Positions 1-64,000 of a stretch of DNA of 64,000 nucleotides are shown here, piece by piece; within the stretch, counting starts at the first letter, position 1; each line of letters starts with the position of its first letter. The DNA is from Bacteroidales bacterium (GTDB lineage Bacteria > Bacteroidota > Bacteroidia > Bacteroidales > GCA-2748055). The stretch is taken from positions 17,879 to 81,878 of the forward strand of contig JAXGMU010000004.1 in assembly GCA_040768485.1 (NCBI GenBank), given 5' to 3'. The position numbers were made by a program, and so were the translations under genes. A model generated the notes under the pieces. The model was not told the DNA's origin. It searched no databases and saw only the letters and a program-made list of their open reading frames with translations.

Positions 1-1983
1 AGAACGGATCCCGTGCATGTGGCCCAGTGGGGCACCTTCATCACCACGAAAGAAGTATCAGATCGATCGGCCATCATCGATCTGGAGGTGACGATCGAGA
101 ATGATGGGAGAAAAGATGCAAATGTGGAGGTGGTCACCCGGATTTTTATTTATGAACCGGAACGCGAATATGATCCAGACCGCGGCATAACCGGCAATGC
201 GGTGGCTGCGTTCGATCCGGAAGTTATCCTGATCGGAGCGGGGGACAGCCGGAAGGTTACAGGCTCGGTAGTTCTGCAAAACCCGAAACTGTGGGGACCG
301 CCGCCGGATCAGGAACCGAACCTGTACCTAGCGGTGACCACCCTACTGGCTGGCGGCAAAGCGGTGGACCGCTATGAGACCACTTTCGGCATCCGCTCCC
401 TGGCGCTGGATCCTGACGAGGGGATCCTGATCAACGGCCAGCACATCCCGGTCAGGGGAGTGAACCAGCATCACGACCTGGGGGCACTGGGAGCCGCATT
501 CAACACCCGTGCAGCCGAAAGGCAACTGGAGTTGCTGCGTGAGATGGGATGCAATGCCATCCGCATGGCACACAATCCGCCGGCGCCTGAATTGCTTGAA
601 CTGACCGACCGGATGGGATTCCTGGTCATGGATGAGATCTTTGATGTATGGGAGCGGAAGAAAACTCCGCTGGATTTCCACCTGGTTTTCCGGGACTGGT
701 ATGAACAGGACACAAGGGCTTTCATCCGGAGAGACCGCAACCATCCCTCGGTGATCATCTGGAGTTTCGGCAACGAGGTGGGAGAGCAATACACCGGTGA
801 AGAAGGAGCCGCACTGGCAGCGGAGTTGCGGGACATCGTCAAAGAAGAAGATCCCACCCGGGCCACCACTTCAGCCATGAATTTCGCCAAACCCGGCATG
901 GACATGCCGGAGGTGCTGGAGCTCATCAGCCTGAATTACCAGGGTGAGGGGATCCGGGATGCACCGGCCTACTCCCACCTGAGGGGGATCCGTACCAAAC
1001 CGCTGTACGCCGATTTCCGCGAAGTCTTCCCCGCAAAGGTGATCGTCAGTACCGAGACTGCTTCCACGCTGAGCTCGCGGGGGACTTACCTGTTCCCTGT
1101 ATTTGAAGGGATCAGTGCGCCTGCCGGGGACGGATCGGGCGGGGACCCGGAAAATCAGTACGTGAGTGCCTATGAATTGTATACCTCGCCATTCGGGGCC
1201 TCACCGGATAAAGTGTTCGCTGCCCAGGACCGGAATCCTTTCGTGGCCGGGGAATTTGTATGGACCGGCTGGGATTACCTGGGGGAGCCCACTCCCTACT
1301 ATGCGGCCCGAAGCTCCTATTCAGGGATCATCGACCTGGCGGGATTCAAAAAGGACAGGTTCTATTTGTACCAGTCCCGCTGGCGCCCGGAATTACCCAT
1401 GGCGCACATCCTACCCCACTGGACCTGGCCGGAACGCACCGGGCAGGTCACCCCGGTGCATGTGTTCACCTCGGGCGATGAGGGAGAGTTGTTCCTCAAC
1501 GGGAAATCCCTGGGAAGGAAGACCAGAGGCCCCTTTGAGTACCGTCTGCGCTGGGACAGCGTGGTCTATGAACCGGGTGAACTGAGGGCAGAGGTATACA
1601 GGAACGGTGAGCGATGGGCGGGGGATGTGGCGGAAACCGCCGGTGAGCCGGCAAAACTGGAGGCAGGTGCAGACCGTTCAACCATCCGTGCGGATGGGAA
1701 AGATGTGGCATTCATCACGGTCCGGGTAACGGACTCAGAAGGCCGTTTGGTGCCCCGGTCGGATCAGCTGATCACATTTGACATCGAGGGTCCGGGCGAG
1801 ATCGTGGCCACCGATAACGGCGATCCCACCGACATGACACCCTTTCCCTTTCATGAACGCAGGGCATTCAACGGCATGGCGTTGGTAATCGTCCGGTCGG
1901 TTGACGGGGAAGTGGGCACCATCACGGTCAGGGCAAGGTCCGGTGAGCTAACGGAAGCGAAGGTGAACATCCTTTGCCGGTAA
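1..1983 (+). CDS. Glycoside hydrolase family 2 (beta-galactosidase-like), 5'-truncated by the window edge
   Basis: Frame 1 is open from nt 1 to the stop at 1981-1983. GH2 TIM-barrel motifs RMAHNPPAPELLELTDRMGFLVMDE and NHPSVIIWSFGNE are present. The C-terminus has an Ig-like segment, DGKDVAFITVRVTDSEGRLVP. Confidence 0.85.
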   Translation, partial: RTDPVHVAQWGTFITTKEVSDRSAIIDLEVTIENDGRKDANVEVVTRIFIYEPEREYDPDRGITGNAVAAFDPEVILIGAGDSRKVTGSVVLQNPKLWGPPPDQEPNLYLAVTTLLAGGKAVDRYETTFGIRSLALDPDEGILINGQHIPVRGVNQHHDLGALGAAFNTRAAERQLELLREMGCNAIRMAHNPPAPELLELTDRMGFLVMDEIFDVWERKKTPLDFHLVFRDWYEQDTRAFIRRDRNHPSVIIWSFGNEVGEQYTGEEGAALAAELRDIVKEEDPTRATTSAMNFAKPGMDMPEVLELISLNYQGEGIRDAPAYSHLRGIRTKPLYADFREVFPAKVIVSTETASTLSSRGTYLFPVFEGISAPAGDGSGGDPENQYVSAYELYTSPFGASPDKVFAAQDRNPFVAGEFVWTGWDYLGEPTPYYAARSSYSGIIDLAGFKKDRFYLYQSRWRPELPMAHILPHWTWPERTGQVTPVHVFTSGDEGELFLNGKSLGRKTRGPFEYRLRWDSVVYEPGELRAEVYRNGERWAGDVAETAGEPAKLEAGADRSTIRADGKDVAFITVRVTDSEGRLVPRSDQLITFDIEGPGEIVATDNGDPTDMTPFPFHERRAFNGMALVIVRSVDGEVGTITVRARSGELTEAKVNILCR

Positions 1984-2011
1984 AGCAAAATGCTCTGGCA
2001 ATGAGAAATAT

Positions 2012-2896
2012 ATGACCACAAGTCATGTTCGGAACATATATTGTTGTAACTTCGCAGGAAATAACTCACAGGTGAAAACGGTAAGATATTTCCAGGCACT
2101 GGGATCGGTCAGTCATTACTACCGGTCGATGAATGAAATCCTGGCAATGGCATTCGGCAGAATACAAATGCTTCACTATCCTTTTTATCTGAAGGAGGAT
2201 GAATCATTCGAGGAACGGCAGCAAAACCTTATTGATCATTGTATTTCTTATATCGGGGACCTGCGTGAGAAACATATACTCGAGGTAGGTTGTGGCAACG
2301 GGCTGAACTGTCACTATATTGACGGCAGGTTCGGGACAAGGAGCATCACCGGGATCGATTTGAGCGATGAAAACCTTGAAATTGCCAGAAAACATTTTGA
2401 AAACGAAAGGATCAGATTCATCCGGGATAACGCACAGGAACTGGTTCATATCCCGGATTCTTCGGTGGACGTGATCATCTGCGTTGAAAGCGCATTCCAT
2501 TATCCTGATAAAAATGCCTTCTTCAGGCAGATCAAGCGGGTGCTGAAACCGGAAGGGGTTTTTCTGATTGTGGATATCGTGAGATTGCCCGGAGATGCAG
2601 GAAGATCTCTGTGGTTCTGGAAAAAGAGTAAACTCCTGTATCATGCGAACGAGAAGGAATATAACCAGTATTCTTCCGGTAACAATTTAGTATTTAAGCG
2701 TATAGAAAACCTTACCGATCGGATCATACGCGGATACGAAGGACATGTTTCCTGGATCACCAGGAATAAACTGAACCTGTTCAATTACCTGTTGATGAAA
2801 GTATTTACAATACTGCAGGTGAGGCTGAACATCGCCCAGCTCAAATCCCATAAACAATACATGCTCTTTTACGGGGGGCATGGGGATCAGGCATAA
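2012..2896 (+). CDS. Class I SAM-dependent methyltransferase
   Basis: SAM-binding motif I ILEVGCGNGLN is followed by an acidic loop, GIDLSD. The start is uncertain; an alternative Met lies at 2132. GC content is lower than in the flanking genes. Confidence 0.7.
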   Translation: MTTSHVRNIYCCNFAGNNSQVKTVRYFQALGSVSHYYRSMNEILAMAFGRIQMLHYPFYLKEDESFEERQQNLIDHCISYIGDLREKHILEVGCGNGLNCHYIDGRFGTRSITGIDLSDENLEIARKHFENERIRFIRDNAQELVHIPDSSVDVIICVESAFHYPDKNAFFRQIKRVLKPEGVFLIVDIVRLPGDAGRSLWFWKKSKLLYHANEKEYNQYSSGNNLVFKRIENLTDRIIRGYEGHVSWITRNKLNLFNYLLMKVFTILQVRLNIAQLKSHKQYMLFYGGHGDQA

Positions 2897-2944
2897 CGAC
2901 CCACGGGGTTCAACCCCGGCAGAACAAGTAAAAATACAAGCGTC

Positions 2945-4363
2945 ATGAACAATTTTTTCCTGATCAGTTCCCTGTTTTCATTGCCGGTACTGGTATTGCC
3001 GGTAACACAGGCGTCATGTCAGCAAAAAGATTACATTGAAGCCCGCATCTTTGTAACTGCAGAATCCACACAGCAGCTGTTGCATGACGGAGGGTTCCGT
3101 GCATTTGAACCCCTCGAACAGCCCGATGAGAATTATCCGACTGTCATGATCGACGACGATGTCACTTTCCAGACCATCGAAGGTTTCGGCGGCGCCTTTA
3201 CCGATGCTGCCGCGATCACCTTCGGGAAACTGCCGGAGGACGTGCAGGCCGAATTTATTAGGGCATGTTTTGATCCTGTAAAAGGGAATGGTTACAACCT
3301 CTGCCGCACCACCATCCACAGTTGTGACTATTCCGATGAGATGTACACCTACGCGGAGGTGGAGGGGGATAAAAAGCTGAAGCATTTCACCATTGAACAT
3401 GACATGCAGTACCGCGTTCCCATGATCAGGGCGGCCATGGAGGCAGCCGGGGGCAATCTGCGGTTCTTTGCTTCACCGTGGAGTCCTCCGGGATGGATGA
3501 AAACCAACGGGGAAATGAAGCACGGAGGCAAACTCCTGCCGGAATACAACCAGACATGGGCCGATTATTTTGTGAAATATGTACAGGAATATGAAAAAAT
3601 CGGGATCCCCATGTGGGGACTGACCGTGCAGAATGAGGCCATGGCCGTACAGGTGTGGGAATCATGCATTTTTACGGCGGAAGAGGAGAAGGATTTTGTG
3701 AGGGACTACCTGGGTCCAGCGCTGCACAGGAACGGGATGGAAGATATCAGGCTGATGATCTGGGACCATAACAGGGGGATCATCTACCAGCGGGCGGAGG
3801 CCGCATTCGAGGACCCTGAAGCTTCGAAATACATCTGGGGCACGGCCTTCCACTGGTATGTAGGCGATCATTTTGAAAATGTGCGGATGGTCCATGATGC
3901 CTACCCTGATAAAAATCTGTTGTATACCGAGGCCGGTATGGGCGGGTCATGGCGTTCCGCAGCAAACCTGGCCAGGAATGTCATCCATGACCTGAACAAC
4001 TGGGCCAACGGCTGGGTGTTCTGGAACCTGATCCTGGACGAGGAGAACGGTCCCCGGCATGCAGGAGGACTCCATGGTACGAACATCGTGAATGCGGACC
4101 TGTCCGCCGGAGAGGTCACCTACAATCCCCCACACTATGTGTTCGGTCATTTTTCAAGGTTCATCAAACAGGGAGCAAAGAGGATCCCGTGTACCTCGAA
4201 CAATGACGACCTGATCGCAACGGCCTTTGTCAATCCGGACGGATCCGTTGCAACGGTGGTTCATAACATGGACGACCACGAGATGATGTTCCAGGTATGG
4301 ATCGAGGGAAAGGTCCTGAAATCCACCATCCCGGCCCGGGGCACGATGACCATGGTTTTATAG
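2945..4363 (+). CDS. Glycoside hydrolase family 30 (glucosylceramidase-like), secreted
   Basis: N-terminal signal peptide. GH30 motifs TIEGFGGAFTDAAA, FASPWSPPGWMKTNG and LTVQNEA are present. Confidence 0.85.
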   Translation: MNNFFLISSLFSLPVLVLPVTQASCQQKDYIEARIFVTAESTQQLLHDGGFRAFEPLEQPDENYPTVMIDDDVTFQTIEGFGGAFTDAAAITFGKLPEDVQAEFIRACFDPVKGNGYNLCRTTIHSCDYSDEMYTYAEVEGDKKLKHFTIEHDMQYRVPMIRAAMEAAGGNLRFFASPWSPPGWMKTNGEMKHGGKLLPEYNQTWADYFVKYVQEYEKIGIPMWGLTVQNEAMAVQVWESCIFTAEEEKDFVRDYLGPALHRNGMEDIRLMIWDHNRGIIYQRAEAAFEDPEASKYIWGTAFHWYVGDHFENVRMVHDAYPDKNLLYTEAGMGGSWRSAANLARNVIHDLNNWANGWVFWNLILDEENGPRHAGGLHGTNIVNADLSAGEVTYNPPHYVFGHFSRFIKQGAKRIPCTSNNDDLIATAFVNPDGSVATVVHNMDDHEMMFQVWIEGKVLKSTIPARGTMTMVL

Positions 4364-4453
4364 GAAGCGAAGGCAATCAGATATTTTCAGACACTGGGAA
4401 CCTTCAGAAAATAATGAAGTCATCTAGCAGACTGCAAGTGAGACAGGCCGGAT

Positions 4454-6739
4454 TTAATCCATCACCTCCTCTAAAAGTGTCTCTTCAGTAACGGAGGACT
4501 GGACCAGGTTAACCTCTGATCTGACAAGCTGGACCACGTCCAGTAACAGATTCTTTGTCTCGGACAGCATCTCAATATACGTTACACTGATCCTGACACC
4601 CTTTTTATTTTTCTTTAGGATCCTGATCCTGCTGAGGAGAATTTCATTTACAAGATCCATCATTTCATCCCGCCTGTGAACCAGTTCTTCCATCTGTCCG
4701 TCATTCTTGTTTTTGAGGAGGTTCGTGATGAACTTGAAATACTCGCCCACCCGGTCATTGAGTTCTTTCAGCTGATTCGTCTGTTCCCTGTCAAATGCGT
4801 AATTGTTGTCAAGGTGGTTGTATGCCGGCAATACAATATGCAGAAGGGAATTGCTCATCTCTTTCATATAAGCCACTACCTGCACATAGTGCCGGCCGAT
4901 CTCCAGGTCAGTTACGTCAAACCTTCTGAGTGTTTCAGGAATCTCTTCCTGGATGTGTTTGATCTCCCTGGAGAGATGTCTGGCTTCTTTCCTGGCCGAT
5001 TTGAGTTCCCCGCGTTTTTCTTTCAGGAAGCTGGTATAGGTCAGGCTGAATATTTTTGATGCTTTGATGATCGCGGTTTTGACCTCATCGTCACAGGATT
5101 TAAGGATTTCGCGGGATGAGGTTCTGACAGCACCGTTCAACTGGGCTTCTTTTTCAATCCTTTTCCTGTGAAAAGCGTGTGTCCTCAATAAAATGTAACT
5201 GGATAATCCTATGAGGATCACGATGACAGGCAGTTTTCCGAAATAGATGAGTGTCGCAATAACAAATGATACCAGGAAGGCACTGAAAGCGGTAAAAAAC
5301 CATCCGCCGACCACGGTAAGCACACCAGTGATCCGGAAAACCGCACTGTCCCTTCCCCATGCACCGTCGGCGAGTGAGGTGCCCATCGCCACCATGAAGG
5401 TTACGTATGTTGTGGAGAGCGGCAACCTGTGCGATGTGCCGAATGCGATCAGAATACTGGCAACCACCAGGTTCACTGATGCACGCACCAGGTCAAATGC
5501 AATTTTTTCCTGTTTGTTATCCCGGGCCTGTTCAGCATCAAACCTTTTTCTGATAAACCTGTTTAAAGGACGCGGGGTGATTTTTCCGACGCCATTGCTG
5601 AATTCAACGGTTCTCCTCACGATAAACCTGGCCAGCGATGAGGATGCAAAACGTTCATATCCTGCATCCTGCCTGCTCAGATCGATGGTTGTAGCCGTAA
5701 CAGTCCTGGCTTTTTTGGAAAACCTGAGGGTCAGGATCATGATCAGCCCTGAAGCGAGCAGAAAATAAACGGGAGTGTTGACAGGTTCGCGAAGTGCCTC
5801 CATCATGAATCCTCCCGCATCGGCGCCTCCGGCGGCTGAAAAAGCCCTGAAGGACTCGAAGCCGGCCAGGGGCACCCCGATGAAATTCACCAGGTCGTTC
5901 CCTGCAAAGGCCATGGCGAGAGCAAATGTGCCGGCCAAAACGACGATCTTTAATATGTTGATCCTGGTGAAAAGCACCAGCAGCTGGAACAGGAGCGTCC
6001 AGCCCAGGAGACTGACCAGCAGGATACGTACCGTATGGGTGTTCATGAAGGCCAGCATTTGCGGGGTGACCAGCGTGGATCCTTCCGCTCCCTTTATGAG
6101 GAGGAAATAGAGAATCGTTGTGATGGCGACCCCACCCCAGATTCCTGAGAAGTATCTGTATGATTTTCTGATATTGAATGAGAATGCAAACCTGACGATC
6201 CATTGGATGATCATCCCGGCGGTAAAGGCAATCACCACGGACAGAAATATCCCGGCAATGATCAGCATTGAATTCTCTATGTTGATATATGTCCCCACTT
6301 CTGTGACAGCATCTGATCCTGTGATTTTGTAAACGGACACAGCCACGGCTGCCCCGAAGAGACCGAACACAATGGAAACAGTTGTAGAGGTGGGCAATCC
6401 GACAGTATTGAAAAAATCAAGCAGGAGAATATTCGTCAACATCACGGCGAAAAAAATGATCATGATCTCGCTGAAGGCAAAATGTTCCGGATTGAAGATC
6501 CCTTTACGGGCAACCTCCATCATCCCGTTTGAAAATATGGCACCGATAAGGACCCCTGCAGTGGCAATGGCAAGGATCGCCTGAAAGGAGGCTGCGTTCG
6601 AGCCGATGGCGGAATTAAGAAAATTCACCGCGTCATTACTGACGCCGATAATGAGCAAGGAAACAGCCAGAAGGAACAGGAAACCTACGATCAGGATGTA
6701 ATACGACTCCATGGAGAGTAACAGTTCTTCGGAAATCAA
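4454..6739 (-). CDS. Inorganic phosphate transporter (PiT family, long Bacteroidota type with a cytoplasmic helical C-terminal domain)
   Basis: Polytopic membrane protein carrying GVSNDAVNFLNSAIGS and a second NDLVNFIGVPLAG motif, the duplicated PiT signature. It has a charged helical C-terminal region of about 230 aa. Confidence 0.7.
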   Translation of the reverse strand: MISEELLLSMESYYILIVGFLFLLAVSLLIIGVSNDAVNFLNSAIGSNAASFQAILAIATAGVLIGAIFSNGMMEVARKGIFNPEHFAFSEIMIIFFAVMLTNILLLDFFNTVGLPTSTTVSIVFGLFGAAVAVSVYKITGSDAVTEVGTYINIENSMLIIAGIFLSVVIAFTAGMIIQWIVRFAFSFNIRKSYRYFSGIWGGVAITTILYFLLIKGAEGSTLVTPQMLAFMNTHTVRILLVSLLGWTLLFQLLVLFTRINILKIVVLAGTFALAMAFAGNDLVNFIGVPLAGFESFRAFSAAGGADAGGFMMEALREPVNTPVYFLLASGLIMILTLRFSKKARTVTATTIDLSRQDAGYERFASSSLARFIVRRTVEFSNGVGKITPRPLNRFIRKRFDAEQARDNKQEKIAFDLVRASVNLVVASILIAFGTSHRLPLSTTYVTFMVAMGTSLADGAWGRDSAVFRITGVLTVVGGWFFTAFSAFLVSFVIATLIYFGKLPVIVILIGLSSYILLRTHAFHRKRIEKEAQLNGAVRTSSREILKSCDDEVKTAIIKASKIFSLTYTSFLKEKRGELKSARKEARHLSREIKHIQEEIPETLRRFDVTDLEIGRHYVQVVAYMKEMSNSLLHIVLPAYNHLDNNYAFDREQTNQLKELNDRVGEYFKFITNLLKNKNDGQMEELVHRRDEMMDLVNEILLSRIRILKKNKKGVRISVTYIEMLSETKNLLLDVVQLVRSEVNLVQSSVTEETLLEEVMD

Positions 6740-6815
6740 AAATAAAGATTAAAAATACAATCAAACCGCTTAACCCGTGCCGTTTTTAATCATTTTTTTG
6801 TCTGGGAATAGCACG

Positions 6816-6843
6816 AAAAACCCCGGCATTGCACCGGGGTTTC
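6816..6843 (-). terminator. Rho-independent terminator downstream of the GerW/DUF2953 pair
   Basis: Perfect 9-bp stem AAACCCCGG (6818-6826) / CCGGGGTTT (6834-6842) with a 7-nt loop. On the minus strand the stem is followed by TTTTTCG. It lies about 80 nt after the stop at 6923. Confidence 0.7.
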
Positions 6844-6922
6844 AGTTATTCAATTGTGCGATAAGAGATAATCCTGGTGCCGGACAGGCAACAGGATCTT
6901 CTGAAATGGTTCGGGATTGGGA

Positions 6923-7330
6923 CTACTTCTTCTCTTCCTTTTCTTCTTTTTTCTTGTCCTTTCCCTTCTCTCCTGCTTTCATGTCAGCCATTTTTTCCAC
7001 CAGATCCGGTACTTTCTCGAAAAGCGTGGAAAGGGCTGTTTTTTTATCAACCGGTATGAAGGAGATCTCATCTCCTTTGGCGACCAGGAACCCCAGGGGA
7101 ACGATACCGATCCCGGCTCCTGCTCCTCCGCCCGATCCTTTGTTTTTGCTTTTGGGCTCCTCGCCGCTTCCCAGCCCGCTTCCGAATCCGGTTCCGACCT
7201 TGATCACGGGCCTGCAGGTAAATTCACCGATTTTGAATTCTTCACCCAGGACTGTTTCCGTTCTGGCAAGCTCTTTCACATGACCGGACACTTTATCCAG
7301 CAATGCTTCGATGTTAATGTTATTTTCCAT
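6923..7330 (-). CDS. GerW/YtfJ family (sporulation-protein-like) small protein
   Basis: 135 aa. The pattern ETVLGEEFKIGEFTCRPVIKV...GGGAGAGIGIVPLGFLV matches the Spore_YtfJ/GerW pattern as I remember it. The C-terminal tail is Lys/Glu-rich. Confidence 0.7.
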   Translation of the reverse strand: MENNINIEALLDKVSGHVKELARTETVLGEEFKIGEFTCRPVIKVGTGFGSGLGSGEEPKSKNKGSGGGAGAGIGIVPLGFLVAKGDEISFIPVDKKTALSTLFEKVPDLVEKMADMKAGEKGKDKKKEEKEEKK

Positions 7331-7348
7331 TTTGTATAATTTAAAAGG

Positions 7349-7888
7349 TTAATAAATAGATCTGATCTTATATCTGATAAATGTATAAAGCACGGATCCC
7401 AGGCGTATCCTCATATCAAGCAGGAGTGACAGGTTCCCTGTAAAATTCGCACTCAGTTGAATGTTTTCGGAGTTTATCGCCGAAAAAACAGGGACCATCC
7501 AGGCATTCAGCATAAAGTCGTCCGTATCCACATCCAGGTACAACCTTCTGATCCGTACCGTCCGCAGCAGATCGATCCCCATGCGGATTCCTCCGGCTGG
7601 TTTCCCGATCCTCCTTCTTTTCGCAGGTTTCCCAGATTCCGGCTTTCGTTCTTTTTTCTCCTTTTTCTTTTTCCTGCTTTCCCTGAAAGGATGGTACCTG
7701 AACGGAATAAAAAAAATCCATATCCTGATGTGAAACAGTTCTTCCGATGGCACCAGGGACACTTTCACGATTCCCGGAAGGCTCACCAGGTACCTGTTGC
7801 TGTCCGTATGAATGAAAAGGATCACCGGCACGAGCAGGATCCAGAGGATAAACAGGATAAGCAGTGATATGAGGATCCACAGGATCAT
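7349..7888 (-). CDS. DUF2953 (YtfI-like) membrane protein
   Basis: N-terminal TM helix, a basic KKKKEKKERK linker, and a C-terminal LYLDVDTDDFMLNAW...LLLDMRIRLG pattern typical of DUF2953. It sits 18 nt upstream of the GerW-like gene, matching the ytfI-ytfJ order in Bacillus. Confidence 0.6.
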   Translation of the reverse strand: MILWILISLLILFILWILLVPVILFIHTDSNRYLVSLPGIVKVSLVPSEELFHIRIWIFFIPFRYHPFRESRKKKKEKKERKPESGKPAKRRRIGKPAGGIRMGIDLLRTVRIRRLYLDVDTDDFMLNAWMVPVFSAINSENIQLSANFTGNLSLLLDMRIRLGSVLYTFIRYKIRSIY

Positions 7889-8154
7889 GGAACAAATCTA
7901 ACATCATTGCAGCCTCGATCCCATGGATAATCGGTGTCCGGTCAGGTTTTGTCGGTGAACGGTAAGTCCCGGGCGTTTAATTGAGGACCTTTTCCAAAGA
8001 TCCATTGGAGAGGCCACTGTCTTTTAACAGGTTTTTAACTTAAACAGAAGTTAAATACCCTGACAGTCTGTATGGTATGCTTTAAATTTATCCGCGAATC
8101 GATCCGGATGTAACGAAATGATATCAGAGCTGAACCAAATAGCAGGAGAAAAAT

Positions 8155-8778
8155 ATGATGAATCCATCCAGATTGTCAGCTTTCGTTTTCCTGGTCATCT
8201 CAGCTGTCATACCACTACGGGCGCAGTGGGAGATCGGGGGATTATTTGATTTAAACATCTCGGGCATCCATGTGAGTCCCGTGCCAAGCTCAGAAAGTTA
8301 TTCGAGCCGCCTTGCACCCGGGATAGGGGGGCTGGTAAACCACCAGTTCACAGACCGGATCGGGTTCCGCGCGGAACCGATGTTCCTTCAGAAGGGCGCC
8401 AGACTTCATGATGAGAGCGAAACGATTGTTTTCAAGATCAACTACCTGGAGATCCCCCTCATGGTCACCTATTCATTCCGGGTGGGTGGCCCTCTGGTAC
8501 CTTATGCCATGACAGGGCCCAGCATTGGATTTCTGACAGGCGCCAGGTTCCGGTCAAGTGACGGATGGGAGCATGATGAAACAGCGCATACCCGGTTTTT
8601 CGACTTCGGAGCAGGTTTCGGAGCAGGTGTGGAGTATCCCTGGAAGAATTTGAACCTCTTTGCTGAGACGCGGTACATGATCGGGTTTGTCAATGTGAAC
8701 AGGGACGCGGATGAATCTTCTGTAAAAAACAGGGGATTGCAGATATTGCTGGGGGCAACTGTCCCGGTGGGTAGATAA
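8155..8778 (+). CDS. Outer-membrane beta-barrel protein (PorT/OMP_b-brl_2-like)
   Basis: Signal peptide ending LRAQ. Alternating-hydrophobic strand pattern with Gly/aromatic-rich turns, about 200 aa. Confidence 0.65.
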   Translation: MMNPSRLSAFVFLVISAVIPLRAQWEIGGLFDLNISGIHVSPVPSSESYSSRLAPGIGGLVNHQFTDRIGFRAEPMFLQKGARLHDESETIVFKINYLEIPLMVTYSFRVGGPLVPYAMTGPSIGFLTGARFRSSDGWEHDETAHTRFFDFGAGFGAGVEYPWKNLNLFAETRYMIGFVNVNRDADESSVKNRGLQILLGATVPVGR

Positions 8779-8957
8779 TAGCGCCTTCGGTTCATGTGAG
8801 GATCCACAGGTATTTCTATTTCAGGCGCGCATGATCAAACGACCAGGTATTTTATGATTTGATTAACAAAATCCGATGTGATTATTCGGGAACTTTGATC
8901 TTTTGTTCATGTACAGCGCTTTGATGCGCGGGAATACATTGCCCTAAAAGAAACTCC

Positions 8958-11900
8958 ATGAAAAAAGAACAGGCGCGACTTCGCAGGTATTTCAGGTTTT
9001 CGAGCTTATTTGTCATCATCCTCACCTTTCTCGTATCTCACAACATATCAGGGCAGGGAAAAAATGACTTCAACATTGTCGTTTCCTGCGTGGAGTACAT
9101 CGGTGATGGGAAATTCATCGCCCACTTCGGGTATGAAAATCCCGGCAACCGGACCATTTCGGTGGATGAATCAGGCAGCGTGGTCACCTATAACCACGGC
9201 CAATCAAAGAAATACGGTATCAGCACATTCCCCCCCGGTTTTCAGGAAAAAGCTTTCAGCCAGGAATTTGATTCCAGGGACAGGGTTCAGTGGATGGTCA
9301 CATTGCCCAATGGCAAGATCAAGACCACGGATGCCGATATCAATTCCAACCACTGCCGGGATTACCTGGGTCTGAATATCATCCCCTACTACTCCCCACC
9401 GGAAGGAGGCAAGGTGTATAATTCAAAGATCGGCGCGGAACTAACTTCGTTGTATGAAACCTACAGTTTTGATCCCTCAGGATTTACAGGTGTTTCAGAT
9501 GATATTTTCCAGATCAGCGGGGATGAGGTGCTCATCGAGGTTGTGTCCCGGATGGGACAGTACACAGACATGATCAGCAGCCTGAGCGTTCTGGGATTCA
9601 GCCTCGTCACTGGGGACCCGGGAATTCAACGCGCCACAGGGTGGATAGGAATTTCAAACCTCCTGTTACTGAATGAACTTTCTTCCCTGAATTACGCGCG
9701 GCCTGTCTACCCCGGGATCGGGAACTTCAGCGTACCCGCGACTGGATTGGTGAACAGCCAGGGCGACCGGGCCATGCGTTCTGATTTTGTGCGGCTGGGA
9801 TATGAGGTGGATGGATCAGGAACAAAGATCGGCGTTCTGTCCAACAGTTATAATTCAAAAACAAAGGCGTTAGAGGATGTCAGGAACGGGGACCTGCCCG
9901 GTCCGGAAAATCCGAACGGATATCTGTCCGAAGTACAGGTCATCAGGGACATTGTTCCGACCTACGGGACCCTTTCCGATGAAGGGAGGGCCATGCTGCA
10001 GATTGTACATGATATTGCACCGGGGGCTGAGCTGGCGTTCAGGACCGGTTACCTTGGCGAAAAGGATATGGCCGATGGCATCGGGGAGCTTGCTGCTGCC
10101 GGATGTGACATCATTGTGGACGACATCACATATATCACCGAGCCTTTCTTCAGGGACGGCGTCATTTCCAAATCCATTGATAAAGTCGTGAGTGAAGGTG
10201 TTACATTCTTCTCCTCGGCCGGAAATTTTGGTGACCATTCGTATACCGGGGTATTCAACCCTGCCGGCGCGCCCCCGACGATCACCGGAGAAGCACATGA
10301 TTTCAGCGGCGGGGACATTTTCCAGCTAATTGCTCTCCAGGAGGGCACGTATATGCTTGTCATGCAGTGGGATGACGGCTCCGATCCGGATCAGGCAACG
10401 ACCACAACCGACCTGGATATCTTCCTGACCGATCAGACTGGATCGGCCCTTCTGGGATTCAACCGGGTGAACACCGGAGGGTTTCCCATCGAGGTCGTTC
10501 CGTTTTCCGTATCGGGAGGAGAAGTGGTTGCCAATGTGGTTGTTTCCAGGGCCAGCGGTCCTGATGTGCCGGTCTCGTTCAAGTATATCCTCTTCCGCGG
10601 CGGGGAATTGTTCGACATGCTCGAGTACGAACAGGGCACTTCCACCATTGTGGGTCACCCGAATGCGGCCGGGACCATTTCTGTCGGAGCTGTCAGGTAT
10701 GACAAAAATCCTGTGTACAGTCCCGGTGAATATGCTGTACCGGTAATCATGTCCTTTTCTTCGACAGGTGGTACTGCCGTAAATGGGATCCTCAGGGACA
10801 AACCCGACATCACGGCCCCGAACGGGGTAAACACGACCGTTGACCTTGGGAACGGTGACTGGGAAGGGGATGCCGACGGGTATCCCAATTTTTTCGGGAC
10901 ATCGGCAGCATCGCCGCATGCTGCGGCTGTCGCCTCGCTGATCATGGAGGCAAAATCGACCTTTGATCCTGAATCCCCTCTTACTCCTGAAGGGATCCGG
11001 TCACTTTTGGGGAGCACGGCCCTTGATATGGAAGCTCCCGGTCCCGATCCCGTATCCGGTTCAGGCTTCATACAGGCCGACCGGGCCATACTGACCTTTG
11101 CCAATCCGGCGCCGGTGGTGGAAAATCTGATACCTGATCCTGACGGAGGACTCCCCGGCGAATCGCTGGATCCGCTCTCGTTCACAGTTAAAGGGGATTT
11201 TTTCACAAGTGATACCCGGGTCTTTTTCAGGGGTGAATCACTGGAGGAGGGTGTGATGGTGGAAGATGAGCAGACGATCCGTGTGGAGCACCCGGGATTT
11301 CTCGGTAATCCCATGATCCAGGCTTATACACCGGAGATCTCGCCAAGCGGACTGGACGGCGGTTTTTCAGAGGCTGCTTATTTTTCAGATCCGGTCAGGC
11401 AGACCATTGTCATCAAAGCCAACAGTGTTACCAAAAAATATGGAGAAGTATTCCCTGAGTATACTGCAACGATTGCGGTAGTGACCGCAGCGGAGGATAC
11501 CCTTACCCTGGAGGAAGCAGTTTCAAACGGTGTTGTTCTCGGGGATGAGGCTGAAAGATTGTCCGGACTTACCTTTGCCTTGCCGGCCGTTCCAACCTTT
11601 GATGCAGGGGAATATCTCATCACAGTCACCCTGGATCCGGAACTGGACGGGAGCATCCGGGAACTGGACCAGGCGATCACAGAAAAATACAACCTTGAAT
11701 TCGTACACGGGAGTCTCACTGTGGAGAAACTGGCCCTGAAGATCACACCCTGGGACATGGAAATGGAATACGGTCAGGAATTGCCGGAAAGGGGAATTCA
11801 GTTTCAATACCAAATCACAGATACCGGCCTGGTGATCGAAGATCCGGACGCGATCCTGAACGATGTTGAATCAGAACACAGAAATGCACTCAGCGATCAG

Positions 11901-14348
11901 GTCGCCCTGGTCAACGGGATTGCACTGGTCAACGGAATCCCCCTTCTGAGGGGAGTGGCCCTTGTCAACGGTGTGACCCTCACCAGGGGGCTTGCCCTTG
12001 TGAATGGTGTGGAGGTGCGTGTGGATGTTGATGATACAGGCACCACGGTGTATGTGTCCGGAGAACCCTTTTCAGGGGAAGGTGCACTGGCAGACGGGAT
12101 CGCCCTGGTCAATGGCCTGCCCTTTGTAAGCATGTCCGGGATTGTCAACGGGATCGCTCTTGTGAACGGGGATGAGGTCGCCTTCGAGGAAGGGCACATC
12201 ACGGCATTGAACGGCATCGCCCTGGTCAACAAGGTCCCGGTGGAGAACGGGACCCCCCTGGTCGATGGCATTGCCCTTGTGAACGGACAGGAGATCAGGG
12301 TTGAGGACGGGCTCACCACCATTGACGGGGAGACTGTCCCATCCGACGGGGTTGCACTTGTCAACGGGATAGCGGTCCTCAGAGGCGTCGCCCTTGTGAA
12401 CAGCCAGTTCATCACCAGGGGCACCGCCCTGGTAAATGGCCTGGAAGTCCCCGTGACGAACGGGATCCCCAATGTCAGGGGGGTCGCCCTTGTCAACGGG
12501 ATCGCGCTGGTGAACGGAATGGTCTCGGTGGGCAGCCTGGAAGTTGAAGTTTCTGCTGGCGAGGTGGACCTTGTCAGGGAGAATGGAACGGTACTGGATG
12601 GGATCGCACTTGTGAACGGCCTGACCTTCACGAGGGGAGTTGCACTTGTCAATGGCACTGCACTGACCAGGGGACTTGCCTATGTGAACGGTATCGCCCT
12701 GGTAAATGAAGCAGGTTCGGGAGGAGATGTGGTAAACCTGGAGAACATGAACTTCCTGGCCAGCACGACAGCCCTTCTGAACGGAAGCATTCCCAATGTA
12801 CGCGGGGTCGCGCTGGTGAACGGGTTAACCGGCGTGGACGGACATGCTCTGAAAACTGCAGCCGGAACCACACTTCCCGATGGAACTGTCATTTATGAAA
12901 ATGTCATGGTCAATCGCGGCATCGCCCTGGTCAATGGACTGGCCGTGGTGAGGGGTGTTGCTTTGGTGAACGGAGAACCCCTTTCCAATGACATCCCCAT
13001 GGTGAACGGTTCAACGATCAATGAAACAAGCAATTCAGGGACCATCCTGGTTTTTGATGCCACGGATATTGAGACACCACCGGAGGATCCTGTCTTACGT
13101 CCCATCAGCTTTATTACGGGGGCCATCGCAGGGAAGCACTGGATCGTTCCCGGGACCTTCCTCTCAAACAATTTTGAAATATCTTACGAACCGGGAATGC
13201 TGACCATCAACAAGGCCCCGCTGAATGTTGGTGTAACTGCTGAAGACAAGGTGTATGATGGAACGGCGGAAGCTTCGGTCACTTTCTCCGATGACCGTCA
13301 CCCGGGCGATGAATTTGAAATTGTGCATGGTTCAGCGTTTTTTGAAGATAAGCATGCGGGTGAGAACAAAACCGTGACTGTCCTCGGAATATCACTTCAG
13401 GGGCCGGATGCATGGAATTATCTAACCGGCACAGAGGCTGTAGCAACTGCCGATATCTTCCCGAAAGAGGTCCTGGTGACCCCTTTGGATCCCTTCCTCG
13501 TCATCAACGAGGGCGACCCGCTCCCGGAAATTCTGTTTAACTACCAGGGAGTCATTGAAGGCGATACCGTGGAAGAACATTACACGGTCCTGAGGGATAC
13601 CGACGGCATCCCTTATGATACTGCCTCGGATGAGTCTGCAGGCACCTATACCATTACATCGCTGCCCGAGGGTGAGAATTATTATTTCATCACCCAGACA
13701 GCAAGGTTGCATGTGAATCCTTACGGACCGGGGACCAGGGCCGTCAGGCCTGTCCTGAACTGTATCCAGGAGATCGTCCCCGGTTATTTCGTCGCCAACT
13801 TTGAATACATGAACGAAAATGACGCAGCTGTCTGTATCCCGGTCGGTCCGGATAACAACCTGTCCGGCAGCGGCATTGACTGGGAAAATTCGGACGAACA
13901 GCCCACGTTGTTTGTTCCGGGCGGGGGCGTCTTCAGGATTTATTTCGACGGCGGTGAACTCTCCTGGACCCTGTCAAGCAGGGACGAGGACAGGAAGGTT
14001 TCCAGTGCGGCCAATGCAAATTCCAGCTCCACAAAATGCAGCTCCTCGCCAAAAAAATCTGCTTCGGATGAAACCGCCGGGACCTCGGACGAAGATTTGC
14101 ACGATACGGATGATATCATGGTCTATCCGAATCCTGTCAGGGAAGTCCTTTATCTGGCGGGGAAAGATCTGGGGTCATATGAGATGATCACGCTTTTTGA
14201 CATGTCGGGGACGGCTCATCCGGCCGCTTCCGTGGTCACCGGTCCGGACCGGCTCGAAGTGGACATAACGGGATTTCCCTCCGGGCTTTATTTCATCCGG
14301 ATTGTCATGGAGGATACATCGAAGGTCATTCAAATTGTCAAACGGTAA
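8958..14348 (+). CDS. Giant T9SS-secreted subtilase-like (S8) protein with MBG/YDG domains and a hexapeptide repeat array
   Basis: S8 His motif EGRAMLQIVHDIAPGA and Ser motif FFGTSAASPHAAAVASL. MBG-type segments (EDKVYDGTAEASVTF; YNLEFVHGSLTVEK). The C-terminal Por sorting domain begins VYPNPVREVLYL and ends IQIVKR. Confidence 0.9.
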   Translation: MKKEQARLRRYFRFSSLFVIILTFLVSHNISGQGKNDFNIVVSCVEYIGDGKFIAHFGYENPGNRTISVDESGSVVTYNHGQSKKYGISTFPPGFQEKAFSQEFDSRDRVQWMVTLPNGKIKTTDADINSNHCRDYLGLNIIPYYSPPEGGKVYNSKIGAELTSLYETYSFDPSGFTGVSDDIFQISGDEVLIEVVSRMGQYTDMISSLSVLGFSLVTGDPGIQRATGWIGISNLLLLNELSSLNYARPVYPGIGNFSVPATGLVNSQGDRAMRSDFVRLGYEVDGSGTKIGVLSNSYNSKTKALEDVRNGDLPGPENPNGYLSEVQVIRDIVPTYGTLSDEGRAMLQIVHDIAPGAELAFRTGYLGEKDMADGIGELAAAGCDIIVDDITYITEPFFRDGVISKSIDKVVSEGVTFFSSAGNFGDHSYTGVFNPAGAPPTITGEAHDFSGGDIFQLIALQEGTYMLVMQWDDGSDPDQATTTTDLDIFLTDQTGSALLGFNRVNTGGFPIEVVPFSVSGGEVVANVVVSRASGPDVPVSFKYILFRGGELFDMLEYEQGTSTIVGHPNAAGTISVGAVRYDKNPVYSPGEYAVPVIMSFSSTGGTAVNGILRDKPDITAPNGVNTTVDLGNGDWEGDADGYPNFFGTSAASPHAAAVASLIMEAKSTFDPESPLTPEGIRSLLGSTALDMEAPGPDPVSGSGFIQADRAILTFANPAPVVENLIPDPDGGLPGESLDPLSFTVKGDFFTSDTRVFFRGESLEEGVMVEDEQTIRVEHPGFLGNPMIQAYTPEISPSGLDGGFSEAAYFSDPVRQTIVIKANSVTKKYGEVFPEYTATIAVVTAAEDTLTLEEAVSNGVVLGDEAERLSGLTFALPAVPTFDAGEYLITVTLDPELDGSIRELDQAITEKYNLEFVHGSLTVEKLALKITPWDMEMEYGQELPERGIQFQYQITDTGLVIEDPDAILNDVESEHRNALSDQVALVNGIALVNGIPLLRGVALVNGVTLTRGLALVNGVEVRVDVDDTGTTVYVSGEPFSGEGALADGIALVNGLPFVSMSGIVNGIALVNGDEVAFEEGHITALNGIALVNKVPVENGTPLVDGIALVNGQEIRVEDGLTTIDGETVPSDGVALVNGIAVLRGVALVNSQFITRGTALVNGLEVPVTNGIPNVRGVALVNGIALVNGMVSVGSLEVEVSAGEVDLVRENGTVLDGIALVNGLTFTRGVALVNGTALTRGLAYVNGIALVNEAGSGGDVVNLENMNFLASTTALLNGSIPNVRGVALVNGLTGVDGHALKTAAGTTLPDGTVIYENVMVNRGIALVNGLAVVRGVALVNGEPLSNDIPMVNGSTINETSNSGTILVFDATDIETPPEDPVLRPISFITGAIAGKHWIVPGTFLSNNFEISYEPGMLTINKAPLNVGVTAEDKVYDGTAEASVTFSDDRHPGDEFEIVHGSAFFEDKHAGENKTVTVLGISLQGPDAWNYLTGTEAVATADIFPKEVLVTPLDPFLVINEGDPLPEILFNYQGVIEGDTVEEHYTVLRDTDGIPYDTASDESAGTYTITSLPEGENYYFITQTARLHVNPYGPGTRAVRPVLNCIQEIVPGYFVANFEYMNENDAAVCIPVGPDNNLSGSGIDWENSDEQPTLFVPGGGVFRIYFDGGELSWTLSSRDEDRKVSSAANANSSSTKCSSSPKKSASDETAGTSDEDLHDTDDIMVYPNPVREVLYLAGKDLGSYEMITLFDMSGTAHPAASVVTGPDRLEVDITGFPSGLYFIRIVMEDTSKVIQIVKR
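11901..13010 (+). repeat. In-frame 18-nt (hexapeptide) repeat array, consensus [IVL]-A-L-V-N-G
   Basis: I count 19 exact ALVN cores by eye plus several degenerate units (IPLLRG, VTLTRG, LAYVNG, IPMVNG). Runs such as VALVNG IALVNG IPLLRG VALVNG VTLTRG LALVNG show a strict 6-residue period. Confidence 0.85.
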
Positions 14349-16540
14349 TGCTGGTTTCTGGCAACTTGAAATATTTTCCGGCCCTGCAGATACTCCTTCT
14401 GCTTGCCATTGCTCCGTTATTGAGTGCACAGGATGCCCGGATCGACAGTCTGAAGTCGGTCCTGCAGGATGCAACCGGGGATACGGCGAGGATCAATTTG
14501 CTAAACCGGATGGCTGCTGCCGTTTACAGGACAGCCCCTGAGGAAGCCATTAAATACAGTACTGATGCAAGAATGATCGCCGAAAAAGCCGGATTCCGTA
14601 AGGGACTGGCAGAAGCTCATAAACACATCGGTCTCGGCTATTTCATGCTTGGCAATTTTGAGGAAGCTTTCAAGAACTGGGAACATTCCCTGGAATTTTT
14701 TGAAATGACCGGGGATGACAGGGGCGTTGCCAACATTATCGGGAACCAGGGTTCAATTTTCCTGACACTCGGGCAAAATGTCCAGGCCATTGAATATTTC
14801 CTGGAAGCTTTAAAGATCGGCGAACGGCTGCAGGACAGCACCAGGATCGCGACGCTTCTTCTGAATATCGGCCTGATGTATTCTGAACAACCCGGGGCAC
14901 TGGATACGGCAGAAAGCTACTATTTGCGTGCACTGGCCATCGGGGAATCCATTGGAATGGAGGACCTGCTGGGCGTGGGTTCGATCAACCTGGGGGAGCT
15001 CTATTTCATGCGGGAACAATATGATTCCGCCCTATACTATTTTGAAAAGTCTCTGGATATTTTTGATAGCAGGATCGATCTTTCCAGCTCACTGAATTTC
15101 ATTGGGAGGACCTATGCCGAGAAAGGCGATTACCAGGCTGCTGTTGCATACCTCAATGACGCTCTGGAAATGGCGGTCAGTGAAAATGCCAGGCTGGAAA
15201 CAACCAGGAGTTACCTGACCCTGGCATACGTGTATGACAAATTGGAAGAGCCAAAACAGGCCATCAGGTATTATGAAAAGGCAAAATCCATTGCCGAGGA
15301 CATCGAGGCGCAATATGATCTTTCTGCAGCCTATGGAGGACTCGCATTCGCATATGCCGACATATCGGACTTCCGGAAGGCATTTGAATACCTGTCCATG
15401 CAGAAGGATATAGACGACCAGTTGTACAGGCAGGATGCGGACAACAAGGCCAATAACCTGCTGTCTGCATACCAGCTGCAAAAGAAACAGGACGAGATCG
15501 AGATCCTGGAGCAGCAATCTGTCATCGAACAGCTGAAAAGTAAAAGACAGCGGGGGATCCTCATCGGTACCGGCACAACCGGACTCCTGCTGCTCGTCCT
15601 TGCCGGAGGCTTGTATAACAGGTTCCAATTTGTCCGCAGGACCAACAAGCAGATAAGGGAACAGCGCGACGAGATAGAGGCACAGCGCAATCAGATTGAA
15701 ACGCAACGGGACCTTGTGCTGGCACAGAAACAGATGATCACCGACAGCATCGATTATGCCAGGAACATCCAGTCTGCGATCCTTCCACCTGCGACATTGA
15801 TGCGGGATCTGCTTTCCGATCATTTCGTTGTTTTCAAGCCAAAGGATATTGTTAGCGGGGATTTTTACTGGATCAAGGAAGTACAGGACCACGTGGTGCT
15901 GGTGGGAGCTGATTGCACCGGACATGGTGTGCCCGGTGCGCTGATGAGCATGCTAGGGATTACGCTGCTCAACAGCACGATTGGTGACAGATGTTTCGAT
16001 GCACCGGCTGCAATCCTTCGACAACTTCGAGCGAAGGTGAAAGAATTGCTGCTTCAGGAGGGAAAGGATGAGGAACAGAAGGACGGGATGGACATGGCGA
16101 TTGTCATCCTGAATAAGAAAACAAGGGAAATCCATTATTCCGGGGCGAATCACCCCCTGTACATTGTCAGGCGGAACGACCAGGAAGCCGGATCTCAGCT
16201 TGATTCCTACAACGTCCTGAAAAACGGAGATTTTCAATTATGCGAGATCAAGGGAGACAAACAACCCATCGGCATTCACTGGGAAGAAAAAGATTTCACA
16301 GCCCATTCCCTGACCCTGAAGGAAAATGATACAATCTATGTGTTCTCGGATGGTTTCATCGATCAGTTCGGGGGTGAGGAGCGGAAGAAGTACAAGGCCA
16401 TGAATTTTAAGAAGCTTCTGCTTTCGATACAAAAGGAACCCATGAACAGACAGGGGCGGATCATTGAAGAAACCTTTGAATCATGGCGTGGACAGCATGA
16501 ACAGATCGATGATGTCAGCGTGATGGGTATCAGGATCTGA
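14348..16540 (+). CDS. TPR-repeat, single-pass membrane SpoIIE/PP2C-family protein phosphatase
   Basis: Signal peptide, about 350 aa of TPR-like repeats, a TM segment GILIGTGTTGLLLLVLAGGLY and a coiled coil. The C-terminal PP2C/SpoIIE motifs are SGDFYW, GADCTGHGVPGALMS and DGFIDQFGG. The ATG overlaps the upstream stop (TAATG). Confidence 0.85.
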   Translation: MLVSGNLKYFPALQILLLLAIAPLLSAQDARIDSLKSVLQDATGDTARINLLNRMAAAVYRTAPEEAIKYSTDARMIAEKAGFRKGLAEAHKHIGLGYFMLGNFEEAFKNWEHSLEFFEMTGDDRGVANIIGNQGSIFLTLGQNVQAIEYFLEALKIGERLQDSTRIATLLLNIGLMYSEQPGALDTAESYYLRALAIGESIGMEDLLGVGSINLGELYFMREQYDSALYYFEKSLDIFDSRIDLSSSLNFIGRTYAEKGDYQAAVAYLNDALEMAVSENARLETTRSYLTLAYVYDKLEEPKQAIRYYEKAKSIAEDIEAQYDLSAAYGGLAFAYADISDFRKAFEYLSMQKDIDDQLYRQDADNKANNLLSAYQLQKKQDEIEILEQQSVIEQLKSKRQRGILIGTGTTGLLLLVLAGGLYNRFQFVRRTNKQIREQRDEIEAQRNQIETQRDLVLAQKQMITDSIDYARNIQSAILPPATLMRDLLSDHFVVFKPKDIVSGDFYWIKEVQDHVVLVGADCTGHGVPGALMSMLGITLLNSTIGDRCFDAPAAILRQLRAKVKELLLQEGKDEEQKDGMDMAIVILNKKTREIHYSGANHPLYIVRRNDQEAGSQLDSYNVLKNGDFQLCEIKGDKQPIGIHWEEKDFTAHSLTLKENDTIYVFSDGFIDQFGGEERKKYKAMNFKKLLLSIQKEPMNRQGRIIEETFESWRGQHEQIDDVSVMGIRI

Positions 16541-16630
16541 TCCCGGCTGCAGTACTGGTGCAATATTGTGGCTCCCGGATGCAATCGTTTAAGAATCTAT
16601 CCATAAATTAGCTTCACATTTCACAATGCC

Positions 16631-17440
16631 ATGAAGATCATCGATCTGGATCCTCAACACGAGGATGTATACTGTATCTGCCTGGAGGACTGGAATCCGG
16701 AGGTCAAAGAAGCGGGTGATCACAAGAAATGCTGGTATAGAGAGATGGCCCGTAAGGGCCTCAGGGTCAAACTGGCAATCAATGAAAAGGAGGAGGTGGC
16801 CGGCATGATCCAGTACATTCCCATTGAACATTCCTTTGCGGAGGGTGCTCATCTGGCGCTGATCCTTTGTATATGGGTTCACGGGTACAGGAACAGAGGA
16901 GTGGGGGACCAGCGGAAAAAGGGATATGGAACGGCACTGCTGAAGGCAGCAGAGGAGGATGCCCGGGCGGAGGGATACAAAGGGATGGCAGCGTGGGGTG
17001 TGCCGCTGCCTTTCTGGATGCGGGCATCCTGGTACAAAAAACATGGATACAGAAAGGCGGACCAGGACGGGTTCCTGGGACCGGTGCTACTCTGGAAGCC
17101 TTTCGGGCCCGAAGCAGTACAACCCGTGTGGATCAGGCAGCGGAAAAAACCTGAAGCCATCCATGGACAGGTGACCGTAACCGGGATCATCAACGGTTGG
17201 TGTCCCGCGCAGAACATGGTGTTCGAGCGGGCAAAACGCGCTGCCGGCGAGTTCGGAGGAAAGGTGGTTTACAGGGAGATCAGGACCAGCGACAGGAATA
17301 CTTTCCTGGAATGGGGGGTCAGTGATGCTTTGTATATCGATGATAAAAAAATGCAGACCGGTCCGCCGCCATCCTATAAGAAAATCAGAAGCAAGATCGC
17401 TAAAAAAGCAGAAACAATAAAGACAGCGCAAAACACGTAA
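16631..17440 (+). CDS. GNAT N-acetyltransferase with a YoaP-like/thioredoxin-fold C-terminal domain
   Basis: GNAT core RNRGVGDQRKKGYGTALLKAAEEDARAEGYKG. The C-terminal segment VTVTGIINGWCPAQNMVFERAKRAA...YIDDKKM resembles the YoaP-like domain as I remember it. Confidence 0.6.
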   Translation: MKIIDLDPQHEDVYCICLEDWNPEVKEAGDHKKCWYREMARKGLRVKLAINEKEEVAGMIQYIPIEHSFAEGAHLALILCIWVHGYRNRGVGDQRKKGYGTALLKAAEEDARAEGYKGMAAWGVPLPFWMRASWYKKHGYRKADQDGFLGPVLLWKPFGPEAVQPVWIRQRKKPEAIHGQVTVTGIINGWCPAQNMVFERAKRAAGEFGGKVVYREIRTSDRNTFLEWGVSDALYIDDKKMQTGPPPSYKKIRSKIAKKAETIKTAQNT

Positions 17441-17462
17441 GCATCCTGTGTATGAAAAGCTT

Positions 17463-18473
17463 TCATGGATCAATCTCCTTCAGGAGTTCCATGGACCTTT
17501 CCCACAGTTTCTTGCCCTCTGCCGGATCATAGACCTTGGGATCCATTTTCTTGGGATTGAACATGTGCAGGTACTCGCCGGTTGTCCCGGCATAATCCTG
17601 TGAAAGAGCCAGATACACCACCGGCCGGGCAGCTTTTGCAGGGGATTTAAAAACCATTGTGAAGATCCCTTTCAGGATCATCCGTAGCAGCCAGGGGGCT
17701 TCCTTCACGATGTTGGAATTGACCGGACCGGGACAGATCAGGTTGATGCTGACCTTCACCCCGTCCCTGTTGATCCTTCGGGAGAGTTCTACAGCATATG
17801 TGTTCAGAACCAGTTTGAAGTAACTGTAATTGGAAATTGCTTTGGAAACCCCGTAATCAAAATACCGGCCGAATTCATTGTAATCAATGGCAGAGGCTCC
17901 CTGGTGGGAATCGCTGGAAATGAAGATCATCCCGGGGGGGATTTTTCCGTCAAAGCTGTTTTCATGCGAAGGATCGTGTTTCCGGGGCCGAATAACAGAA
18001 TTTTGCAGCAACAGGTTTGTCAGGATCACATTGGAAAGGTAATTGACCAGGAACATCTCATCCTGGCCGGAAGGTGTTTTCCGAGATTTTGGTAATGTCG
18101 TAGCCGCATTCAGGATGCAGATATCAACGGAAATGTTGTCCCGGACCAGTGAGTCCGTGAACCGGTGGATGGAATCGATATCGCTCAGATCCAGATACCG
18201 CATTTCCACCCGGTCTGACCCCGAAAGTTCTTTGACCTTTTCTCCGGCTTCCGGGATCCTGCTCCTGCAGGCCATGATCACCCTTGCCCCGCGTTTTGCA
18301 AATTCCGTTGCCAGTGCAAAACCGAGTCCCGATGTAGCCCCGGTGATCAGCACGGTCCTCCCGTCTGCACGGTCTTTTTCCGTAAACCTGCCGGCCAGCT
18401 GCTGCTTTGAAAAGAAATCCCTGATCCCGGCCAGGGAGGCCACCACCGGATTTGTAAATCTGCCTTCGGACAT
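17463..18473 (-). CDS. Short-chain dehydrogenase/reductase (SDR) family oxidoreductase
   Basis: Cofactor motif VLITGATSGLGFALA and a catalytic YxxxK (YSYFK). Confidence 0.8.
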   Translation of the reverse strand: MSEGRFTNPVVASLAGIRDFFSKQQLAGRFTEKDRADGRTVLITGATSGLGFALATEFAKRGARVIMACRSRIPEAGEKVKELSGSDRVEMRYLDLSDIDSIHRFTDSLVRDNISVDICILNAATTLPKSRKTPSGQDEMFLVNYLSNVILTNLLLQNSVIRPRKHDPSHENSFDGKIPPGMIFISSDSHQGASAIDYNEFGRYFDYGVSKAISNYSYFKLVLNTYAVELSRRINRDGVKVSINLICPGPVNSNIVKEAPWLLRMILKGIFTMVFKSPAKAARPVVYLALSQDYAGTTGEYLHMFNPKKMDPKVYDPAEGKKLWERSMELLKEIDP

Positions 18474-18530
18474 TTGATATTGTAATGAAACCCCGGTTGA
18501 TTATTCAACAAACCGCGTGAAGATAATCAT

Positions 18531-19463
18531 TCAGATCTTTCTGTAAAAGACACCCCGTTCCTGGCGGATTGGACGGATAAGCGATTCGGCCTCCAGCACG
18601 TCCAGGTACTTGTTCACCTCGTTCATGTGAAAACCCAGGATGGAGGACAGATCCTCGGCCGTGCACGGTCTGCGGGCGATGGTCTCAAGGATGGCTGTTT
18701 CGGTATCCTGTCGGTATGCCCTGATGTCCTTCCGCTGCAATGGATTTGAAATGATTTCTACCTGGTCCATGCCCCAGTAATCCACGATCTGCAGCAGGGT
18801 GTTCCGGCTGGCCGGCTGCAGGTCCGCCACCGTGCCCGGTCTGTCCAGGGTATTCAGCTGGATGCGGTCGGCCCGGATCCTGTTAAAAGCTTCTTTAAGG
18901 GCATCCAGTTCTACCCGGTGGTCGTTGTATCCCGGGATGATGAACACCTCCAGCCAGATCTCTCCTTTGAATACCTCCCTGAACGATACAAGTCCGTTGA
19001 TGTAATCGTGCAGATCCAGCCCGGATGCAGGACGGTTGATTTGCCGGAAGGTCTCCATGGTGGCTGCGTCAAGCGAAGGCAGGACCACATCGGCTTCCAG
19101 CAGCTCGTTACGGACGGATTCCAGGTGCAGCAGGGTGCCGTTGGTGAGCACGGCCACCGGGGTGTCCGGTTTATGTTCCCTGATAAAATGCAGCACGTCA
19201 CCGATCCGGGAGTTGAGGGTGGGTTCTCCGGAACCTGAAAAAGTGATGTAATCGGGATCGGGATTGTTTAAAAAATAGTGTTCCAGTTCCCCGGTGACCT
19301 TTTTGTAGGGGATATATTCCTTCCTGTCCACGGTGAGCCTTGTTGTGGGTCCGCATTCGCAGTAGACGCAGTCCAGCGAGCACACCTTGTGTGGCACCAG
19401 GTCCACTCCCAGTGACATGCCCAGCCTCCTGGAGGGTACCGGTCCGAATAAATATTTATACAT
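18531..19463 (-). CDS. Radical SAM protein with a C-terminal winged-helix-like domain
   Basis: FGPVPSRRLGMSLGVDLVPHKVCSLDCVYCECG contains the CxxxCxxC cluster motif, followed by GSGEPTL. The C-terminus AEDLSSILGFHMNEVNKYLDVLEAESLI looks like a wHTH. Confidence 0.85.
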   Translation of the reverse strand: MYKYLFGPVPSRRLGMSLGVDLVPHKVCSLDCVYCECGPTTRLTVDRKEYIPYKKVTGELEHYFLNNPDPDYITFSGSGEPTLNSRIGDVLHFIREHKPDTPVAVLTNGTLLHLESVRNELLEADVVLPSLDAATMETFRQINRPASGLDLHDYINGLVSFREVFKGEIWLEVFIIPGYNDHRVELDALKEAFNRIRADRIQLNTLDRPGTVADLQPASRNTLLQIVDYWGMDQVEIISNPLQRKDIRAYRQDTETAILETIARRPCTAEDLSSILGFHMNEVNKYLDVLEAESLIRPIRQERGVFYRKI

Positions 19464-19489
19464 GGCACAAAATTCTGCTTTTTTGCAAT

Positions 19490-20335
19490 TTATGTGTTGA
19501 TCCCTTTCAGAACGATGTCATCCACCTGAACCTCAAGATCGGCTGCGATCACTTTGCATTTGGCCTTGAGCAGGAAGAACACGGGCCGGCGGACCTCGGA
19601 CAGCGCTTCATAGTTACCCTGTCCCTTGCTGATGATCAGATCGGAATGCTCAAATTTTTCCATGAACTGCCCGTTGCAGAATCGCTGGATGGCACCCGGT
19701 GCTGGCGATCCGGAAGAGATGATTTCTGCCGCTTCACCGATACCCGAAGCAATTGCATCTTCCATGGTGACATCGTTGATAACGGGAATGTCGCGTACGG
19801 CATAGGTCACTGGTTTCCCAAGTTCCTCGATCAGGATCCGGTCGAAGACCGATTCACCTGCATTGTCGCCGATATAAAGAACAGATTCGGTGTTTTCCAG
19901 GTGTTCCCTGAAAGCATCGTAGTGAAAGATGGCGAAATCCTGATCCAGGATATTCCGGATCTCATCCGCAAGTACGAACTGCCGCCTGACCCCCAGGTCG
20001 ATCACATTTCCTGCGATGGCCAGGCGGATGGCCGTCAGGAGCCTGTCGTCCGACTCATCGACCAACTTTTTCAGTTCGGGATACAATGCCAGTGCTTCCC
20101 GGATACTTACCTGCTTCACCGAACGGTACGGATCCTCCACCCCGGTGATTTCCCTCACTTTCCGGTAGATGATCTCCCCTGTTTCCGGCGGGGTGTGTTC
20201 CATGGGGATATCCCTGATCATGCAGCCCACCTCATCCAGGAGCGCCTTGATCTTTTTTTCATCATCCGTGGCCATCGTGCCCGCCCGCAGGGCCTGGTCG
20301 AGAAAACAGGGATAACAGTCCAGGAAAGTCTTCAT
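19490..20335 (-). CDS. DUF89 / ARMT1-like damage-control phosphatase family protein
   Basis: DUF89 motifs GDNAGESVFD and SKGQGNYEAL. The start is trimmed to MKTFLDCYPCF (cat at 20333-20335) to remove an overlap with the UDG gene. Confidence 0.75.
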   Translation of the reverse strand: MKTFLDCYPCFLDQALRAGTMATDDEKKIKALLDEVGCMIRDIPMEHTPPETGEIIYRKVREITGVEDPYRSVKQVSIREALALYPELKKLVDESDDRLLTAIRLAIAGNVIDLGVRRQFVLADEIRNILDQDFAIFHYDAFREHLENTESVLYIGDNAGESVFDRILIEELGKPVTYAVRDIPVINDVTMEDAIASGIGEAAEIISSGSPAPGAIQRFCNGQFMEKFEHSDLIISKGQGNYEALSEVRRPVFFLLKAKCKVIAADLEVQVDDIVLKGINT

Positions 20336-20345
20336 ATTGGTCGGA

Positions 20346-20951
20346 TCATACGTGGGGAGAATAGTGGTCGGGATTAACGATCTCCCTGTATTTGAAAACG
20401 ATTTTTTTAAAGTCTTCCCAGGTATCACGTTTCAGTGCAGGATTCCTGAGGAGTGCTGAAGGATGGTAAACCGGCATGGCCACACGTCTCTCGCACTGGA
20501 TCCATGTACCCCGCAATTGGGTGATCTTCTTGTCCTGGCCGAAGAGGCTCTTAAGGGCAGTTGCGCCCAGCAGGATCAGGATGTCCGGATTGACCATGGC
20601 GATCTGCCTGACCAGGTAGGGCATGCAGGTTTCTCTTTCCTCCCGTGAAGGTTCCCTGTTCCCCGGGGGCCTGCATTTGACGATGTTGCTGATGAATACG
20701 TGGTCTTTCCGGGTGAAGCCGCATGCAGCCAGGATCTTATCCAGCAACTGGCCGGACCTGCCCACAAAGGGTCGGCCGATCCGGTCCTCGTCCGCCCCCG
20801 GGGCCTCACCGATGATAAAAACCGGGGCCTGGATGTTTCCCTCCCCGAAGATCACATGTTTCCTTGTCCTGGCAAGGCCGCATTTCCGGCAACCCAGCAC
20901 TTCTTCTTTCAATTGCTGAAAGGGTGAGCTATCCCGATGATAAGTGCTCAT
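20346..20951 (-). CDS. Uracil-DNA glycosylase, family 4
   Basis: GEAPGADEDRIGRPFVGRSGQLL, plus CRKCGL and a downstream Cys typical of Fe-S family-4 UDGs, and the HPSALLRNP motif. The start is trimmed to MSTYHRD (20951). Confidence 0.85.
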   Translation of the reverse strand: MSTYHRDSSPFQQLKEEVLGCRKCGLARTRKHVIFGEGNIQAPVFIIGEAPGADEDRIGRPFVGRSGQLLDKILAACGFTRKDHVFISNIVKCRPPGNREPSREERETCMPYLVRQIAMVNPDILILLGATALKSLFGQDKKITQLRGTWIQCERRVAMPVYHPSALLRNPALKRDTWEDFKKIVFKYREIVNPDHYSPHV

Positions 20952-21009
20952 ATTGATTGGTGAGATAAGTAATATCTTCTCTTCTGTCACGAAAATACAA
21001 ATTAAAAAT

Positions 21010-22335
21010 TTAGCCCTGACGGACGGGAGCATAGACGGCGGTGCGGGACATGAGGGTCATGGTGAGGCTCCGGGAAAGCATGAACAGGATAAATGCGAAC
21101 CAGAGACCGTGGTTCCCCCACAGCCGACCAAGGATCAGGTATGCGGGGAAGAACACCAGAAGGGTTGAAATGAGCATGGCGTTACGCATCTCCCTGCCGG
21201 CGGTGGCGCCGATGAAGATCCCGTCCCAGAGGAATGCGGCAAAGGAGACCACGGGAATGATGATCACCCAGAAAAAGAAAGGTCGGGCATTGGAGATTAC
21301 CTCCGGATTGTTGGTGAGGAGCCTGAAAATGAAATTGCCTCCCCCGAGGTAAAGGATTGTAAAGAACACCGCAATCCCGGTCCCCCACATAAAAAGCAGG
21401 CGGACGGACCTGGTCAGCGCCGGTTTGTTGCCAGCCCCGATGAACCTGCCTGTAAGCGCCTCCGCGGCATGTGCAAAACCATCGATCAGGAATGAGAAGA
21501 ACATGAAGAACTGCATCAGCAGGGAATTGACTGCCAGAATGGTCTCCTCCCCTTCGGTTGTAACATCGGAACTGGCCGAACGGGCAGTGAAAAAGGAAAA
21601 GACGATCACCAGGCACATGGTGCGGATGAAGATATCCTTGTTCACCAAAAGAAATCCCCTGAGCCTGTCCCACCGGATGGTCGCTTTTAGCGACCAGTGT
21701 TTCATCAGTTTGCTGAAATATTTCCTGAAAAAGAAAACGGCGACCAGCAAACCGGCGTACTGGGCGATGACCGTTCCCAGGGCCACTCCGTCCGATTCCA
21801 TGCCCAGGACCATCACGAATATGAAACTGCAGATGATGTTGAGAACATTGGCGGTGATCAGAACTGTCATGGGAAGCCTGGCATTCTGCATCCCCAGGAA
21901 AAAACCAAGCAGGGCAAACTGTCCCAGGACCGCCGGGGCGGCCCAGATCCTGATCCTGAAATAGGTCATGGCCAGCTGTTCCACTTCCGTTTCCCCCCTC
22001 AGCACCATAAAGCTCAGAAGTTCAATGGGTTTTTGAAGCACGAGCAGGAGCACACTGATCACCAGGGCGATGAACATGGCCCTGGAAAGGACCATGACGG
22101 TTTCCGGAATATCACGCCTTCCCCTGGCCTGGGCCGTGAAACCACTGGTTCCCATGCGAAGAAATCCGAGACTCCAGTAAATAAAATTGAATATCAGCGA
22201 TCCCAGCGCAATGGCCCCTATGTAAACATCCGATTCGAGGTGTCCCATCAGGGCCATGTCCACGATCCCCAGCAGGGGGACCGAAATGTTGCTGATGATG
22301 TTGGGTACGGCCAAATCCAGGATCTTCCTGTTCAT
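21010..22335 (-). CDS. MATE family efflux transporter
   Basis: About 12 TM segments in 441 aa. The N-terminus ILDLAVPNIISNISVPLLGIVDMALMGHL is typical of the DinF/MATE family. Confidence 0.85.
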   Translation of the reverse strand: MNRKILDLAVPNIISNISVPLLGIVDMALMGHLESDVYIGAIALGSLIFNFIYWSLGFLRMGTSGFTAQARGRRDIPETVMVLSRAMFIALVISVLLLVLQKPIELLSFMVLRGETEVEQLAMTYFRIRIWAAPAVLGQFALLGFFLGMQNARLPMTVLITANVLNIICSFIFVMVLGMESDGVALGTVIAQYAGLLVAVFFFRKYFSKLMKHWSLKATIRWDRLRGFLLVNKDIFIRTMCLVIVFSFFTARSASSDVTTEGEETILAVNSLLMQFFMFFSFLIDGFAHAAEALTGRFIGAGNKPALTRSVRLLFMWGTGIAVFFTILYLGGGNFIFRLLTNNPEVISNARPFFFWVIIIPVVSFAAFLWDGIFIGATAGREMRNAMLISTLLVFFPAYLILGRLWGNHGLWFAFILFMLSRSLTMTLMSRTAVYAPVRQG

Positions 22336-22373
22336 CCGGTTCCTGTTTAACGGAGGGCAATATTACGCATTTA

Positions 22374-22404
22374 TTGAGAATATTTCCCGGGAATGTTATC
22401 TTTG
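22374..22404 (+). promoter_or_regulatory. Candidate Bacteroidota sigma-A promoter (-33 TTG / -7 TAnnTTTG) for the GH30-like gene
   Basis: ATTG at 22373-22376 and TATCTTTG at 22397-22404 are 20 nt apart, about 94 nt upstream of the ATG at 22498. A single 8-mer match is expected by chance at roughly this frequency. Confidence 0.3.
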
Positions 22405-22497
22405 AACCGCAGGTACTGGCGTCTTTTGTAACGGGTGATATCATCCCCGTGAACGTGGCTGAATGACCAGATCCATGTACACCCGGTTCATCCAGAA

Positions 22498-24666
22498 ATG
22501 AAAAACAAAATGAAATACAATCCCATCACCGTGATCGTGTTCATGACCTTTCTATCGGGCTGGAACACGACCCTTGTCTCCCAGGACCAGCAGGAAAGAC
22601 AGGTCGTTGTCGATACGGCATCCGTTTTTCAGACCATGACCGGTTTCGGTGCATCCCTGGCTTTTTATGAGAACTGGCTCACTGCCCATCCGAACAAAGA
22701 TGAAATTTACGAAGTCATTTTCGGGGAACTGAGCCTGGATATCCTGCGGGTCAGGAATGCATATGACTATGATGCCGGTATGGTGGGACGGGTGAAGGAA
22801 TTTGCGATGGGCGCAGAGGAAGCGCTGGGAAAACCCATTCCGATCCTTTCCACTTCCTGGGGACCGCCGGCGTATCTGAAGAGCAACAACGACCGGGCGA
22901 ACGGGGGGACCCTCAGATACACCACCGAGGGTGGAGGAGTTCAGTTTGACTACGGAGGTTTTGCCGACTGGTGGGAGGGGGCCCTGGATGAGTACGAACA
23001 GAACGGGGTCTACCTGCGCTACATGAGCATCCAGAATGAACCCGATTTTACGGCCACATGGGAAAGCTGCCGCCTGAACCCGGCGGAGACCGTCAATGCC
23101 TCGGATACCATCGCCGGGTATAACAGGGCCCTTGATTCGGTATATCACATGGTCATGCAGCGGGACCACCAGCCTGTGTTCCTGGGACCGGAGTGCATCG
23201 GCATCGGGTACAACGCGGTGGAGAATTATGTGAATGCACTGGACCTTTCGAAATTGCACGGCATTGCCCACCACCTGTACCACGGTGCCAGCGAGGATGA
23301 TCCTTACGCTTCGACCAACTATGCCAAGGTGGGAAATTTCCATCCCGAAGTGCCCCATTTCCAGACGGAGTATTCCAGGACGGACTGGTTCAACGTGGCG
23401 GGGATGATGTACCAGTCGCTTCATGCAGAGCGGGTGGCGGCCTTCCTTTACTGGGACCTGATCTGGGTGAACGGTGGAGGACTGGTGAGCCTGGATAATC
23501 CGTGGAATTCTTCACAGTGGACCAACCAGAAAGGATACACCCGTACCAAATATTTTTACGTGTTCAAGCAGTTTTCGGCTTTCATCCATCCGGGCTGGCA
23601 GCGGGTGGGGACCACCCTGTCCGGGAACCAGGTAGTGGGGGTGACCTTCATGAGTCCGGACCGGGACTCGGCTGCTTTTGTGGGGATCAACCGCTCGGGA
23701 AGTGAAACGTACCACATGCACCTGTCCGTCCCGGGATTTATCATCGAGGGATCTGCGGTGTACAGAACATCGGCGGCTGAGAACTGCAAGCTGTCGGGCG
23801 CTCTGTCCGACTCGGTCTTCACCTTGCCACCCCTGACCATCGGCACCGTGGCGATGCAGCTGTCGCGGATCAACGGGGAACTTGAGATCAGCCATGCAGG
23901 TCCGGATCAGGATATCTGCGGACAGCTGGAAGCAACGCTGGCGGCAAATGAACCCACCATCGGAAGCGGCACCTGGACACAGGTGGACGGTCCGGGCACG
24001 GTCACTTTCGGGGATACGGCCGTATATAACACGAGCGCCACTGCAAGTGCATACGGCACATATACGTTGCAGTGGGAGATCGTTACAGGGGAATATACTT
24101 CGGACGACCGGGTGGAGATCCGCTTCGCGGAAGCTGCCAATGCAGGGCCCGAGCAGGTGATCCGTGATACGCTGGCGGCATTGCTGGGGGGGAATGAGCC
24201 TACCACGGGGAGCGGCACGTGGACACAGGCCGGCGGTCAGGGTACGATCACCTTCGGGAATGCAGGTGTGCACAACACGACTGCCACGGCGGACGAATAC
24301 GGCACCTATGAGCTGCAGTGGGAGATTGTCAATGGCGCATGTGCCACCAGTGACACGGTCACGATCAGGTTCGAGGATACCACCGGTGCAGGACCAGGGA
24401 AGCAATCCGCTTCATCTGTCACGAATTATCCCAATCCCTTTACCAGCGCCACAACATTACGGTTTTTCCTGATGGAGGAAGGAAATGTCACACTCTGGCT
24501 TTACGACAACATGGGAAGGCGGATCAAAGGGATCCCCCTCGGTAAAAGAGCCCCGGGCTACCACGAATACATCCTTCAGCGGGACGGATTGGAAAGCGGT
24601 TTGTATTTCTTCAGGCTGGAGAGCAATGCCGGAGAAATTGTACCGGGAAAATTGATCCTGCAGTAG
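22498..24666 (+). CDS. GH30-like glycoside hydrolase with two tandem Ig-like domains and a T9SS C-terminal domain
   Basis: MTGFGASLAFYENWL and MSIQNEPD (GH30-type). Two 82-aa tandem domains. C-terminal NYPNPFTSATTLRFFL...YFFRLES... Por sorting domain. Confidence 0.8.
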   Translation: MKNKMKYNPITVIVFMTFLSGWNTTLVSQDQQERQVVVDTASVFQTMTGFGASLAFYENWLTAHPNKDEIYEVIFGELSLDILRVRNAYDYDAGMVGRVKEFAMGAEEALGKPIPILSTSWGPPAYLKSNNDRANGGTLRYTTEGGGVQFDYGGFADWWEGALDEYEQNGVYLRYMSIQNEPDFTATWESCRLNPAETVNASDTIAGYNRALDSVYHMVMQRDHQPVFLGPECIGIGYNAVENYVNALDLSKLHGIAHHLYHGASEDDPYASTNYAKVGNFHPEVPHFQTEYSRTDWFNVAGMMYQSLHAERVAAFLYWDLIWVNGGGLVSLDNPWNSSQWTNQKGYTRTKYFYVFKQFSAFIHPGWQRVGTTLSGNQVVGVTFMSPDRDSAAFVGINRSGSETYHMHLSVPGFIIEGSAVYRTSAAENCKLSGALSDSVFTLPPLTIGTVAMQLSRINGELEISHAGPDQDICGQLEATLAANEPTIGSGTWTQVDGPGTVTFGDTAVYNTSATASAYGTYTLQWEIVTGEYTSDDRVEIRFAEAANAGPEQVIRDTLAALLGGNEPTTGSGTWTQAGGQGTITFGNAGVHNTTATADEYGTYELQWEIVNGACATSDTVTIRFEDTTGAGPGKQSASSVTNYPNPFTSATTLRFFLMEEGNVTLWLYDNMGRRIKGIPLGKRAPGYHEYILQRDGLESGLYFFRLESNAGEIVPGKLILQ
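23899..24390 (+). repeat. Tandem duplication of an 82-aa (246-nt) Ig-like domain inside the GH30-like gene
   Basis: GPDQDICGQLEATLAANEPTIGSGTWTQVDGPGTVTFGD...YGTYTLQWEIVTGEYTSDDRVEIRF aligns with GPEQVIRDTLAALLGGNEPTTGSGTWTQAGGQGTITFGN...YGTYELQWEIVNGACATSDTVTIRF. Confidence 0.85.
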
Positions 24667-24729
24667 TCCCCGGTGATTGAACAATTTTTCCGTCATCCCG
24701 TTTGATCTTATTTACAGATCCTATTTCTG

Positions 24730-26247
24730 ATGACAGGAAAAAAAACCTGGATCCAGCGAGCTCTGAACATCACCGAAAAGGTCGGTAACGCATTGCCGCA
24801 TCCTGCCACCCTGTTTGCACTGTTTGCCTTGTTCACGCTGCTTTTCAGCGGGATTGCCCACTGGGCAGGCTGGTCGGCCATCCATCCCGGAACAGGAGAG
24901 CGGGTCGATGCGGTCAACCTGCTTTCCAGGGAAGGATTTCACAGGATCCTGCTTGAAATGGTGGATAACTTCACGGGTTTTGCCCCGCTGGGGATCGTCC
25001 TGGTGGCCATGCTCGGGATAGGTGTTGCTGAGGGAAGCGGATTGATCGGTGCGGCGATTCGCCTCCTGGTGCTGTCTGCTCCCCGCAGGATCCTCACCTT
25101 TGTCCTGGTGTTCAGCGGGATCATCTCCAACCTGGCCTCGGATGTGGGGTATGTATTGCTGATCCCGCTGGCCGGGATCATATTCAAAGCCGTCGGCCGC
25201 CATCCCATCACCGGGATGGCAGCTGCTTTTGCAGGCGTTTCGGGAGGATTTTCAGCAAACCTTTTGCTGGGGACGGTAGATCCCCTGCTGGCCGGCCTTT
25301 CGGAGGAGGCCGCCCAGATCGTTGACCCGGACTACCTGGTGAATCCCACTGCCAATTACTATTTCATGGTGGCATCGACATTCATCATCGCCTTCGTCGG
25401 AACCCTGATCACGGAGCGGATCGTGGCACCGCGCCTGGGGGATTATTCCGATCATGACGGTTCGGACGAATTGCAGGAGCTATCGTCAAAAGAGAAATCG
25501 GGACTGTTGTGGGCGGGAGTGGCCGTCATGGCGCTGACGGTACTGATCCTGGCGGGACTGATCCCGGAGAATGGCTTTTTACGGGGTGATGATGGTTCGG
25601 TACTTCATTCGCCCGTGATCAGGGGTGTGGTCGCCTGGTTATTCATTTTCGCTTTTGCAGGTGGCGTGGTCTACGGCATCGTGACGGGAAAATTCCGGAA
25701 CGATGGTGATGTGGCGGAGGGGATGGCCGACAGTATGAAAACCCTGGCGGTTTACATGGTCCTGGTCTTCTTCGCGGCCCAGTTTGTGGCCTATTTCAAA
25801 TGGAGCAACCTGGGACTGATCATGGCGATCAAGGGTGCGGGCGTACTGACTGCCCTGAATGTGGGGCTCATCCCCCTGGTCATTCTTTTCATCATTTTTG
25901 CCGCCACGATGAACATGTTCATGGGCAGTGCTTCGGCCAAGTGGGCGCTGCTGGCCCCTATTTTCATCCCCATTTTTATGTTCATGGGCTATTCACCCGA
26001 GCTGGCCCAGGTGGTTTACCGGATCGGGGACAGTGTCACGAATATCGTCTCTCCCATGATGAGCTTCTTTGCCCTGATCATTGCCTTCATCCAGAAATAT
26101 GACAAAAAAGCGGGGATCGGTACGGTGATTGCCACCATGCTTCCATATTCCGTCGGCTTTTTCATTGCCTGGACAATTCTGATCGTGGCCTGGGTATGGA
26201 TCGGGCTGCCGCTGGGACCGGATGCGGGCCTCTATTACCAGCCCTGA
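24730..26247 (+). CDS. AbgT family transporter (p-aminobenzoyl-glutamate transporter family)
   Basis: 505-aa polytopic membrane protein. The N-terminus [20 protein letters not shown] and overall length match the AbgT family as I remember it. Confidence 0.75.
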
Positions 26248-26374
26248 CTACCGGTCCCCGCAATGCCTGTTTCTTAAAATGCGTCCAGGGGTATATCTGT
26301 TTGTCAACCTGCGGACACGTAGAATGGACAAAAAGTATATCTTTAACGGCGAGCATTCTGAAAATTTCAAAAAA

Positions 26375-27412
26375 ATGAAAACAAAGCGTATACCAATCAT
26401 GCTGTTATCGGTCATGATGACCGGGGTGGTCCCCTGTGCGACCGCCCAGGAAGCTTCCGCCGAACCGTTTCTGGGCAGGTGGAGCCTGGACCTGGATTAT
26501 GAAAACGACAACGTGGGCTGGATGGAAGTCCGCATGGAGAATGGTTACCTGGATGCCGACGTGCTGTGGCGGTGGGGAAGTGTGGAACCTGCAGAATTCG
26601 TGTATGCCGGGTGGGACCACCTGTATGTCATCCGCAGCAACCGGGTGATCCGGGAAAGGAATGCGGATGGCGAGCCCGTGAAGGTGCACCGGCAGGTCTT
26701 CTGGTTCGACCTGGAGAAAAGCGGGGAAGACCGGATCTCGGGAACGGCATATTTCCCCAACCGGGACGGGCTCGGAGCCGAGACAGTAGCTTTTACGGGT
26801 AAAAAGATTCTCCCGGTCGGACAGGCGCCTGACCTGAGCCGGGTGGAATACGGAAAGCCGGTTGAACTGTTCAATGGCAAAGACCTGTCAGGCTGGGAGC
26901 TGATGGGTGAGAACAGAGTCAGCGGATGGAAAGTTACCGATGGCGTGCTGGTCAATGACCCGGTGCAGAAGGCGGGACAGCCGCACATCGATTACGGGAA
27001 CCTGCGAACCACCAAAACCTTTGAAGATTTCAACCTGAAACTGGAAGTGAATGTTCCGGAAGGAAGCAACAGCGGAGTCTACCTGCGCGGCATCTACGAG
27101 GTGCAGGTATTCGACAGCTACGGGAAACCGCTGGATCCGCACAACATGGGGGCCCTGTACAGCAGGATCACCCCGAAGGTATCCGCCGAAAAGCCGGCCG
27201 GACAATGGCAGCAACTGGACATTACCCTGTGCAGCAGGCACCTGACCGTGGTTTTGAACGGGACCACCATTATTGACAACGAACCGGTGAAAGGGGTTAC
27301 GGGCGGAGCGATCTCATCGGATGAATTCACACCCGGACCCATTTTCCTTCAGGGTGACCACGGGAACGTCAGCTACCGGAACATCGTCCTCACACCCATT
27401 CTGAAGCCGTAA
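26375..27412 (+). CDS. Secreted DUF1080 (3-keto-disaccharide hydrolase-like) domain protein
   Basis: Start trimmed to MKTKRIPIMLLSVMMTGVVPCATAQ (signal peptide). DUF1080 hallmarks are NSGVYLRGIYEVQVFDS and PIFLQGDHGNVSYRNIVL. Confidence 0.75.
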   Translation: MKTKRIPIMLLSVMMTGVVPCATAQEASAEPFLGRWSLDLDYENDNVGWMEVRMENGYLDADVLWRWGSVEPAEFVYAGWDHLYVIRSNRVIRERNADGEPVKVHRQVFWFDLEKSGEDRISGTAYFPNRDGLGAETVAFTGKKILPVGQAPDLSRVEYGKPVELFNGKDLSGWELMGENRVSGWKVTDGVLVNDPVQKAGQPHIDYGNLRTTKTFEDFNLKLEVNVPEGSNSGVYLRGIYEVQVFDSYGKPLDPHNMGALYSRITPKVSAEKPAGQWQQLDITLCSRHLTVVLNGTTIIDNEPVKGVTGGAISSDEFTPGPIFLQGDHGNVSYRNIVLTPILKP

Positions 27413-27432
27413 CCCGGAATGGACATCAAAAG

Positions 27433-27506
27433 GTCGGTGTGTCTGCAGGGGCCTGAGCTGGTGCGAAGCAGCAGGTTTAGCACCGAAGACACACCGACTT
27501 TTTTTT
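27433..27506. terminator. Bidirectional hairpin terminator between convergent genes
   Basis: Perfect 12-bp stem GTCGGTGTGTCT (27433-27444) / AGACACACCGAC (27487-27498), flanked by AAAAG on the left and TTTTTTTT on the right. The 42-nt loop contains a further GGTGC/GCACC pairing. Confidence 0.65.
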
Positions 27507-28518
27507 AAGAATGGGTTTCTCTGCGGTAGGCCTGCAGGAGACGGTCCATGAAGGCATCATTTTCCCTGTTGATCCGCATCCTCGAAGGATCGGATTCGAA
27601 CCATTCCAGGGTGCGCCGGATCCCCTGCCGGAAAGGAATGACTGCCTGGAAACCGGGAACGAACCGCTTGATCTTCGAGTTGTCAAAGATCACGCTCAGG
27701 GCCTTGTCCCCCAGCAGGCTTCCCCGCATCCCTTCCCTTCCGTTCGCATCGGCAAAATCACTGATGAAAGCCGATGCGACGTGTACTGCATTCAGTCCGG
27801 CTCCGGCCGCACCGGCCACCGCCTCGTAGATCTGGTTCCAGCTCAGCAGTTCATCGGAAGTGATGTGGAAAGCGTGACCGATGGCCTGCCGGTTCCCTAG
27901 CAGGCCGGTAAATCCCCTTGCAAAGTCTTCCGAATGGGTGACCGTCCAGAGGGAGGTTCCGTCCCCGTGGATAACCACCGGTTTTCCCTTCTTCATACGG
28001 TCGATGATCGTGTAATCCTTCCATCCGCCGATGGCCAGGGGAATGACCGTGTCGTAGGTGTGGGAAGGACGGACGATGGTAGCCGGGAATCCGTGATCCC
28101 GGTATGCCCTGTTGAGCATTTCCTCGCAGGCGATCTTCTGCCTGGAATATTCCCAGTAAGGATTGTACAGTGGAGTGGACTCGGTGATCACCGGATGCCC
28201 GCCCACCTTCTGGTAGACCGAGGCCGAACTGATGAAAATATACTGCCCGGTACGACCCGAGAAGAGGCCAATATCCCGTTTGATCTCCCCGGGAACAAAA
28301 GCGATAAAATTGGCCACCACATCGAACCGGTGATCATTCAGGATCTGACGGACCTGTCCGGTATCGTTGATGTCAGCGGTCAGCGTTGTAATTCCCTCCG
28401 GCACAACCGGCTGTGTGTTTCCCCTGTTCAGGTGGAACAGTTCGATCCCCTTTCCGAGGGCATCCCTGGAACAGGCCATGGATATATTTCCCGTTCCGCC
28501 GATGAATAATACCTTCAT
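27505..28518 (-). CDS. NAD-dependent epimerase/dehydratase family (extended SDR) protein
   Basis: N-terminal Rossmann motif MKVLFIGGTGNIS, 337 aa. The ATG overlaps the upstream GH43 stop (ATGA). Confidence 0.8.
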   Translation of the reverse strand: MKVLFIGGTGNISMACSRDALGKGIELFHLNRGNTQPVVPEGITTLTADINDTGQVRQILNDHRFDVVANFIAFVPGEIKRDIGLFSGRTGQYIFISSASVYQKVGGHPVITESTPLYNPYWEYSRQKIACEEMLNRAYRDHGFPATIVRPSHTYDTVIPLAIGGWKDYTIIDRMKKGKPVVIHGDGTSLWTVTHSEDFARGFTGLLGNRQAIGHAFHITSDELLSWNQIYEAVAGAAGAGLNAVHVASAFISDFADANGREGMRGSLLGDKALSVIFDNSKIKRFVPGFQAVIPFRQGIRRTLEWFESDPSRMRINRENDAFMDRLLQAYRRETHS

Positions 28519-30191
28519 TTTCCTTCGTATTCAAACCATGAAAAAGATGCAACACCGCCTCCGGCATGGCCGTTGCCGGTGGCGTACATACCGGCGTAGG
28601 ATCCGTTGAACCCGCCTGCCAGCTCATCGGAAATGACAGACAGGCTCTGCACATCGCCGATCTGGCGGAGCGCAGCTTCAGAGGACCCGGCCATAAAGAC
28701 AATGCCCGTTCCTTTTGCCTCGGCCAACAGGACCACCTGGTCCTCTTCCCAGGGAACGCGTGCCAGCTCTTCACGATTGCCGTTCAGGGTCCTGATCAAA
28801 ACCAGCGCGTTCATTTCCCTGACCAGCTTGAAAAGATGGGTGCTTCTGCGGTAGATGATCAGTCCCGCCTGCTGGTGCTCACCTGACGGAGAAAAGTCCA
28901 TTTCGGTGGCAACATGCCAGGCATGGTGACAGATCCTGCGGGCGATCAGGGAGGGATTCTCGAACCGCTCCGCCATCTCGGACCTTACATCCATCTCCAG
29001 TGTCCCGTCCGCCAGCCGGTACCATTTTTCAAACGGGGTACGCAGGAAATTCCAGTGAAGGGACAGCTGCTCCCCGTTAAATTCATCCCTGGAAGGGGAC
29101 GGTTCAGCCGGGGTCCAGGGAAGATCGGGCCGTTCCTGCTCCATTGACAGTCTCCCCATGCCCGGATTGAATACGGGGGTCGGCATTCCGCCCTGGTCCT
29201 CGAATATGACCGGGGTCATGAAGGTTTCCCGGGCCAGCAGTGTGTATCCGTCCACCCTCCGCTTGCCCAGCATCACAGACCACCATTCACCGTACTGCGT
29301 TTCCACCAGATCGGCATGCCCCACGGCATAGAGCGGATATTCCCTTCCCAGGTGCCGGTGGGTGAGTACCGGGTTCACATGGTAGGGGATATACGGTCCC
29401 CACAGGCTGTCGCTGTGGTGCATGGTAACGCTGTGGTGGAAATCGGTGCCTCCCTCTGCCACCAGCAGCATGTATCTCCCGTTGATCTTATACAGGTGCG
29501 GTCCTTCTGCCCACACCGCATTGGATGCATGCCCGTGGGTCAGTTGCACCCGCCTGCCCACCAGTTTTTGCTGCGAAAGGTCCAGTTCCTGCATCCAGGC
29601 CCCCTGCTGGTCCGGCCATTCCTGTTTCCCTGTCAAATTCCCGTGCCCCACATAGTAACAGCGGCCGTCATCGTCCCAGAAAAGGGAGGGATCGATCCCG
29701 GGAGAATGAAGCCAGACCGGGTCCGACCAGGGCCCGGCGGGATCCTCCGCGGTAATGTAAAAGTTCCCGTTGCAGTCCACGCAGGTATTGATGATATAAA
29801 AGATCCCGTCATGGTACCGGATGGTCGGGGCGAAGACACCCCTTGAATCGCCCAGTCCTTCGGGAAGATCCACCTGGCCCGGACGCGCGATCCCGTATCC
29901 GATCAGCTCCCAGTTGACCAGGTCTTTGCTGTGGTGGACCGGAAGTCCGGGGAACCACTCAAAGGTGGAGTTCACCATATAGTAATCGTCCCCGGCCCTG
30001 CAGATGGACGGGTCGGGGAAGAATCCGGGCAGGACAGGGTTCCGGAAGGTGGACGGGCTTTCAATGGCCGGGGCGGAAGGGATCTCCTGGGCTTCGGCGG
30101 ATACGGCAGCCGCAAGTGCGACCCACCCGGTGAAGAACCACCGGTTCATCCTTTTTCCGGCCCGGTTCAGGTGTTTTCGATACGCTTTCAT
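28515..30191 (-). CDS. Glycoside hydrolase family 43 (beta-xylosidase/alpha-L-arabinofuranosidase-like) with a C-terminal beta-sandwich
   Basis: NPVLPGFFPDPSICRAGDDYYMVNSTFEWFPGLPVHHSKDLVNW, FAPTIRYHDGIFY and WAEGPHLYKINGRYMLLVAEGG. The start is set at MKAYRKH (30191); an alternative is MNRWFF at 30149. Confidence 0.85.
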   Translation of the reverse strand: MKAYRKHLNRAGKRMNRWFFTGWVALAAAVSAEAQEIPSAPAIESPSTFRNPVLPGFFPDPSICRAGDDYYMVNSTFEWFPGLPVHHSKDLVNWELIGYGIARPGQVDLPEGLGDSRGVFAPTIRYHDGIFYIINTCVDCNGNFYITAEDPAGPWSDPVWLHSPGIDPSLFWDDDGRCYYVGHGNLTGKQEWPDQQGAWMQELDLSQQKLVGRRVQLTHGHASNAVWAEGPHLYKINGRYMLLVAEGGTDFHHSVTMHHSDSLWGPYIPYHVNPVLTHRHLGREYPLYAVGHADLVETQYGEWWSVMLGKRRVDGYTLLARETFMTPVIFEDQGGMPTPVFNPGMGRLSMEQERPDLPWTPAEPSPSRDEFNGEQLSLHWNFLRTPFEKWYRLADGTLEMDVRSEMAERFENPSLIARRICHHAWHVATEMDFSPSGEHQQAGLIIYRRSTHLFKLVREMNALVLIRTLNGNREELARVPWEEDQVVLLAEAKGTGIVFMAGSSEAALRQIGDVQSLSVISDELAGGFNGSYAGMYATGNGHAGGGVASFSWFEYEGK

Positions 30192-30256
30192 GTCGTTGCT
30201 TTGAGATACATTTCCATCTGTCCAAAGTATGAAAAAACTGACGGAATCCCTTATTT

Positions 30257-33160
30257 TTGATGAAAACACTCCTTATGCCCATCAGCAAGCTGATCAGTGT
30301 ACCGCAGGGGATGGTCTCCCGTTTTCACGAACTTGAAAAGAAGGACAGGAAAGAATGGTTCTGCACCTCCGATCCGGAGGAAAAAAGGGCCGGATCGGGG
30401 GGAGGGACGGCCCACCTGCTGGCATCTGCTTACCGCTCCTTACGTTCGGGCGAAGGTTTCAGGAAATGGCTCGCCGCCGAAAAGCGGATGGTCATTCATT
30501 CTTCAGGGGAAAGCCGCCGGCTGCCGGCCTATGCTGCCACGGGGAAGTCACTGCTTCCCGTTCCGGTATTCCGGTGGTCCAAGGGACAGCACCTGGACCA
30601 GAAACTACTCGATTTACAGGTCCCCTATTATGAACGCATCCTGAAGAATGCGCCGGACAGATACCGGGTCCTGATCGCCAGCGGGGATGTGATGTTCATT
30701 TCATCGGACCGGTTCATGGACCTTCCCGAGGCGGATGTACTGGTGTTCGGTGTCTGGGTGGATGATCCGGTGGCCTCCCGGCACGGGGTGTTTTTCAGCC
30801 GCAGGGAAAAACAGGACACCCTCGCATTTGTGAAGCAGAAACCCTCCATAGAGGAATTGAGGAAGCTTTCCGGAGAATATTTCTACCTGATGGATTCGGG
30901 CATTGTGCTGCTGAATGAAACCACCACCATGCTCCTGATGAAAAGGTCGGGGTGGGATGAAAAGAAAGAAAATTTCCGGGACGGACTGCCGGATTACTAT
31001 GACCTGTACGGTGAAATGCTTGCTTCCTTCGGAACGGAACCGCAGGTCAGCGACCCGGAGTTGCAGGGGCTGCAGGTGAAATTGTACCCCCTGCACCAGG
31101 GGGAATTCTATCATTTCGGGAGCAACAGCGACCTGATCGATTCCACCCTGAAGCTCCAGAACCGGATAACCGACCAGCGCCTGAAACTGACCCGGGAACC
31201 GGACCACCACCCATCCATCTTCCAGCAGAATGCAGAGATCCGGATCAAATTCACCGAGCAAAACCACCATCTCTGGATCGAGAACTGCCATATCCCGGAA
31301 TCATGGAAACTGAACCACCACCATATCCTGACCGGGATCCCTGAGAATGACTGGGAGATTGAGCTCACGGCGGGGAACTGTGTGGATCTGGTCCCCCTGG
31401 GCAGGGACCGGTATGTGCTTCGGACCTATGGTTTTTCAGACAATTTTAGGGGGACCCCGGACAGAGGGGGCGCGTGGATGGAAGGACCGCTGACCGATTG
31501 GATGGAACAACGGAGGATCATTCCGGAGGAAGCTGGTATTTCACCGGGAGGATCCATGTTCGAGGCACCCCTGTTCCCGGTTCTTAAGAGGGAAGAAATC
31601 GGAAAGATGCTCCTTTTTATGGTGGGGAACGGGAGCGGCCATGAAGCGGCCTGGCAGGATCGGATGCGGGACCGGTGGATCCGGTGTGAGCGGTTGTCGG
31701 CGAGGGAACTGATTGCAAAAGCGGACATTCCGGCGCTGTACCGGCAAAGGCAGTCCCTGATGGTCCGCTCCCTCCCCCTGCTGGCCGCACATCACCGGAC
31801 CAGTATTTTTTACTACCTGGACCTGGAGAAGACCGCGGCCGATTACAGGGAAGCACACCTGGATCCCCCTGCGGCACTGGCACCCGGCGAACCGGTGATC
31901 AGGCGCATCAATGACAGCATGTTCCGTGCCAGGGTCGCCGGGACCAGGAAAATGGCCGAAAAGCATGAGCAACAGGCTTTCTCCATTTTGCGTGAGGCGA
32001 TGATCGACACCCTGAAACAGGCACCCGTCGCTCCCCACCGCAACCTGTTGGACGACCAGATCCTCTGGGGCAGGAGCCCGGTGAGGCTGGACCTGGCCGG
32101 GGGATGGACCGATACCCCGCCTTACTGCATCATGGAGGGGGGCAGGGTGGTGAACATGGCGGTGGAGCTGAACGGACAGCTGCCCTTGCAGGTCTATGCC
32201 CGTCCCCTTGAGGAACACAAGATCGTGCTCAGATCCATTGACCTGGGGATCAAGAAAGAAATCACAACTTTCGGGGAACTGGAAAAATATGACCGGCCGG
32301 GGGACGGATTTTCCATCCCCATGGCAGCGCTGGCGCTGGCAGGATTCAGCAACCGCTTCAGCGGGAAAACATTCCCTGACCTGGTCTCTCTCCTGAAGGA
32401 GTTCGGGTGCGGACTGGAGATGTCCCTGCTGGCCGCCGTGCCCAAGGGATCGGGACTGGGGACCAGCTCAAACCTGGCAGCCACGGTCATGGGAACCCTC
32501 AGCGAATTTTGCGGGCTTAACTGGGACAAACACGAGATCTCATACCGTACCCTGATCCTGGAACAGATGCTTACCACAGGCGGCGGCTGGCAGGACCAGT
32601 ACGGAGGGGTGTTCGAGGGGATCAAGCTGCTGGAGACCGCTCTCGGGATCCGCCAGTCGCCCCGCATCCGGTGGATCCCCGAGCAGGTTTTTTCCGGGGC
32701 GGAACGGGGGCAAATGGTAATGTTGTATTACACGGGTGTCACCCGTGTGGCCAGGGACATCCTGGGAGAGATCGTGAAGGGGATGTTTCTCAATTCGGCC
32801 CGTCACCTGGAGATCTTCAGCGAGATGAAACAGCACGCCGGTGAAACCTTTGACGCGCTTCTGGGCAATGACTATGAAGAGGTGGCCGGGAAGGTGGCCA
32901 TCAGCTGGGAGCTGAACCAGCGGCTGGACGAGGGGACCAATCCGCCGGTGATCAGGGAGATCATCAGGAGGGTGGATGATTACCTGCTGGGCTACAAGCT
33001 GCTGGGTGCCGGCGGGGGCGGATACCTGCTCATGTTTGCCCGCTCGCCCGATGCCGCGGTGAAGGTAAAAAACAACCTGGAGAATGACCCGCCCAACAAA
33101 CGGGCCCGGTTTGTTGATTTCGCCGTTTCACAGACGGGGTTCCAGGTATCCCGGTCCTGA
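30257..33160 (+). CDS. fkp: Bifunctional L-fucokinase / fucose-1-phosphate guanylyltransferase
   Basis: 967 aa. The N-terminus SRFHELEKKDRKEWFCTSDPEEKRAGSGGGTAHLL resembles Bacteroides Fkp as I remember it. The C-terminal GHMP-kinase motif is PKGSGLGTSSNLAA. Confidence 0.8.
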   Translation: MMKTLLMPISKLISVPQGMVSRFHELEKKDRKEWFCTSDPEEKRAGSGGGTAHLLASAYRSLRSGEGFRKWLAAEKRMVIHSSGESRRLPAYAATGKSLLPVPVFRWSKGQHLDQKLLDLQVPYYERILKNAPDRYRVLIASGDVMFISSDRFMDLPEADVLVFGVWVDDPVASRHGVFFSRREKQDTLAFVKQKPSIEELRKLSGEYFYLMDSGIVLLNETTTMLLMKRSGWDEKKENFRDGLPDYYDLYGEMLASFGTEPQVSDPELQGLQVKLYPLHQGEFYHFGSNSDLIDSTLKLQNRITDQRLKLTREPDHHPSIFQQNAEIRIKFTEQNHHLWIENCHIPESWKLNHHHILTGIPENDWEIELTAGNCVDLVPLGRDRYVLRTYGFSDNFRGTPDRGGAWMEGPLTDWMEQRRIIPEEAGISPGGSMFEAPLFPVLKREEIGKMLLFMVGNGSGHEAAWQDRMRDRWIRCERLSARELIAKADIPALYRQRQSLMVRSLPLLAAHHRTSIFYYLDLEKTAADYREAHLDPPAALAPGEPVIRRINDSMFRARVAGTRKMAEKHEQQAFSILREAMIDTLKQAPVAPHRNLLDDQILWGRSPVRLDLAGGWTDTPPYCIMEGGRVVNMAVELNGQLPLQVYARPLEEHKIVLRSIDLGIKKEITTFGELEKYDRPGDGFSIPMAALALAGFSNRFSGKTFPDLVSLLKEFGCGLEMSLLAAVPKGSGLGTSSNLAATVMGTLSEFCGLNWDKHEISYRTLILEQMLTTGGGWQDQYGGVFEGIKLLETALGIRQSPRIRWIPEQVFSGAERGQMVMLYYTGVTRVARDILGEIVKGMFLNSARHLEIFSEMKQHAGETFDALLGNDYEEVAGKVAISWELNQRLDEGTNPPVIREIIRRVDDYLLGYKLLGAGGGGYLLMFARSPDAAVKVKNNLENDPPNKRARFVDFAVSQTGFQVSRS

Positions 33161-33180
33161 AGATGTTTCACAGGCAGGAT

Positions 33181-33975
33181 TCATCTTGTAACCACGATCT
33201 TCTTGGACGGGGAACGCACATTGCCGGTTTCCACGTGGTACATGTATGTTCCGGGAGGAAGCTGACTTGCCGGCAGTACAAGCTGCTCCGTGGATGCTGT
33301 CACAGGACAGCTCAAAACCCTCCGGCCCCGGGCATCGAACAGCTCAAGCGATCCTGAATCACTACCCGGGGGCAACTGTACCGGGATATGAACCACCGAA
33401 CCGGCAGGGTTGGGGAATGGATTCCCGGTATTATAAGCGGAGTAGGGAATCTCTGATTTCGTGGCGGCCTCAGGAAGGGCATACACCTGGGTCTGCGTCC
33501 TGTATGGGATCACAGAGTAATCGTAAATATACACCAGAAATTTCCTGCCCTCATTTTCCGTATCGAGCAAACTGGAATATCCTGCTCCCGGGATGCTCAG
33601 CAGGACGTTCCCGTTCTCGTTGATGAGCCTGGACTCATACGTATAAAAGTAAGAATCTGTGGTGGGGACATACATGGAATAGGTGTAGAACAATTCCACC
33701 AGGTTGTCGCTGTTGAAGAGCTTTTCGGAAACAAACTGTACATTATACAGGTAATACCCTTCAGGGGCCGGCAGCGAAATGGTCTTGTACAGGCTGTGGT
33801 CCATCCGGTAGATACGGCATTCTTTATTGACCACGTCCATGGTGTAATACACCTCTCCAGTATTTTCCATCCGGCAGATGTTGGCGGAAACCGTGTAAAT
33901 GTGCTCAAGCGAGGGCTGTGCATGGAGCAACAATCCCGGGAGCCACAAGACGGCAATGATGATGCGGGTTTTCAT
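33181..33975 (-). CDS. Hypothetical secreted protein with a T9SS C-terminal sorting domain
   Basis: Start trimmed to MKTRIIIAVLWLPGLLLHAQ (cat at 33973-33975). The C-terminus is GNPFPNPAGSVVHIPV...GTYMYHVETG...KKIVVTR. Confidence 0.75.
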   Translation of the reverse strand: MKTRIIIAVLWLPGLLLHAQPSLEHIYTVSANICRMENTGEVYYTMDVVNKECRIYRMDHSLYKTISLPAPEGYYLYNVQFVSEKLFNSDNLVELFYTYSMYVPTTDSYFYTYESRLINENGNVLLSIPGAGYSSLLDTENEGRKFLVYIYDYSVIPYRTQTQVYALPEAATKSEIPYSAYNTGNPFPNPAGSVVHIPVQLPPGSDSGSLELFDARGRRVLSCPVTASTEQLVLPASQLPPGTYMYHVETGNVRSPSKKIVVTR

Positions 33976-34036
33976 CCTTTTTCGGGTTTTATTTATATCG
34001 TTTGTTGTTTCAGTAAAACAAGTCCCAACCCATCTC

Positions 34037-34672
34037 TCAGGGCTGGTCCAGCAGGTCCAGTCCCTCCAGTGCAGACGAGCCGCCGGGGGTATGCAGCAGG
34101 GCTTTCTGGAACAGCACCTTTGCTTCCCTGTAATTGCCCAGTTTGAAATATGACCAGCCCAGCATGGTGAGGGCGTCATAATCAAAGGGATAGAGGTTGA
34201 CCACCTTTTCGAAGTATTTCTTCGCGGTCTCGAAATCCTCCCTGCCATAATAGATCAGCCCGATCCTGTGCATGGCGATGGAATTGTTGGGGCAGATTTC
34301 CAGGATCTTTGCATACTGATCCATCACCATGGTCCAGTTTCCCATGGCAGCCCCGGGGTACACGATCCCGAACCTGGGTTCAATGGCATAGGGCATGAGA
34401 TTGACCGCCCTGTTGTAATAGGCCACGGATTCGGTAAAATTACCTGCCTGGTAGCTCAGCCAGCCGAGGCGCAGGTTGATCTCGTATGATTTTTCATCAT
34501 ACACCTTCTTCAGGCTGTTCACCGCGGCAAGGACCTCCCCGGTGGCTTCCTGGATGTAGCTCTGCTGGAAGGCGTCCTTGATCTCCTTGAACTCCTGTCC
34601 CCTTACAGAAATGACAGCAGAAATAAGCAGGCCGGACCACAGGCCCCGCCTCAGAATTTTTAAAATTTCCAT
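34037..34672 (-). CDS. Periplasmic TPR-repeat protein
   Basis: Signal peptide-like N-terminus and repeated TPR-like 34-aa units (YNRAVNLMPY..., AKKYFEKVVNLYPFDYDAL..., AKVLFQKALLHTPG). The ATG lies 13 nt inside the upstream gene. Confidence 0.75.
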   Translation of the reverse strand: MEILKILRRGLWSGLLISAVISVRGQEFKEIKDAFQQSYIQEATGEVLAAVNSLKKVYDEKSYEINLRLGWLSYQAGNFTESVAYYNRAVNLMPYAIEPRFGIVYPGAAMGNWTMVMDQYAKILEICPNNSIAMHRIGLIYYGREDFETAKKYFEKVVNLYPFDYDALTMLGWSYFKLGNYREAKVLFQKALLHTPGGSSALEGLDLLDQP

Positions 34673-36015
34673 GATAATCCTCCGTAAATTGATATGGTGT
34701 GATAGGTGATTGCATTGCCCTGATCGACCAGGTTCGGATCAAGAGGAATGAACCTGCTCCGGTATGCTGCCCACCGGCCGCCCAGGTATACCATTGATCC
34801 ATTCGATGAAACGGGCACTGACACGGACAGACCGGCCTTTTTTCCTGGCTTTTCCCCGAAACTGTTAAAGATAATGGCTCCGTAATTTTCGGTATAGTTC
34901 TCCATCTCGCCCGATGAAGCATTCAGTTCAATCCATGCTTTTTCAGCGATGGAGAAGCCGAACAGGATCTCGGGGATGACGTTGAGCACTCCTTCCCCGG
35001 TGCCGGTCCTGTAAAGGGAATTGGCGAAACCGCCGGCATACAGGTTCAGGTTTCCCAGGGGGTACCAGGTGAGCCCGATCCTGCTCTGGACCTGCTCCAT
35101 GTCGTTCAGATCCGAGTAATATCCGCCAAGGTGAAGATCCACCGGACCGATCCGCTGTTTCAATGCCAGACCGGCCAGGAAATCAGTTTTTTCCTGGAAG
35201 ACAAGGATCATGTTGTTCCCTCCCTGGTATCCGGTCCCTGCATCTGCGAAAACCTGGTAGCGCAGGCGGACCACGTGGAATGCGGGGATCAATGTCAGTC
35301 CCGACAGGGTGGTCAGTCGGGGTGAGAGGTAATACTGATGCTGCCTGACCTGCTGGGCTGTCGTATAGTACCTGCTGATCCCGTCGAAATAATAATAGAG
35401 ATTCTTTTTCGACAGGAAGGTATATGCATGTTCCAGGGAGATCCCCGGGGCAATGGCGTTTGAAAGGGAGGCTGAAAGATTAGAGAATCCGGAGGTGACG
35501 TACTGGACACCGGGAACCGGTGCAGAAATGGATACATCGGGACTCTCCAGGATCTCCCTGTTCAGGTTATGGCTGATGAGGTATTCAACCCCGGACATGC
35601 CGAAAAAGGCTGGTTCGGCAGGGGGCATTTTCAGTGACAGATCGCCCCTGAACCGTTTTCTGAGAAGATCTGCCTGCTCCTTCTCACCGGCATAGATCCT
35701 GCAATAATAGAGATATTCAAGGGCCGCCGGGTCCTGGTGGTTCCACTCGAGCGCCCTGGTGAAATGGGTGGCCGCCTTCCGGTAATTCCTGTTGCTGTAA
35801 TAAGCGATCCCCAGCCGCATCCGCAGATAATAATAATCGATCTCCTCCCTGAGCGCTTCCTTCCCCGTATGGATGAGGCTGTCCCACTTTCCTTCAATAT
35901 AATACCGGTAGGTTTCCCTGTCGAACCTGCTGAATGAATCCTGTTCCTGTGCAATGCCCTGCCGGGATATGCCCAGAAGCAGCATGAAAAGGGTGATGAC
36001 GGTCAGTCTGCACAT
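34660..36015 (-). CDS. Outer-membrane protein with an N-terminal TPR module and a C-terminal beta-barrel
   Basis: Signal peptide MCRLTVITLFMLLLGISRQGIAQ. TPR-like N-terminal region of about 130 aa. The Tyr/Gly-rich alternating strand pattern ends in YGGLSWKF (terminal Phe). Confidence 0.7.
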   Translation of the reverse strand: MCRLTVITLFMLLLGISRQGIAQEQDSFSRFDRETYRYYIEGKWDSLIHTGKEALREEIDYYYLRMRLGIAYYSNRNYRKAATHFTRALEWNHQDPAALEYLYYCRIYAGEKEQADLLRKRFRGDLSLKMPPAEPAFFGMSGVEYLISHNLNREILESPDVSISAPVPGVQYVTSGFSNLSASLSNAIAPGISLEHAYTFLSKKNLYYYFDGISRYYTTAQQVRQHQYYLSPRLTTLSGLTLIPAFHVVRLRYQVFADAGTGYQGGNNMILVFQEKTDFLAGLALKQRIGPVDLHLGGYYSDLNDMEQVQSRIGLTWYPLGNLNLYAGGFANSLYRTGTGEGVLNVIPEILFGFSIAEKAWIELNASSGEMENYTENYGAIIFNSFGEKPGKKAGLSVSVPVSSNGSMVYLGGRWAAYRSRFIPLDPNLVDQGNAITYHTISIYGGLSWKF

Positions 36016-38195
36016 GTTGCTTCCAGGTGAAGTTTGCCGGAATCCACTTCAAAGGTCCGGATCCCTTTTTCGTTGATGGTCATGGAAAAATCAAGCCTGC
36101 GCAGCAATTTTCCCGAAATCAGGTTGCGGGCGGCGGACCGCAGCCGGATCTCCGAAGGGGACATCTCGTTATCGATCCATTCATACCGGCATTCGAATTC
36201 GGATCGCAGGAACTTCCAGAAAGGGGCCACAAAATCCTGCAGTGCCAGCAGCGGGTGCCGGAAGATCAAATTGAGCGGGTACCGGTCCGAGATGACCAGG
36301 TCCTGGTAGAATCCCTGCTGAACCTGAAATGCCGCCAGGAAAAAATAATAAAGCAGCGTATGTTTATTCCCGCTGTAATGGGTGAAATAGATCAGGTCCC
36401 CGTCGTTGATGAAATAAGCCACGGCACCCGATTGTTCACACCGGATATAGGGATTGTTGTAGGCATCCGTGTTCACCTCCCAGGCAGCTTCTTTCATGTC
36501 CGCGCTCCCTTTCACGGTAAAACGGAACCTTTTGCCCGGGATCAGGTGGAAAGCCTGGTGAAGGAGGCCGTTCCTTTCAATGTTTGAGACAAGGTCATCT
36601 TTCCGGGGATAAGCATAGGATTCCAGGCTGAACGGCTGGCGGGAATGAAGGATATAGTGGCTGACGGGGAATTTCAGCGTCACCGATCCGATATAAGGGG
36701 TGGCCTGCACCTGGTAATGAAGGTGTGGATAGGGAGAGCGTCCTGAATTCCCGCATCTTCCGATCTCGTCCCCTTCTTTTACCCTGTCTCCCTCACGGAC
36801 CCTGATGGTCCCCTCTTTCAGGTGGCTCAGGGAGGTGTACAGATGTTCGTCGTGCCGGATGACCACCGTGTTGCCCCAGTTATCCTTCAGATTGACCTCC
36901 CCCACGGGATTGTCAGGAACATGGTCCGCGACAAAAGCGATGGTGCCGTCCGCCGGCGCCACGACCATTTTGTCGTAACAGTGATAGTCGGTGAGCGCAT
37001 CTCCGCTTCCCATGTACTGTTTGCCCTCGGTACCGGTAATGACGAAATCCCACGCATGCCGGAACTCATCCTTGTGAGTATATTCCCCGTCATGGGCCTG
37101 GGATACCGTCCAGGCACCCAGGAACGGAAGCCTGATCCTCACCCTCTCGCGGTGCCGGAAGCGCACCACATCGTTGTGGAATGCATACAGGTTCTTTTCG
37201 GGGGAGTTATGCTGGATCAGCACTTCGGCCAGTTTGAGAGATGGTTCAAGCCTGAATTTCAGGGCATAGAGGAACAAAAGCACCACCAGGTTGAAGGGCA
37301 GTGAATACACCGGCAGGCTGAATACGGCAAGAACCCGGGACAGGCTGATGGTGATCATGGCCACGATGGGGATCAGCAGGATCACCCAAAGGAAGGAACG
37401 TTTGGAGGGGATGATGAAAAATCCCCCCACCGCGATGGATGTCAGGATGTAATTGAATCCGATATAGCTGTAGCTCACGTCGGAAATATGTGCCCCGATC
37501 AGTTCATAAAACAGGAACGCCGTATAAAAACCGATCAGCGAAAGTGAGAAGGCGATCCTTGAGAACAGCAGCAGTCCCGTCGCCAGCAGGATGCCCGAAA
37601 GCAGGTTGAACTGGAACAGGATGGCCGCCAGGGAGAGAAAGTAGATCCTCAGGGACCTGGCCAGATCCACGTCGTTCCACCATTCATACACCCGGACAAG
37701 CACATCTCCCCCGATGGTATACAGGTCATTGAAGGTGTAGATCCCCCGCTCGCTGATCCCCAGGGCCGTGAATTCCCTGGTGGCCAGGGTCATGATCCAG
37801 ATGGCCAGAAGAAAGGGGACGGAGAGGAACGGCAGGGCATACTTGCCGATCACTCCCTGGAGTGAAACGGCAATCAGCAGGGTCAGGATGGCCGCCATGA
37901 TGACCACCACGATGAGCAGCAGGTCGGGTTTGAAATAGATCCCAAGTCCCAGTCCCACCAGCAGGCTGTTGAAGCCGAACACCCCCCTGGCAATGTTCCG
38001 CCTGTCAAGTCCCAGCAGAAATCCTGCCAGGTTGGTAACGATCACCGAAAGCAGTCCCATCAGCCCCGCATAGATGTCGAAGAAGGTGACCAGCATGAGG
38101 ACAAAGGAGAACAGCAGCTGGTCCGAGAAGAAGACCTGCCCGTAGCTGTTGGGAACGGACCTGATAAAGAGCTTTATGTCGCCGGAGCGTTTCAA
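36003..38195 (-). CDS. Fusion protein: urea-transporter-family membrane domain + M23 metallopeptidase + uncharacterised C-terminal domain
   Basis: The N-terminal 330 aa or so are polytopic, with UT-like NSYGQVFFSDQ and GVFGFNSLLVGLGLG. The M23 core is VVAPADGTIAFV, WGNTVVIRHDEHLYTSLSHLK and GNSGRSPYPHLHYQV. The last 220 aa or so are unassigned. Confidence 0.75.
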   Translation of the reverse strand: MKRSGDIKLFIRSVPNSYGQVFFSDQLLFSFVLMLVTFFDIYAGLMGLLSVIVTNLAGFLLGLDRRNIARGVFGFNSLLVGLGLGIYFKPDLLLIVVVIMAAILTLLIAVSLQGVIGKYALPFLSVPFLLAIWIMTLATREFTALGISERGIYTFNDLYTIGGDVLVRVYEWWNDVDLARSLRIYFLSLAAILFQFNLLSGILLATGLLLFSRIAFSLSLIGFYTAFLFYELIGAHISDVSYSYIGFNYILTSIAVGGFFIIPSKRSFLWVILLIPIVAMITISLSRVLAVFSLPVYSLPFNLVVLLFLYALKFRLEPSLKLAEVLIQHNSPEKNLYAFHNDVVRFRHRERVRIRLPFLGAWTVSQAHDGEYTHKDEFRHAWDFVITGTEGKQYMGSGDALTDYHCYDKMVVAPADGTIAFVADHVPDNPVGEVNLKDNWGNTVVIRHDEHLYTSLSHLKEGTIRVREGDRVKEGDEIGRCGNSGRSPYPHLHYQVQATPYIGSVTLKFPVSHYILHSRQPFSLESYAYPRKDDLVSNIERNGLLHQAFHLIPGKRFRFTVKGSADMKEAAWEVNTDAYNNPYIRCEQSGAVAYFINDGDLIYFTHYSGNKHTLLYYFFLAAFQVQQGFYQDLVISDRYPLNLIFRHPLLALQDFVAPFWKFLRSEFECRYEWIDNEMSPSEIRLRSAARNLISGKLLRRLDFSMTINEKGIRTFEVDSGKLHLEATCAD

Positions 38196-38241
38196 CAGAT
38201 CAGTGTTTTATTCAGGTTGAGGGGATCATTTTTTTGCGGGA

Positions 38242-39594
38242 TCATTTCAGATGGTCCGGGATCGCCTCCTGCTGCCTGACCAGTTCCATGTGTTCTTTTT
38301 TCCTGATCACATGGACCTTCCCGTCCAGGTCGATGAGCACCACATTGGGCCGGAGGGTGATGAACTGCATCCACTGGGTCATGTTGTAGGCACCGATGCG
38401 TTTGATCACGAAATGATCCCCTTTCTTGAGCAGGGGGAAGGCGATGGCATCCCGGACCACATCGATGTTCATGCAGAGGGGGCCGAAAATGGTGGTCTCT
38501 TCCAGGTGCTCAGATACCGGTGCAGCCGGATACACCTCATGATCGTACCAGAAGGAGGTGAACAACAGGTTCACTCCCACATCCACGATGGTAGCCCGGT
38601 TCCCCGAGGAAAGCCGCTTGTTGGCGATGACGGTTCCGAGCAGGTAACCCGCGTCATCGATCAGCGCCCTTCCGCTTTCAAGGATCAGCGTGGGCAGGTT
38701 CCGCGGATTGAGTTGCGAGTTGAGGATGGCCGATGAGATGGCCTCTGCGTATTCCTCGAATGAAGGGGCCGTATCGGAGCCCGGGTAATAGGCACCCTTA
38801 AGGGTGTTCTGGGAGGCAAATCCTCCCCCGAGATCGATATACCTGATGCTGGTACCATACTTCTTCTCGATCCCGTATGCCAGATCGGCCAGCTTGCCGG
38901 CAGCCACCTTGTAGGCACTTGCCGCGAGCATGTAAGTGCCTATATGCGCATGCAATCCCACCAGTTCCAGTTTTTCGTTCATCATGATCCGGTTGATGGC
39001 GTCCCACGCGTCCCCGTTTTCGTAGTTGAACCCGAAGCGGTCCCACATGGGATAAATCCCCGTATCCATGTTCACCCGGATGGCCACCTTGGGACGTTTT
39101 TCAACGTTTTCGGATATGGCGATGATGGAATACAATTCATCGAAGTGGTCGATGTGGATCAGGGAGTCATTCACAATGGCTTTTCTCAGCTCCTCGTCTG
39201 TCTTGTCCGGCCCGTTGAAAATGATCTGGCTCCCTTTCACGCCGTTCAGGAGGGCTTTGTCATATTCAAAGCCCGAAACCACCTCCGCCCATGAACCTTC
39301 CTGGTGGAAGATGCGGCACACCGCATCCAGGTAATTGGTCTTGTAGGACCAGGCGAACTGCACCCTGGGATACCGGGTCGTAAAAGCATGCCTGGCTTTC
39401 CTGAACTTTTCCCGGATAGTTCTTTCGGATATAACGTACAGGGGCGACCCGTGTTCGTCCAGCAGTTCTGAAACAGAAACGTCATCAATATGGGTGAGGG
39501 GTTCGGTTGCCACCTTCATCCCGAACTTGCTGGGCATGCCCGCCTGCAGTCTTTTGATAAAAGGTCTCTCGAAAGGCTTTTTTTCCATGATCAT
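38242..39594 (-). CDS. Group IV PLP-dependent decarboxylase (Orn/DAP/Arg decarboxylase fold)
   Basis: GSPLYVISERTIREKFRKARHAF..FAWSYKTNY (PLP-Lys context), IDLGGGF, and the C-terminal beta-barrel segment GPLCMNIDV. The start is trimmed to MIMEKKPF (cat at 39592-39594), 5 nt after the ATP-grasp stop. Confidence 0.8.
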   Translation of the reverse strand: MIMEKKPFERPFIKRLQAGMPSKFGMKVATEPLTHIDDVSVSELLDEHGSPLYVISERTIREKFRKARHAFTTRYPRVQFAWSYKTNYLDAVCRIFHQEGSWAEVVSGFEYDKALLNGVKGSQIIFNGPDKTDEELRKAIVNDSLIHIDHFDELYSIIAISENVEKRPKVAIRVNMDTGIYPMWDRFGFNYENGDAWDAINRIMMNEKLELVGLHAHIGTYMLAASAYKVAAGKLADLAYGIEKKYGTSIRYIDLGGGFASQNTLKGAYYPGSDTAPSFEEYAEAISSAILNSQLNPRNLPTLILESGRALIDDAGYLLGTVIANKRLSSGNRATIVDVGVNLLFTSFWYDHEVYPAAPVSEHLEETTIFGPLCMNIDVVRDAIAFPLLKKGDHFVIKRIGAYNMTQWMQFITLRPNVVLIDLDGKVHVIRKKEHMELVRQQEAIPDHLK

Positions 39595-39599
39595 TTGTA

Positions 39600-40643
39600 T
39601 TACAGTTCGCCCTGTGTGGACAATTTTTCGTATTCTTTCAGATCGGTGATCAGGTCGTAGGAGTAACGGATGAACATCTTTCCCACCTCGTATGTACTGA
39701 ATGGTTTCACTTCCAAGCCCAGGGCCAGTTTGACCATGGCTTCGGGAAGGTTCTGTCCCGCGCCCACCGCCAGGTAGACCCAGGCGGGGATCCTCGGATT
39801 GATCTCGATGATGTACAGCTCGTTCCGGTGAGACTTGATCAGTTCCAGTTCCATCCCTCCCCGCCACTTTGTCTTTTCCATGATCTCCCTGGTCAGATCC
39901 AGCATCTTCCTGTCGTCCAGGGTGATCCCCGCCCAGGCCTTGCCTTTGTCGGTAATATACTGTTTCCGCATGGGAACGGCACCGATGGTATTTCCCCGGC
40001 CGTCACCCAGGGCCACCACATTCACCTCGGTCCCCTTGATGAACTCCTGGATGATCACCGGAACACCCCATTTGGCAGTGATCTTGTTAAAGTGCATCCG
40101 CACCTGCTCTTCGTTGTAGGCCAGGTAGGCATCATAGAATTTACCCTTCACCATCAGGGGGTATTCAAAGTCATCTTTCAGTTTCCTGATCTCGTCCGGT
40201 CCCGTGATCGATTTGCTGAAGGGGACATGCAGGTCATATTTTTTGCCGAATTCGGGAAGATGTTCCTTGTGCCGTTCCTCGAACTGTTCCAGGGTGGGGA
40301 TGAATGTCCTGATCCCCGCATCTTCCAGCACTTTTTCCGACCGCATGAAGGCATACAGCTCTGCATCAAAGTTGGGCACCACCACATCGATGGGATCCCT
40401 GCGGTGGATCTCCAGGATCCTGTTTATCAGGACACCCGATCCTTCCGACGGATAGGGTACCTGGTAGGTCTTGTCCACCACCCCGCGCATATAAATGGCC
40501 GGCTCCAGGTTTTCATAGGCAAGCCCGATGATCCGCGGGTCGAAGTATTCGGATTCCCGGATGCCACGGATGACCGGTACCCCGGGTCCCGGATTGTCCG
40601 TATTGTTCAATCCGGAGAGGGCGACGGTGATCTTAGTTTTCAT
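39600..40643 (-). CDS. ATP-grasp family ligase
   Basis: Pre-ATP-grasp N-terminal domain, YPLMVKGKFYDAY, VIIQEFIKGTEVNVVAL and ELYIIEINPRIPAWVYLA. The start is set at MKTKITVALSG (cat at 40641-40643); upstream alternatives are 40649 and 40664. Confidence 0.8.
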   Translation of the reverse strand: MKTKITVALSGLNNTDNPGPGVPVIRGIRESEYFDPRIIGLAYENLEPAIYMRGVVDKTYQVPYPSEGSGVLINRILEIHRRDPIDVVVPNFDAELYAFMRSEKVLEDAGIRTFIPTLEQFEERHKEHLPEFGKKYDLHVPFSKSITGPDEIRKLKDDFEYPLMVKGKFYDAYLAYNEEQVRMHFNKITAKWGVPVIIQEFIKGTEVNVVALGDGRGNTIGAVPMRKQYITDKGKAWAGITLDDRKMLDLTREIMEKTKWRGGMELELIKSHRNELYIIEINPRIPAWVYLAVGAGQNLPEAMVKLALGLEVKPFSTYEVGKMFIRYSYDLITDLKEYEKLSTQGEL

Positions 40644-40887
40644 CCCCATCGTCCAGAAGTTCAAACTGCCTGAGCATGCTCAGGAAGTCAAAGTAATACT
40701 TCTCAAAGCTGGCCTCGTCCACGTCATATTCCGCGGTCATGAACGCTTTGATCTCTTCCAGTGATTTGCCATTGGCCAGATGGTTCAGGATCTCCCGGCC
40801 TACCTGGTTCATTGAGTAGGAATCGCCGGTTGTGGGATTGAAGACAAATCCGGAATCACTGACGGCAATATTCTTTTTGATCCGCAT
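40633..40887 (-). CDS. PqqD-family (RRE-like) small protein with an acidic C-terminal tail
   Basis: 84 aa. SGFVFNPTTGDSYSMNQVGREILNHLANGKSLEEIKAFM matches the PqqD-family pattern as I remember it. The protein ends LLDDGDEN. Confidence 0.7.
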   Translation of the reverse strand: MRIKKNIAVSDSGFVFNPTTGDSYSMNQVGREILNHLANGKSLEEIKAFMTAEYDVDEASFEKYYFDFLSMLRQFELLDDGDEN

Positions 40888-41063
40888 GATAGATGGAATG
40901 GTTCGTATTGGTATGGTAAAAATCAGGAATCTTCATCTGTTGGCTGTTACACTATTCCGGGAAAATTTTATAATTTTCAACCTCCGGCATCAGATTTGAA
41001 TGCAACATAAATGCGTTCTTAATACGACCGGGGAGATGATTTTGTTTCCCCGCCTTCGGATTT

Positions 41064-41639
41064 ATGATTACCACTACGATCCATATCAAGAACATGGTCT
41101 CCCGGTGCTGTATTGTACTGATCAAAGAGAAACTGGAAAAGGCCGGGATACTTGTGGATGAAATCAGCCTGGGAAAAGCGACCATCCGATTTGACGAAAC
41201 ACGCGTCAGCCGCGATGACATCAGGCAGGTGCTCCTGGAACTGGGGACGGACCTCATCGAGGGCAGGGAACAGCAGCTTGTGGAGAAGATAAAGCTGGCG
41301 GTGATCGAGCTGATCCATTACATGAACAATGTGGATTCCATCGTACGAAAGTCGGATTACCTGGTGGAAAAACTGGGGCTCAGTTATTCCTACCTGTCCC
41401 GGATCTTCTCTTCCCATGAACACATCACCCTGGAACGGTATATCATCCTCAACAAGATCGAGCGGATCAAGGAACTGATCGACCAGGAAGAGTTCACCCT
41501 GAGCGAAATTGCCTTTATGATGGACTACAGCAGTGTCCAGTACCTTTCCAGCCAGTTCAGGAACATCACCGGGATGACGGTGAGCGAATACAGGGCCGGC
41601 GACCGTTCCTCCAAAAGGCCCATCGATCTGCTTACCTGA
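41064..41639 (+). CDS. AraC-family transcriptional regulator with an HMA-like N-terminal domain
   Basis: The N-terminus TTTIHIKNMVSRCCIVLIKEKLEKAGI has a ferredoxin-like HMA pattern with vicinal Cys. The C-terminal AraC HTH is LSEIAFMMDYSSVQYLSSQFRNITGMTVSEYR. Confidence 0.8.
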   Translation: MITTTIHIKNMVSRCCIVLIKEKLEKAGILVDEISLGKATIRFDETRVSRDDIRQVLLELGTDLIEGREQQLVEKIKLAVIELIHYMNNVDSIVRKSDYLVEKLGLSYSYLSRIFSSHEHITLERYIILNKIERIKELIDQEEFTLSEIAFMMDYSSVQYLSSQFRNITGMTVSEYRAGDRSSKRPIDLLT

Positions 41640-41783
41640 TTTTATAACATTTTTGCTGAATTTTATGAGCTTCCTCCGGAGGAATTTCCAAAACTTTGTA
41701 TTTACAAATATAGATATATGGATACATAAGCAGGCCAGGTGCGGATCGTATCCATCGATGTAAAACAAAAAAACGATCATATC

Positions 41784-42434
41784 ATGAAGACAATGATGGC
41801 AAAGACCGCAGGAGTGTTATTGATTTCAGCCGGACTCTTTCTTCCGTTCACGCAGTGCACGGAAGGGGCTGCCATGGATGAAGGAAACGGCATTGCCGGT
41901 GATCCTGTTCTGAAAGGTTTTATTTCACAGCCATTGACCGAAGCTGAAAAAGAAGGGATATTATTCCTCAGGGAGGAGGAAAAACTGGCCCGTGATGTAT
42001 ATCTTTATCTCTATGACAGGTTCCCGCTCAGGCCTTTTCTGAACATTTCAAAGAGCGAACAGGTCCATATGGATGCCATGAAGTATTTGATTGACACATA
42101 TGGTCTGGAAGATCCGGTGGGGGACAATCCGGAGGGTGTATTTAAAAATGAAACCCTTCAGCAACTGTACGATGAGCTCATCCAAATGGGCAGTGAAGGC
42201 AGGGAGGAGGCGCTGAAGGCCGGAGCATTTATCGAGGAGGTGGATATTATCGACCTTCAGACGGAGTTGAATGAAAATGTGGAAAATACAGATGTCAGAA
42301 GGGTCTATACAAACCTCTGCAATGCCTCGGAGAATCATTTAAGGGTATTTGTCCGTGTACTGGGCAGATACGGCGTGGAATATGAACCGGTAAAGCTTGA
42401 AAGGGAGGAATTTCTGCGAATCATGAGTGAATAA
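41784..42434 (+). CDS. DUF2202 (ferritin-like) lipoprotein
   Basis: Start trimmed to MKTMMAKTAGVLLISAGLFLPFTQC (lipobox-like). EAEKEGILFLREEEKLARDVYLYLYDRF and SEQVHMDAMKYLIDTYG match the DUF2202 pattern. Confidence 0.7.
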   Translation: MKTMMAKTAGVLLISAGLFLPFTQCTEGAAMDEGNGIAGDPVLKGFISQPLTEAEKEGILFLREEEKLARDVYLYLYDRFPLRPFLNISKSEQVHMDAMKYLIDTYGLEDPVGDNPEGVFKNETLQQLYDELIQMGSEGREEALKAGAFIEEVDIIDLQTELNENVENTDVRRVYTNLCNASENHLRVFVRVLGRYGVEYEPVKLEREEFLRIMSE

Positions 42435-42507
42435 GCACGGAAATAACTCCGGCCATCCGGTTTTTGACCGCATCACTCAAGGTGAATTACCGCAGGCCCA
42501 CGCCCCG

Positions 42508-43146
42508 TCAATCCAGCTGTTCCAGCCTAAATTCCTCCAGCTCATCCGAGTAATCCCGGACCGCTTTGGAGGCCCTTCTTCCCGTAAAAAAGCCGATCAC
42601 CAGAAGCACGACCAGGACCAGGGCAACGATCTTTGCGGCGGAATCCTTTCCTTTAAGTGCATGTACGAGCGCCATGTAGAGCAGGTAGATCCCGTACAGT
42701 CCCACAATGACCCAGACAATACTTCCCAGGGTCAGGCTGATCCCGTAGAAGAAGGAAAGGGCCGACTGGACCGGATAGAGCACCGCAAGGGATGCAGTCA
42801 CCCTCAGGTTGGCCTCAAAATCTGTGTTCCCGCCGCAGATGGCAGAGATCACCAGCATGATCACGGCACCCACGAATAGCCCCACAATGGAGGCAATGAT
42901 CGCCCATACCAGGGCCATGATGCCCACGGCACCTCCCATGATCCCGGTTCCGCCCATGGCCGACAATCCCAGTACGCTCCAGAGGAATGCGAACAATCCT
43001 GCGATGACCCCGTAGATGGCCACCTTGATCACAGGTTCAGCGAATCCTCCCTTCAGGGAGAGGGAAGAAAAATAGGATTTGGGATTCATGAGGGTATCCA
43101 CGGAATCCCTGATGATCTTGTTCAGATCGATTTTTTCGTTGCTCAT
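42508..43146 (-). CDS. Yip1-domain membrane protein
   Basis: Start trimmed to MSNEKIDLNKII (cat at 43144-43146). The N-terminal cytoplasmic segment NPKSYFSSL is followed by five hydrophobic helices. Confidence 0.6.
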   Translation of the reverse strand: MSNEKIDLNKIIRDSVDTLMNPKSYFSSLSLKGGFAEPVIKVAIYGVIAGLFAFLWSVLGLSAMGGTGIMGGAVGIMALVWAIIASIVGLFVGAVIMLVISAICGGNTDFEANLRVTASLAVLYPVQSALSFFYGISLTLGSIVWVIVGLYGIYLLYMALVHALKGKDSAAKIVALVLVVLLVIGFFTGRRASKAVRDYSDELEEFRLEQLD

Positions 43147-43243
43147 AATGGATTCGATAAGTGTTTTTTTTGGTCCTGAAAAGGTACGAATCCGTGAGCA
43201 AATGCGCAAGAAAATTCCTGCCGGATCACCAGGCCTTCTTTTT

Positions 43244-44614
43244 TCAGGACTCCCGGCAGGGGAGTGCCATCCTGATGGTGGTCCCTTTTCCTTTTTCGGA
43301 TCGCAGTGAGATTTGTCCCCCGTGATTGTGGATGATCTGGCGGCAGAGGCTGAGACCGATGCCGGAGCCGTCAGTCTTGGTGGAAAAGAAGGGAACAAAG
43401 ACCTGATCCACGATCTCTTCCGGGATCCCCGGTCCGTTATCGGTCACCTCAATGATGATCCGGTCCAAAACCCGCCTGACCTTGATGATGAGCGTTGGTT
43501 CAACTGCTCCCTCCAGTGCCTCCAGGGCGTTCTTGACCAGGTTGATCAGCACCTGTTTTACCTGGGCTTCATCAGCCCTGATGCTGCATTTCGGGGGACC
43601 GGGAACGATGGTCAGGGCGATGTTTCTGTCAGTCAGCTCCTGGTTGTATAACTGCCGGATCTCATCCAGCAAGCCGGAGATCCGGACCTCCTTCAGATCG
43701 GGTTCGGGAAGCCGGGAGAGCTCCCTGTAATTGCCGATGAACCTGGTCAGGGCCCGGTTCCTGTCGGATATGGTCTTCAGTGCCATGAACAGATCGTCGA
43801 TGGTCTTCTGACTGATCTCTCCCGCCGACCTGATCCGGCCTTCCTCCTGCAGGAGCATCATCCCGGTTTCTGTCAGGGAAGAAAGGGGAGTGAGACTGTT
43901 CATGATCTCGTGGGCCATGATGCGGCTGATGGTGCGCCATGATTCCATTTCCTGCTGTTCAATTTCCGGTTCTATGTCCTGGAATGTCACGATCCTTACC
44001 GGGGCTCCGCCCACCTTTACGGTATTGAGCAGCACCAGCAGCTTCCTGCCTTCCGGGGTGCCCGGAAGGGGGATCATTTCTCTTCCGGAGGTCCCCATCG
44101 ACCGGATGGCCTCAGCGAATACCGGCGCCCTGGTCTCGATTTCCCCCCAGCCGGGCTTGCCGGTATGATAAATTCCAAGTGTCTGCAGGGCAAGCGGATT
44201 GATCAGCTGGATCCGGAATTCCTCATCCAGTGTGATCACGGCTGTATGGATGTGTTCCAGGATGGTCCGGAGGTACTGGTACTGGGTTTCCTTCTCGATC
44301 TTTGCCGAGGCGATGGCCCGGATGATTTGCTGGGCCGATCCGGCCAGTCCCCCGAACCCCAGTCCGGATACCTGTTCTTCCAGCCTCCTGTTGAGGTCCC
44401 CGTGAAGCACCGCTTCGAGCATAGACTGAACGACCCTGTTGGTGCGGGTGAGCGTTCGGAACAGTTCGGCGATCAGAAGCAGCAGGAGCAGCGACACCAG
44501 TACAACGGAGAAGAATCTTCCCTGCTGGTGGATGATCATTACCAGGAGGAACATGGTTGCCAGGATCAGGATCATCCGGATGGAGATGCGGATGATAAAT
44601 CTATTGAATACCAT
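43244..44614 (-). CDS. Sensor histidine kinase (NtrB/NtrY-like)
   Basis: Two N-terminal TM helices, H-box MAHEIMNSLTPL, N-box LINLVKNALEA, and G-boxes DNGPGI and GSGIGLSLCRQI. Confidence 0.85.
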   Translation of the reverse strand: MVFNRFIIRISIRMILILATMFLLVMIIHQQGRFFSVVLVSLLLLLLIAELFRTLTRTNRVVQSMLEAVLHGDLNRRLEEQVSGLGFGGLAGSAQQIIRAIASAKIEKETQYQYLRTILEHIHTAVITLDEEFRIQLINPLALQTLGIYHTGKPGWGEIETRAPVFAEAIRSMGTSGREMIPLPGTPEGRKLLVLLNTVKVGGAPVRIVTFQDIEPEIEQQEMESWRTISRIMAHEIMNSLTPLSSLTETGMMLLQEEGRIRSAGEISQKTIDDLFMALKTISDRNRALTRFIGNYRELSRLPEPDLKEVRISGLLDEIRQLYNQELTDRNIALTIVPGPPKCSIRADEAQVKQVLINLVKNALEALEGAVEPTLIIKVRRVLDRIIIEVTDNGPGIPEEIVDQVFVPFFSTKTDGSGIGLSLCRQIIHNHGGQISLRSEKGKGTTIRMALPCRES

Positions 44615-45974
44615 ACTTGTTCATTCTCCTGTAAAGGGCGTTCCTGTCAATTCCCAGATCGGCGGCCGCCCTGGTCACGTTCCCGTGGTGTTTCAGCAGC
44701 GCCCTGCGGATCAGGTTCTTTTCATTTTCATCCAGTTTCAGGGTTTCCCGCGTGAATACTTCTGCACGGACCGATCCCGGAGGCTCGATCCTGAGATGGT
44801 TCCCGTCGCTCATGATGACCGCCCTGGCCATGGTGTTCTGAAGCTCCCGCACGTTTCCCGGCCAGGGATATTGTTGCAGCTGCTTCATATTTCTTTTGCT
44901 GATCTCCCCGGCGGGTTTCCCGTATTTTCTGGCGGCTTCCCTGAGAAAATGCACCGCCAGCACGGGGATATCATCTGTTCTTTCCCTCAGGGGAGGGATC
45001 AGCATTTCAATTGTATTCAGCCGGTACAGCAGATCCTGCCTGAATTGTCCTTTATCTACCATCCGGTGGACCGGCTGGTTTGTGGCAGAGATCAGGCGGA
45101 TATCGATGGGGATCCCGGTGCGGGATCCGATGTGCCGGACAAACCGCTGCTCCAGGACTGTGAGCAGTTTTTGCTGCAGTGTGACCGGCAGGTTGCCTAT
45201 TTCATCCAGGAACAGGGTTCCCCCCGAGGCCAGTTCGAATCTTCCGGGTTTGTCCTGAACAGCCCCCGTAAAAGCACCTTTCTGATGTCCGAACAGCTCC
45301 GATTCGAACAGCGTCTCGGGTATGGCACCCATATCCACCCCGATAAACGCCTGGTCCTTCCTGTAAGAGCATCGGTGTATGGCCCGGGCCACCATTTCCT
45401 TGCCGGTGCCGTTCTCACCCAGGATCAGCACATTCGCATCGGTGGGGGCTACCGTCCGGATGGTTTCCTTCAGCTTGCGGATTGCCGCAGATTCCCCCAG
45501 GATCAGGGCGAAGGGTTTGTCCCCGTCATCGCCCAGTGTCATGGCCACATTTCTGTATTTTTCCTTTTCCCTGCTGGTTTCCTTCAGTTTGATGGCCGAA
45601 AGAATGCTGGCATGGAGCTTGGCGTTTTGCCAGGGTTTCAGGATGAAATCAAATGCCCCCGCCCTGATTCCTTTGACTGCCAGTTCCACATCTCCGAAGG
45701 CGGTCATCAGGATCACCACCGCTTCGGGATCATTTTCCCGGATCGTTTCCAGCCAGGAAAGGCCTTCGGAGCCTTCCGTGCGTCCCCGCTGGAAATTCAT
45801 GTCCAGCAGGATCACGTCAAATCCGGTTTTATTCAGGGTTACGGGGATCTTCCGGGGGTCTGAGATCACGGTGACATCGAATGAAAGCTGTTCCAGGAAC
45901 ATGCGGGCTGTAAGCAGCACGTCGTGGTCATCGTCGATCACAAGGATCTTTCCCGGAGGTTTCATTGTTTGCAA
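44601..45974 (-). CDS. Sigma-54-dependent response regulator (NtrC family)
   Basis: REC domain ILVIDDDHDVLL...DMNF. AAA+ Walker A GENGTGKE, the GAFTGA sigma-54 contact loop (QKGAFTGA), and C-terminal Fis-type HTH AAADLGIDRNALYRRMNKYGI. It overlaps the kinase gene by 14 nt. Confidence 0.9.
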   Translation of the reverse strand: MQTMKPPGKILVIDDDHDVLLTARMFLEQLSFDVTVISDPRKIPVTLNKTGFDVILLDMNFQRGRTEGSEGLSWLETIRENDPEAVVILMTAFGDVELAVKGIRAGAFDFILKPWQNAKLHASILSAIKLKETSREKEKYRNVAMTLGDDGDKPFALILGESAAIRKLKETIRTVAPTDANVLILGENGTGKEMVARAIHRCSYRKDQAFIGVDMGAIPETLFESELFGHQKGAFTGAVQDKPGRFELASGGTLFLDEIGNLPVTLQQKLLTVLEQRFVRHIGSRTGIPIDIRLISATNQPVHRMVDKGQFRQDLLYRLNTIEMLIPPLRERTDDIPVLAVHFLREAARKYGKPAGEISKRNMKQLQQYPWPGNVRELQNTMARAVIMSDGNHLRIEPPGSVRAEVFTRETLKLDENEKNLIRRALLKHHGNVTRAAADLGIDRNALYRRMNKYGIQ

Positions 45975-46160
45975 TGGGCTTCACGAATGTATGCTTTTCA
46001 TCAATAGAATGCAAACTGCACTGATACCGAACATTCATGTGCGTCAAAACCGAGCGTTTTTAATCGGATTGAGAAGCAAGTAAAATTTATAAACAACAAT
46101 TTATGAATACTTTAGATTTCATGGCATGCGGCTTGAGCAAATATTTTGAAAAACCAGATC

Positions 46161-48551
46161 ATGGTAAAACATTACATCAGGGTCACATTCCGTCACATCA
46201 AAAAGCACCTGCTGATCTCGCTGTTGAACATTGCCGGGCTGGCCACCGGCATCGCCTGTTTTGTGCTGATCATCCTCTATGTGAACCATGAACTGAATTA
46301 CGACCGGTACAACGAGCACTTTGATGACATCTACAGGGTGGCTGTGGATGCCAGGATCGGGAATACGGTGATCCGCCAGCTGGGAACTCCTGCACCCATG
46401 CCGGCAGCCATGTACCAGGAGTATCCCGGGATCAGAGCGATCACACGGATCCGGACACAGTCCCTAACGGTAACCATGGGCGACCGGATTTTCAATGAAC
46501 CGAATGTGGTGGCGGTGGACTCCACGTTCACCGACATCTTCACCCTGGATTTCCTGGAAGGGACACCCGACGGTGCCCTCAATGAACCGGCGGAGGTGGT
46601 CCTTGACCGGACCACCGCACAAAAATATTTCGGGGAGGGGTCCGCCCTGGGAAAAAATATCTACATATTTGATACCATCCCGTTGACGGTGACCGGGGTA
46701 TTTGAGGATTTCCCCGCCCAGTCACACTTCCATTTCAACATCCTTGTCTCACTGGTCTCCATGGAGGGATCCTACAATAATACCCAGTGGTTCAGCAATA
46801 ATTTTGCCACCTACATGCGGCTTGAGGAGGGTGCTTCCAGTGAACAGCTGGAGGCCAGGTTCCCTGATTTTGTGGACAAATACCTCTTTGGAGGAGAATA
46901 TGAAAAGTATGCCGATGAGGAGAACTACTGGAACCTGTCCCTTCAGCAGCTCAGGGAGATCCACCTGGGATCCGACCTGTCGGGTGAATTTGAACCCAAC
47001 GGGAACCTTTCCTATATCCGGATCTTTTCCGTGGTGGCGATCCTGCTGCTCGTGGTGGCCTGCATCAATTTTATGAACCTGACCACGGCCAGTTCATCCA
47101 TCAGGGCAAGGGAAGTGGGGATCAGGAAAACCAACGGGGCCAGCAGGGGGAAACTACAATGGCAGTTTTTCACCGAGGCAATCATTGTAACCATCCTGGC
47201 AACCATCCTGGCCATGGGACTGGTGGAGTCGGTAATGCAGCCTTACAGGGATTTCGTGGGAAGGGAGATCCAGCTGCACTACCTGGACAATCTCCTGATC
47301 ATTCCCGGCCTGCTGGCACTGGCGATCCTGGTAGGCCTGCTTTCGGGAAGCTACCCGGCCTTTTTTATGAGCGGTTTTTCACCGGTCGATTCTCTGGGCT
47401 TCAAAGGGGTGAAGCAGTCAAAAAGCTGGTTCCGGAATATCCTGGTCCTGTTCCAGTTCTCGGTTGCCATTGCGCTGATCGGAGGCACCCTGATCGTTCA
47501 GCGGCAGATGGACCTGCTTACGGAGGAATCGCTGGGATTTGACAAGGAACAGGTAGTCCTTGTGAACAATGCATATTACCTGGGGAACAACCTTGCAGTT
47601 TTCAGGGAAGAGCTGCTGCAGGTACCGGAGATCAGTCATGTGTCCGCTTCCTACGATGTTCCGGGAAACAATCTGATCAACTGGGGATTCGGGGCCCGGG
47701 ATGTGGACGAAAGTTTCAGTCTCAATGTGAACCTGACTGATGAAAATTACCTGGAAACCATGGGAATGGAGCTGGTGGCGGGTCGCTATTTTTCTGAAGC
47801 ATTCGGGAGTGATACAAGCAAGATCGTTCTGAATGAAACTGCTGTGGAGCTGCTGGGCTATGAGGAACCCATTGGTAAAATAACCTACCTGTGGGGTGAC
47901 AGAACCCTGCCCCTGGAGGTGATCGGAGTGGTGAAGGATTATTTTTACGAATCGAAACACAGGCTGATCAGGCCGCACGGACTGATGCATCACGGATACC
48001 TGGACTGGACGGTTCCCCAGTACCTGTCTGTCAGGGTGAAGGGTGCGGATTTCGAACAAACGATCGGGAACCTCGAAAAGAAGTGGAACCAGTATGTTGC
48101 GAATATCCCGTTTGATTATGCGTTTCTGGATGCGCATTATGAGGGGATCTATCACAATGAAAAGCAGACCCGTACCCTTCTGTACATCTTTGCAGCCATC
48201 GCCATCTTCATCTCCTGCCTGGGATTGTTCGGACTGGCCTCGTTCATGGCGGAGCGCCGGACCAAGGAAATCGGGATCCGCAGGACCAACGGAGCGACAA
48301 CCGGTAACATCCTCGGGATGCTTTCCATCGACTTCACCAGATGGGTCCTGCTGGCCAACCTGATCGCCTGGCCGCTCACCTGGCTGGCCATGAAAAACTG
48401 GCTTGAGGGATTTGCGTACCGGGTGGGGATCCCCTGGTGGGTTTTCCCGGTGGCGGGACTGGTTGCATTTGTCATCGCCCTTGCCACGGTGGGTTTCCAT
48501 GCCCTGAAGGCAAGCCGCCAGAATCCGTCCGTTTCCCTGCGATACGAGTAA
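46161..48551 (+). CDS. ABC transporter permease (MacB/FtsX-like, duplicated)
   Basis: About 800 aa with two MacB-periplasmic/FtsX modules. The start is set at MVKHYIRVTFRHIKKHLLISLLNIAGLA, typical of this family. The track ORF begins with TTG at 46146. Confidence 0.85.
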   Translation: MVKHYIRVTFRHIKKHLLISLLNIAGLATGIACFVLIILYVNHELNYDRYNEHFDDIYRVAVDARIGNTVIRQLGTPAPMPAAMYQEYPGIRAITRIRTQSLTVTMGDRIFNEPNVVAVDSTFTDIFTLDFLEGTPDGALNEPAEVVLDRTTAQKYFGEGSALGKNIYIFDTIPLTVTGVFEDFPAQSHFHFNILVSLVSMEGSYNNTQWFSNNFATYMRLEEGASSEQLEARFPDFVDKYLFGGEYEKYADEENYWNLSLQQLREIHLGSDLSGEFEPNGNLSYIRIFSVVAILLLVVACINFMNLTTASSSIRAREVGIRKTNGASRGKLQWQFFTEAIIVTILATILAMGLVESVMQPYRDFVGREIQLHYLDNLLIIPGLLALAILVGLLSGSYPAFFMSGFSPVDSLGFKGVKQSKSWFRNILVLFQFSVAIALIGGTLIVQRQMDLLTEESLGFDKEQVVLVNNAYYLGNNLAVFREELLQVPEISHVSASYDVPGNNLINWGFGARDVDESFSLNVNLTDENYLETMGMELVAGRYFSEAFGSDTSKIVLNETAVELLGYEEPIGKITYLWGDRTLPLEVIGVVKDYFYESKHRLIRPHGLMHHGYLDWTVPQYLSVRVKGADFEQTIGNLEKKWNQYVANIPFDYAFLDAHYEGIYHNEKQTRTLLYIFAAIAIFISCLGLFGLASFMAERRTKEIGIRRTNGATTGNILGMLSIDFTRWVLLANLIAWPLTWLAMKNWLEGFAYRVGIPWWVFPVAGLVAFVIALATVGFHALKASRQNPSVSLRYE

Positions 48552-48690
48552 CGCAAAAGATATTCTTTAACATCCGGAACAGTTCTCCCGGGCGGTTGTA
48601 TCTTGAGTGTCCGTACACTATATTTATAAAACTGAAAATTTTCATAAAAACGGACCGTATGTCTGAGAAGGACGCTTAAAATCATGAACC

Positions 48691-51114
48691 ATGAAAAGAC
48701 TGCTGTATTTGCTTGTACTGGTAACCCCCTTGTTACACGGACAGGGACCCATCGTGATCGCGCACCGCGGGGGAGCGGGACTGGCGCCGGAGAACACCCT
48801 GGCTGCCTTTCAGAATGCCGTTGAAGTGGACGCGGACTACTTCGAGCTGGATGTGATGATCTCCGTTGATGATTCGCTGATGATCATGCACGATGCAACG
48901 GTGGACCGGACCACCGACGGGACCGGCACCGTTGCCTCAATGACCTACGCAGAGCTCAGGGCCCTGGATGCGGGCTCCTGGTTCGGCGCCGAATTTGCCG
49001 GTGAACAGGTCCCGACGCTCTGGGAATCCCTGATGATCGCAAAAAACAGTGCAAATGACATCGGGGTGGTCATCGAGATCAAATCATCCGATGCCTCCGT
49101 CCCCTCAAAGGTGGTTGAAACGGTCCAGAAGTGCGGGATGCAGGACAGGGTGATCGTATCCAGTTTCAGCCTGGGACAGATCACCGAAGTGAAAACACTG
49201 GATCCCGCCATTGCGGTGCAGCTTTTCGGGACCATCGCGGAATCCCACATCGACCAGGTGGCTGCCATCAGCGGGGAGTGGGTGGGAAGCGGCGGAACGC
49301 TTACGCAGGGGCTGATTGATTATGCGCACGCAGAGGGGATCAGCTTCAATGCCTGGACGCTCAATGCAGCCAGTACCATCCTGCCGGCCATCGACCTGGG
49401 TGTGGATGCGGTCACCACCGATTTCCCGGACCTCATGCTGGCCCTGATGGACGAAACCGAACCATCCGATGTGGTGCTTACCTCGGCCACGCCCGACGAA
49501 ACCAGGGTGCTTCTGGAGTGGGAACCGGCCACCGATGATGAGAGCGGCATTGCCGGCTATGATGTTTTCAGGGATGAAACACCCGGGGCTGAAACACTGC
49601 TTATTTCACTTGGGAATGTGACCGGATATGAGGATGATACCCGTACAGAGCTGCATCAGTACTATTACCGGATCAAGGCGAGAAATGTGGCAGGCATGAG
49701 CAGCATCAACTTCTCCAATGAGATCGGGGTGACCACCGGGGCGGACGTGACCCCGCCCGAGATTATCTCCATCCGCTCGCGGGGCGACCGGTCCTCCGTG
49801 GTGGTAAAATTTTCCGAGAGGGTGGAACAGGAAACTGCAGAAACAGTTGACAACTACATCATATTGCGCGGGGCGGAGGTGGAGGGAGCTGTCCTTGCGA
49901 GGGACCAGAGATCTGTCATGCTGGCCACCGAACCGCTGTCCGAACCATTCTACCTGATCAACGTCGGGAATGTGAGGGACAGGGCGGAGACTCCGAATGC
50001 CATGGTGACCGATACCACGATCTTTCTGCAGGAGGGGCTTCCTGAAGCAGCCGTTGCCTTTTACACAATGGATTCGCTCTATACGGAAGGTGCGGCCGAC
50101 CTTGTAAAGGATGTCTCCGGGAACGGGAACGACGGGACCGCCCGCAACGGTGTCTTCATCACGGAGGGCATTCTGGGGAACGGACTGGGCTTTGATGGGG
50201 TGGATGACTACGTGGAGTTCAGTGCTTCTTCCTCCTTCAACATCGGCGGAAGCGCCGTCTCGATCTCCCTCTGGGCGAAGCTTCCGCACAAACCTTCCGA
50301 ACTTCCCGGGCCCTATGCCCCCCTGTTCGATTCGGAAACGGACAACTACGTGCTGTACGGCGACCGCGGCAACAATGAACTGCGGTTCAAGGTGACCACA
50401 TCGGGGGGAGCGGAAAGGCCGGGGATTCCCGGTGCGGAGATTCCCAGAGGGGAATGGATGCACATCGTGGGTGTGTATGACGGCACCCAGGCCATGGTCT
50501 ACCTGAACGGTGAACTGAAAGACACCCACCCGATCACCGGGACGGTGAACGCGGGACAGGTGGCGACCCTTGGTAAAACGGGGACCACCTACCTGCAGGG
50601 AAGTGTCGACCAGGTTGAGGTATACGGACGGGCACTGTCCGGAGAAGAGATCGGGGACATGTATGCATTCTACAGGGGCATCACCGATTGCGGAAGCTAT
50701 GAACTGTCACAGGAGGTGGTCATTTCCAGCGGCGAGACCTATACCTTCCCGGACGGATCGGTGGGAGCGGAGGACATGGTGCAGGTCATCGAACTTACAT
50801 CACCGGAGGGTTGTGAAGCGGTGGTGACCACCACGCTGACGGTCCAGCCGTCGGGAATGGCCCCCCTCGCACAGGAGCAATTTGCCATCTATCCCAATCC
50901 TGCCGACGGTATTTTCACCATAGAGACGGGCGGGAAAACAGCGGGACAGCTGCAGCTGGAGATCTTCAACGGGAACGGTCAGCGGGTATACCACAGGGTG
51001 ATCACGGCACCGGGCAGCCATCCGGTAGACCTGTCCGCATCGCCGGAAGGCATTTACATGGTGCGGGTGTCGGACGGGAACGTTTCCTGGAGAAAACAGG
51101 TGGTCATCCTTTAA
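48691..51114 (+). CDS. Secreted glycerophosphodiester phosphodiesterase with FN3, LamG-like and T9SS C-terminal domains
   Basis: GDPD motifs IAHRGGAGLAPENTLAAF and YFELDV...MHDATVDRTTDGTG. LamG-like segment GNGNDGTARNG...LYGDRGNNELRFKV. C-terminus IYPNPADGIFTIE...YMVRVSDG. Confidence 0.85.
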   Translation: MKRLLYLLVLVTPLLHGQGPIVIAHRGGAGLAPENTLAAFQNAVEVDADYFELDVMISVDDSLMIMHDATVDRTTDGTGTVASMTYAELRALDAGSWFGAEFAGEQVPTLWESLMIAKNSANDIGVVIEIKSSDASVPSKVVETVQKCGMQDRVIVSSFSLGQITEVKTLDPAIAVQLFGTIAESHIDQVAAISGEWVGSGGTLTQGLIDYAHAEGISFNAWTLNAASTILPAIDLGVDAVTTDFPDLMLALMDETEPSDVVLTSATPDETRVLLEWEPATDDESGIAGYDVFRDETPGAETLLISLGNVTGYEDDTRTELHQYYYRIKARNVAGMSSINFSNEIGVTTGADVTPPEIISIRSRGDRSSVVVKFSERVEQETAETVDNYIILRGAEVEGAVLARDQRSVMLATEPLSEPFYLINVGNVRDRAETPNAMVTDTTIFLQEGLPEAAVAFYTMDSLYTEGAADLVKDVSGNGNDGTARNGVFITEGILGNGLGFDGVDDYVEFSASSSFNIGGSAVSISLWAKLPHKPSELPGPYAPLFDSETDNYVLYGDRGNNELRFKVTTSGGAERPGIPGAEIPRGEWMHIVGVYDGTQAMVYLNGELKDTHPITGTVNAGQVATLGKTGTTYLQGSVDQVEVYGRALSGEEIGDMYAFYRGITDCGSYELSQEVVISSGETYTFPDGSVGAEDMVQVIELTSPEGCEAVVTTTLTVQPSGMAPLAQEQFAIYPNPADGIFTIETGGKTAGQLQLEIFNGNGQRVYHRVITAPGSHPVDLSASPEGIYMVRVSDGNVSWRKQVVIL

Positions 51115-51162
51115 AAGTCCCGGCGCACGACTGCCCTGCCGGGGCAGGTCACCGCCCCCCAA

Positions 51163-51237
51163 CGAACAGATCCCGGGGCAGGGACACTATGTCGCGGACC
51201 GCAGGGAGCGTCATGGTCCCGACCCGGGATCTGTTCG
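51163..51237. repeat. 15-bp perfect inverted repeat with a 45-nt structured spacer in a convergent intergenic region
   Basis: CGAACAGATCCCGGG (51163-51177) pairs with CCCGGGATCTGTTCG (51223-51237). The spacer contains GGACC/GGTCC pairing. No adjacent T-tract. Confidence 0.6.
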
Positions 51238-51274
51238 GAAACATGGAGGTGCTTAAAACGGAGCGGGAACGGGT

Positions 51275-52054
51275 TCAGACCGAGGGCTGCAGGCCCGGGT
51301 CAACGGACGGGGGACCGGACCTGAACCAGGAGACCAGCTGGCGGTTCAGGAAGAAGCGGACCCGGTTCCGGAATCCCGGAATGATCAGCCTGTCGCCCCG
51401 CAACATTCCGTTGACAGCTTTCTCGGCAATCAGGCCGGGTGTCATCGCACGCTCATGCTCAGGGATCTCTTCCGAGAGATCCAGGTCCCTCATCAGGTTC
51501 CCGATGGGTGCAGGATGCATCAGGCTCACCGAAACGGATGTATGTTTCACCTCCTTTTCCAGTTCCCTCGCAAACGAAGACATTTTATTCACCGATTCCT
51601 GCATCTCCGGGCTGTAATGCTCCCTGCTGAACGGGAAGGGAATGATGTGCTGAATGAAGGAAGAGGAAAGCTTCGCCATATGCGGAAGCAATCCCCATGT
51701 GAAGATGGCGGCTCCGCGAAACCGGGCCATGAAACTTTCCCTGGAGTATTCCGGAATGCATCTGTTCAGGGCCACCGACCAGTCGCAGGTAATGTTGTTG
51801 ATCAGGGCCCGGATCTCGTATTTCGACTGCATCCTTGAGGTGAATTCACGGATGGCTGTGTGGTCCGAAAGGTCCAGCCTGAAAGCTTCCACCTGTACAT
51901 CATCATTCAGCTGCAGACCGATGGCAAACCGCTGGAGGTCGCACTTTGTGGTGGAAATGAGGATCAGGTTGCAGCCCCGCCGGGCAATTTCACGGGCCAT
52001 GGCCCGGCCCAGTTCTCCTTCCGCTCCGAGTATGATGGTGTACTGTGAATTCAC
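51275..52054 (-). CDS. SDR family oxidoreductase
   Basis: 259 aa with N-terminal IILGAEGELGRAMAREIARRGCNLILIS (Rossmann) and SDR length and architecture. Confidence 0.7.
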   Translation of the reverse strand: MNSQYTIILGAEGELGRAMAREIARRGCNLILISTTKCDLQRFAIGLQLNDDVQVEAFRLDLSDHTAIREFTSRMQSKYEIRALINNITCDWSVALNRCIPEYSRESFMARFRGAAIFTWGLLPHMAKLSSSFIQHIIPFPFSREHYSPEMQESVNKMSSFARELEKEVKHTSVSVSLMHPAPIGNLMRDLDLSEEIPEHERAMTPGLIAEKAVNGMLRGDRLIIPGFRNRVRFFLNRQLVSWFRSGPPSVDPGLQPSV

Positions 52055-52267
52055 TTTAAAGAATGATTTATGCGTTTATATTATAATGACTGAAAAAACA
52101 GAAAAAGGATGCGCGATACGGGTTCATTTCTGACCATAAAAATGTATGTTTTTGGGCATTTATCCTAACCGGTACCGGCCTGATCCGTATGATATAACGG
52201 GATAGATTTTAACAATGGTGGACGATTTATCAACATCTATTTATAATCTATTTATTAGTTTTGCCGG

Positions 52268-55200
52268 ATGCAGAAATCAAGAAGAACAGGCTTTATCCAT
52301 GCTGCCATCCTGGTGATTGCGGTTCTATTTTGTGTGAAAACCATTCAGGCTCAGGAGGCTTCTGTACGGATCAACGAGTTCATGGCCCTGAATGAATCCA
52401 TACTGGCCGATGAAGACGGAACGTATGCCGACTGGATCGAGCTATACAATGAAGGGGCGGCGGACCTGTCCCTGGCCGGCTGGTGCCTGACCGACGATCC
52501 CGACGAACCGGGAAAATGGATCTTCCCGGATGTGACCCTTCCGGCCGGCGGGTACCTGCTCGTGTTTGCCTCCGGGAAGGACCGTCATATCGCGGGGTAT
52601 GAGCTGCACACCAATTTCAGTCTTGACGGAGACGGGGAATACCTGGCCCTGGTCAGTCCCGCCGGCAATCCGGTTAGCGCATTTGATCCGGCATTTCCCC
52701 GCCAGCAGACCGATCTTTCATACGGATTCATCGACGGGTATTACTGTTCCTTCGCTGTGCCCACGCCGGGTTCTGAAAATATAAGTTCCGGGGCGATCCT
52801 CCCCGATCCCGAACCGGGCATGCAGCATGGTTTTTTTGAAGCCCCCTTCACCCTGGAGATCACATCGGAGGTGGCGGGAGCCAGCATCTACTACACTACC
52901 AACGGGAATACCCCGGATGCAGCATCGGGGATTCTTTATTCTTCGCCGTTGACGATCGAAAAGACAACGGTCGTGCGGACCGTGGCAGTCAGGGAGGGAC
53001 ACCTGCCCAGCCGGGTGGTCACCCGCACATACCTTTTTCCGGATGATGTGATCCGGCAGAACAACCAGCCCGAGGGATACCCTTCGGAATGGGGCCCCTA
53101 CACGGCCATTTCGGGGACGGCCATTGCCGATTACGAAATGGATCCGGAAATGATGTCGGATCCCGCCTTTGCAACCGAGGTGATCGAAGGGCTCAAATCC
53201 ATTCCCACCATGTCGCTGGTGTCGGATATCGGGTACTTTTTTTCCCATTCCACCGATCCGGATACCGGGGGCATTTACATTTATACCGGTCCCCCCCTGA
53301 GCCGGACCGAAGACGGACTGGGGAAGGGCTGGGAGAGACCCGGTTCCGTTGAATATTTCGGTGCGGATGGCTCCCTGGCGTTCCAGGAAAACTGCGGGAT
53401 CAGGATCCAGGGAGGGCATTCCAGGCGGCCGGAAAAATCGCCCAAGCACTCTTTCCGTCTGGTTTTCAGGAATGAATATGGTCCCACGCGGCTCAGATAC
53501 CCGCTTTTCGGTCCCGATGCGGCCGGCAGCTTCAACACGGTCATTCTGAGAGCGGGTTTCGGGAACTCCTGGATCCACCACAGCCATGATGAAAGGCAGC
53601 GGGCGCAGTACCTGCGGGACATCTGGACCAAGGACACACAGCGGGCGATGGGACATCCCTCCAGCCGGTCGGAATACGTGCACCTGTACATCAACGGGAT
53701 CTACTGGGGCGTGTATGCGCTTTCGGAGAGACTTGACAGCGATTTTGCGGAAGATTACCTGGAAGGAAACAAGGATGAATTTGACCTGATCAAGGATTAC
53801 CAGGATGTGATTGACGGGGAGATCGATTCCTGGAACAGGCTGATCAGCATGGCCAACGAGGGACTGGAAAGCGATGAGGCGTACCAGCAGATCCAGGGCC
53901 ACCGGGAGGACGGGACCCCCGATCCCGCCATTGAGGCGATGGTGGATGTGGTGAACATGGCAGATTATATGCTGATCAATTTTTACGGGGGGAATACCGA
54001 CTGGGACCATCACAACTGGGCGGCCGTCAGGAACAGGGTAGAACCGGGGACGGGATTCAAATTTCTCTGCTGGGATGCGGAACACATGGTGAAAACAGTT
54101 TCGGGGAACGTGCTGTCCATGAACAATGATCAATGCCCAAGCAGGGTTTTTCAGCAGCTCAGGCAGAACGCGGCCTTCCGCAGGCTGTTTGCCGACCGGG
54201 TGCAGAAACACTGCTTCCACGGGGGAATCCTCACGCCGGAATCTACCCGCGAAAGGTGGACCTTCCGGATGCAGCAGGTGGAGCCGGTCATTCCCGTGGA
54301 ATCAGCCAGGTGGGGCGATTACCGCAGGGATGTGCACCAGTACCAGACCGTGGGACCTTTTTATCTTTACAATTATGAAGACCACTGGCTTGTCCAGCGG
54401 GATTTCATGCTGAACACCTATTTTCCGCAGCGGACCTCCGTTTTTCTCAATCAGCTGCGGTCTGCCGGGCTCTATCCTCAAGTGGATGCACCGGTCTTTC
54501 TGGTAAACGGGGAGCCCCTCCACCAGGAGCCTGTTTCCAGGGGAGATGTGCTGACCATGTCCTCGGCGGAAGGAGTGGTTTATTTCACCACGAACGGAGA
54601 GGATCCGGCCATCTGGATGGCCGGGGATCAGGGAAATGAAACAGTCCTGGTTCCCGAGGATGCGCTGAAGCATGTCATGGTCCCTGGCGCTTCCATCGGG
54701 GAGCTCTGGTATACCGATCCGGACTACAACGACGGATCATGGCTGGTCTGCCAGGGATCGCCCGGGGGGATCGGGTACGAGGTGGAAAGCGGGTACGGTG
54801 ATCTGATCACGCTGGATCTTGAAAATGACATGTACCAGACGGCTGCAGATCCCAACAACTCCTGTTACATCCGGATCCCGTTCACGGTGTCATCGGATCA
54901 GATCCGGGACATGAAAAGCCTGTACCTGCGCATGCGGTATGACGACGGATTCATTCTGTACCTGAACGGGACCAGGGTGGCCGGGGCCAATGCGCCGGCC
55001 GAACCGGTGTGGAATTCCGCTTCCACGGATACCCATGAAGCCACCGCTCCCGGACTATTCAACATTTCTGACCACATCGGCCTGCTGGAAGAAGGGGAGA
55101 ACCTGCTGGCGATCCATGCACTCAATGCAAAGACCACCAGTTCGGATTTACTGTGCATGGCGGAACTCATCGCAGGCGACCAGCTTTCTTCGGGGATCTC

Positions 55201-56128
55201 ACCGGATGCGGTCATGTATTCGGAAGGGCTGGTCCTGGACCGCTCCGGCCATTTCATGGCACGGACCTTCCTGGAAGGGGAGTGGAGTGCCATGGTTAAT
55301 GTATTCTTCACCTTTCCCGAGGACCTTCACGACATCCGGATCACCGAGATCCATTATCATCCCTTCCCGGAAGATACCATCGACCAGGACAAATTTGAAT
55401 TCATCGAACTGAAGAACGTGGGTCAGTCCACCCTCGACCTGGGGGGAGTGACTTTCCTGGACGGGATCGAGTTTACTTTTCCACCGGAAACCGGGTTGAA
55501 GCCGGGAGGTTTTGCCGTGCTGGCATCCGACCGGCTCTGGTTTTACGAGCGGTATGGATTTCTGCCCACCGGTGAATACGGCGGCAACCTGGATAACAAC
55601 GGAGAATGGGTCGTTTTGGCGGGTCCCGGTGAGGACACCCTTTCCGCCGTCCGTTACCGTGACCAGTCCCCCTGGCCTTTGATGGCCGACGGACTGGGCT
55701 ATTCCCTGGTCCCGGTCGTGTATGACCCCCCCGATGATCAGAATGATGCCGCCCTCTGGAGGCAGTCACACCACATTGGCGGTTCTCCCGGGCGGGACGA
55801 CACGGAGGAGACGGCTGTGGAAAAACCGGTCAGGGAAGCCTCCGGATCTTTCCTGGGACAGAACTATCCCAACCCCTTCTCGGAGATGACCTACATCGGA
55901 TTCACCCTGCCCGGAGAATCGGTGGTGGAGCTTTCCGTATATAACCTGATGGGGCAGAAAGTTGCCACACTGGTGAGCGGAAGCCGTCCCGCCGGATCAC
56001 ACCTGGAAAGCTGGGATGGAAGGGATGATGCAGGCAACAGGGTGCGGGAAGGGATCTACTTCTGCAGGATGGTTGTCCGCTCGGCGCAGGAAAGCAACAT
56101 GTTCACCAGGAAGATGATGCTGTTCTAG
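52268..56128 (+). CDS. CotH-family protein with two lamin-tail (LTD) domains and a T9SS C-terminal domain
   Basis: LTD-like RINEFMALNES...DWIELYN and ITEIHYHP...FEFIELKN. Chitobiase-C-like GASIYYTTNGNTPD. CotH core YLRDIWTKD...VHLYINGIYWGVYALSERLD. C-terminus QNYPNPFSEMTYIGF...YFCRMVV. Confidence 0.8.
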   Translation: MQKSRRTGFIHAAILVIAVLFCVKTIQAQEASVRINEFMALNESILADEDGTYADWIELYNEGAADLSLAGWCLTDDPDEPGKWIFPDVTLPAGGYLLVFASGKDRHIAGYELHTNFSLDGDGEYLALVSPAGNPVSAFDPAFPRQQTDLSYGFIDGYYCSFAVPTPGSENISSGAILPDPEPGMQHGFFEAPFTLEITSEVAGASIYYTTNGNTPDAASGILYSSPLTIEKTTVVRTVAVREGHLPSRVVTRTYLFPDDVIRQNNQPEGYPSEWGPYTAISGTAIADYEMDPEMMSDPAFATEVIEGLKSIPTMSLVSDIGYFFSHSTDPDTGGIYIYTGPPLSRTEDGLGKGWERPGSVEYFGADGSLAFQENCGIRIQGGHSRRPEKSPKHSFRLVFRNEYGPTRLRYPLFGPDAAGSFNTVILRAGFGNSWIHHSHDERQRAQYLRDIWTKDTQRAMGHPSSRSEYVHLYINGIYWGVYALSERLDSDFAEDYLEGNKDEFDLIKDYQDVIDGEIDSWNRLISMANEGLESDEAYQQIQGHREDGTPDPAIEAMVDVVNMADYMLINFYGGNTDWDHHNWAAVRNRVEPGTGFKFLCWDAEHMVKTVSGNVLSMNNDQCPSRVFQQLRQNAAFRRLFADRVQKHCFHGGILTPESTRERWTFRMQQVEPVIPVESARWGDYRRDVHQYQTVGPFYLYNYEDHWLVQRDFMLNTYFPQRTSVFLNQLRSAGLYPQVDAPVFLVNGEPLHQEPVSRGDVLTMSSAEGVVYFTTNGEDPAIWMAGDQGNETVLVPEDALKHVMVPGASIGELWYTDPDYNDGSWLVCQGSPGGIGYEVESGYGDLITLDLENDMYQTAADPNNSCYIRIPFTVSSDQIRDMKSLYLRMRYDDGFILYLNGTRVAGANAPAEPVWNSASTDTHEATAPGLFNISDHIGLLEEGENLLAIHALNAKTTSSDLLCMAELIAGDQLSSGISPDAVMYSEGLVLDRSGHFMARTFLEGEWSAMVNVFFTFPEDLHDIRITEIHYHPFPEDTIDQDKFEFIELKNVGQSTLDLGGVTFLDGIEFTFPPETGLKPGGFAVLASDRLWFYERYGFLPTGEYGGNLDNNGEWVVLAGPGEDTLSAVRYRDQSPWPLMADGLGYSLVPVVYDPPDDQNDAALWRQSHHIGGSPGRDDTEETAVEKPVREASGSFLGQNYPNPFSEMTYIGFTLPGESVVELSVYNLMGQKVATLVSGSRPAGSHLESWDGRDDAGNRVREGIYFCRMVVRSAQESNMFTRKMMLF

Positions 56129-57111
56129 CATCCCGCCAGGATCTGATCCATTACCCTGCTGGTGACAGACGCGGTCCGGCCGGTGGAGGGACAGCTGCCT
56201 TCTCCCCTGAGCTGGGAGACAATGGTGCTGATAAAGGGCATCTGGATATGCTCCGGCTGCACGGTGCTGTACCGGGTTTCCTGTTTCCCGTCGAAGTGAA
56301 CGATCGGGTCGAAGCTGAACACAGAGAAGCTGAGCCGGCCTTTTTCGCCGGTCACCTCCACCAGGTCCTTCTGCAGGGCGACCGGCATGATGAAGCTCCA
56401 GCTGCCGGTGAGGATCGCACCCCGGGGAAAGGTGACCACCGCGGAGAGGGTATCCCCGGGTTCATAGAGCCCCGCCACATTGGTTTCCGCTCCGCAGCTT
56501 CCCGCAGGATCACCGAGCATGTAAAAAAGGATGTCCAGCGCATGGCACCCCACGTCGTGAAAGTAACCTCCTCCGGAGATATCCGGAATGACCCTCCACG
56601 GCGGATGTTCCCGGTCGGCATCCTCCGGCCGGGCGGCGAACCACTGTTGCAGATGGACGGTCAGGATCCGGCCCAGGGTGCCCGCATCGATGATTTCCTT
56701 TACCCGGAGAAAGTAGTCCAGTGCCCTGCGGTAATATGCCACGAATACGGGGATCCCCTTTTCTTCGGCCCTTTTGTTAATGAGTTCGCATTCTTCCCCG
56801 TTACGGGCCATGGGCTTTTCGATGTAAACCGGTTTCCCCGCATCGATGGAACGAAGTGCATACCGGGCATGCGATCCGGGAGGGGTTGCCACATACACGA
56901 TATCCACCGCGGGATCGGTGATCACATCCATGGGATCTTCATGCCATGCGGGAACATCGTTCCGTTCGGCATAGTCCCTCGCTTTTCCGGGGGTGCGGCT
57001 TCCCACGGCCACCAGTCTGGAATAAGGGATCTTGTTGAATGAAGGGGCGCTTTTCTTCCGGGTAACATCCCCGCAGCCGATCATTCCCCATTGTATGATA
57101 CGTTCTGCCAT
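56125..57111 (-). CDS. Gfo/Idh/MocA family oxidoreductase
   Basis: MAERIIQWGMIGCGDVTRKK (Rossmann) and EKPMARNGEECELI. The start is set at 57111; an alternative is 57132. The track ORF reaches 57186. Confidence 0.8.
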   Translation of the reverse strand: MAERIIQWGMIGCGDVTRKKSAPSFNKIPYSRLVAVGSRTPGKARDYAERNDVPAWHEDPMDVITDPAVDIVYVATPPGSHARYALRSIDAGKPVYIEKPMARNGEECELINKRAEEKGIPVFVAYYRRALDYFLRVKEIIDAGTLGRILTVHLQQWFAARPEDADREHPPWRVIPDISGGGYFHDVGCHALDILFYMLGDPAGSCGAETNVAGLYEPGDTLSAVVTFPRGAILTGSWSFIMPVALQKDLVEVTGEKGRLSFSVFSFDPIVHFDGKQETRYSTVQPEHIQMPFISTIVSQLRGEGSCPSTGRTASVTSRVMDQILAGC

Positions 57112-57267
57112 TGCATGATGGAATATGTTCATGATCCGGGCCGCCACGCGGGCTGTTCCCGGGTGAACGGGTGATCGAAAACACAAAATACAATATTAAA
57201 ATAAATAATTTGACCCTATCTTTGCAGGAAGTATCGTGCAAAGAGAACCGAAAGGGAACGGGAGAGG

Positions 57268-60200
57268 ATGAACAGGATCTCACATATGTTGGTATTGCTA
57301 TCGTGCCTGGTATGGGCGCGGGCACAGCCGGAGATCAGGTTTGAAGAGGTATATTCCATCAATCCGCTGTCGCACAATTCGGTCACCTGTATTCACCAGG
57401 ACAGGCTGGGATTTCTCTGGCTCGGGACTTTCAACGGCCTGAATAAATATGACGGGTACAGTTTCAAGATCTATAAGTTCAATGACATTGAAGGTTCCGA
57501 GGCGGGAATCAACCGGGTCCTGTCCATCATGGAAGATCAGCAGGGGAAGCTCTGGGTGCAGACCTATGACGGGAAATACCAGTACTTCAATCCGGCCACC
57601 GAAAAAATAATCACTTTCCCGCCGGCCGGCAAAAGTCCGGAACAGACCAGGTGCAATCATTTCTACCTTTCCGAAAACGGTGATGTATGTCTTTCCACGG
57701 ACCGCTCAGGGGTGTTCTTCATTCGCTCAGAGGACATGGGGGATGATCTGCAGATCTACCACCTTCTGAATGTTCCCGGAAAAGACAGGATCCTTTCGAG
57801 CAACAATGTGCTGTTTGTGACCCGGGATATGAACGGGTACTTCTGGCTGGGGACGGATCGCGGACTGCACCGGATCCATGAAGGGGAGATCGGGAAGGAT
57901 CAGCCCCGGGTGGAAAGTTTTTTTTCAGGAGAGGGCCAAAATGACCGGAAAGTGTCATTTTCCGCCTATGAAGTACTGGGCAGTACCCTCTGGTTCGTGG
58001 GCAAGGAAAAGGGACTCGTCCGGTATGATCCGTCGAACGGACGCTTTGATACATTCGGCACAGGATCGGGAAGCGGAAAGGAAAGCCCGGCCGAGGTCAC
58101 TTCCCTCACATCAGACGGGAGCAGGCTCTGGGCAGGGACCTCGCTGGGTCAGCTGTTGGTTTATAATCCCGGGAGTGAGCTGCTCAGGGAATTCACCATC
58201 TCACTTCCCGGATCGGGGAAAGTCATCCGGCAGATCTACTGCGACCGGTTCGAGCAGGTATGGCTGCTGACCGATGAATTCGGCATCACAAGGTTTGACC
58301 CTGCCGCGGAAACGTTTCATCACTACAGCCTGACTCCGGAAAGGCTGCACGGATTGACGGATGATGAAAGGATCCGTATTCACGAGGACAGCAAAAACCA
58401 GTTCTGGGTGGGAGGCCAGAACCTGGGCATACAGCTTTACGACCGTGAAAAGGACCTGTTCATCGCTTTCAAGAATGATCCTTCCGATCCTTTCTCCCTC
58501 CAGTCAAGCATAGTGGAATGCATCATGGAGGACCGGGAGAAGAATCTCTGGATAGGGACCAACTGGTTCGGAAAAGGACTCAGCCGGATGATCACCATCG
58601 ATCCGGCGTTCGATTATATTGTTCCCGTTCCCAGACCCGAAACCAGGCTGCAGAACGTGGTGAGATCCATCTATGTGGATTCGAGAGGATATACCTGGGC
58701 GGGGACCAAAAGCGGCCAGATATACATCTACGATCCTGATTTCAAACCCGTCCACATTCTTGAAGAGGGTCCCGGGGTCAACTATTCCGGATACAATGTC
58801 TATTCCATTGTGGAGGACCGGAACGGGATCATCTGGCTGTGCACGAAAGGGGCCGGGATCTTTTTCTCCGAACAGCCGGTCCATGAGGTGTCCCCGCATT
58901 ATGAAAGAATGACCTTCGGAACCATCCAGCATGATCCGGCCACTGAGAATTCCCTGAACAATAACAATGTTTACGACCTGGCCCTGGATGATCTGGGGAG
59001 GGTATGGGTGGCCACTTACGGCGGGGGACTGAACCTGATCGAGACCGACGGGAACGGGCGGCACATCTTCACGCAATTCACCACAGGGAACAGCAACCTG
59101 ACCTCGGATAAGCTGAGGGACCTGCACATTGACAGGAACGGAAGGCTCTGGCTCGCTTCTACCCTGGGGATCAACTATATAGATATTTATAAGGAGCCAA
59201 AAAACCAGCTGGTCATCGGGACCATCCTCTCCGGGTCACCGGGATCTGGCACCCTCTCCTACAATGACATCGTGATGATCATGGAGGATAAGAACGGACA
59301 TCTGTGGCTGGGAACCGCAGGAGGCGGAGTGGATGTCATTCCGGATCCTTCCGGGGATCAGTTCGGGTTCAATCATTTTTCGGAAAAGGACGGATTGAAG
59401 GATGATTACATCCTCAGCCTGACGGAGGATATCTACGGGTTCATCTGGATCGGTACCGCAAGCGGGCTTTCACGATACAATCCGGTCAGCGGGGATATTA
59501 CCAATTATGACAAGAAGATCGGGCTTCCGGAAGTCTCTTTTTCCGAAAGGACCTCTACCAGCTCTCCTTCCGGCAGGGTGCTTTTCGGGACCGTGAACGG
59601 GTTTTACGCCATTTCACCCGACCGGATCATCACCGAGGACCTGAATCCGACCATCTGCCTGACGGGACTGCAGCTGAACAATGTTGAAATCGACCCCGGG
59701 GCAAAAGGCTCCCCCCTGGACCGCTCCATCTCCTACATTCAGGAACTCAGGCTGAAATCCCACCAGTCCAATTTTGCGATCAGTTTTTCAATGCTCTCCT
59801 TCAAGTCACCGGAAAGCAACCATTATTCCTATATGCTCGAGGGATTCGACGAAGGATGGAATTATATCGGTACACAGAACAAAGCCACCTTTACAAACGT
59901 GCCTCCCGGGAGTTACACCTTCCGGGTGAAGGGCCTGAACAGTGATCTTTCCGAACACGGCACCGAGGCATCCCTGCAGGTAGTTGTTATGCCTCCGGTC
60001 TGGAGAACAAAACCCGCAATCATATTGTATGTGCTGGTATTCTTCCTGCTGCTTTACTTTTCCTTCAGGATTGCACGCCGCTTTGTCAGGTTGAAGAACA
60101 ACCTGAAGGTTGAGAAAAGGGTGGCCGAGTCAAAGCTGAGATTTTTTACAAATATATCCCATGAAATACGCACCCCGCTGACACTGATCCTGGGTCCGGT

Positions 60201-61704
60201 AGACAACCTGATCTCACAGAAGGGCATCCGGGCGGACGTGCGGCAGCAGCTGGTGATGGTGCACAGGAATACAAAGCGGTTGCTGCGGATGGTCAATCAG
60301 CTTCTGGACTTCAGAAAGGTACAGAGCGAACAGATGCAGCTCAGGATCCAGGAGATTTCGGTGATCCCCTTCCTGCAGCAGATCTACGAGAGTTTTGAAA
60401 TGCTGGCCCGGCAAAAGCAGATCCATTTCAGGCTGATCTTTGACCGTGCCGATGAGGATCTGAAGATCTGGGGTGATATCCAGAAACTGGATTCCGTCAT
60501 TTTCAACCTGCTGTCCAATGCTTTTAAATTCACAAAGGAAAACGGGAGCATTTCCATCATCGTCAGCCGGGAATTTGAACCGGAAAGCAGCGTGAGGATC
60601 CTGGTCAGGGATACCGGGATCGGAATCGACCGGGACAAGCTGGACCTGGTATTCAACAGGTTTTTCGTTTCGCATACGGATGGGGATAACTTGTTCCAGG
60701 GAACCGGAATCGGATTGTCTCTCTGCCAGGAGTATGTCAGATTACACAAAGGAGAGATACAGGTGGAGAGTACGAAGGGAAAGGGAACGGATTTTTTCCT
60801 CCGGCTGCTGACGGGAAATTCACATTTCGAGGATGATGTGATCGTAAAGCAGAGGGAAGCGTACAGCTACACCCCGAAAGTCCTGCCTGAGGAAAGCCCT
60901 GTGCCCGCATTGCACGTGCCGGCCGGAAAAAGGATGGACGGTGAGAAAAGACAACACATCCTTGTGGTTGAGGACGACCTGGAAATGTGCGCATACCTTC
61001 AGGGCATGCTTGAACCTGTTTACCAGGTCCATATTTCCAGGGACGGGATCGACGGGTGGAACAAAGCGCTCCAGCTGACTCCCGATCTGATCATCACCGA
61101 CATCATGATGCCCGGAATGGATGGGATCGAGCTCACGGAAAAGATCAAGGATGAGTTCAAAACATGCCACATCCCGGTAATCATGTTATCTTCCAAATCG
61201 GAGGTCGAGAGCCAGGTGGAGGGACTTCAGACAGGTGCCGAAGCTTATATATCCAAACCTTTCCATACCGAGCTCCTGATATCCCAGGTGCAGTCGCTTC
61301 TTTCCCAGAGGAAGAGGATCAGGGAGATCTTTGAGAGCCGGATCGAACTGAAACCCGATGAAGTCAGTATAGCTCCCAAGGACAAAGCGTTTATTGAGAA
61401 GGTGATCCGGATCATTGAAGAAAACCTGAACGATCCCGAATTCAATGTGGAGAAGCTGGCTGCGAAAACCTATATCAGCAGGACACTGTTTTACAAAAAG
61501 ATCAAAGGAATCACCGGGTACCAGCCGGTGGAGCTGGTCAGGATGATGCGCCTAAAAAAAGCCGCAAAGTATATTGAAACAGGCGAATTTACGGTATCAG
61601 AAGTGGCGTATATGGTCGGATACAACGACATCCGCTACTTCAGCACCAGTTTTAAGAAACAGTATGGTGTCTCCCCTTCCCGGTACCAGTTCAGCCAGAC
61701 GTAA
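57268..61704 (+). CDS. Hybrid two-component system sensor kinase/response regulator with AraC-type output (HTCS)
   Basis: Periplasmic beta-propeller repeats (LWLGT/WIGT motifs), a Y_Y_Y-like segment and a TM helix. H-box ISHEIRTPLTLILGP, G-box GTGIGLSLCQEY, REC ILVVEDD...ITDIMMPGMDGIEL, and AraC HTH VAYMVGYNDIRYFSTSFKKQYGVSPSRY. Confidence 0.9.
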   Translation: MNRISHMLVLLSCLVWARAQPEIRFEEVYSINPLSHNSVTCIHQDRLGFLWLGTFNGLNKYDGYSFKIYKFNDIEGSEAGINRVLSIMEDQQGKLWVQTYDGKYQYFNPATEKIITFPPAGKSPEQTRCNHFYLSENGDVCLSTDRSGVFFIRSEDMGDDLQIYHLLNVPGKDRILSSNNVLFVTRDMNGYFWLGTDRGLHRIHEGEIGKDQPRVESFFSGEGQNDRKVSFSAYEVLGSTLWFVGKEKGLVRYDPSNGRFDTFGTGSGSGKESPAEVTSLTSDGSRLWAGTSLGQLLVYNPGSELLREFTISLPGSGKVIRQIYCDRFEQVWLLTDEFGITRFDPAAETFHHYSLTPERLHGLTDDERIRIHEDSKNQFWVGGQNLGIQLYDREKDLFIAFKNDPSDPFSLQSSIVECIMEDREKNLWIGTNWFGKGLSRMITIDPAFDYIVPVPRPETRLQNVVRSIYVDSRGYTWAGTKSGQIYIYDPDFKPVHILEEGPGVNYSGYNVYSIVEDRNGIIWLCTKGAGIFFSEQPVHEVSPHYERMTFGTIQHDPATENSLNNNNVYDLALDDLGRVWVATYGGGLNLIETDGNGRHIFTQFTTGNSNLTSDKLRDLHIDRNGRLWLASTLGINYIDIYKEPKNQLVIGTILSGSPGSGTLSYNDIVMIMEDKNGHLWLGTAGGGVDVIPDPSGDQFGFNHFSEKDGLKDDYILSLTEDIYGFIWIGTASGLSRYNPVSGDITNYDKKIGLPEVSFSERTSTSSPSGRVLFGTVNGFYAISPDRIITEDLNPTICLTGLQLNNVEIDPGAKGSPLDRSISYIQELRLKSHQSNFAISFSMLSFKSPESNHYSYMLEGFDEGWNYIGTQNKATFTNVPPGSYTFRVKGLNSDLSEHGTEASLQVVVMPPVWRTKPAIILYVLVFFLLLYFSFRIARRFVRLKNNLKVEKRVAESKLRFFTNISHEIRTPLTLILGPVDNLISQKGIRADVRQQLVMVHRNTKRLLRMVNQLLDFRKVQSEQMQLRIQEISVIPFLQQIYESFEMLARQKQIHFRLIFDRADEDLKIWGDIQKLDSVIFNLLSNAFKFTKENGSISIIVSREFEPESSVRILVRDTGIGIDRDKLDLVFNRFFVSHTDGDNLFQGTGIGLSLCQEYVRLHKGEIQVESTKGKGTDFFLRLLTGNSHFEDDVIVKQREAYSYTPKVLPEESPVPALHVPAGKRMDGEKRQHILVVEDDLEMCAYLQGMLEPVYQVHISRDGIDGWNKALQLTPDLIITDIMMPGMDGIELTEKIKDEFKTCHIPVIMLSSKSEVESQVEGLQTGAEAYISKPFHTELLISQVQSLLSQRKRIREIFESRIELKPDEVSIAPKDKAFIEKVIRIIEENLNDPEFNVEKLAAKTYISRTLFYKKIKGITGYQPVELVRMMRLKKAAKYIETGEFTVSEVAYMVGYNDIRYFSTSFKKQYGVSPSRYQFSQT

Positions 61705-61791
61705 CAGATTATCACGCATGTTTGAATAATTATTAAACATTCGTACACCTGCAAACATTTACATTTGGTGTATCACCATAATATTCCGTAA

Positions 61792-63462
61792 ATGAGCGCA
61801 ATCAGCCACAATTTTATAAAAGTCCCTGCGATCCTGCTGGTCATCCTCGCAGGCTGCACCGGTGAAGGGCCGGTGAAAACAAGTAATCCTGCCAGCAGGT
61901 TTGTTGTCGAAGTTCCGTCATTTCCAGACAGCCGGTTCCTGATCACCGAATATGGCGCGGTCAATGACGGGATCTCCCTGAACACTGAAGCGATCAACAG
62001 GGCCATCGAAGAGTGCAGCGGGGCAGGGGGAGGCAAAGTGGTCATCCCCGAAGGGGTATGGATCACAGGACCGATCAGGCTTCAGAGCAACGTGAACCTG
62101 CATGTGGATGAAGGGGCGGTGGTCCTTTTCAGTGACGATTTTAATGATTATCCTTTCATTTACACCTATTTTGAAGGGAGACGGGATTTCAGGGCGATGC
62201 CTCCGCTTTACGGGGATACGCTTGAAAATATTGCCATCACCGGGAAAGGGATCTTCGACGGGTCGGGGGATGCCTGGCGTCCCGTAAAAAAGATGAAAAC
62301 CACGGAGGACCAGTGGGAGGAGCTGGTCCGGTCCGGGGGTGTTGTCAGCGGGGACGGGCAGACCTGGTGGCCGAACGAACAGGCTTACAGGGTGTCGCTT
62401 GATCCGGACAGGTACCGGTCCATCCTGGGGACCCTTCCCGATAAAGAGAACTACAAAGCCTTTTACAGGCCGGCGCTTGTGCAACTGGTCAGCTGCGACC
62501 GCGTGCTGCTGGAAGGGCCGTTGTTCCAGAATTCTCCCGGATGGTGCATCCATCCCTTGATGTGCACCAATCTGACGGTGAACGACATCAGGGTAAAAAA
62601 TCCATGGTATGCCCAGAACGGAGACGGGATCGATGTGGAATCATGTACGAATGTCCGCATCACAAATTCATATTTTGATGTGGGCGATGATGCCATCTGC
62701 ATCAAGTCAGGTAAAAACGAAGAAGGCAGGAAAAGGGGAATGCCCACCCGTTTTGTAGAGGTCAGCAACTGTGTGGTGCAGCGCGGACACGGCGGATTTG
62801 TCGTGGGCAGTGAGATGTCCGGCGGCGTGAAGGACATCTGGGTCAGTGACTGTTCATTCCTGGGTACCGATGTGGGATTGCGGTTCAAAAGCACCAGGGG
62901 AAGGGGAGGCGTTGTGGAAAACATCCATATTGAAAACATCCGGATGAACGACATTGCCCGTGATGCCATCATATTCAACCTGTTCTATGCCGGCCTGGCA
63001 CCTACCGAGATGGGGGACAATCCCGTTGAAGGGATGATCTCCTCGGCTCCTGAGGCGTCTGAAGAAACTCCGGAATTCAGGAACATCAGCATCAGCGGGA
63101 TCCAGTGCCAGGGAGCCGAGAGGGCGCTGAACATCGTGGGATTGCCCGAGATGCCGGTCAGCGGGCTGAAGCTTGAAAATTCCGTGTTCAGCACCCTGAT
63201 GGGCGTTCAGTGCCTGTTTGCTAAAGATCTGGTCCTGGACAATGTGATCATCAGGACCGAGGAACACCCTACTTTGAACCTGACCAATGTTTCGGGAGCG
63301 GAGATCAGGGCGGTCAGCGGGAACGATGAAACCTATATGCGTGTGGAAGGATCGGGTACCGAGCGTATCGTGATCAGGACGGAGAAGGCACAGGATACCC
63401 GGAACAGGTCGGTGATCGGCGGGGAGGTGAAAGAAGGGAGCGTTGAAGTTGTGGAAAGCTGA
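61792..63462 (+). CDS. Glycoside hydrolase family 28 (polygalacturonase/rhamnogalacturonase-like)
   Basis: GH28 motifs QNGDGIDVESC, GDDAICIKSG, RGHGGFVVGSE and GLRFKS. Lipoprotein-like N-terminus LVILAGC. Confidence 0.85.
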   Translation: MSAISHNFIKVPAILLVILAGCTGEGPVKTSNPASRFVVEVPSFPDSRFLITEYGAVNDGISLNTEAINRAIEECSGAGGGKVVIPEGVWITGPIRLQSNVNLHVDEGAVVLFSDDFNDYPFIYTYFEGRRDFRAMPPLYGDTLENIAITGKGIFDGSGDAWRPVKKMKTTEDQWEELVRSGGVVSGDGQTWWPNEQAYRVSLDPDRYRSILGTLPDKENYKAFYRPALVQLVSCDRVLLEGPLFQNSPGWCIHPLMCTNLTVNDIRVKNPWYAQNGDGIDVESCTNVRITNSYFDVGDDAICIKSGKNEEGRKRGMPTRFVEVSNCVVQRGHGGFVVGSEMSGGVKDIWVSDCSFLGTDVGLRFKSTRGRGGVVENIHIENIRMNDIARDAIIFNLFYAGLAPTEMGDNPVEGMISSAPEASEETPEFRNISISGIQCQGAERALNIVGLPEMPVSGLKLENSVFSTLMGVQCLFAKDLVLDNVIIRTEEHPTLNLTNVSGAEIRAVSGNDETYMRVEGSGTERIVIRTEKAQDTRNRSVIGGEVKEGSVEVVES

Positions 63463-63656
63463 TTTACAATTGATAATGTCGTGAATTTCAGCATTCAGGA
63501 CACGGAACAATTTTGTGAATGCTGAAAATTAGTGTTAAATTGGGCATCAAATAACAATTTTTCTATGGTTCTTGAATAATATTTGAACATGGAATTGGAG
63601 ATAATTTCATTAATTGGATAACCTTTTGACTCAATTACTCATTAAAACAGATTGCT

Positions 63657-64000
63657 ATGAAGAGAATTTTTACTGTATTAATTGCAATGCTCCTTGCAGT
63701 CCCCTTGTTGACTGCACAGGCACCGAAGGTCATTATGATCTCACCGGATGGTCCCAACGGGGATGATGCACAGATTGCATTTCTGGAGCGGAATGGCTTC
63801 GATGTGGAAAAATTCTGGCCGGGACTGCTTTCCGCAGCCGGACAGGATACCATCGACAAGCTGAATGCTGCCGACCTGGTGATCATAGGCCGGAAAACCG
63901 GAAGCGGGGATGTCGACGGGGACGACAAGCTTCCCTGGAACGAACTCACCGTACCGTTGATTCTCAACTCTCCCTGGGGGGCCCGGGGCAACAGGATCGG
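63657..64000 (+). CDS. Hypothetical secreted protein, 3'-truncated by the window edge
   Basis: ATG at 63657 gives MKRIFTVLIAMLLAVPLLTAQAPKVIMISPDGPNGDD..., which has a clear signal peptide. The frame is open to nt 64000. It is missing from the ORF track because no stop codon lies in the window. Confidence 0.6.
   Translation, partial: MKRIFTVLIAMLLAVPLLTAQAPKVIMISPDGPNGDDAQIAFLERNGFDVEKFWPGLLSAAGQDTIDKLNAADLVIIGRKTGSGDVDGDDKLPWNELTVPLILNSPWGARGNRI

Follow-up and report, generated by a model that had tools for sequence, protein, structure and literature searches.

The locus at positions 33181-40887 of the window, the 64,000-nucleotide stretch of Bacteroidales DNA analyzed here, encodes a biosynthetic system that is conserved but has not been characterised. 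Its six translationally coupled genes stay together as an invariant operon in many Bacteroidales genomes, and the core recurs in several further phyla; a seventh gene, encoding a secreted protein, is optional. The PqqD-like protein, the ATP-grasp ligase, the decarboxylase and the UT-domain membrane protein constitute a module whose members are joined by gene fusions. The product is most likely a small amide-linked, decarboxylated compound that is released at the urea-channel-like membrane protein.

The genes of the locus and the adjoining regulator are as follows.

40633-40887, minus strand: PqqD-like small protein, 84 aa (Pfam PqqD)
39600-40643, minus strand: ATP-grasp amide ligase of a divergent family, 347 aa (Pfam ATPgrasp_Ter, ATP-grasp_3)
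38242-39594, minus strand: PLP-dependent decarboxylase of the Orn/DAP/Arg fold, FslC-like, 450 aa (Pfam PF02784, PF00278)
36003-38195, minus strand: polytopic UT-M23 fusion, TTG start (Pfam UT, M23)
34660-36015, minus strand: TPR-barrel protein with signal peptide, 451 aa (weak TPR matches, sequence features)
34037-34672, minus strand: periplasmic TPR protein with signal peptide, 211 aa (TPR_2 and many TPR families)
33181-33975, minus strand: T9SS cargo protein, accessory, 264 aa (Por_Secre_tail, TIGR04183)
41064-41639, plus strand: divergently transcribed AraC-family regulator (HTH_18, HTH_AraC)

Organization and conservation of the operon

The junctions were established by reading the minus strand directly, together with the ORF listing, and the domains were called with Pfam and NCBIfam profile searches. 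Both agreed with an earlier note on this DNA, which had placed seven co-directional minus-strand genes with the same overlaps and gaps and had assigned PqqD, ATP-grasp, decarboxylase, UT plus M23, TPR and T9SS C-terminal domains. The ATP-grasp gene, with its ATG at 40643, overlaps the PqqD-like gene by 11 nt (a second in-frame ATG lies at 40649), and the decarboxylase ATG at 39594 lies 5 nt past the ATP-grasp stop at 39600. After a 46-nt gap beyond the decarboxylase stop (38242) the UT-M23 gene starts with TTG as read from the strand; its ORF has no in-frame ATG ahead of the conserved motif at the N-terminus of UT. Two overlaps of 13 nt follow, between UT-M23 and the TPR-barrel gene (ATGTGCAGACTGA, 36003-36015) and between the TPR-barrel and TPR genes (ATGGAAATTTTAA, 34660-34672). 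The T9SS cargo ATG at 33975 is separated from the TPR gene by 61 nt, and the stop is at 33181.

A relative of UT-M23 is present in 301 species genomes. Within the neighbourhood set of 80 loci, the PqqD, ATP-grasp, decarboxylase, UT-M23, TPR-barrel and TPR genes have identical order and strand in 50 out of the 50 species-level genome loci with sufficient flanking DNA, where UT-M23 identity is as low as 52%. The operon is also intact in a locus with 49% ATP-grasp identity and unrelated flanks (L088). The arrangement is thus beyond chance, and the synteny bears out the conserved operon that had been proposed. Of the seven genes originally grouped, the first six stand as an invariant core, whereas the T9SS cargo falls outside it, being found in 29 of the 80 loci and at varying position: it follows the TPR gene in 21, separates ATP-grasp from decarboxylase in 6 and has the opposite orientation in 2.

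The cytoplasmic enzymes

The PqqD-like protein matches Pfam PqqD (1.3e-09); its top NCBIfam match, TIGR04353, is slightly under the cutoff, and it also matches lasso and other peptide-chaperone PqqD families. Its gene lies immediately upstream of the ATP-grasp gene at every locus and a natural PqqD+ATP-grasp fusion exists (P0214). The protein is therefore probably a partner or recognition subunit of the ligase. To our knowledge, PqqD-like domains are known solely as peptide binders, yet no peptide gene is conserved nearby, a point that runs counter to the pathway proposed below: no conserved precursor peptide gene or small ORF was found in the 80 loci or in the GC-rich variants, and the earlier note had seen no precursor at the locus itself.

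The ATP-grasp ligase scores under every NCBIfam cutoff, and its top match in a PDB profile search is the ATP-grasp domain of CPS, at 2.5e-09 only. The family comprises 219 representative clusters at E<=1e-30, tandem and fused forms included, and its alignment revealed invariant residues at K166/K168, E265/E267 and E280-x-N282-x-R284. A housekeeping PurK was rejected on basis of the cutoffs and the lack of a close solved relative. The decarboxylase has as top PDB match 7kh2 (FslC, N-citrylornithine decarboxylase; 6e-60), compared to 1.7e-38 for LysA and 1.7e-25 for BtrK. The active-site stretch 'GPLCMNID' carries CMN, similar to the 'CMQ' of FslC, where LysA has 'CES'. An assignment as housekeeping LysA was rejected, considering this replacement and an NCBIfam lysA score of 221 against a cutoff of 297.9; judged by its sequence the enzyme is nearest to FslC and not to LysA. 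Placement of the two enzymes in the PurK and LysA families had been named beforehand as an outcome that would refute the proposal; the profile searches place both outside these families. A natural fusion of ATP-grasp and decarboxylase (P0167) strengthens the pairing within the 'ligate plus decarboxylate' logic put forward earlier, though not the order of the steps. In all, the locus belongs neither to housekeeping nor to defence, and it is no classical RiPP cluster.

The UT-M23 fusion and the module in other phyla

The fusion protein consists of a UT domain (residues ~11-312; Pfam 5.9e-61), an M23 domain (~350-500; 3.3e-17) and a conserved beta-rich C-terminal domain (~500-730) that has no Pfam match and a weak LolA/RseB-like resemblance. 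In Foldseek the UT part, whose AF2 model is of low confidence, matches the channels dvUT and UT-B; the matches of the M23 part are the M23 proteins ShyA, DipM and Csd. Of the M23 residues, D383, H458 and H491-x-H493 do not vary in the alignment, and H380 is conserved to 90% or more. The first motif is spaced H-x-x-D where the canonical spacing is H-x-x-x-D.

The conserved unit is wider than Bacteroidota and consists of PqqD, one or more ATP-grasps, decarboxylase, a UT-enzyme fusion and a periplasmic TPR protein. PqqD, tandem or duplicated ATP-grasp, decarboxylase, UT-SIR2(-GNAT) and a signal-peptide TPR protein occur together in four loci (L087, L090, L093, L094), and the UT-SIR2 family carries the taxon labels Methylomirabilota/Rokubacteria, Anaerolineae, Nitrospinota, Planctomycetota and Betaproteobacteria. 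No obvious barrel gene is found in the non-Bacteroidota variants. In another variant (L092), which carries a gene for a 202-aa signal-peptide protein, UT is paired with an alpha/beta hydrolase that may be periplasmic, since an extra predicted TM helix precedes it.

SIR2 requires NAD+ and GNAT requires acetyl-CoA, and no TM helix is predicted between UT and SIR2/GNAT. Because other phyla have these enzymes in the place of M23, this domain most likely lies in the cytoplasm, and hence is probably not an envelope peptidase. The N-terminus and the post-UT linker of the window protein are K/R-rich. Sirtuins and M23 enzymes of the MepM/ShyA type cleave amides at the epsilon-amino groups of Lys or DAP, and the enzyme fused to UT probably cleaves an amide as well. 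UT pores are narrow conduits for small, neutral amides, and a passage for charged amines is not obvious.

Envelope components and genomic neighbours

The TPR-barrel protein, conserved in 68 loci, combines an N-terminal TPR region with a beta-rich C-terminal domain that ends in ...GGLSWKF, and most orthologues have an aromatic last residue. G, S and Y are abundant in the sequence, amphipathic alternating segments are numerous, and no TM helix is predicted past the signal peptide. It is a probable outer-membrane beta-barrel; of the TPR plus barrel architecture suggested earlier, the TPR part was recovered by profile and the aromatic end is present, while the barrel is read from sequence features. 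The TPR protein (TPR_2, 1.1e-23) is conserved in 65 loci with 50-86% identity. Large periplasmic TPR and TPR-barrel proteins typically handle polymers or proteins, a counterpoint to a small-molecule pathway. The T9SS cargo has a signal peptide, a conserved ~165-aa domain and a type-A C-terminal sorting domain (Por_Secre_tail, 8.8e-09).

An AraC-family gene adjoins the PqqD-like gene in 29 of the 80 loci, in either orientation, and on basis of this neighbourhood the regulator is a candidate for control of the operon. Its N-terminal domain has no HMA match. Other neighbours are DUF2202 (17/80 loci), CzcA/B-type efflux genes (L049, L051, L068), a Cu-type P-ATPase with an HMA protein (L001) and ArsR-type regulators (L087, L090). 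No mur, pbp or fts genes were found among the operon neighbours.

A proposed pathway and its alternatives

We tentatively favour, at somewhat less than even confidence, a pathway of tethered ligation, decarboxylation and release that is coupled to a UT-type channel, with the TPR and barrel proteins acting beyond the inner membrane. The PqqD-like protein would dock on the ATP-grasp and present a partner with a carboxylate or an amine, probably a protein of the operon or a peptide or protein whose gene lies elsewhere. The ligase would form an amide via the side-chain (omega) group of an amino acid, such that the alpha-amino-acid end stays free, and the FslC/BtrK-like PLP enzyme would strip the alpha-carboxylate. 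The hydrolase at the cytoplasmic end of the channel (M23; elsewhere sirtuin with or without GNAT) would cut the tethering amide, and the small amine or amide thus freed at the pore mouth would cross the inner membrane, with the TPR and TPR-barrel proteins handling it from there on, in periplasm and outer membrane. In some Bacteroidales the T9SS-secreted protein would be an additional extracellular component. Candidates for the product are a polyamine- or metallophore-like compound, an aminoacyl-amine and a short polyamide; substrate, product, direction of transport and passage over both membranes are what we infer. Against this reading stand the narrow UT pore, the TPR and TPR-barrel proteins, the missing peptide gene, the L092 variant, the H-x-x-D spacing of M23 and the low confidence of the AF2 model for UT.

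A RiPP-like modification of a peptide or protein is unlikely. The PqqD-like protein would then be a true RRE that recruits either the T9SS cargo prior to its export or a ribosomal peptide or protein whose gene lies elsewhere; the ATP-grasp would add an amino acid to a peptide carboxylate or amine, decarboxylation would yield an amine cap, M23 or sirtuin would act as leader or processing amidase, and the modified peptide would leave by another route. The lasso and peptide-chaperone matches fit this scheme, as do the PqqD+ATP-grasp fusion, which parallels RRE-maturase fusions, the usual preference of sirtuins for peptide-bound lysines and the secreted-protein gene within the operon of some lineages (T9SS cargo, 6 loci; the 202-aa protein, L092). 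However, no small ORF is conserved, the cargo, which bears a signal peptide for Sec, was found in only 29/80 loci, PLP decarboxylases of the Orn/DAP/Arg fold require a free alpha-amino acid, and the strict conservation of UT would lack an explanation, as a peptide cannot pass the channel. We consider it distinctly unlikely that ligase and decarboxylase make a polycarboxylate or polyamine chelator, similar to rhizoferrin, staphyloferrin B or vibrioferrin, under AraC control and with export via UT, TPR and barrel. The rhizoferrin enzyme FslC is the nearest characterised relative of the decarboxylase and metal-related neighbours recur, but not at all loci; moreover, the core lacks an IucA/IucC synthetase, a TonB-dependent receptor and uptake genes, PqqD and the fused hydrolase have no role in known siderophore routes, and the AraC regulator lacks the HMA match.

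The two remaining alternatives centre on the envelope. It is improbable that alternating ligation and decarboxylation extend a primer into a polyamide or poly-amino-acid, with the fused hydrolase freeing or trimming chains that are threaded out and passed to TPR protein and barrel. Periplasmic TPR partners are universal, a probable outer-membrane barrel accompanies them here, variants have tandem ATP-grasp modules, and in butirosin biosynthesis BtrJ and BtrK, the latter a relative of the decarboxylase, alternate Glu ligation and decarboxylation. Nevertheless, a known polymer synthase is absent, polymer transit via a UT fold has no precedent, and the barrel is known from sequence features and has no obvious counterpart outside Bacteroidota. 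Peptidoglycan or envelope remodelling is very improbable: M23 would be a periplasmic endopeptidase on a UT-like anchor, organised by TPR and outer-membrane partners, with the cytoplasmic enzymes supplying a substituent for peptidoglycan, for example a stem peptide that is amidated or linked to a polyamine. M23 does resemble the peptidoglycan enzymes MepM, ShyA, DipM and Csd, and TPR and outer-membrane partners are frequent among regulators of divisome and elongasome hydrolases. Yet the NAD- and acetyl-CoA-dependent enzymes that follow UT in other phyla imply the cytoplasmic side, the UT-M23 linker obeys the positive-inside rule, and mur, pbp and fts neighbours are absent.

Comparison with known systems

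A search of the available literature yielded neither a published function for the operon nor a publication on the system, in line with the earlier statement that no characterised system has this composition. An envelope polymer route would be likened to export by PgaA, BcsC and AlgK/AlgE, with the barrel here predicted. The Bacteroidales locus joins UT to M23, whereas the other phyla join it to SIR2, with or without GNAT. For the tethered pathway that we favour, the decarboxylase relatives provide the models: FslC acts on an N-delta-acylated ornithine and BtrK on a tethered Glu.

Organization of the operon

Reading the minus strand from 33100 to 41100, together with an ORF listing, showed that all seven genes and every junction described in the earlier note are present. 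Its domain calls (PqqD, ATP-grasp, Orn/DAP/Arg-fold decarboxylase, UT plus M23, TPR and T9SS signal) were borne out by both Pfam and NCBIfam.

Genes of the operon in the window
40633-40887, minus: PqqD-like gene (Pfam PqqD, 1.3e-09)
ATG 40643, stop 39600-39602, minus: ATP-grasp gene (ATPgrasp_Ter and ATP-grasp_3)
ATG 39594, stop 38242-38244, minus: decarboxylase gene (Orn_Arg_deC_N and Orn_DAP_Arg_deC)
36003-38195, minus: UT-M23 gene, a urea-transporter-fold domain fused to an M23 peptidase domain (Pfam UT, 5.9e-61; Peptidase_M23, 3.3e-17)
Start within 36003-36015, stop within 34660-34672, minus: TPR-barrel gene (451 aa)
Start within 34660-34672, stop 34037, minus: TPR gene (TPR repeats)
33975 to 33181, minus: T9SS cargo gene (Por_Secre_tail)

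The ATP-grasp ATG (40643) lies inside the PqqD-like gene, giving an 11-nt overlap, and an alternative in-frame ATG is found at 40649. Five bases separate the ATP-grasp stop from the decarboxylase ATG, and a gap of 46 nt separates the decarboxylase stop from the UT-M23 gene, which starts with TTG and has no in-frame ATG ahead of the conserved UT N-terminal motif. Two overlaps follow, ATGTGCAGACTGA (36003-36015) between the UT-M23 stop and the TPR-barrel start, and ATGGAAATTTTAA (34660-34672) between the TPR-barrel stop and the TPR start. The cargo gene starts 61 nt after the TPR stop. Directly after that stop, and ahead of the cargo gene, a terminator-like hairpin is followed by GACTTGTTTT (34025-34046, minus strand). 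Coupling of the cargo gene to the six-gene core may thus be incomplete. In a promoter and terminator scan of the region the counts equalled the shuffled-sequence expectation, with this hairpin as the sole notable site.

Conservation of the core and accessory genes

In a pattern scan with one genome per species, UT-M23 relatives were encoded in 301 genomes. The top 80 of these, which were retrieved, are all MAGs and are mostly labelled Bacteroidales or Bacteroidota, three of them carrying Marinimicrobia or Neomarinimicrobiota labels. The earlier note had asked for synteny in related genomes, and tblastn with the window proteins found the six genes collinear and co-directional in every one of the 50 loci with sufficient flanking DNA. 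UT-M23 identity among these complete loci is as low as 52%, and the flanking genes vary from locus to locus.

The T9SS cargo protein carries a type-A C-terminal sorting domain (PF18962, 8.8e-09; TIGR04183, 2.8e-09). Homologues of its gene were found in 29 of the 80 loci and not in the rest. The gene follows the TPR gene in 21 loci, lies on the opposite strand in two, and in six (L065, L069, L075, L076, L079 and L082) sits between the ATP-grasp and decarboxylase genes. This variable position and limited occurrence mark it as a lineage-specific accessory. That it has been inserted within the operon speaks for a genuine functional connection. Thus, of the seven-gene unit proposed earlier, six genes form an invariant core and the seventh is an accessory.

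Several other genes lie around the operon in the window.

Neighbouring genes in the window
41064-41639, plus: AraC-family regulator, divergent from the operon
41739-42434, plus: DUF2202 protein
43244-45974, minus: histidine kinase and sigma-54 response regulator, 2.4 kb upstream of the operon
30257-33160, plus: Fkp-type fucokinase/fucose-1-phosphate guanylyltransferase-like bifunctional gene, convergent with the cargo gene
28515-30269, minus: GH43 xylosidase, beyond the Fkp-type gene

An AraC-family regulator stands beside the PqqD-like gene in 29 of the 80 loci, in either orientation. The N-terminal ~70 aa of the window protein (MITTTIHIKNMVSRCC...) resemble a small metal-binding domain and have no Pfam match; an HMA domain was considered and rejected, as Pfam gives it no support. 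A DUF2202 gene is nearby in 17 of the 80 loci, CzcA/CzcB-type efflux genes adjoin the operon in L049, L051 and L068, and in L001 a Cu-type P-ATPase and an HMA protein are found next to it. Metal-related neighbours are hence a recurring, though not universal, link. Kinase/regulator pairs similar to that of the window occur directly beside two operons of other genomes in which a sirtuin domain replaces M23 (L090, 5172-8029; L093, 1-1884; kinases 64% identical mutually), and a specific tie of the window pair to those systems was rejected because only the catalytic cores are alike. The Fkp-type gene keeps its place beside the operon in 18 loci only, those of the closest relatives, and therefore represents local synteny outside the system.

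The decarboxylase and the ATP-grasp protein

The nearest solved relative of the decarboxylase is the N-citrylornithine decarboxylase FslC (7kh2; 6e-60), followed by LysA (1.7e-38) and BtrK (1.7e-25). In NCBIfam, too, FslC is its best match, with 240 bits (cutoff 500), and lysA TIGR01048 scores 221.3 (cutoff 297.9). Its active-site sequence GPLCMNID is close to the GPSCMQHD of FslC, whereas LysA has C-E-S/T. The sub-cutoff scores and the C-M-N motif argue that the enzyme is not a primary-metabolism LysA paralogue, and its conserved neighbourhood lacks a lysine-biosynthesis context. The substrate is probably an amino acid of which the side chain is already tied up.

In the ATP-grasp protein the nucleotide- and Mg-binding residues are invariant. 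A phmmer search against the PDB found no relative, a 16-sequence profile reached just the CPS ATP-grasp domain (2.5e-09), and the protein falls below all NCBIfam cutoffs. The earlier note had named assignment to housekeeping families as grounds for giving up its proposal; such a reading of the two enzymes (PurK, LysA) was rejected on the family scores, the profile match and the motif. An exhaustive homologue search returned 219 representative clusters at E<=1e-30, among which many proteins of ~710 aa are tandem ATP-grasps. Two homologues, L089 10001-11056 (46% identity) and L091 10001-11047 (43%), occur without PqqD, decarboxylase or UT, one beside a PorZ-like gene and the other amid glycan, MBOAT and M1-peptidase genes. 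As these stand alone in unrelated contexts, the ATP-grasp family is broader than the system described here.

Fusions and variants in other phyla

The wider set of ATP-grasp relatives included natural gene fusions, of PqqD to ATP-grasp (P0214) and of ATP-grasp to decarboxylase (P0167), which show the ligase to be the working partner of both the PqqD-like protein and the decarboxylase. It also revealed loci in which the same enzymes are combined with other partners.

Gene content of variant loci (fusions joined by a plus sign)
L088: six-gene UT-M23 operon again, ATP-grasp 49% identity, unrelated flanks
L087: TPR (signal peptide), PqqD+ATP-grasp, second ATP-grasp paralogue, decarboxylase, UT+SIR2+GNAT
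L090, L093: TPR (signal peptide), PqqD, tandem ATP-grasp, decarboxylase, UT+SIR2
L094: TPR, PqqD, tandem ATP-grasp, decarboxylase, UT+SIR2, NAD-synthase-like protein, GNAT
L092: PqqD, secreted 202-aa protein, tandem ATP-grasp, decarboxylase, UT+extra TM+alpha/beta hydrolase
L084-L086: PqqD, ATP-grasp+decarboxylase, 637-aa unknown protein

The recurrence of these contexts identifies PqqD, one or more ATP-grasps, an FslC-like decarboxylase and a UT-enzyme fusion as the unit that is stable in evolution; in most cases a periplasmic TPR protein goes with it. The UT-SIR2 family carries the labels Rokubacteria/Methylomirabilota, Anaerolineae, Nitrospinota, Planctomycetota and Betaproteobacteria, and the core module thus extends beyond Bacteroidota.

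In the Betaproteobacteria-labelled L094 (9640-11105) the operon extends to a NAD-synthase-family protein (PF02540) and a GNAT, which may provide charge-neutralising tailoring or NAD supply. In L092 (8233-10893) the UT domain is followed by a Cys-rich, sirtuin-zinc-ribbon-like region without a SIR2 Pfam match, a predicted TM helix and an alpha/beta hydrolase (DLH/S9-like). The hydrolase is a third type of UT fusion partner and may be periplasmic, because the extra predicted helix precedes it.

The UT-M23 fusion and the envelope proteins

The UT domain spans residues 11-312 (Pfam UT, 5.9e-61) and has Foldseek matches to dvUT and UT-B. The protein scores 122.5 against the urea transporter family TIGR03441 (cutoff 274.6), and urease and urea carboxylase genes are absent from its conserved neighbourhood. 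In the AF2 model the M23 and C-terminal domains are confident and the UT domain is of low confidence. The M23 domain matches ShyA, DipM and Csd in Foldseek. Its residues D383, H458 and H491-x-H493 are invariant among 42 sequences and H380 is at least 90% conserved, the first motif being H-x-x-D and not H-x-x-x-D; given this conservation of the Zn-binding catalytic residues, the peptidase looks active. The last 230 aa (residues 500-730; 36003-36698, minus strand) make up a conserved domain that is rich in beta structure and without a Pfam match. Modelled alone (AF2 pLDDT 67.7), it gave weak matches, TM ~0.3, to LolA/LolB/RseB-like half-barrels, folds that usually bind hydrophobic ligands.

The 451-aa protein has a signal peptide, an N-terminal TPR region (weak matches) and no TM helix. 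It is G/S/Y-rich and contains numerous alternating segments of amphipathic character. It ends in ...GGLSWKF, and most orthologues likewise have an aromatic C-terminal residue; its beta-rich part of ~300 aa does not match PgaA, BcsC, AlgK/AlgE or other families. These features are consistent with a putative outer-membrane barrel.

Location of the M23 domain and proposed mechanism

The earlier note had described an inner-membrane protein carrying a peptidase, and the variants suggest on which side of the membrane that peptidase lies. SIR2 requires NAD+ and GNAT requires acetyl-CoA, and in the UT-SIR2 variants neither is separated from UT by any TM helix; their presence in the homologous slot therefore points to a cytoplasmic C-terminal partner of UT. 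No TM helix lies between UT and M23 either, and in the window protein the N-terminus and the post-UT linker are K/R-rich, which agrees with this; a crude hydropathy topology of the UT domain was uninformative. The M23 domain is therefore best read as an amidase of the cytoplasm, and probably not as an enzyme that cuts peptidoglycan. Sirtuins strip acyl groups off lysine epsilon-amines, and MepM/ShyA-type M23 enzymes cleave the amide on the DAP epsilon-amine. That two unrelated enzymes with shared chemistry fill one slot suggests that the slot cleaves an N-omega amide.

We tentatively favour a scheme, put at somewhat below even chances as a whole, in which the PqqD-like protein would present a partner to which the ATP-grasp joins an amino acid via a side-chain group. 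The decarboxylase would then strip the free alpha-carboxylate of the ligated amino acid, the channel-fused amidase would cut the tether to free a small amine or amide product at the UT pore, and the TPR and barrel proteins would act past the inner membrane. The reversed order, decarboxylation followed by ligation as in MfnA/MfnD, is an alternative. A more specific version, which we regard as a long shot, would be a hitherto unrecognised route for making and exporting an amide compound. In it, units such as Glu or Asp are ligated via their side-chain carboxylate to an amine tether and then decarboxylated to unmask the next amine. The resulting side-chain-free oligo- or polyamide of poly-GABA or poly-beta-alanine type, or neutral aminoacyl-amine, would be severed from the primer by the M23 or sirtuin domain on the channel and threaded through an amide-selective UT-fold pore to the TPR and barrel proteins. 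If true, the UT fold would serve as an export conduit tied to a biosynthetic enzyme, which would be a new function for it.

RiPP-like or protein modification would also fit the PqqD domain and the preference of sirtuins for peptides. This is unlikely, considering that no precursor gene was found in the loci and that the UT channel would be left unexplained. None lies upstream in the window, the gaps of five distant loci hold just shadow ORFs, and small-ORF clustering in the 80 loci gave just shadows of neighbouring genes; a precursor may, however, be encoded elsewhere. The likeness to FslC and the recurrent metal neighbours (DUF2202, CzcA/B, Cu-ATPase, ArsR) bring a metallophore to mind. We hold this to be quite unlikely, as an NIS synthetase and uptake genes are missing and the N-terminal domain of the AraC regulator has no HMA match.

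Export of a polymer would account for the universal TPR partners, the putative barrel and the tandem ligases, yet the UT fold has no known precedent for polymer passage, which makes this reading very unlikely. Least probable is peptidoglycan remodelling, against which the inferred cytoplasmic location of M23 speaks. A role in defence was rejected, none of the seven proteins matching PADLOC models. We also rejected a LysW-like carrier role for the PqqD-like protein, with attachment at its acidic tail. Although that end of the protein is acidic in Bacteroidales, the final residue is not conserved (E, N, D, Q, K, A, S, T or I), and the tail is absent in distant variants (L088) and internal in the P0214 fusion.

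The initial proposal of an uncharacterised operon that moves an amide-linked, decarboxylated product across both membranes thus stands as regards the conserved operon and its enzymes, whereas the export is hypothetical, the cargo is accessory, M23 is probably cytoplasmic and the module is wider than Bacteroidota. If the tethered scheme holds, there would be a testable function for a cluster carried by hundreds of uncultured species of Bacteroidales, and for the core module in Marinisomatota-labelled MAGs, Methylomirabilota, Nitrospinota, Chloroflexota, Planctomycetota and Betaproteobacteria. It would partner a PqqD-like 'peptide chaperone' with an ATP-grasp ligase and a PLP decarboxylase, a pairing that to our knowledge does not occur in RiPP or siderophore chemistry. 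The UT fold would have been recruited repeatedly into a biosynthetic machine, fused to unrelated amide-cleaving enzymes; we know of UT proteins otherwise solely as passive urea channels. The locus also offers an entry point in the search for a novel metabolite or polymer from Bacteroidales of anaerobic sediments and digesters.

Comparison with known systems

In FslA/FslC (Francisella, rhizoferrin), SbnH (staphyloferrin B) and PvsA/PvsE (vibrioferrin), an amide ligase and a DAP-decarboxylase-fold PLP enzyme act on a side-chain-acylated amino acid. Our operon shares with FslA/FslC this pairing and the C-M-(N/Q) motif of the decarboxylase. It differs in that the ATP-grasp and PqqD-like proteins replace the IucA/IucC NIS synthetase, and in having TPR proteins as well as a UT-hydrolase fusion; neither an IucA/IucC synthetase nor genes for siderophore uptake occur among the operon genes and conserved neighbours.

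Butirosin BtrI/BtrJ/BtrK/BtrG constitute a carrier-tethered AHBA side-chain pathway, in which BtrG-type release is by gamma-glutamyl cyclotransferase. There, as proposed here, a small partner, an ATP-grasp and a DAP-decarboxylase-fold enzyme handle a tethered amino acid that the last enzyme untethers or deprotects, and its two rounds of ligation have a counterpart in the tandem ATP-grasps of the variant loci. Unlike in butirosin, the small protein is PqqD-like and not a phosphopantetheinylated ACP (no operon protein has a PP-binding domain), the proposed release enzyme is an M23 or sirtuin fused to a membrane channel, and an aminoglycoside context is missing. In the LysW/LysX and PEARL/TglA-type systems a small protein or peptide serves as the scaffold on which an ATP-dependent ligase assembles an amino-acid-derived product, and a metallopeptidase releases it, much as in the proposed scheme. 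The operon lacks the conserved C-terminal Glu of LysW and the tRNA-dependent ligase of the PEARL type.

As in RRE RiPP systems (PqqD/PqqE, lasso B1), the PqqD-like protein adjoins or is fused to, and is translationally coupled with, a modifying enzyme, in this case the ATP-grasp, next to which it is found in all loci. Those systems differ in having a precursor gene, in their partners, here ATP-grasp and PLP decarboxylase, and in an ABC exporter, here replaced by a UT-type channel. PCATs have a hydrolase fused at the cytoplasmic side of a membrane conduit, as is probable here, and the PgaA, BcsC and AlgK/AlgE exporters combine TPR with a barrel, as would the TPR protein and putative outer-membrane barrel downstream of the conduit here. 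Unlike in PCATs and TPR-porin exporters, the conduit has a urea-transporter fold without ATPase and the putative barrel is small; no glycosyltransferase or known polymerase is encoded in the operon as an inner-membrane polymer synthase.

A literature search combining UT, PqqD, ATP-grasp, FslC and RRE retrieved nothing beyond a 2026 survey (PMC12998343) that names the UT-then-C-terminal-M23 architecture in bacteria. That survey gives the architecture alone, without neighbourhood, partner enzymes or function. The search found no published function, in agreement with the earlier note's view that no characterised system has this composition, and for each of the families compared, the locus lacks one or more of the features that define it. 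We do not rate it as a categorically new system but as a known logic, the proposed tethered ligation and decarboxylation, that is combined with an unprecedented membrane component across several phyla.

Follow-up and report, generated by a model that had tools for sequence, protein, structure and literature searches.

A conserved fusion of a urea-transporter-type membrane domain with an M23 peptidase domain, encoded in a ligase/decarboxylase cassette of a Bacteroidales bacterium

Introduction

Channels of the urea transporter (UT) family pass urea and small amides in both directions (PMC11589576). The pairing of a UT domain with an M23 domain has been listed as a bacterial domain combination, with no function given (Biol Direct 2026, PMC12998343), and databases label the architecture "urea transporter/M23". 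In peptidase-containing ABC exporters (PCATs; ComA, LagD and SunT) and other processing-coupled exporters, a cytoplasmic peptidase is fused to a membrane conduit and encoded with biosynthetic genes, and maturation and export could be coupled. Ligases paired with decarboxylases of the alanine-racemase (AR) fold are known from rhizoferrin (FslA/FigC), staphyloferrin B (SbnH), microcin C (MccE) and butirosin (BtrI/BtrJ/BtrK), where BtrJ is an ATP-grasp enzyme partnered with a small carrier protein. Characterised members of this decarboxylase clade take amino acids that have first been conjugated by a ligase, whether to citrate, to a peptide-nucleotide or to a carrier protein; the DAP and D-ornithine decarboxylases are exceptions (PMC7857480).

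Here we analysed a 64,000-nucleotide stretch of a Bacteroidales genome (contig JAXGMU010000004.1; hereafter the window). A sequence-only reading of it had proposed that a UT channel, an M23 peptidase and an unassigned C-terminal domain are fused in one protein, and knew of no characterised example. We likewise found none in the searchable literature, but the architecture itself was already catalogued. As in the PCATs, a peptidase predicted to be cytoplasmic is fused to a membrane conduit and encoded with biosynthetic genes, and maturation and export might likewise be coupled. The folds are wholly different, with M23 in place of C39 and a UT channel in place of an ABC transporter, and the system has no ATPase, double-glycine leader or precursor gene.

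Results and Discussion

A single conserved open reading frame encodes the fusion

The span proposed for the fusion matched an open reading frame (ORF) exactly; its strand, which had not been given, is minus. The gene and its domains are:

36003-38195, minus strand: UT-M23-X fusion gene, 730 aa, TTG start
37260-38165, minus strand: UT (urea-transporter fold) domain, residues 11-312 (Pfam UT, dvUT alignment, Foldseek)
36675-37259, minus strand: basic linker with a conserved SPEKNLY motif, then M23 domain, residues ~313-507 (Pfam M23, Foldseek)
36003-36674, minus strand: domain X, family-specific and beta-rich, residues ~508-730 plus stop codon (AF2, Foldseek)

Homologues have a Met start at the aligned position. 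The peptides quoted in the sequence-only reading (SYGQVFFSDQ, GVFGFNSLLVGLGLG, VVAPADGTIAFV, GNSGRSPYPHLHYQV, RHAWDF and PFSLESYAYPRKDDLV...EATCAD) were all found in the translation. Pfam and sequence comparisons agreed with its three-part architecture, including a UT-family N-terminal domain (PF03253).

Relatives of the fusion protein occurred in 523 GTDB species genomes and in 728 clusters (E ≤ 1e-30). The protein was full length in 123 of 150 representatives (best 150 clusters at 50% identity), at identities down to ~28%. We observed the same single-ORF architecture (700-770 aa) in >120 clusters at 63-95% identity and in 80/80 fetched genome loci. The possibility that two separate genes were joined artificially, through assembly, a frameshift or gene calling, found no support and has a negligible probability, refuted by the recurrence of the fusion across these clusters, loci and diverse representatives from independent sources. 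The fusion is a real, widespread and uncharacterised inner-membrane protein.

The fusion gene belongs to a conserved cassette

The ligase/decarboxylase operon that had been proposed as the setting of the fusion gene was present: genes for an ATP-grasp ligase and a PLP decarboxylase of the Orn/DAP/Arg fold lie upstream on the same strand, separated or overlapping by ~8-46 nt. A PqqD-like gene and two secreted TPR proteins had been missed; with them, what looked like a two-enzyme operon becomes a cassette that spans the envelope. Its order is PqqD-like, ATP-grasp, decarboxylase, fusion, 451-aa TPR/probable barrel and 211-aa TPR. The genes around the fusion are:

41064-41639, plus strand: divergent AraC-family regulator, candidate cassette regulator of uncertain membership (Pfam HTH_18, HTH_AraC)
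40633-40887, minus strand: PqqD-like small protein, 84 aa, first cassette gene (Pfam PqqD)
39600-40643, minus strand: ATP-grasp ligase, ~347 aa, carbamoyl-phosphate-synthetase (CPS)-like branch (Pfam ATPgrasp_Ter, ATP-grasp_3)
38242-39591, minus strand: PLP decarboxylase, alanine-racemase fold, ~449 aa (Pfam Orn_Arg_deC_N, Orn_DAP_Arg_deC)
34660-36015, minus strand: secreted protein, 451 aa, with signal peptide, TPR and a probable 320-aa outer-membrane beta-barrel
34037-34672, minus strand: periplasmic TPR protein, 211 aa, with signal peptide and strong TPR Pfam matches, last conserved cassette gene
33181-33975, minus strand: T9SS C-terminal-sorting-domain protein, directly downstream, accessory (Por_Secre_tail, E 8.8e-09)

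In 59-77 of 80 near loci, the cassette genes shared a strand and showed translational coupling. Wherever upstream DNA sufficed (59/59 loci), the PqqD-like gene was on that strand; the 451-aa gene was so in 74 loci (absent from L084 and L090) and the 211-aa gene in 67. Six distant loci kept the four-gene core (PqqD-like, ATP-grasp, decarboxylase and fusion) at 27-40% identity; among distant loci, the PqqD-like gene was found in L081, L083-L085, L089 and L090. Gene order was permuted in L081 and L089; that the core persists despite such shuffling points to selection for keeping the genes together. The two secreted TPR proteins are usually, not always, encoded with the core (211-aa gene also in L081, L083-L085, L088 and L090).

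The PqqD-like protein matched Pfam PF05402 (38.7 bits vs. a cut-off of 23.4) and fell just under the NCBIfam PqqD_rel_X threshold (32.1 vs. 35). Its C-terminal tail is acidic and D/E-rich, with a variable final residue. Against the PDB, the ATP-grasp family profile matched the CPS large chain (E 1.8e-15) and 2PN1 (E 2.4e-11). The E280-x-N282-x-R284 motif was invariant, leaving the catalytic motif intact, and ATP-grasp homologues were 65-86% identical where the fusion protein showed 53-76%. The listed 541-aa GTG ORF of the decarboxylase was over-extended (homologues, 448-500 aa). The best PDB relative of this enzyme was N-citrylornithine decarboxylase 7KH2 (E 6.2e-60), making FigC the closest; DAP decarboxylases (E ≤ 1.7e-38) and BtrK (1.6e-25) also matched. 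It lay under the NCBIfam equivalog cut-offs for FslC (239 vs. 500) and LysA (220 vs. 298). Compared with the known ligase/decarboxylase pairs, the cassette ligase is a CPS-like ATP-grasp rather than an NIS synthetase, the small protein is PqqD-like rather than an ACP, and a siderophore receptor and an MFS exporter are absent from the cassette.

The UT domain keeps its fold and varies at the pore

Pfam UT matched residues 11-312 over profile positions 1-291 of 292 (E 5.9e-61, 206.6 bits vs. a cut-off of 25). The domain aligned end to end with Desulfovibrio dvUT (E 6.7e-23), and Foldseek matched it to dvUT and UT-B; in the full-length AF2 model, pLDDT was <50 for the UT part. The complete two-repeat fold, both LPxxS/TxPF pore motifs, the pore Phe (F75 aligns with dvUT F80) and the Pa and Pb Gln are shared with dvUT, Yut, UT-A and UT-B. 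Relative to these proteins, the fusion adds a 400-aa M23-X extension, predicted to be cytoplasmic, and both central Thr are replaced by Ser: the pore motif is Q20/S125/S298/Q195, compared to Q-T-T-Q in canonical UTs. In the loci examined, the fusion gene was never beside urease genes and always in the ligase/decarboxylase cassette. We rejected a Yut-type urea transporter (TIGR03441, 122.5 bits, below the cut-off of 274.6), the poorly kept Q-T-T-Q relay being present in only 2/63 diverse family members.

Across those 63 members, positions 20 and 195 were each Gln in 43, and the 5b position was S, A, T or I. Hydrophobic residues occupied pore glutamine positions in about one-third, so there the UT domain may be mainly an anchor. 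A general form of this idea, which we regard as unlikely, is that the UT domain has largely lost transport and serves as a trimeric membrane anchor for a cytoplasmic M23 amidase. The amidase would be a further biosynthetic or deprotecting enzyme of the ATP-grasp/decarboxylase pathway, product export, if any, would take another route, and the TPR and barrel proteins would act separately. Conservation that peaks at residues of M23 rather than the pore, a UT-less M23-X protein paired with a TPR protein at L086/L087, and the poor fit of a narrow UT pore with a dedicated outer-membrane partner agree with this, as does the pore variability. However, the 123 full-length representative clusters preserve the entire UT fold, with F75/F247 lining the pore, both LPxxSxPF motifs and the motifs at N76/N248 among the features kept. 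Ten conserved helices would be needless for a simple anchor, and each of the four relay positions in the window protein carries a polar residue (Q-S-S-Q).

The M23 domain is predicted to be active and cytoplasmic

Pfam Peptidase_M23 (PF01551) matched residues 408-497 (E 3.3e-17, 62.9 bits vs. a cut-off of 28.7); Pfam, NCBIfam and phmmer-vs-PDB sequence matches were confined to the C-terminal part of the domain. Foldseek matched it to DipM LytM, ShyA and Csd (E ~1e-7), and model pLDDT over the core was 82-94. The fold is that of the M23/LytM enzymes (LytM, lysostaphin, ShyA, MepM, DipM and EnvC), with which the fusion shares the HxH motif (H491, H493), the catalytic His (H458), the GNSGRS loop and the conserved zinc Asp and His. 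The putative zinc ligands (H374, D383 and H493) and putative catalytic residues (H458 and H491) were all invariant in the 63 diverse members, which suggests that the peptidase is probably active. The sequence-only reading had taken "HAWD" as a zinc motif one residue short. This was wrong: those letters occur in the sequence, but H380 was His in only 22/63 members. The conserved metal motif is a fixed T-H374-x8-D383, with H-x8-D spacing in 63/63 diverse members and 123/123 full-length representatives; it stands in place of the HxxxD of M23/LytM enzymes and is followed by an ~18-residue insertion.

Hydropathy analysis gave no segment above KD19 0.96 after residue 315. K/R-rich and K/R-poor loops alternate exactly as an N-in/C-in topology predicts, with a net charge of +3.4 for the post-UT linker and −1.6 for the central loop. 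A natural 1305-aa fusion (L083) joins UT-M23-X to the TPR/barrel protein; in it, a segment resembling a signal peptide separates domain X from the TPR/barrel part. The UT-less homologue carries no signal peptide. From the charge distribution, the lack of a further transmembrane segment and the 1305-aa fusion, we infer that M23 and domain X lie in the cytoplasm, N-in/C-in like solved UTs. This predicted placement favours the cytoplasm in the choice between cytoplasm and periplasm that the sequence-only reading had raised.

The C-terminal ~220 residues had been described as matching nothing recognised, and this was borne out: residues ~508-730 had no Pfam match, even at E ≤ 1, and no PDB sequence relative. 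The AF2 model of domain X (pLDDT 77.7, pTM 0.75) gave best Foldseek matches to LolA, RseB and Rv2717c-type open barrels (E ~2e-3, TM ~0.3). Domain X was seen only joined to the M23 domain of this family.

The peptidoglycan endopeptidases and LytM factors among the best M23 sequence and fold matches raise the reading that M23-X is a periplasmic, UT-tethered endopeptidase or amidase activator, working with the TPR and outer-membrane proteins like EnvC, NlpD or DipM. The weak domain X matches (LolA and RseB) are to periplasmic proteins, and the partner proteins carry signal peptides. Even so, we consider it very improbable: three lines of topology evidence place M23-X in the cytoplasm, and its obligate neighbours encode cytoplasmic enzymes that use ATP or PLP. 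In addition, the first zinc motif departs from the canonical form, and sequence matches cover only the C-terminal part of the domain. Compared to M23/LytM enzymes, the fusion also lacks a signal peptide and a cell-wall-binding domain, and its partners are biosynthetic enzymes.

A proposed role in biosynthesis and export

Because ligase, decarboxylase and small PqqD-like proteins are encoded next to it in every case, the fusion is probably the membrane step of a biosynthesis-and-export pathway, not a plain urea transporter. We infer that it is neither a housekeeping urea transporter nor a cell-wall hydrolase. Our leading explanation, held tentatively, is that it is a peptidase-coupled membrane conduit dedicated to the ligase/decarboxylase pathway of an envelope-spanning cassette. 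On this reading, the conduit would handle an amide product made by these enzymes. The combined processing and translocation module proposed in the sequence-only reading fits the predicted cytoplasmic M23 with its catalytic residues, the biosynthetic linkage and the secreted partners, and is retained here as a proposal.

In such a pathway, the ATP-grasp enzyme would join a carboxylate to an amino-acid side chain by an amide bond; this might take place on a peptide or carrier that the PqqD-like protein holds. The decarboxylase, modelled on its closest relatives FigC, SbnH, MccE and BtrK, would then strip the alpha-carboxylate from the tethered amino acid to give an amide-linked amine. M23, under the cytoplasmic mouth of a trimeric UT channel, would cleave one amide bond, so that the product is released, deprotected or matured. 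Either the whole product or one of its small amide fragments could exit via the UT-type pore, in which the central Thr pair is Ser, and the periplasmic TPR and TPR-barrel proteins would finish the route across the outer membrane.

The bidirectionality of UT proteins, an ATP-grasp closest to carbamoyl-phosphate synthetase/biotin-carboxylase-type enzymes (bicarbonate and carbamate handlers) and the linked AraC-type regulator would also suit salvage or homeostasis. The UT domain would then move a small amide or urea-like compound in or out, as a substrate or by-product of the ATP-grasp and decarboxylase, with M23-X as a cytoplasmic gate, sensor or hydrolase. We find this rather doubtful, as ligases that consume ATP and PqqD-like chaperones typically belong to biosynthesis rather than catabolism, and partners such as the periplasmic TPR and TPR-barrel proteins typically belong to export machines. 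The cassette contained no urease, amidase or ureohydrolase, and a search for riboswitches for urea, guanidine or related ligands found none.

Within the conduit explanation, one sub-case treats the PqqD-like protein as an element that recognises a leader peptide, or as itself a carrier similar to LysW or BtrI. The ATP-grasp and decarboxylase would modify a ribosomal peptide encoded elsewhere, and M23 would be the leader or carrier peptidase, a functional parallel of C39 in PCATs. A PqqD domain in every cassette, its acidic tail and the MccE and BtrK precedents for peptide-bound or carrier-bound amino acids are consistent with this. We nevertheless judge it to be of low probability. The only conserved small ORFs adjoining the PqqD-like gene or cassette were AraC antisense shadows (upstream, 31 loci), a peptide would be far too large for the UT pore, and the ATP-grasp is not of the graspetide/microviridin type, with the cassette missing from a graspetide survey. 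With no precursor gene and a variable last residue of the tail, the RiPP and carrier-protein versions are both without direct support.

The secreted partners and flanking genes

The 451-aa gene start overlaps the fusion-gene stop by 13 nt. Its product resembles PgaA, BcsC, PelB, AlgK/AlgE and Slam (type XI) in its signal peptide, N-terminal TPR (matches only at residues ~35-120) and barrel-like C-terminal region with a Phe-terminated beta-signal (...YGGLSWKF). Homologues had signal-peptide-like N-termini and a C-terminal Phe in 58/68. Period-2 hydrophobic alternation occurred in 38 windows, compared to 17.6 ± 7.8 in shuffles, consistent with a probable barrel. Some homologues gave faint TPR_Slam matches, and there was no DUF560/Slam barrel match even at E ≤ 10. 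The protein is much smaller than PgaA and BcsC, and a glycosyltransferase synthase is absent from the cassette. A second periplasmic TPR protein accompanies it, the 211-aa product, whose homologues also have signal-peptide-like N-termini.

Canonical UT pores pass only small planar amides, whereas a TPR and outer-membrane-barrel partner suggests larger cargo, an observation that runs against a conduit; the narrow pore and the dedicated outer-membrane partner are two clues that point opposite ways.

A terminator-like hairpin lies at 34046-34025, the number of such sites being no higher than in shuffles. The T9SS protein was limited to near relatives (33-36 loci) and absent from distant loci. An AraC gene also flanks the cassette in distant locus L085.

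The UT-M23 fusion is a real, old and widespread gene

A single minus-strand ORF, starting at TTG and encoding 730 aa, fills positions 36003-38195 exactly, and all peptides quoted in the sequence-only reading were found in its translation. We refer to its product, a urea-transporter (UT) channel followed by an M23 peptidase and a C-terminal domain X, as UT-M23-X. More than 120 clusters of ~730 aa, at 63-95% identity and each carrying both Pfam domains, came from a search covering 5.8 billion proteins. A relative was encoded in at least 523 genomes when one genome per GTDB species was scanned. When 50%-identity representatives were searched exhaustively with HMMER, 728 clusters matched at E ≤ 1e-30; among the best 150 of these, 123 were at least 650 aa long with one continuous match over all three parts. 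Full-length representatives reached down to ~27-33% identity to the query. In addition, UT-M23-X was the same single ORF in 80 of 80 fetched loci. The clusters, the 80 loci and the 123 full-length representatives rule out an assembly or frameshift artefact, and a wrongful joining of two separate genes is next to inconceivable. The fusion is real and old.

UT-M23-X members were mostly from Bacteroidota metagenome-assembled genomes (MAGs), with others in a Persicimonas (Myxococcota) assembly and a Neomarinimicrobiota MAG. Named database entries were called "urea transporter" or "urea transporter/MepM/NlpD". M23 domains have been listed among modules C-terminal to bacterial UT domains (Biol Direct 2026, PMC12998343), where they receive no functional analysis. 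The UT+M23 architecture is already catalogued. Our literature search found no paper linking UT, M23, PqqD, ATP-grasp and decarboxylase.

The UT fold is kept and the canonical urea relay mostly is not

The N-terminal domain was confirmed as UT-family. The Pfam UT profile (PF03253) matched residues 11-312 (E 5.9e-61, 206.6 bits, cut-off 25) over profile positions 1-291 of 292. The UT part also aligned end to end with the Desulfovibrio urea transporter dvUT (phmmer, E 6.7e-23), with F75 aligned to dvUT F80. Both LPxxTxPF pore motifs were kept, as LPFLS125VPF and LPVYS298LPF. The AF2 model of the full-length protein was unusable for the UT part (pLDDT < 50).

A 2024 cryo-EM study (PMC11589576) described a urea recognition motif and polar relay, Q(Pa)-T(5a)-T(5b)-Q(Pb), alongside aromatics at 3a and 3b. 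The corresponding residues in the window protein were Q20-S125-S298-Q195 with F75 and F247, placing Ser at both Thr positions. In an alignment of 63 diverse UT-M23-X members, Q-T-T-Q occurred in 2 and Q-S-S-Q, the largest group, in 15. One relay Gln was replaced by a hydrophobic residue in about a third of the members. As judged from these residues, the UT fold is strictly kept across the family but the urea-specific chemistry probably is not. Such relay changes point to a pore whose selectivity is altered or relaxed, and "urea transporter" may be a misnomer in the databases. The score against the NCBIfam Yut equivalog (TIGR03441) was 122.5 bits, far below its cut-off of 274.6, which places the protein outside the Yut-type bacterial urea transporters.

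The M23 domain has an invariant and unusually spaced active site

Pfam Peptidase_M23 matched residues 408-497 (E 3.3e-17, 62.9 bits against a gathering score of 28.7), and Foldseek supported the M23 fold, with probability 1.00 for the matches to DipM, ShyA, Csd, LytM and lysostaphin. NCBIfam gave only partial matches, to MepM, ShyA and Pgp3-type endopeptidases, over the C-terminal half of M23. Across 63 members sharing 27-47% identity with the window protein, H374, D383, H458, H491 and H493 were invariant. The HxH motif (H491-L-H493) and the upstream catalytic His (H458) were canonical and aligned with those of ShyA (HLHY motif), LytM and DipM.

The first zinc motif had been read as HAWD. That reading did not hold: its His380 is His in only 22 of 63 members, and the conserved pair is H374 and D383. 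The canonical HxxxD was not present; in its place stood T-H374-x8-D383-F, with constant spacing in 63/63 and 123/123 sequences. About 18 additional residues lie between D383 and the conserved PVxAPADG strand, and the Pfam match begins only at residue 408 because of this insertion. Because all five catalytic positions are invariant, M23 is most likely an active zinc hydrolase and not a degenerate LytM factor.

M23 and domain X are predicted to be cytoplasmic

Topology prediction assigned the M23 domain to the cytoplasm. In averages taken across 63 sequences, loops rich and poor in K/R alternated exactly as the N-in/C-in topology of solved UTs predicts. The post-UT linker carried 6.8 K/R against 3.4 D/E, and the long central loop was net negative. 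No hydrophobic segment followed residue 315 (maximum 19-residue Kyte-Doolittle mean 0.96).

Two natural variants bear on the same point. In one distant locus (L083, 8001-11918; from a high-GC organism), a 1305-aa protein, P0321, fuses UT-M23-X to its downstream TPR/barrel-like neighbour. Of the 12 sequences in its 90% cluster, which stem from several assemblies, 11 have the full 1305 aa. At the junction, between domain X and the TPR/barrel part, the neighbour's signal-peptide-like segment RAGLLALALTLLPAALAAQ is kept; domain X would therefore be cytoplasmic, as the arrangement makes no sense otherwise. P0321 implies an internal signal-anchor or cleavage, plus a physical link between UT-M23-X and the TPR-barrel protein. 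In two other loci (L086, 6001-7898, and L087), a stand-alone M23-X protein of 427 aa (P0251) starts at the post-UT linker (QHYSPEKNLY). It had no signal peptide and no TM segment. A signal-peptide TPR protein follows its gene, and nearby we found neither a UT domain nor genes for ATP-grasp, decarboxylase or PqqD. The P0251 locus is either a decayed remnant or a reduced variant.

Four observations make a cytoplasmic M23-X very probable: the loop charge pattern, the lack of TM segments beyond the UT part, the signal peptide inside P0321 and its absence from P0251. M23 peptidases are mostly extracytoplasmic, and this predicted location is unusual among them. M23-X as a periplasmic cell-wall enzyme would fit the fold matches to ShyA and LytM, but the predicted topology speaks against an extracytoplasmic M23 acting on peptidoglycan, and we consider it highly improbable. 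These data suggest that UT-M23-X joins a UT-fold channel to a predicted cytoplasmic, apparently active zinc amidase.

The labels "urea transporter" or "MepM/NlpD" cover several thousand proteins of this family in public databases. Both are probably misleading, because the Yut equivalog test failed, the canonical urea relay is missing in most members and the peptidase is predicted to be on the wrong side of the membrane for cell-wall work.

Domain X is specific to the family

The C-terminal ~220 aa had been described as matching no recognisable family, and the searches agreed. Residues ~508-730 gave no Pfam match even at E ≤ 1, and a PDB sequence-profile search gave none. Modelled alone, domain X yielded a confident, mainly beta structure (pLDDT 77.7, pTM 0.75). 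The best Foldseek matches in the PDB were LolA, RseB, Rv2717c and YmcC-like open barrels, at E about 2e-3 and TM about 0.3, with none at E ≤ 1e-3; the structural search thus gave only weak LolA/RseB-like similarity. A search with domain X alone returned only fragments of the UT-M23-X family, and the domain was seen solely joined to this M23 domain. On the model, domain X would be a family-specific beta domain, possibly ligand-cupping.

UT-M23-X belongs to a conserved cassette

The gene lies in a same-strand block in the order PqqD-like (84 aa), ATP-grasp, PLP decarboxylase, UT-M23-X, a 450-aa TPR protein and a 210-aa TPR protein. Neighbouring genes in the window either overlap or leave a gap, in each case of 8-46 nt, which is too tight for a further gene inside the cassette. 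We compared the window neighbours with the 80 loci by tblastn, counting loci with enough flank. The PqqD-like gene was present in 59/59, ATP-grasp in 64/~65, the decarboxylase in 77, the 450-aa TPR protein in 74 and the 210-aa TPR protein in 67. Cassette genes were thus found in essentially all loci with enough flank. Six distant loci (L081, L083, L084, L085, L089 and L090; 27-40% identity) carried PqqD, ATP-grasp, decarboxylase and UT-M23-X all together, and most of them kept a ~205-aa TPR gene. Gene order was permuted in L081 and L089. The survey of UT + M23 neighbours thereby found the ligase/decarboxylase linkage conserved. This linkage outlasts rearrangement, which argues for the cassette as a functional unit. 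The cassette is common in sediment and gut-type Bacteroidota and occurs in other phyla too.

The decarboxylase is related to enzymes that act on conjugated amino acids

The ORF caller placed the decarboxylase at 38242-39867 on the minus strand (541 aa, GTG start), overlapping the ATP-grasp gene by 268 nt. Because homologues are only 448-500 aa, the true start is probably the ATG at 39591, giving 449 aa. Its nearest relative was the N-citrylornithine decarboxylase FigC/FslC (7KH2, E 6e-60), followed by DAP decarboxylases (E 2e-38) and BtrK. It scored below the NCBIfam cut-offs for both FslC (239.3 vs 500 bits) and LysA (220.4 vs 297.9), and was rejected as an equivalog of FslC/FigC or LysA. The fold, the PLP-binding Lys (SYKTN), the Cys loop (GPLCMNID) and the ESGR motif were all present. 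According to the FigC paper (PMC7857480), FigC, SbnH, AcsE, MccE and BtrK decarboxylate amino acids already conjugated, and the conjugation partners in the FigC clade are citrate, peptide-nucleotide or carrier protein.

The ATP-grasp enzyme keeps an E-x-N-x-R motif. By profile it was nearest to carbamoyl-phosphate synthetase (CPS) and a single-domain CPS-like protein; phmmer against the PDB gave no match. The matches listed by its profile search were all cassette members with at least 73% identity. The enzyme was not close to graspetide ligases.

The PqqD-like protein passed the Pfam PqqD threshold. Its tail is acidic, and a role as a LysW-like carrier stays speculative because the end of this tail is not conserved (the final residue is variable). 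In 59 loci, the 500 nt upstream of the PqqD-like gene contained no conserved small ORF that could be a RiPP precursor gene; the sole conserved small ORFs were antisense to the AraC-type regulator gene. RiPP clusters keep a precursor gene beside the RRE and modifying enzyme, whereas none was found beside or inside the cassette. A RiPP- or carrier-based version of the export scheme set out below could draw on the PqqD match and the acidic tail, but with no precursor gene found nearby and a variable tail end we judge it rather improbable.

The TPR proteins are predicted to extend the cassette to the outer membrane

The N-termini of both TPR proteins were signal-peptide-like across homologues. Beyond the TPR region of the larger one (451 aa), a 320-aa C-terminal region gave no Pfam or PDB match, and no Pfam match at E ≤ 10; 23 homologues gave TPR matches only. 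This region is rich in Gly/Ser/Tyr and free of Cys, with 38 strand-like alternation windows against 17.6 ± 7.8 in shuffles. The protein ends in ...YGGxSWKF, with Phe last in 58 of 68 homologues, which we take to be the pattern of the BAM beta-signal in outer-membrane proteins. From the signal peptide, the C-terminal Phe and the strand-periodicity statistic, we infer a predicted outer-membrane barrel with a periplasmic TPR arm. The parts of the conserved cassette range from cytoplasmic enzymes (ATP- and PLP-dependent) through inner-membrane and periplasmic proteins to one that is probably in the outer membrane.

A possible peptidase-coupled export scheme

We tentatively prefer, as a possibility somewhat short of probable, a scheme in which the cassette builds an amide-linked amine, cleaves it at the channel mouth and lets it leave through the UT pore. 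The ligase and decarboxylase would make the conjugate by ligation and then decarboxylation of the tethered amino acid, with the PqqD-like protein possibly holding a peptide or carrier during these steps. M23 would then cut one amide bond at the channel mouth, and the product or a small amide fragment would exit via the modified UT pore. Periplasmic and outer-membrane steps would fall to the TPR and barrel proteins. The sequence-only reading had proposed a processing and translocation module; the topology, the active site and the partner genes agree with that idea, but the chemistry is still wholly conjectural.

Against the preferred scheme, the UT pore admits very small planar solutes only, whereas the TPR-barrel partners suggest larger cargo. 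The UT domain might instead be a scaffold or anchor, which would suit the relaxed relay and the stand-alone M23-X of P0251; both pore motifs and the UT fold are nevertheless kept, and we hold this unlikely. A role in uptake, venting or sensing would suit a pore for small solutes, but an ATP-consuming ligase and a PqqD-like protein point to biosynthesis, and this role seems quite unlikely to us.

Returning to the preferred export scheme, its most far-reaching form is doubtful. Here the UT-fold channel would be the inner-membrane conduit of an unrecognised envelope-spanning secretion route, with the M23 amidase at its pore mouth. A PqqD-assisted ATP-grasp ligase and the FigC-like decarboxylase would produce the amide-linked amine, and the channel-tethered cytoplasmic amidase would cleave it at the pore mouth. 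The small amide or amine would then pass through the UT pore to the periplasmic TPR adaptor and on to the TPR-barrel outer-membrane protein. If true, this would be the first peptidase-gated channel exporter with a urea-transporter fold and the first defined role for a cytoplasmic M23 peptidase.

In comparison with known systems, HMM and fold evidence place UT-M23-X in both the UT and the M23 superfamily. It fails the equivalog test of Yut urea transporters, and it departs from M23 peptidases in lacking the canonical HxxxD motif and in its predicted location. PCAT exporters combine a C39 peptidase with an ABC ATPase, whereas UT-M23-X has only UT and M23, making the likeness functional only. Slam/type XI secretion uses a DUF560 barrel, unlike the Pfam-unmatched predicted barrel region here. 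Synthase-dependent polysaccharide export has a glycosyltransferase and a PgaA/BcsC-type porin, but the cassette has no glycosyltransferase. The defining features of NIS siderophore clusters were not found in the cassette. By analogy, the cassette is most like a biosynthetic cluster with its own peptidase-coupled exporter, built of unprecedented parts.

Should the cassette produce a small amide or amine and send it out of the cell, three novelties would follow: a biosynthetic logic joining ATP-grasp ligation, conjugate decarboxylation and M23 cleavage, an unfamiliar role for the UT fold, and a case of peptidase-coupled export through a channel that lends itself to direct testing. Were this mechanism to fail, the strict linkage of the four genes would still offer a compact clonable unit of ~5-7 kb for product discovery. 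Widespread, compact and testable, the cassette should surprise specialists in UT channels and M23 peptidases.

Genes surrounding the cassette

Searches for riboswitches or other RNAs gave none in the window or leader region. PADLOC gave zero anti-phage defence matches for the six cassette proteins, and promoter/terminator counts were not above those in shuffles. The following features flank the cassette.

27505-33160, sugar-metabolism block: NAD-dependent epimerase, GH43 beta-xylosidase-like enzyme and FKP-like protein
33181-33975, minus strand, secreted T9SS-tailed protein, whose C-terminal sorting domain is of type A and whose ~180-aa N-terminal domain is unassigned
41064-41639, plus strand, AraC/HTH_18 regulator, divergent from the cassette and linked in many related loci
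41739-42434, plus strand, DUF2202 ferritin/rubrerythrin-like protein with a signal-like N-terminus
42508-43398, minus strand, Yip1-domain membrane protein
43244-45974, minus strand, histidine kinase and sigma-54-dependent response regulator, ~5 kb upstream

The T9SS-tailed protein gene lay directly 3' of the cassette in 33-36 near-relative loci and was absent from distant loci. The N-terminal ~70 aa of the AraC-type regulator (MITTTIHIKNMVSRCCIV...) had no family match. A 253-aa ORF at 41019-41780 on the minus strand was rejected as a gene, being merely the antisense shadow of the AraC-type gene. The histidine kinase/response regulator pair is probably outside the cassette because it was found in only 4-7 related loci. 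Its sigma-54-dependent regulator resembles the PEP-CTERM regulator PrsR (TIGR02915), scoring 391 bits where the cut-off is 502. The DUF2202 and Yip1 genes separate the cassette from the two-component genes; DUF2202 occurred in 20 related loci, with varying position and strand. The sugar-metabolism block is unrelated to UT-M23-X. Its FKP-like protein, on the plus strand, has 967 aa and combines fucose pyrophosphorylase with GHMP kinase.

Follow-up and report, generated by a model that had tools for sequence, protein, structure and literature searches.

The 84-residue PqqD-family protein encoded on the minus strand (40633..40887) of the 64,000-nucleotide stretch of Bacteroidales DNA that we analysed (the window) is, judging from its sequence and modelled structure, most likely a RiPP recognition element (RRE) of the lasso-B1 type. 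On balance, we think that it clamps a leader-like N-terminal tail of a neighbouring decarboxylase and acts as the docking subunit of a ligase/decarboxylase complex. An earlier note on this DNA had considered the protein as a carrier with a reactive acidic tail, which it probably is not. Our case is built from computed properties, namely the fold of the protein, the order of the genes, their natural fusions, a motif in the decarboxylase tail, and covariation of that motif with the RRE. RREs are taken to bind a free precursor peptide, and on this premise they are used to flag RiPP clusters irrespective of class. If our reading is correct, an RRE in this cassette would instead recognise the leader-like tail of a biosynthetic enzyme, assembling a complex or tethering an intermediate.

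Translation of the open reading frame from its ATG start gave the product ending in LLDDGDEN that the earlier note had described, and this product matched Pfam family PF05402 (E 1.3e-9; 38.7 bits versus a cut-off of 23.4). Scores against the specific NCBIfam PqqD sub-families all fell under their cut-offs. The gene is real, because we found 313 homologues with at least 69% identity, nearly all of 84-85 residues. The best sequence relatives in the PDB were TbiB1 (E 5.8e-6, or 6.6e-8 with a profile) and TfuB1, which are lasso-peptide leader-binding proteins. An AF2 model (pLDDT 78, with residues 82-84 below 50) superimposed on TbiB1-leader complexes with TM-scores of 0.81-0.83 and on TfuB1 with a TM-score of 0.79. 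DSSP assigned strands to residues 14-17 and 22-25, helices to residues 28-38, 43-53, and 58-74, and short bridges to residues 2-3, 8-9, and 78-79 of the model, which has the three-stranded sheet and three helices of a winged helix. The strands and helix 3, which form the peptide cleft, were the best-conserved parts of the protein. At the thresholds used, the small protein matched no ACP or PP-binding family, and its fold is that of an RRE.

The PqqD gene is the first of a six-gene cassette, followed in order by genes for an ATP-grasp ligase, a FigC/LysA-like decarboxylase, a membrane protein that joins a urea-transporter (UT) domain to an M23 peptidase (UT~M23), and two TPR proteins. Among one-genome-per-species contigs, 323 genomic stretches were confirmed to carry relatives of the ATP-grasp gene, and the full cassette was present in 12/12 lineage contexts that we examined, with conservation across Bacteroidota, a Proteobacteria-like contig, Myxococcota, Nitrospinota, and Methylomirabilota. 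In 80 Bacteroidales loci, the PqqD, ATP-grasp, and decarboxylase genes were adjacent wherever the contig allowed, and the same trio was adjacent in a proteobacterium-like contig and in Polaribacter, Myxococcales, Nitrospinota, Rokubacteria-type, and Prolixibacteraceae loci. Natural fusions also join these proteins. PqqD and the ATP-grasp ligase are fused in frame through a linker of ~50 residues in three independent assemblies (P0214, P0390, and P0391) that are 77-83% mutually identical, and the ligase is fused to the decarboxylase in P0167, where the tail motif is kept within the linker. The adjacency of the trio in all contexts examined, across several phyla, together with these fusions, bears out the earlier proposal that the PqqD protein works with the ligase and decarboxylase. 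Full-text literature searches returned no published description of the cassette, and no PADLOC defence model matched the six cassette proteins or a variant carrying UT, SIR2, and GNAT domains.

The decarboxylase (38242..39588, minus strand) is a PLP enzyme of alanine-racemase (AR) fold in the DAPDC/FigC clade, with matches to Pfam Orn_Arg_deC_N and Orn_DAP_Arg_deC. Its NCBIfam scores were under the cut-offs for both FslC (239 versus 500 bits) and lysA (220 versus 298 bits), and its sequence places it in the LysA/FslC clade and in neither named family. Its PDB relatives were FigC (7kh2; E 6e-60), LysA (E 1e-38), and BtrK (E 1e-25). We took its start to be the MEKK at 39588; a second in-frame ATG lies at 39594. 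Homology begins at residue 36, and an N-terminal extension, MEKKPFERPFIKRLQAGMPSKFG (39520..39588, minus strand), did not align with FigC or LysA. This extension carries what appears to be a lasso-leader-type motif, FERPFIKR (39550-39573, minus strand). Discrete lasso RREs bind the motif [Y/W]xxPx[L/V/I/F/A] (PMC13381572), and the form found here, [F/Y]ExPx[ILV], was present in 69/69 Bacteroidales decarboxylase orthologues and in every other lineage that we looked at. The consensus of the extension is M-x-K-x-x-[F/Y]-E-x-P-x-[ILV]-x-[KR]...K-F-G, in which a G-x-P-x-K-F-G segment after the motif is invariant and constantly spaced. A lysine 15 residues downstream of the motif (39526-39528, minus strand) was also invariant among the 69 Bacteroidales orthologues. 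The strict motif occurred once in a six-frame translation of the whole window, and, of the 753 other ORF products, just 19 had a loose version within their first 30 residues. Most Bacteroidales tails have phenylalanine in place of the lasso-consensus tyrosine, and the proline is shifted by one (YEPMxL) in lineages with tandem ligases; both deviations from the lasso consensus count against docking.

With its leader-like motif and the invariant segment that comes after it at constant spacing, the decarboxylase tail could also be a fused precursor, which would be cut, for example after ..KFG by M23, to become a free modified peptide or a recycled scaffold peptide. Borosins offer a parallel, as their core peptides are borne by an enzyme, and glycine is a common cleavage site of M23 peptidases. 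We regard this explanation as improbable: some variants have SIR2 in place of M23 and carry no obvious protease, the motif is internal in the ATP-grasp~decarboxylase fusion, and the use of a whole enzyme molecule for each product would be expensive.

Covariation between the PqqD protein and the tail motif supports docking. Among 77 PqqD/decarboxylase pairs, a tail phenylalanine was accompanied by tyrosine (62 pairs) or phenylalanine (one pair) at PqqD residue 64, and a tail tyrosine was accompanied by aspartate (ten pairs), asparagine (three pairs), or glutamate (one pair), with 0/77 exceptions. Residue 64 was alone among the 84 PqqD positions in being perfectly partitioned by the tail residue (the next best position scored 0.55), and its pairing with the tail ranked second of 1848 by MI-APC. 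In the window's protein, this residue is Tyr64 of helix 3, four residues N-terminal of the invariant Phe68. It aligns with the aspartate of ..ERDLRDF.. in TbiB1 and, by helix spacing, corresponds to Asp70 of LppB, which hydrogen-bonds to the tyrosine of the leader; Phe74, Met78, and Leu83 of LppB are likewise matched by Phe68, Leu72, and Leu77 of the PqqD protein. An approximate neighbour-joining tree indicated that the covariation reflects about two coupled and independent evolutionary changes, a small number of events that counts against docking.

These observations bear on an alternative in which PqqD serves the ATP-grasp ligase as a structural or regulatory subunit within a FigA/FigC-type pathway that handles small molecules only (where an acid and a diamino acid would give an N-acyl amino acid and then, by decarboxylation, an N-acyl diamine) and binds no peptide, the motif and its covariation being coincidental. 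In keeping with this alternative, the closest relative of the decarboxylase is the N-citrylornithine decarboxylase FigC, the fold of the ligase is nearest to small-molecule ligases and carboxylases, and dependence of an ATP-grasp enzyme on a partner protein has precedent (PMC13097080). Nevertheless, the cleft-forming elements are the best-conserved parts of PqqD, and covariation this perfect and position-specific would be hard to explain without physical contact, which makes a subunit of this kind decidedly doubtful.

In the docking model that we prefer, the ligand of the PqqD RRE would be the N-terminal extension of the decarboxylase, and neither a free precursor nor the C-terminal tail of PqqD itself. 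We infer that the aromatic, proline, and aliphatic residues of the motif seat in a cleft bounded by strand 3 and helices 1-3, and that the decarboxylase is thereby tethered to PqqD and its partner ligase. The latter would make a product in which an amino-acid moiety is joined via its distal group, and this product would be handed straight to the decarboxylase. The decarboxylase tail might alternatively pack on the decarboxylase itself or touch the ligase directly.

A more elaborate mechanism, which we consider possible but unlikely, is that the decarboxylase tail combines the roles of built-in leader and swinging-arm carrier, with the lysine at +15 being acylated, the attached group decarboxylated in cis, and the product released by an amidase. 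PqqD would grip the [F/Y]ExPx[ILV] motif while the ATP-grasp enzyme acylated the near-invariant lysine 15 residues downstream, attaching an amino acid by its distal carboxylate for decarboxylation in cis. Tandem ligases, as found in some phyla, would permit repeated rounds, and an N-epsilon-acyl-lysine amidase (M23 here; the lysine deacylase SIR2 elsewhere), joined to the channel that resembles a urea transporter, would release an amine or oligo-amide for export. If true, such a system would be a protein-templated, non-thioester assembly line, and the carrier idea may survive as a tether on the N-terminal tail of the decarboxylase rather than on PqqD.

A classical RiPP chaperone would have a different ligand, namely a free precursor that is encoded elsewhere in the genome or escapes detection because it is very short or divergent, which the ATP-grasp, decarboxylase, and M23 enzymes would tailor and release. 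Free leaders are the usual ligands of RREs, the joining of a peptidase to a membrane protein is reminiscent of systems that export a peptide while removing its leader, and the 21-22-residue precursor of the fosfazinomycin cluster went long unnoticed (PMC13622209). We clustered intergenic ORFs of 20-89 residues from 80 related loci, extending as far as 10 kb to either side, and found no conserved small ORF other than the PqqD gene and its frame shadows; a precursor gene may lie outside these 20-kb loci. No conserved ORF of 8-70 residues containing YxxP was present within 420 nt 5' of PqqD, and nine loci of other lineages (eight distinct contexts), retrieved by exact protein look-up, also contained no conserved small ORF. 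The precursor-peptide gene expected of a RiPP-type cluster was thus found neither in the 80 loci nor in the nine from other lineages, in accord with the earlier note, which had seen no precursor gene upstream. An apparent upstream peptide, ..FYNIFTEK.., proved to be a conserved DNA motif with inconsistent frame, start, and stop, and genes in enlarged gaps were unrelated inserts (DUF4405 membrane, four-helix-bundle, Fic, acyltransferase-like, and GxxExxY-like). Two further points weigh against a chaperone: the substrate of an AR-fold decarboxylase must offer a free alpha-amino acid moiety, and ordinary peptides have none, and the motif expected of a leader is already present on the decarboxylase tail, where it covaries with the RRE. 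We therefore hold a classical chaperone role to be rather doubtful. A lasso-like logic of RRE, protease, and ATP-dependent cyclase was rejected, as a lactam peptide is no substrate for an AR-fold decarboxylase and the precursor is absent.

The earlier note had suggested that the acidic C-terminus of PqqD is itself the substrate, being ligated or extended by the ATP-grasp enzyme; the decarboxylase would then act on the attached residue. Several features fit this idea. A precursor gene is absent, the tail (L77-N84 plus stop; 40633..40659, minus strand) is disordered in the AF2 model, and the PqqD and ATP-grasp genes overlap. Tail net charge was -1 or lower in 77 of 78 species-level Bacteroidales orthologues, an acidic character that docking leaves unexplained, and the first tail residue was aspartate or glutamate in 73 of the 78. 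The BtrI/BtrJ/BtrK system also provides a precedent, with an ATP-grasp enzyme and an AR-fold decarboxylase working on a carrier-bound amino acid (PMC7857480).

Closer analysis of the tail nonetheless makes it a very improbable site of modification. First, alignment of the orthologues revealed variation in tail length (2-9 residues), in sequence, and in the terminal residue (29 E, 20 N, 14 D, 6 G, 3 A, and the remainder K, H, R, Q, V, or S), and thus the conserved acidic tail that the idea presupposes, like the terminal Glu motif of LysW/RimK-type substrates, was not found. Second, as noted earlier for this sequence, the start codon of the ATP-grasp gene lies within the last PqqD codons: GAT GAA AAC TAA (40644-40633, minus strand) contains ATG AAA ACT, the beginning of MKTKIT..., with the ATG at 40643-40641 and an overlap of 11 nt (40633-40643). 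In the window's clade, tail position -3 is restricted to N, D, H, or Y (NAT codons, present in 116/116 six-residue tails) and position -2 to E, A, or G (GNN codons) because the ATG of the next gene is embedded there, so that the final three residues are fixed by this start. Third, other lineages with the same cassette have PqqD C-termini of ..KMLD, ..LLATSE, ..GIALPR, ..NGLVG, and ..PAKRLEEK, so that D alone, ATSE, ALPR, G, or PAKRLEEK makes up the tail; outside Bacteroidales, it has been lost or is basic. Fourth, modification of the LysW/RimK type requires a free C-terminus, yet PqqD can do without one, given that in the fusions of P0214, P0390, and P0391 it runs on into the ligase. Finally, TbiB1, a plain lasso RRE, also ends in ..KELLEG. 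We read the acidic tail as a brief, disordered terminus of the domain, with a sequence dictated for the most part by the ligase start that overlaps it. The weaker alternative in the earlier note, that PqqD presents a substrate to the ligase, is viable.

The ligase itself also departs from the RimK/LysX precedent that the earlier note had invoked. This 347-residue enzyme (39600..40643, minus strand) belongs to an uncharacterised ATP-grasp family (ATPgrasp_Ter / ATP-grasp_3 / PRK12767-like in Pfam and NCBIfam). A sequence search of the PDB gave no match, and a profile search matched only CPS and 2pn1. Its AF2 model (pLDDT 92.5) was nearest in fold, among the top 50 Foldseek matches, to 2pn1, biotin carboxylases, CPS, an L-amino-acid ligase, PurD, PurK, and PylC. 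No RimK or LysX structure was among these 50, which argues against the RimK/LysX branch and against a carrier role for PqqD. A graspetide (microviridin-type) assignment finds no precursor here and no graspetide ligase among the top fold neighbours.

The remaining cassette genes suggest how a product might leave the cell. The 730-residue membrane protein (36003..38195, minus strand) consists of a UT domain (residues 1-312; E 5.9e-61 in Pfam), a cytoplasmic M23 domain (residues ~408-497; E 3.3e-17), and a 230-residue C-terminal region that matched no family; conservation of motifs also backs this assignment. In other phyla, the domain fused to UT is SIR2, with or without GNAT, rather than M23. 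The gene appeared to be lost in one locus (L070), an effect of an assembly gap (a run of N). Two secreted TPR proteins, placed by Pfam TPR matches and conserved in position, follow: one of 451 residues (34660..36015, minus strand) ending in ..YGGLSWKF, which we read as an outer-membrane beta-barrel signature, and one of 211 residues (34037..34672, minus strand). The cytoplasmic amidase domain on the UT-like protein (M23 here, SIR2 with or without GNAT elsewhere) would process the amine-bearing product, which would then exit through or beside this protein on its way to the TPR components of the periplasm and those of the outer membrane. Such a role of the UT fusion in processing and export is conjectural.

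On the other side of PqqD, alignment of upstream regions revealed a conserved non-coding motif, GAAAATTATAAAATTTTCCCGGAATAGTGTAACA (40945..40978, minus strand), 58-91 nt 5' of the PqqD start, which is likely to be an operator or promoter. Neither the region 5' of the operon nor the window as a whole matched an Rfam family at gathering score. Divergently transcribed genes encode an AraC-family regulator (41064..41639, plus strand; Pfam HTH_18, weak CopZ) with an HMA-like, cysteine-bearing N-terminal domain containing the motif NM[VIL][CS]xC[CA], and a putative DUF2202 (ferritin-like) lipoprotein (41739..42434, plus strand; Pfam E 2.6e-53). The regulator adjoins the cassette in 52 of the 80 loci, and the DUF2202 gene lies beside it in 30 of the 80. 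Both were seen in Bacteroidales alone, other lineages having different regulators, and therefore these genes are not core parts of the cassette. A metallophore pathway, suggested by the AraC-HMA regulator, DUF2202, and the FigC-like enzyme, was rejected on the same grounds.

This work defines a compact cassette in which, unusually, a cytoplasmic amidase is joined to a urea-transporter domain. A cultured host, Polaribacter sp. Hel1_85, carries it within 1195582-1216628 of JPDS01000001.1 (assembly GCA_000766795.1). Comparison with known systems reveals partial likenesses. As in the LysW/LysX and RimK/S6 systems, a gene for a small acidic protein sits beside an ATP-grasp gene, but the PqqD protein has neither a conserved terminal Glu motif nor a zinc-ribbon fold. 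The fusion of a hydrolase to a putative membrane exporter recalls peptidase-containing exporters, although those are ABC transporters and the membrane partner here is of the urea-transporter family. In scaffold-peptide pathways, including those of pearlins (3-thiaglutamate and ammosamide) and fosfazinomycin, an RRE recognises a ribosomal peptide and a peptidase releases the product (PMC13622209); here, the "peptide" would be part of an enzyme, and the ligase is an ATP-grasp protein rather than a PEARL or Asn-synthetase-like enzyme. The decarboxylase clade of FigA/FigC (FslA/FslC) rhizoferrin synthesis, SbnH, and AcsE decarboxylates an amino-acid moiety that has first been coupled to a larger acid, but the ligase here is an ATP-grasp enzyme and not an NIS synthetase, siderophore receptor genes are absent, and FigC has no aligned N-terminal motif region. 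In butirosin synthesis by BtrI/BtrJ/BtrK, an ATP-grasp enzyme and then an AR-fold decarboxylase act on an amino acid whose distal carboxylate is attached to a small protein (PMC7857480). Our decarboxylase is a BtrK homologue with an ATP-grasp gene adjacent, although FigC and LysA are closer, and whereas BtrI is a phosphopantetheinyl carrier that forms a thioester, the small protein here has an RRE fold without carrier-protein features. Lasso B1 RREs (TbiB1, TfuB1/FusB1) and LppB are the best matches, with a common fold, like cleft residues, and a [Y/W]xxPx[LVIFA]-type motif in the candidate ligand. Lasso systems pair these RREs with a free precursor, a B2 transglutaminase-like protease, and an Asn-synthetase-like cyclase, none of which was found at this cassette, and the Tyr/Asp pair of leader and RRE is replaced by Phe/Tyr in most Bacteroidales. 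The candidate ligand here is instead the N-terminus of an enzyme, and the partners of the RRE are an ATP-grasp ligase and a PLP decarboxylase.

The 84-residue product of the gene at 40633-40887 (- strand) is a member of the PqqD/RiPP recognition element (RRE) family by sequence and by fold. It matched the Pfam PqqD model above the gathering score (E 1.3e-9), and its nearest solved relatives were TbiB1 and TfuB1, which bind lasso-peptide leaders. An AF2 model based on 43 homologues (pLDDT 78, falling below 50 for the final three residues) contained helices at residues 28-38, 43-53, and 58-74 as well as short strands, and aligned with leader-bound TbiB1 at TM 0.81-0.83. The gene is real, because 313 homologues with at least 69% identity were nearly all 84-85 residues long; in-frame TTG and ATG codons 5' of the start were unconserved among orthologues. 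As the earlier note had correctly read, the protein ends in LLDDGDEN, and the minus-strand GAT GAA AAC TAA that closes its gene contains the initiating ATG of an ATP-grasp ligase, which begins MKTKIT at 40643.

Five more genes lie downstream on the same strand. They encode the ATP-grasp ligase (347 residues; 39600-40643, -), an alanine-racemase-fold PLP decarboxylase (38242-39588, -), a 730-residue protein that joins a urea-transporter (UT) domain at its N-terminus to an M23 peptidase domain and a 230-residue C-terminal region without a family match (36003-38195, -), and two secreted TPR proteins (34660-36015, -; 34037-34672, -), the first of which ends in ..YGGLSWKF, an apparent outer-membrane barrel signature. 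A protein with a T9SS tail follows the operon in some loci only. Divergent upstream genes encode a DUF2202 lipoprotein and an AraC regulator (41064-41639, +) with an HMA-like N-terminal domain, whose cysteine motif (NM[VIL][CS]xC[CA] in orthologues, MVSRCC in the window) suggests metal or redox sensing. A conserved non-coding DNA motif at 40945-40978 (GAAAATTATAAAATTTTCCCGGAATAGTGTAACA), which contains two TAACA-type repeats and lies 58-91 nt before the PqqD start, probably serves as a promoter element or as the operator for the neighboring AraC regulator. Regulators of the cassette differed by lineage and included AraC-HMA, LytTR, and NtrC-type or OmpR-type two-component systems.

Other neighbors in the window were also annotated. 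A 967-residue protein with fucose pyrophosphorylase and GHMP kinase domains (30257-33160, +), resembling the bifunctional fucokinase/GDP-fucose pyrophosphorylase Fkp, adjoins the cassette in several close relatives, and the recurrence of a histidine kinase and sigma-54-dependent response regulator (43244-45974, -) and of a Yip1-domain membrane protein (42508-43150, -) was confined to the close relatives of the window. Further along lie a MacB/FtsX-type permease (46146-48551, +) and a GDPD-LamG protein that carries a T9SS sorting tail (48691-51114, +). ARAGORN called a tRNA-Pro(GGG) of 91 nt, an unusual length for a tRNA, at 59274-59364 (+); no Rfam tRNA match reached the gathering score in the window, and the call may be false or mark an atypical gene.

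When one genome per species was scanned, 323 stretches proved to encode a ligase relative, and the best 80 were all from Bacteroidales MAGs. In these 80, the order PqqD, ATP-grasp, decarboxylase, UT-M23, TPR, TPR was kept wherever the contig extended; one apparent break was an assembly gap. An exhaustive search of 50%-identity representatives revealed a broad ligase family (219 clusters at E <1e-30), and among its distant members the same core was present in Polaribacter sp. Hel1_85, Prolixibacteraceae, Myxococcales, a proteobacterium-like contig with rnpA-yidD-yidC-mnmE close by, and one unassigned contig. Rokubacteria/Methylomirabilota-type and Nitrospinota loci carried TPR, PqqD, one or two ATP-grasp modules, decarboxylase, and UT~SIR2 with or without GNAT in place of M23. 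Many relatives had tandem ATP-grasp modules (proteins P0124, P0412, and P0423; ~710 residues), and in the lineage of locus L085 (4229-5110) the second was a separate, truncated, degenerate paralogue without the central ATP-binding part. In one subclade, a DUF4405 (cytochrome-b561-like) membrane protein of 277-287 residues, whose C-terminal region is helical and repeated, was inserted between PqqD and ATP-grasp (L051:9142-10002, and the equivalent position in loci L062, L064, L072, and L074). Shared by all these lineages, and thus the universal core, are PqqD, ATP-grasp, the decarboxylase, a fusion of UT with a putative cytoplasmic amide-acting enzyme, and one or more secreted TPR proteins. Full-text literature searches turned up no description of this cassette.

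The UT domain was always fused to an amide-acting enzyme, the type of which varied with lineage. Bacteroidota, Myxococcota, and the Proteobacteria-like contig have M23 plus the unassigned 230-residue domain (window 36003-38195, -); the fusions of Methylomirabilota-type and Nitrospinota loci carry SIR2, either alone or together with a GNAT acetyltransferase (L085:6491-8623, L084:7233-9344, L086:13541-15229, and L088:11541-13256). SIR2 requires NAD and GNAT requires acetyl-CoA, which means that the fused domains have to lie in the cytoplasm, in agreement with the Lys/Arg-rich N-terminus and post-UT linker of the window protein. In its M23 domain (36700-37100, -), a putative peptidase, the C-terminal SHL and GNSGRSxxPHxH motifs are invariant, whereas (H)AWDF stands in place of the canonical HxxxD, with the histidine one residue nearer the aspartate and changed to Phe in Polaribacter; an additional invariant Q-x-H-x-G-x-x-T-H stands immediately upstream.

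What might the RRE bind? No conserved small ORF was present near the cassette in any lineage examined, which bears out the earlier note's statement of no plausible precursor; the DNA motif at 40945-40978 mimicked one in ORF clustering. The decarboxylase, by contrast, has an N-terminal extension preceding its FigC/LysA-homologous region (PDB alignments start at residue 36), and in this tail all 69 Bacteroidales orthologues examined share the pattern M-[E/D]-K-x-x-[F/Y]-E-x-P-x-[I/L/V]-x-[K/R]-...-G-x-P-x-K-F-G. The corresponding element is MSKQPYEKPRLTR.. in the proteobacterium-like locus, MSKRIYEHPVLRK.. in Polaribacter, MKPRYERPVIVR.. in Myxococcales, ..LYEKPVLIR.. in locus L089, ..AYESPLIAR.. 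and ..SYQPPLIAR.. in the Rokubacteria type, ..PYEPM[A/G]LTR.. (Pro displaced by one) in the tandem-ligase class, and ..AYVRPSISR.. in the linker of an ATP-grasp~decarboxylase fusion. At the sequence level, it is the [Y/W]xxPx[L/V/I/F/A] motif bound by discrete lasso-type RREs (PMC13381572). The strict form occurred once in the six frames of the 64-kb window, and only 2.5% of other ORF products of the loci had the loose form within their first 30 residues. Two further conserved loose matches fall within the core of the ligase and within a membrane helix of UT, and are thus inaccessible.

Covariation points to the same contact. In lasso/LPP RREs, a conserved helix-3 Asp (D70 in LppB, four residues ahead of the cleft-dividing Phe) hydrogen-bonds the hydroxyl of a leader Tyr. 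The window PqqD has Y64 at this position, with F68, L72, and L77 matching LppB F74, M78, and L83, and a HMMER alignment placed Y64 opposite the Asp of TbiB1 ..ERDLRDF... Among 77 PqqD/decarboxylase pairs, tail Phe accompanied Tyr (62) or Phe (1) at residue 64 and tail Tyr accompanied Asp (10), Asn (3), or Glu (1), without exception. Residue 64 alone of 84 PqqD positions gave a perfect partition (runner-up 0.55), and the pair ranked 2/1848 by APC-corrected mutual information. From a neighbor-joining tree of the ligase we infer two coupled changes, in the main Bacteroidales clade and separately in L061. The independent events are few; even so, the switch is chemically sensible, because the ligand hydroxyl and its acceptor are lost together, at a position predicted from solved complexes.

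The earlier note had instead raised the acidic PqqD C-terminus as a possible carrier site for the ligase. Beyond the last helix, net charge was -1 or lower in 77 of 78 Bacteroidales orthologues and the first residue was D/E in 73, but length ranged from 2 to 9 and the last residue was E, N, D, G, A, K, H, R, Q, V, or S; the tail is thus largely unconserved in length and sequence, largely the outcome that the note itself had set against its proposal. Conservation in the six-residue tails of the window's clade (only N/D/H/Y at -3, 116/116; only E/A/G at -2) is a coding artefact, as the embedded ligase ATG-AAA demands NAT and GNN codons. Other cassette lineages end in ..KMLD, ..LLATSE, ..GIALPR, ..ASVDG, ..NGLVG, ..AEVDE, or ..PAKRLEEK, and the ordinary RRE TbiB1 likewise ends in ..KELLEG. 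Moreover, three assemblies (77-83% mutual identity) carry a PqqD~ATP-grasp fusion with an in-frame linker of ~50 residues to the ligase N-terminus, so a free C-terminus is unneeded. The ligase model (pLDDT 92.5) had 2pn1, biotin carboxylases, CPS, PurD, PurK, L-amino-acid ligase, and PylC as its nearest folds; neither RimK nor LysX, the precedents invoked, was among its top 50 fold neighbors. The acidic-tail carrier is therefore not supported, although the view that PqqD is not a classical RiPP chaperone holds, and the conserved module and natural pairwise fusions uphold its proposed functional coupling to ligase and decarboxylase.

The computed basis for a mechanism is the RRE fold, the conserved three-enzyme module with pairwise fusions, and a leader-type decarboxylase tail covarying with the RRE cleft. 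We propose that PqqD, whether it binds the ligase or is fused to it, would grip this tail, and that ligase and then decarboxylase would act on an amino-acid moiety attached via its distal group, as the FigC/SbnH/AcsE/MccE/BtrK clade does (PMC7857480). FigC is the nearest relative of the decarboxylase (E 6e-60), whose scores fall below the FslC and LysA cut-offs. The UT-fused putative amidase (M23, or SIR2 alone or with GNAT) might remove a protecting group from the product or release it at the membrane, and the secreted TPR and barrel proteins would function beyond the inner membrane. SIR2 is a lysine deacylase, and the tail could conceivably be a swinging-arm carrier, with a near-invariant Lys as acyl acceptor and SIR2 or M23 as releasing enzyme. 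This Lys (K23; 39526-39528, -) lies 15 residues past the motif in 69 of 69 Bacteroidales orthologues and at +15, or +14 in two loci, in other lineages; we consider the swinging arm improbable, in part because Arg replaces it in the single ATP-grasp~decarboxylase fusion, P0167. Docking of the tail by the RRE is a hypothesis open to direct test. Judged by their defining features, the locus does not qualify as a lasso, graspetide, LysW, or Btr system; its PqqD-like protein would recognize its ligand much as a lasso B1 protein does, and its ligase-decarboxylase logic resembles that of BtrJ/BtrK or FigA/FigC.
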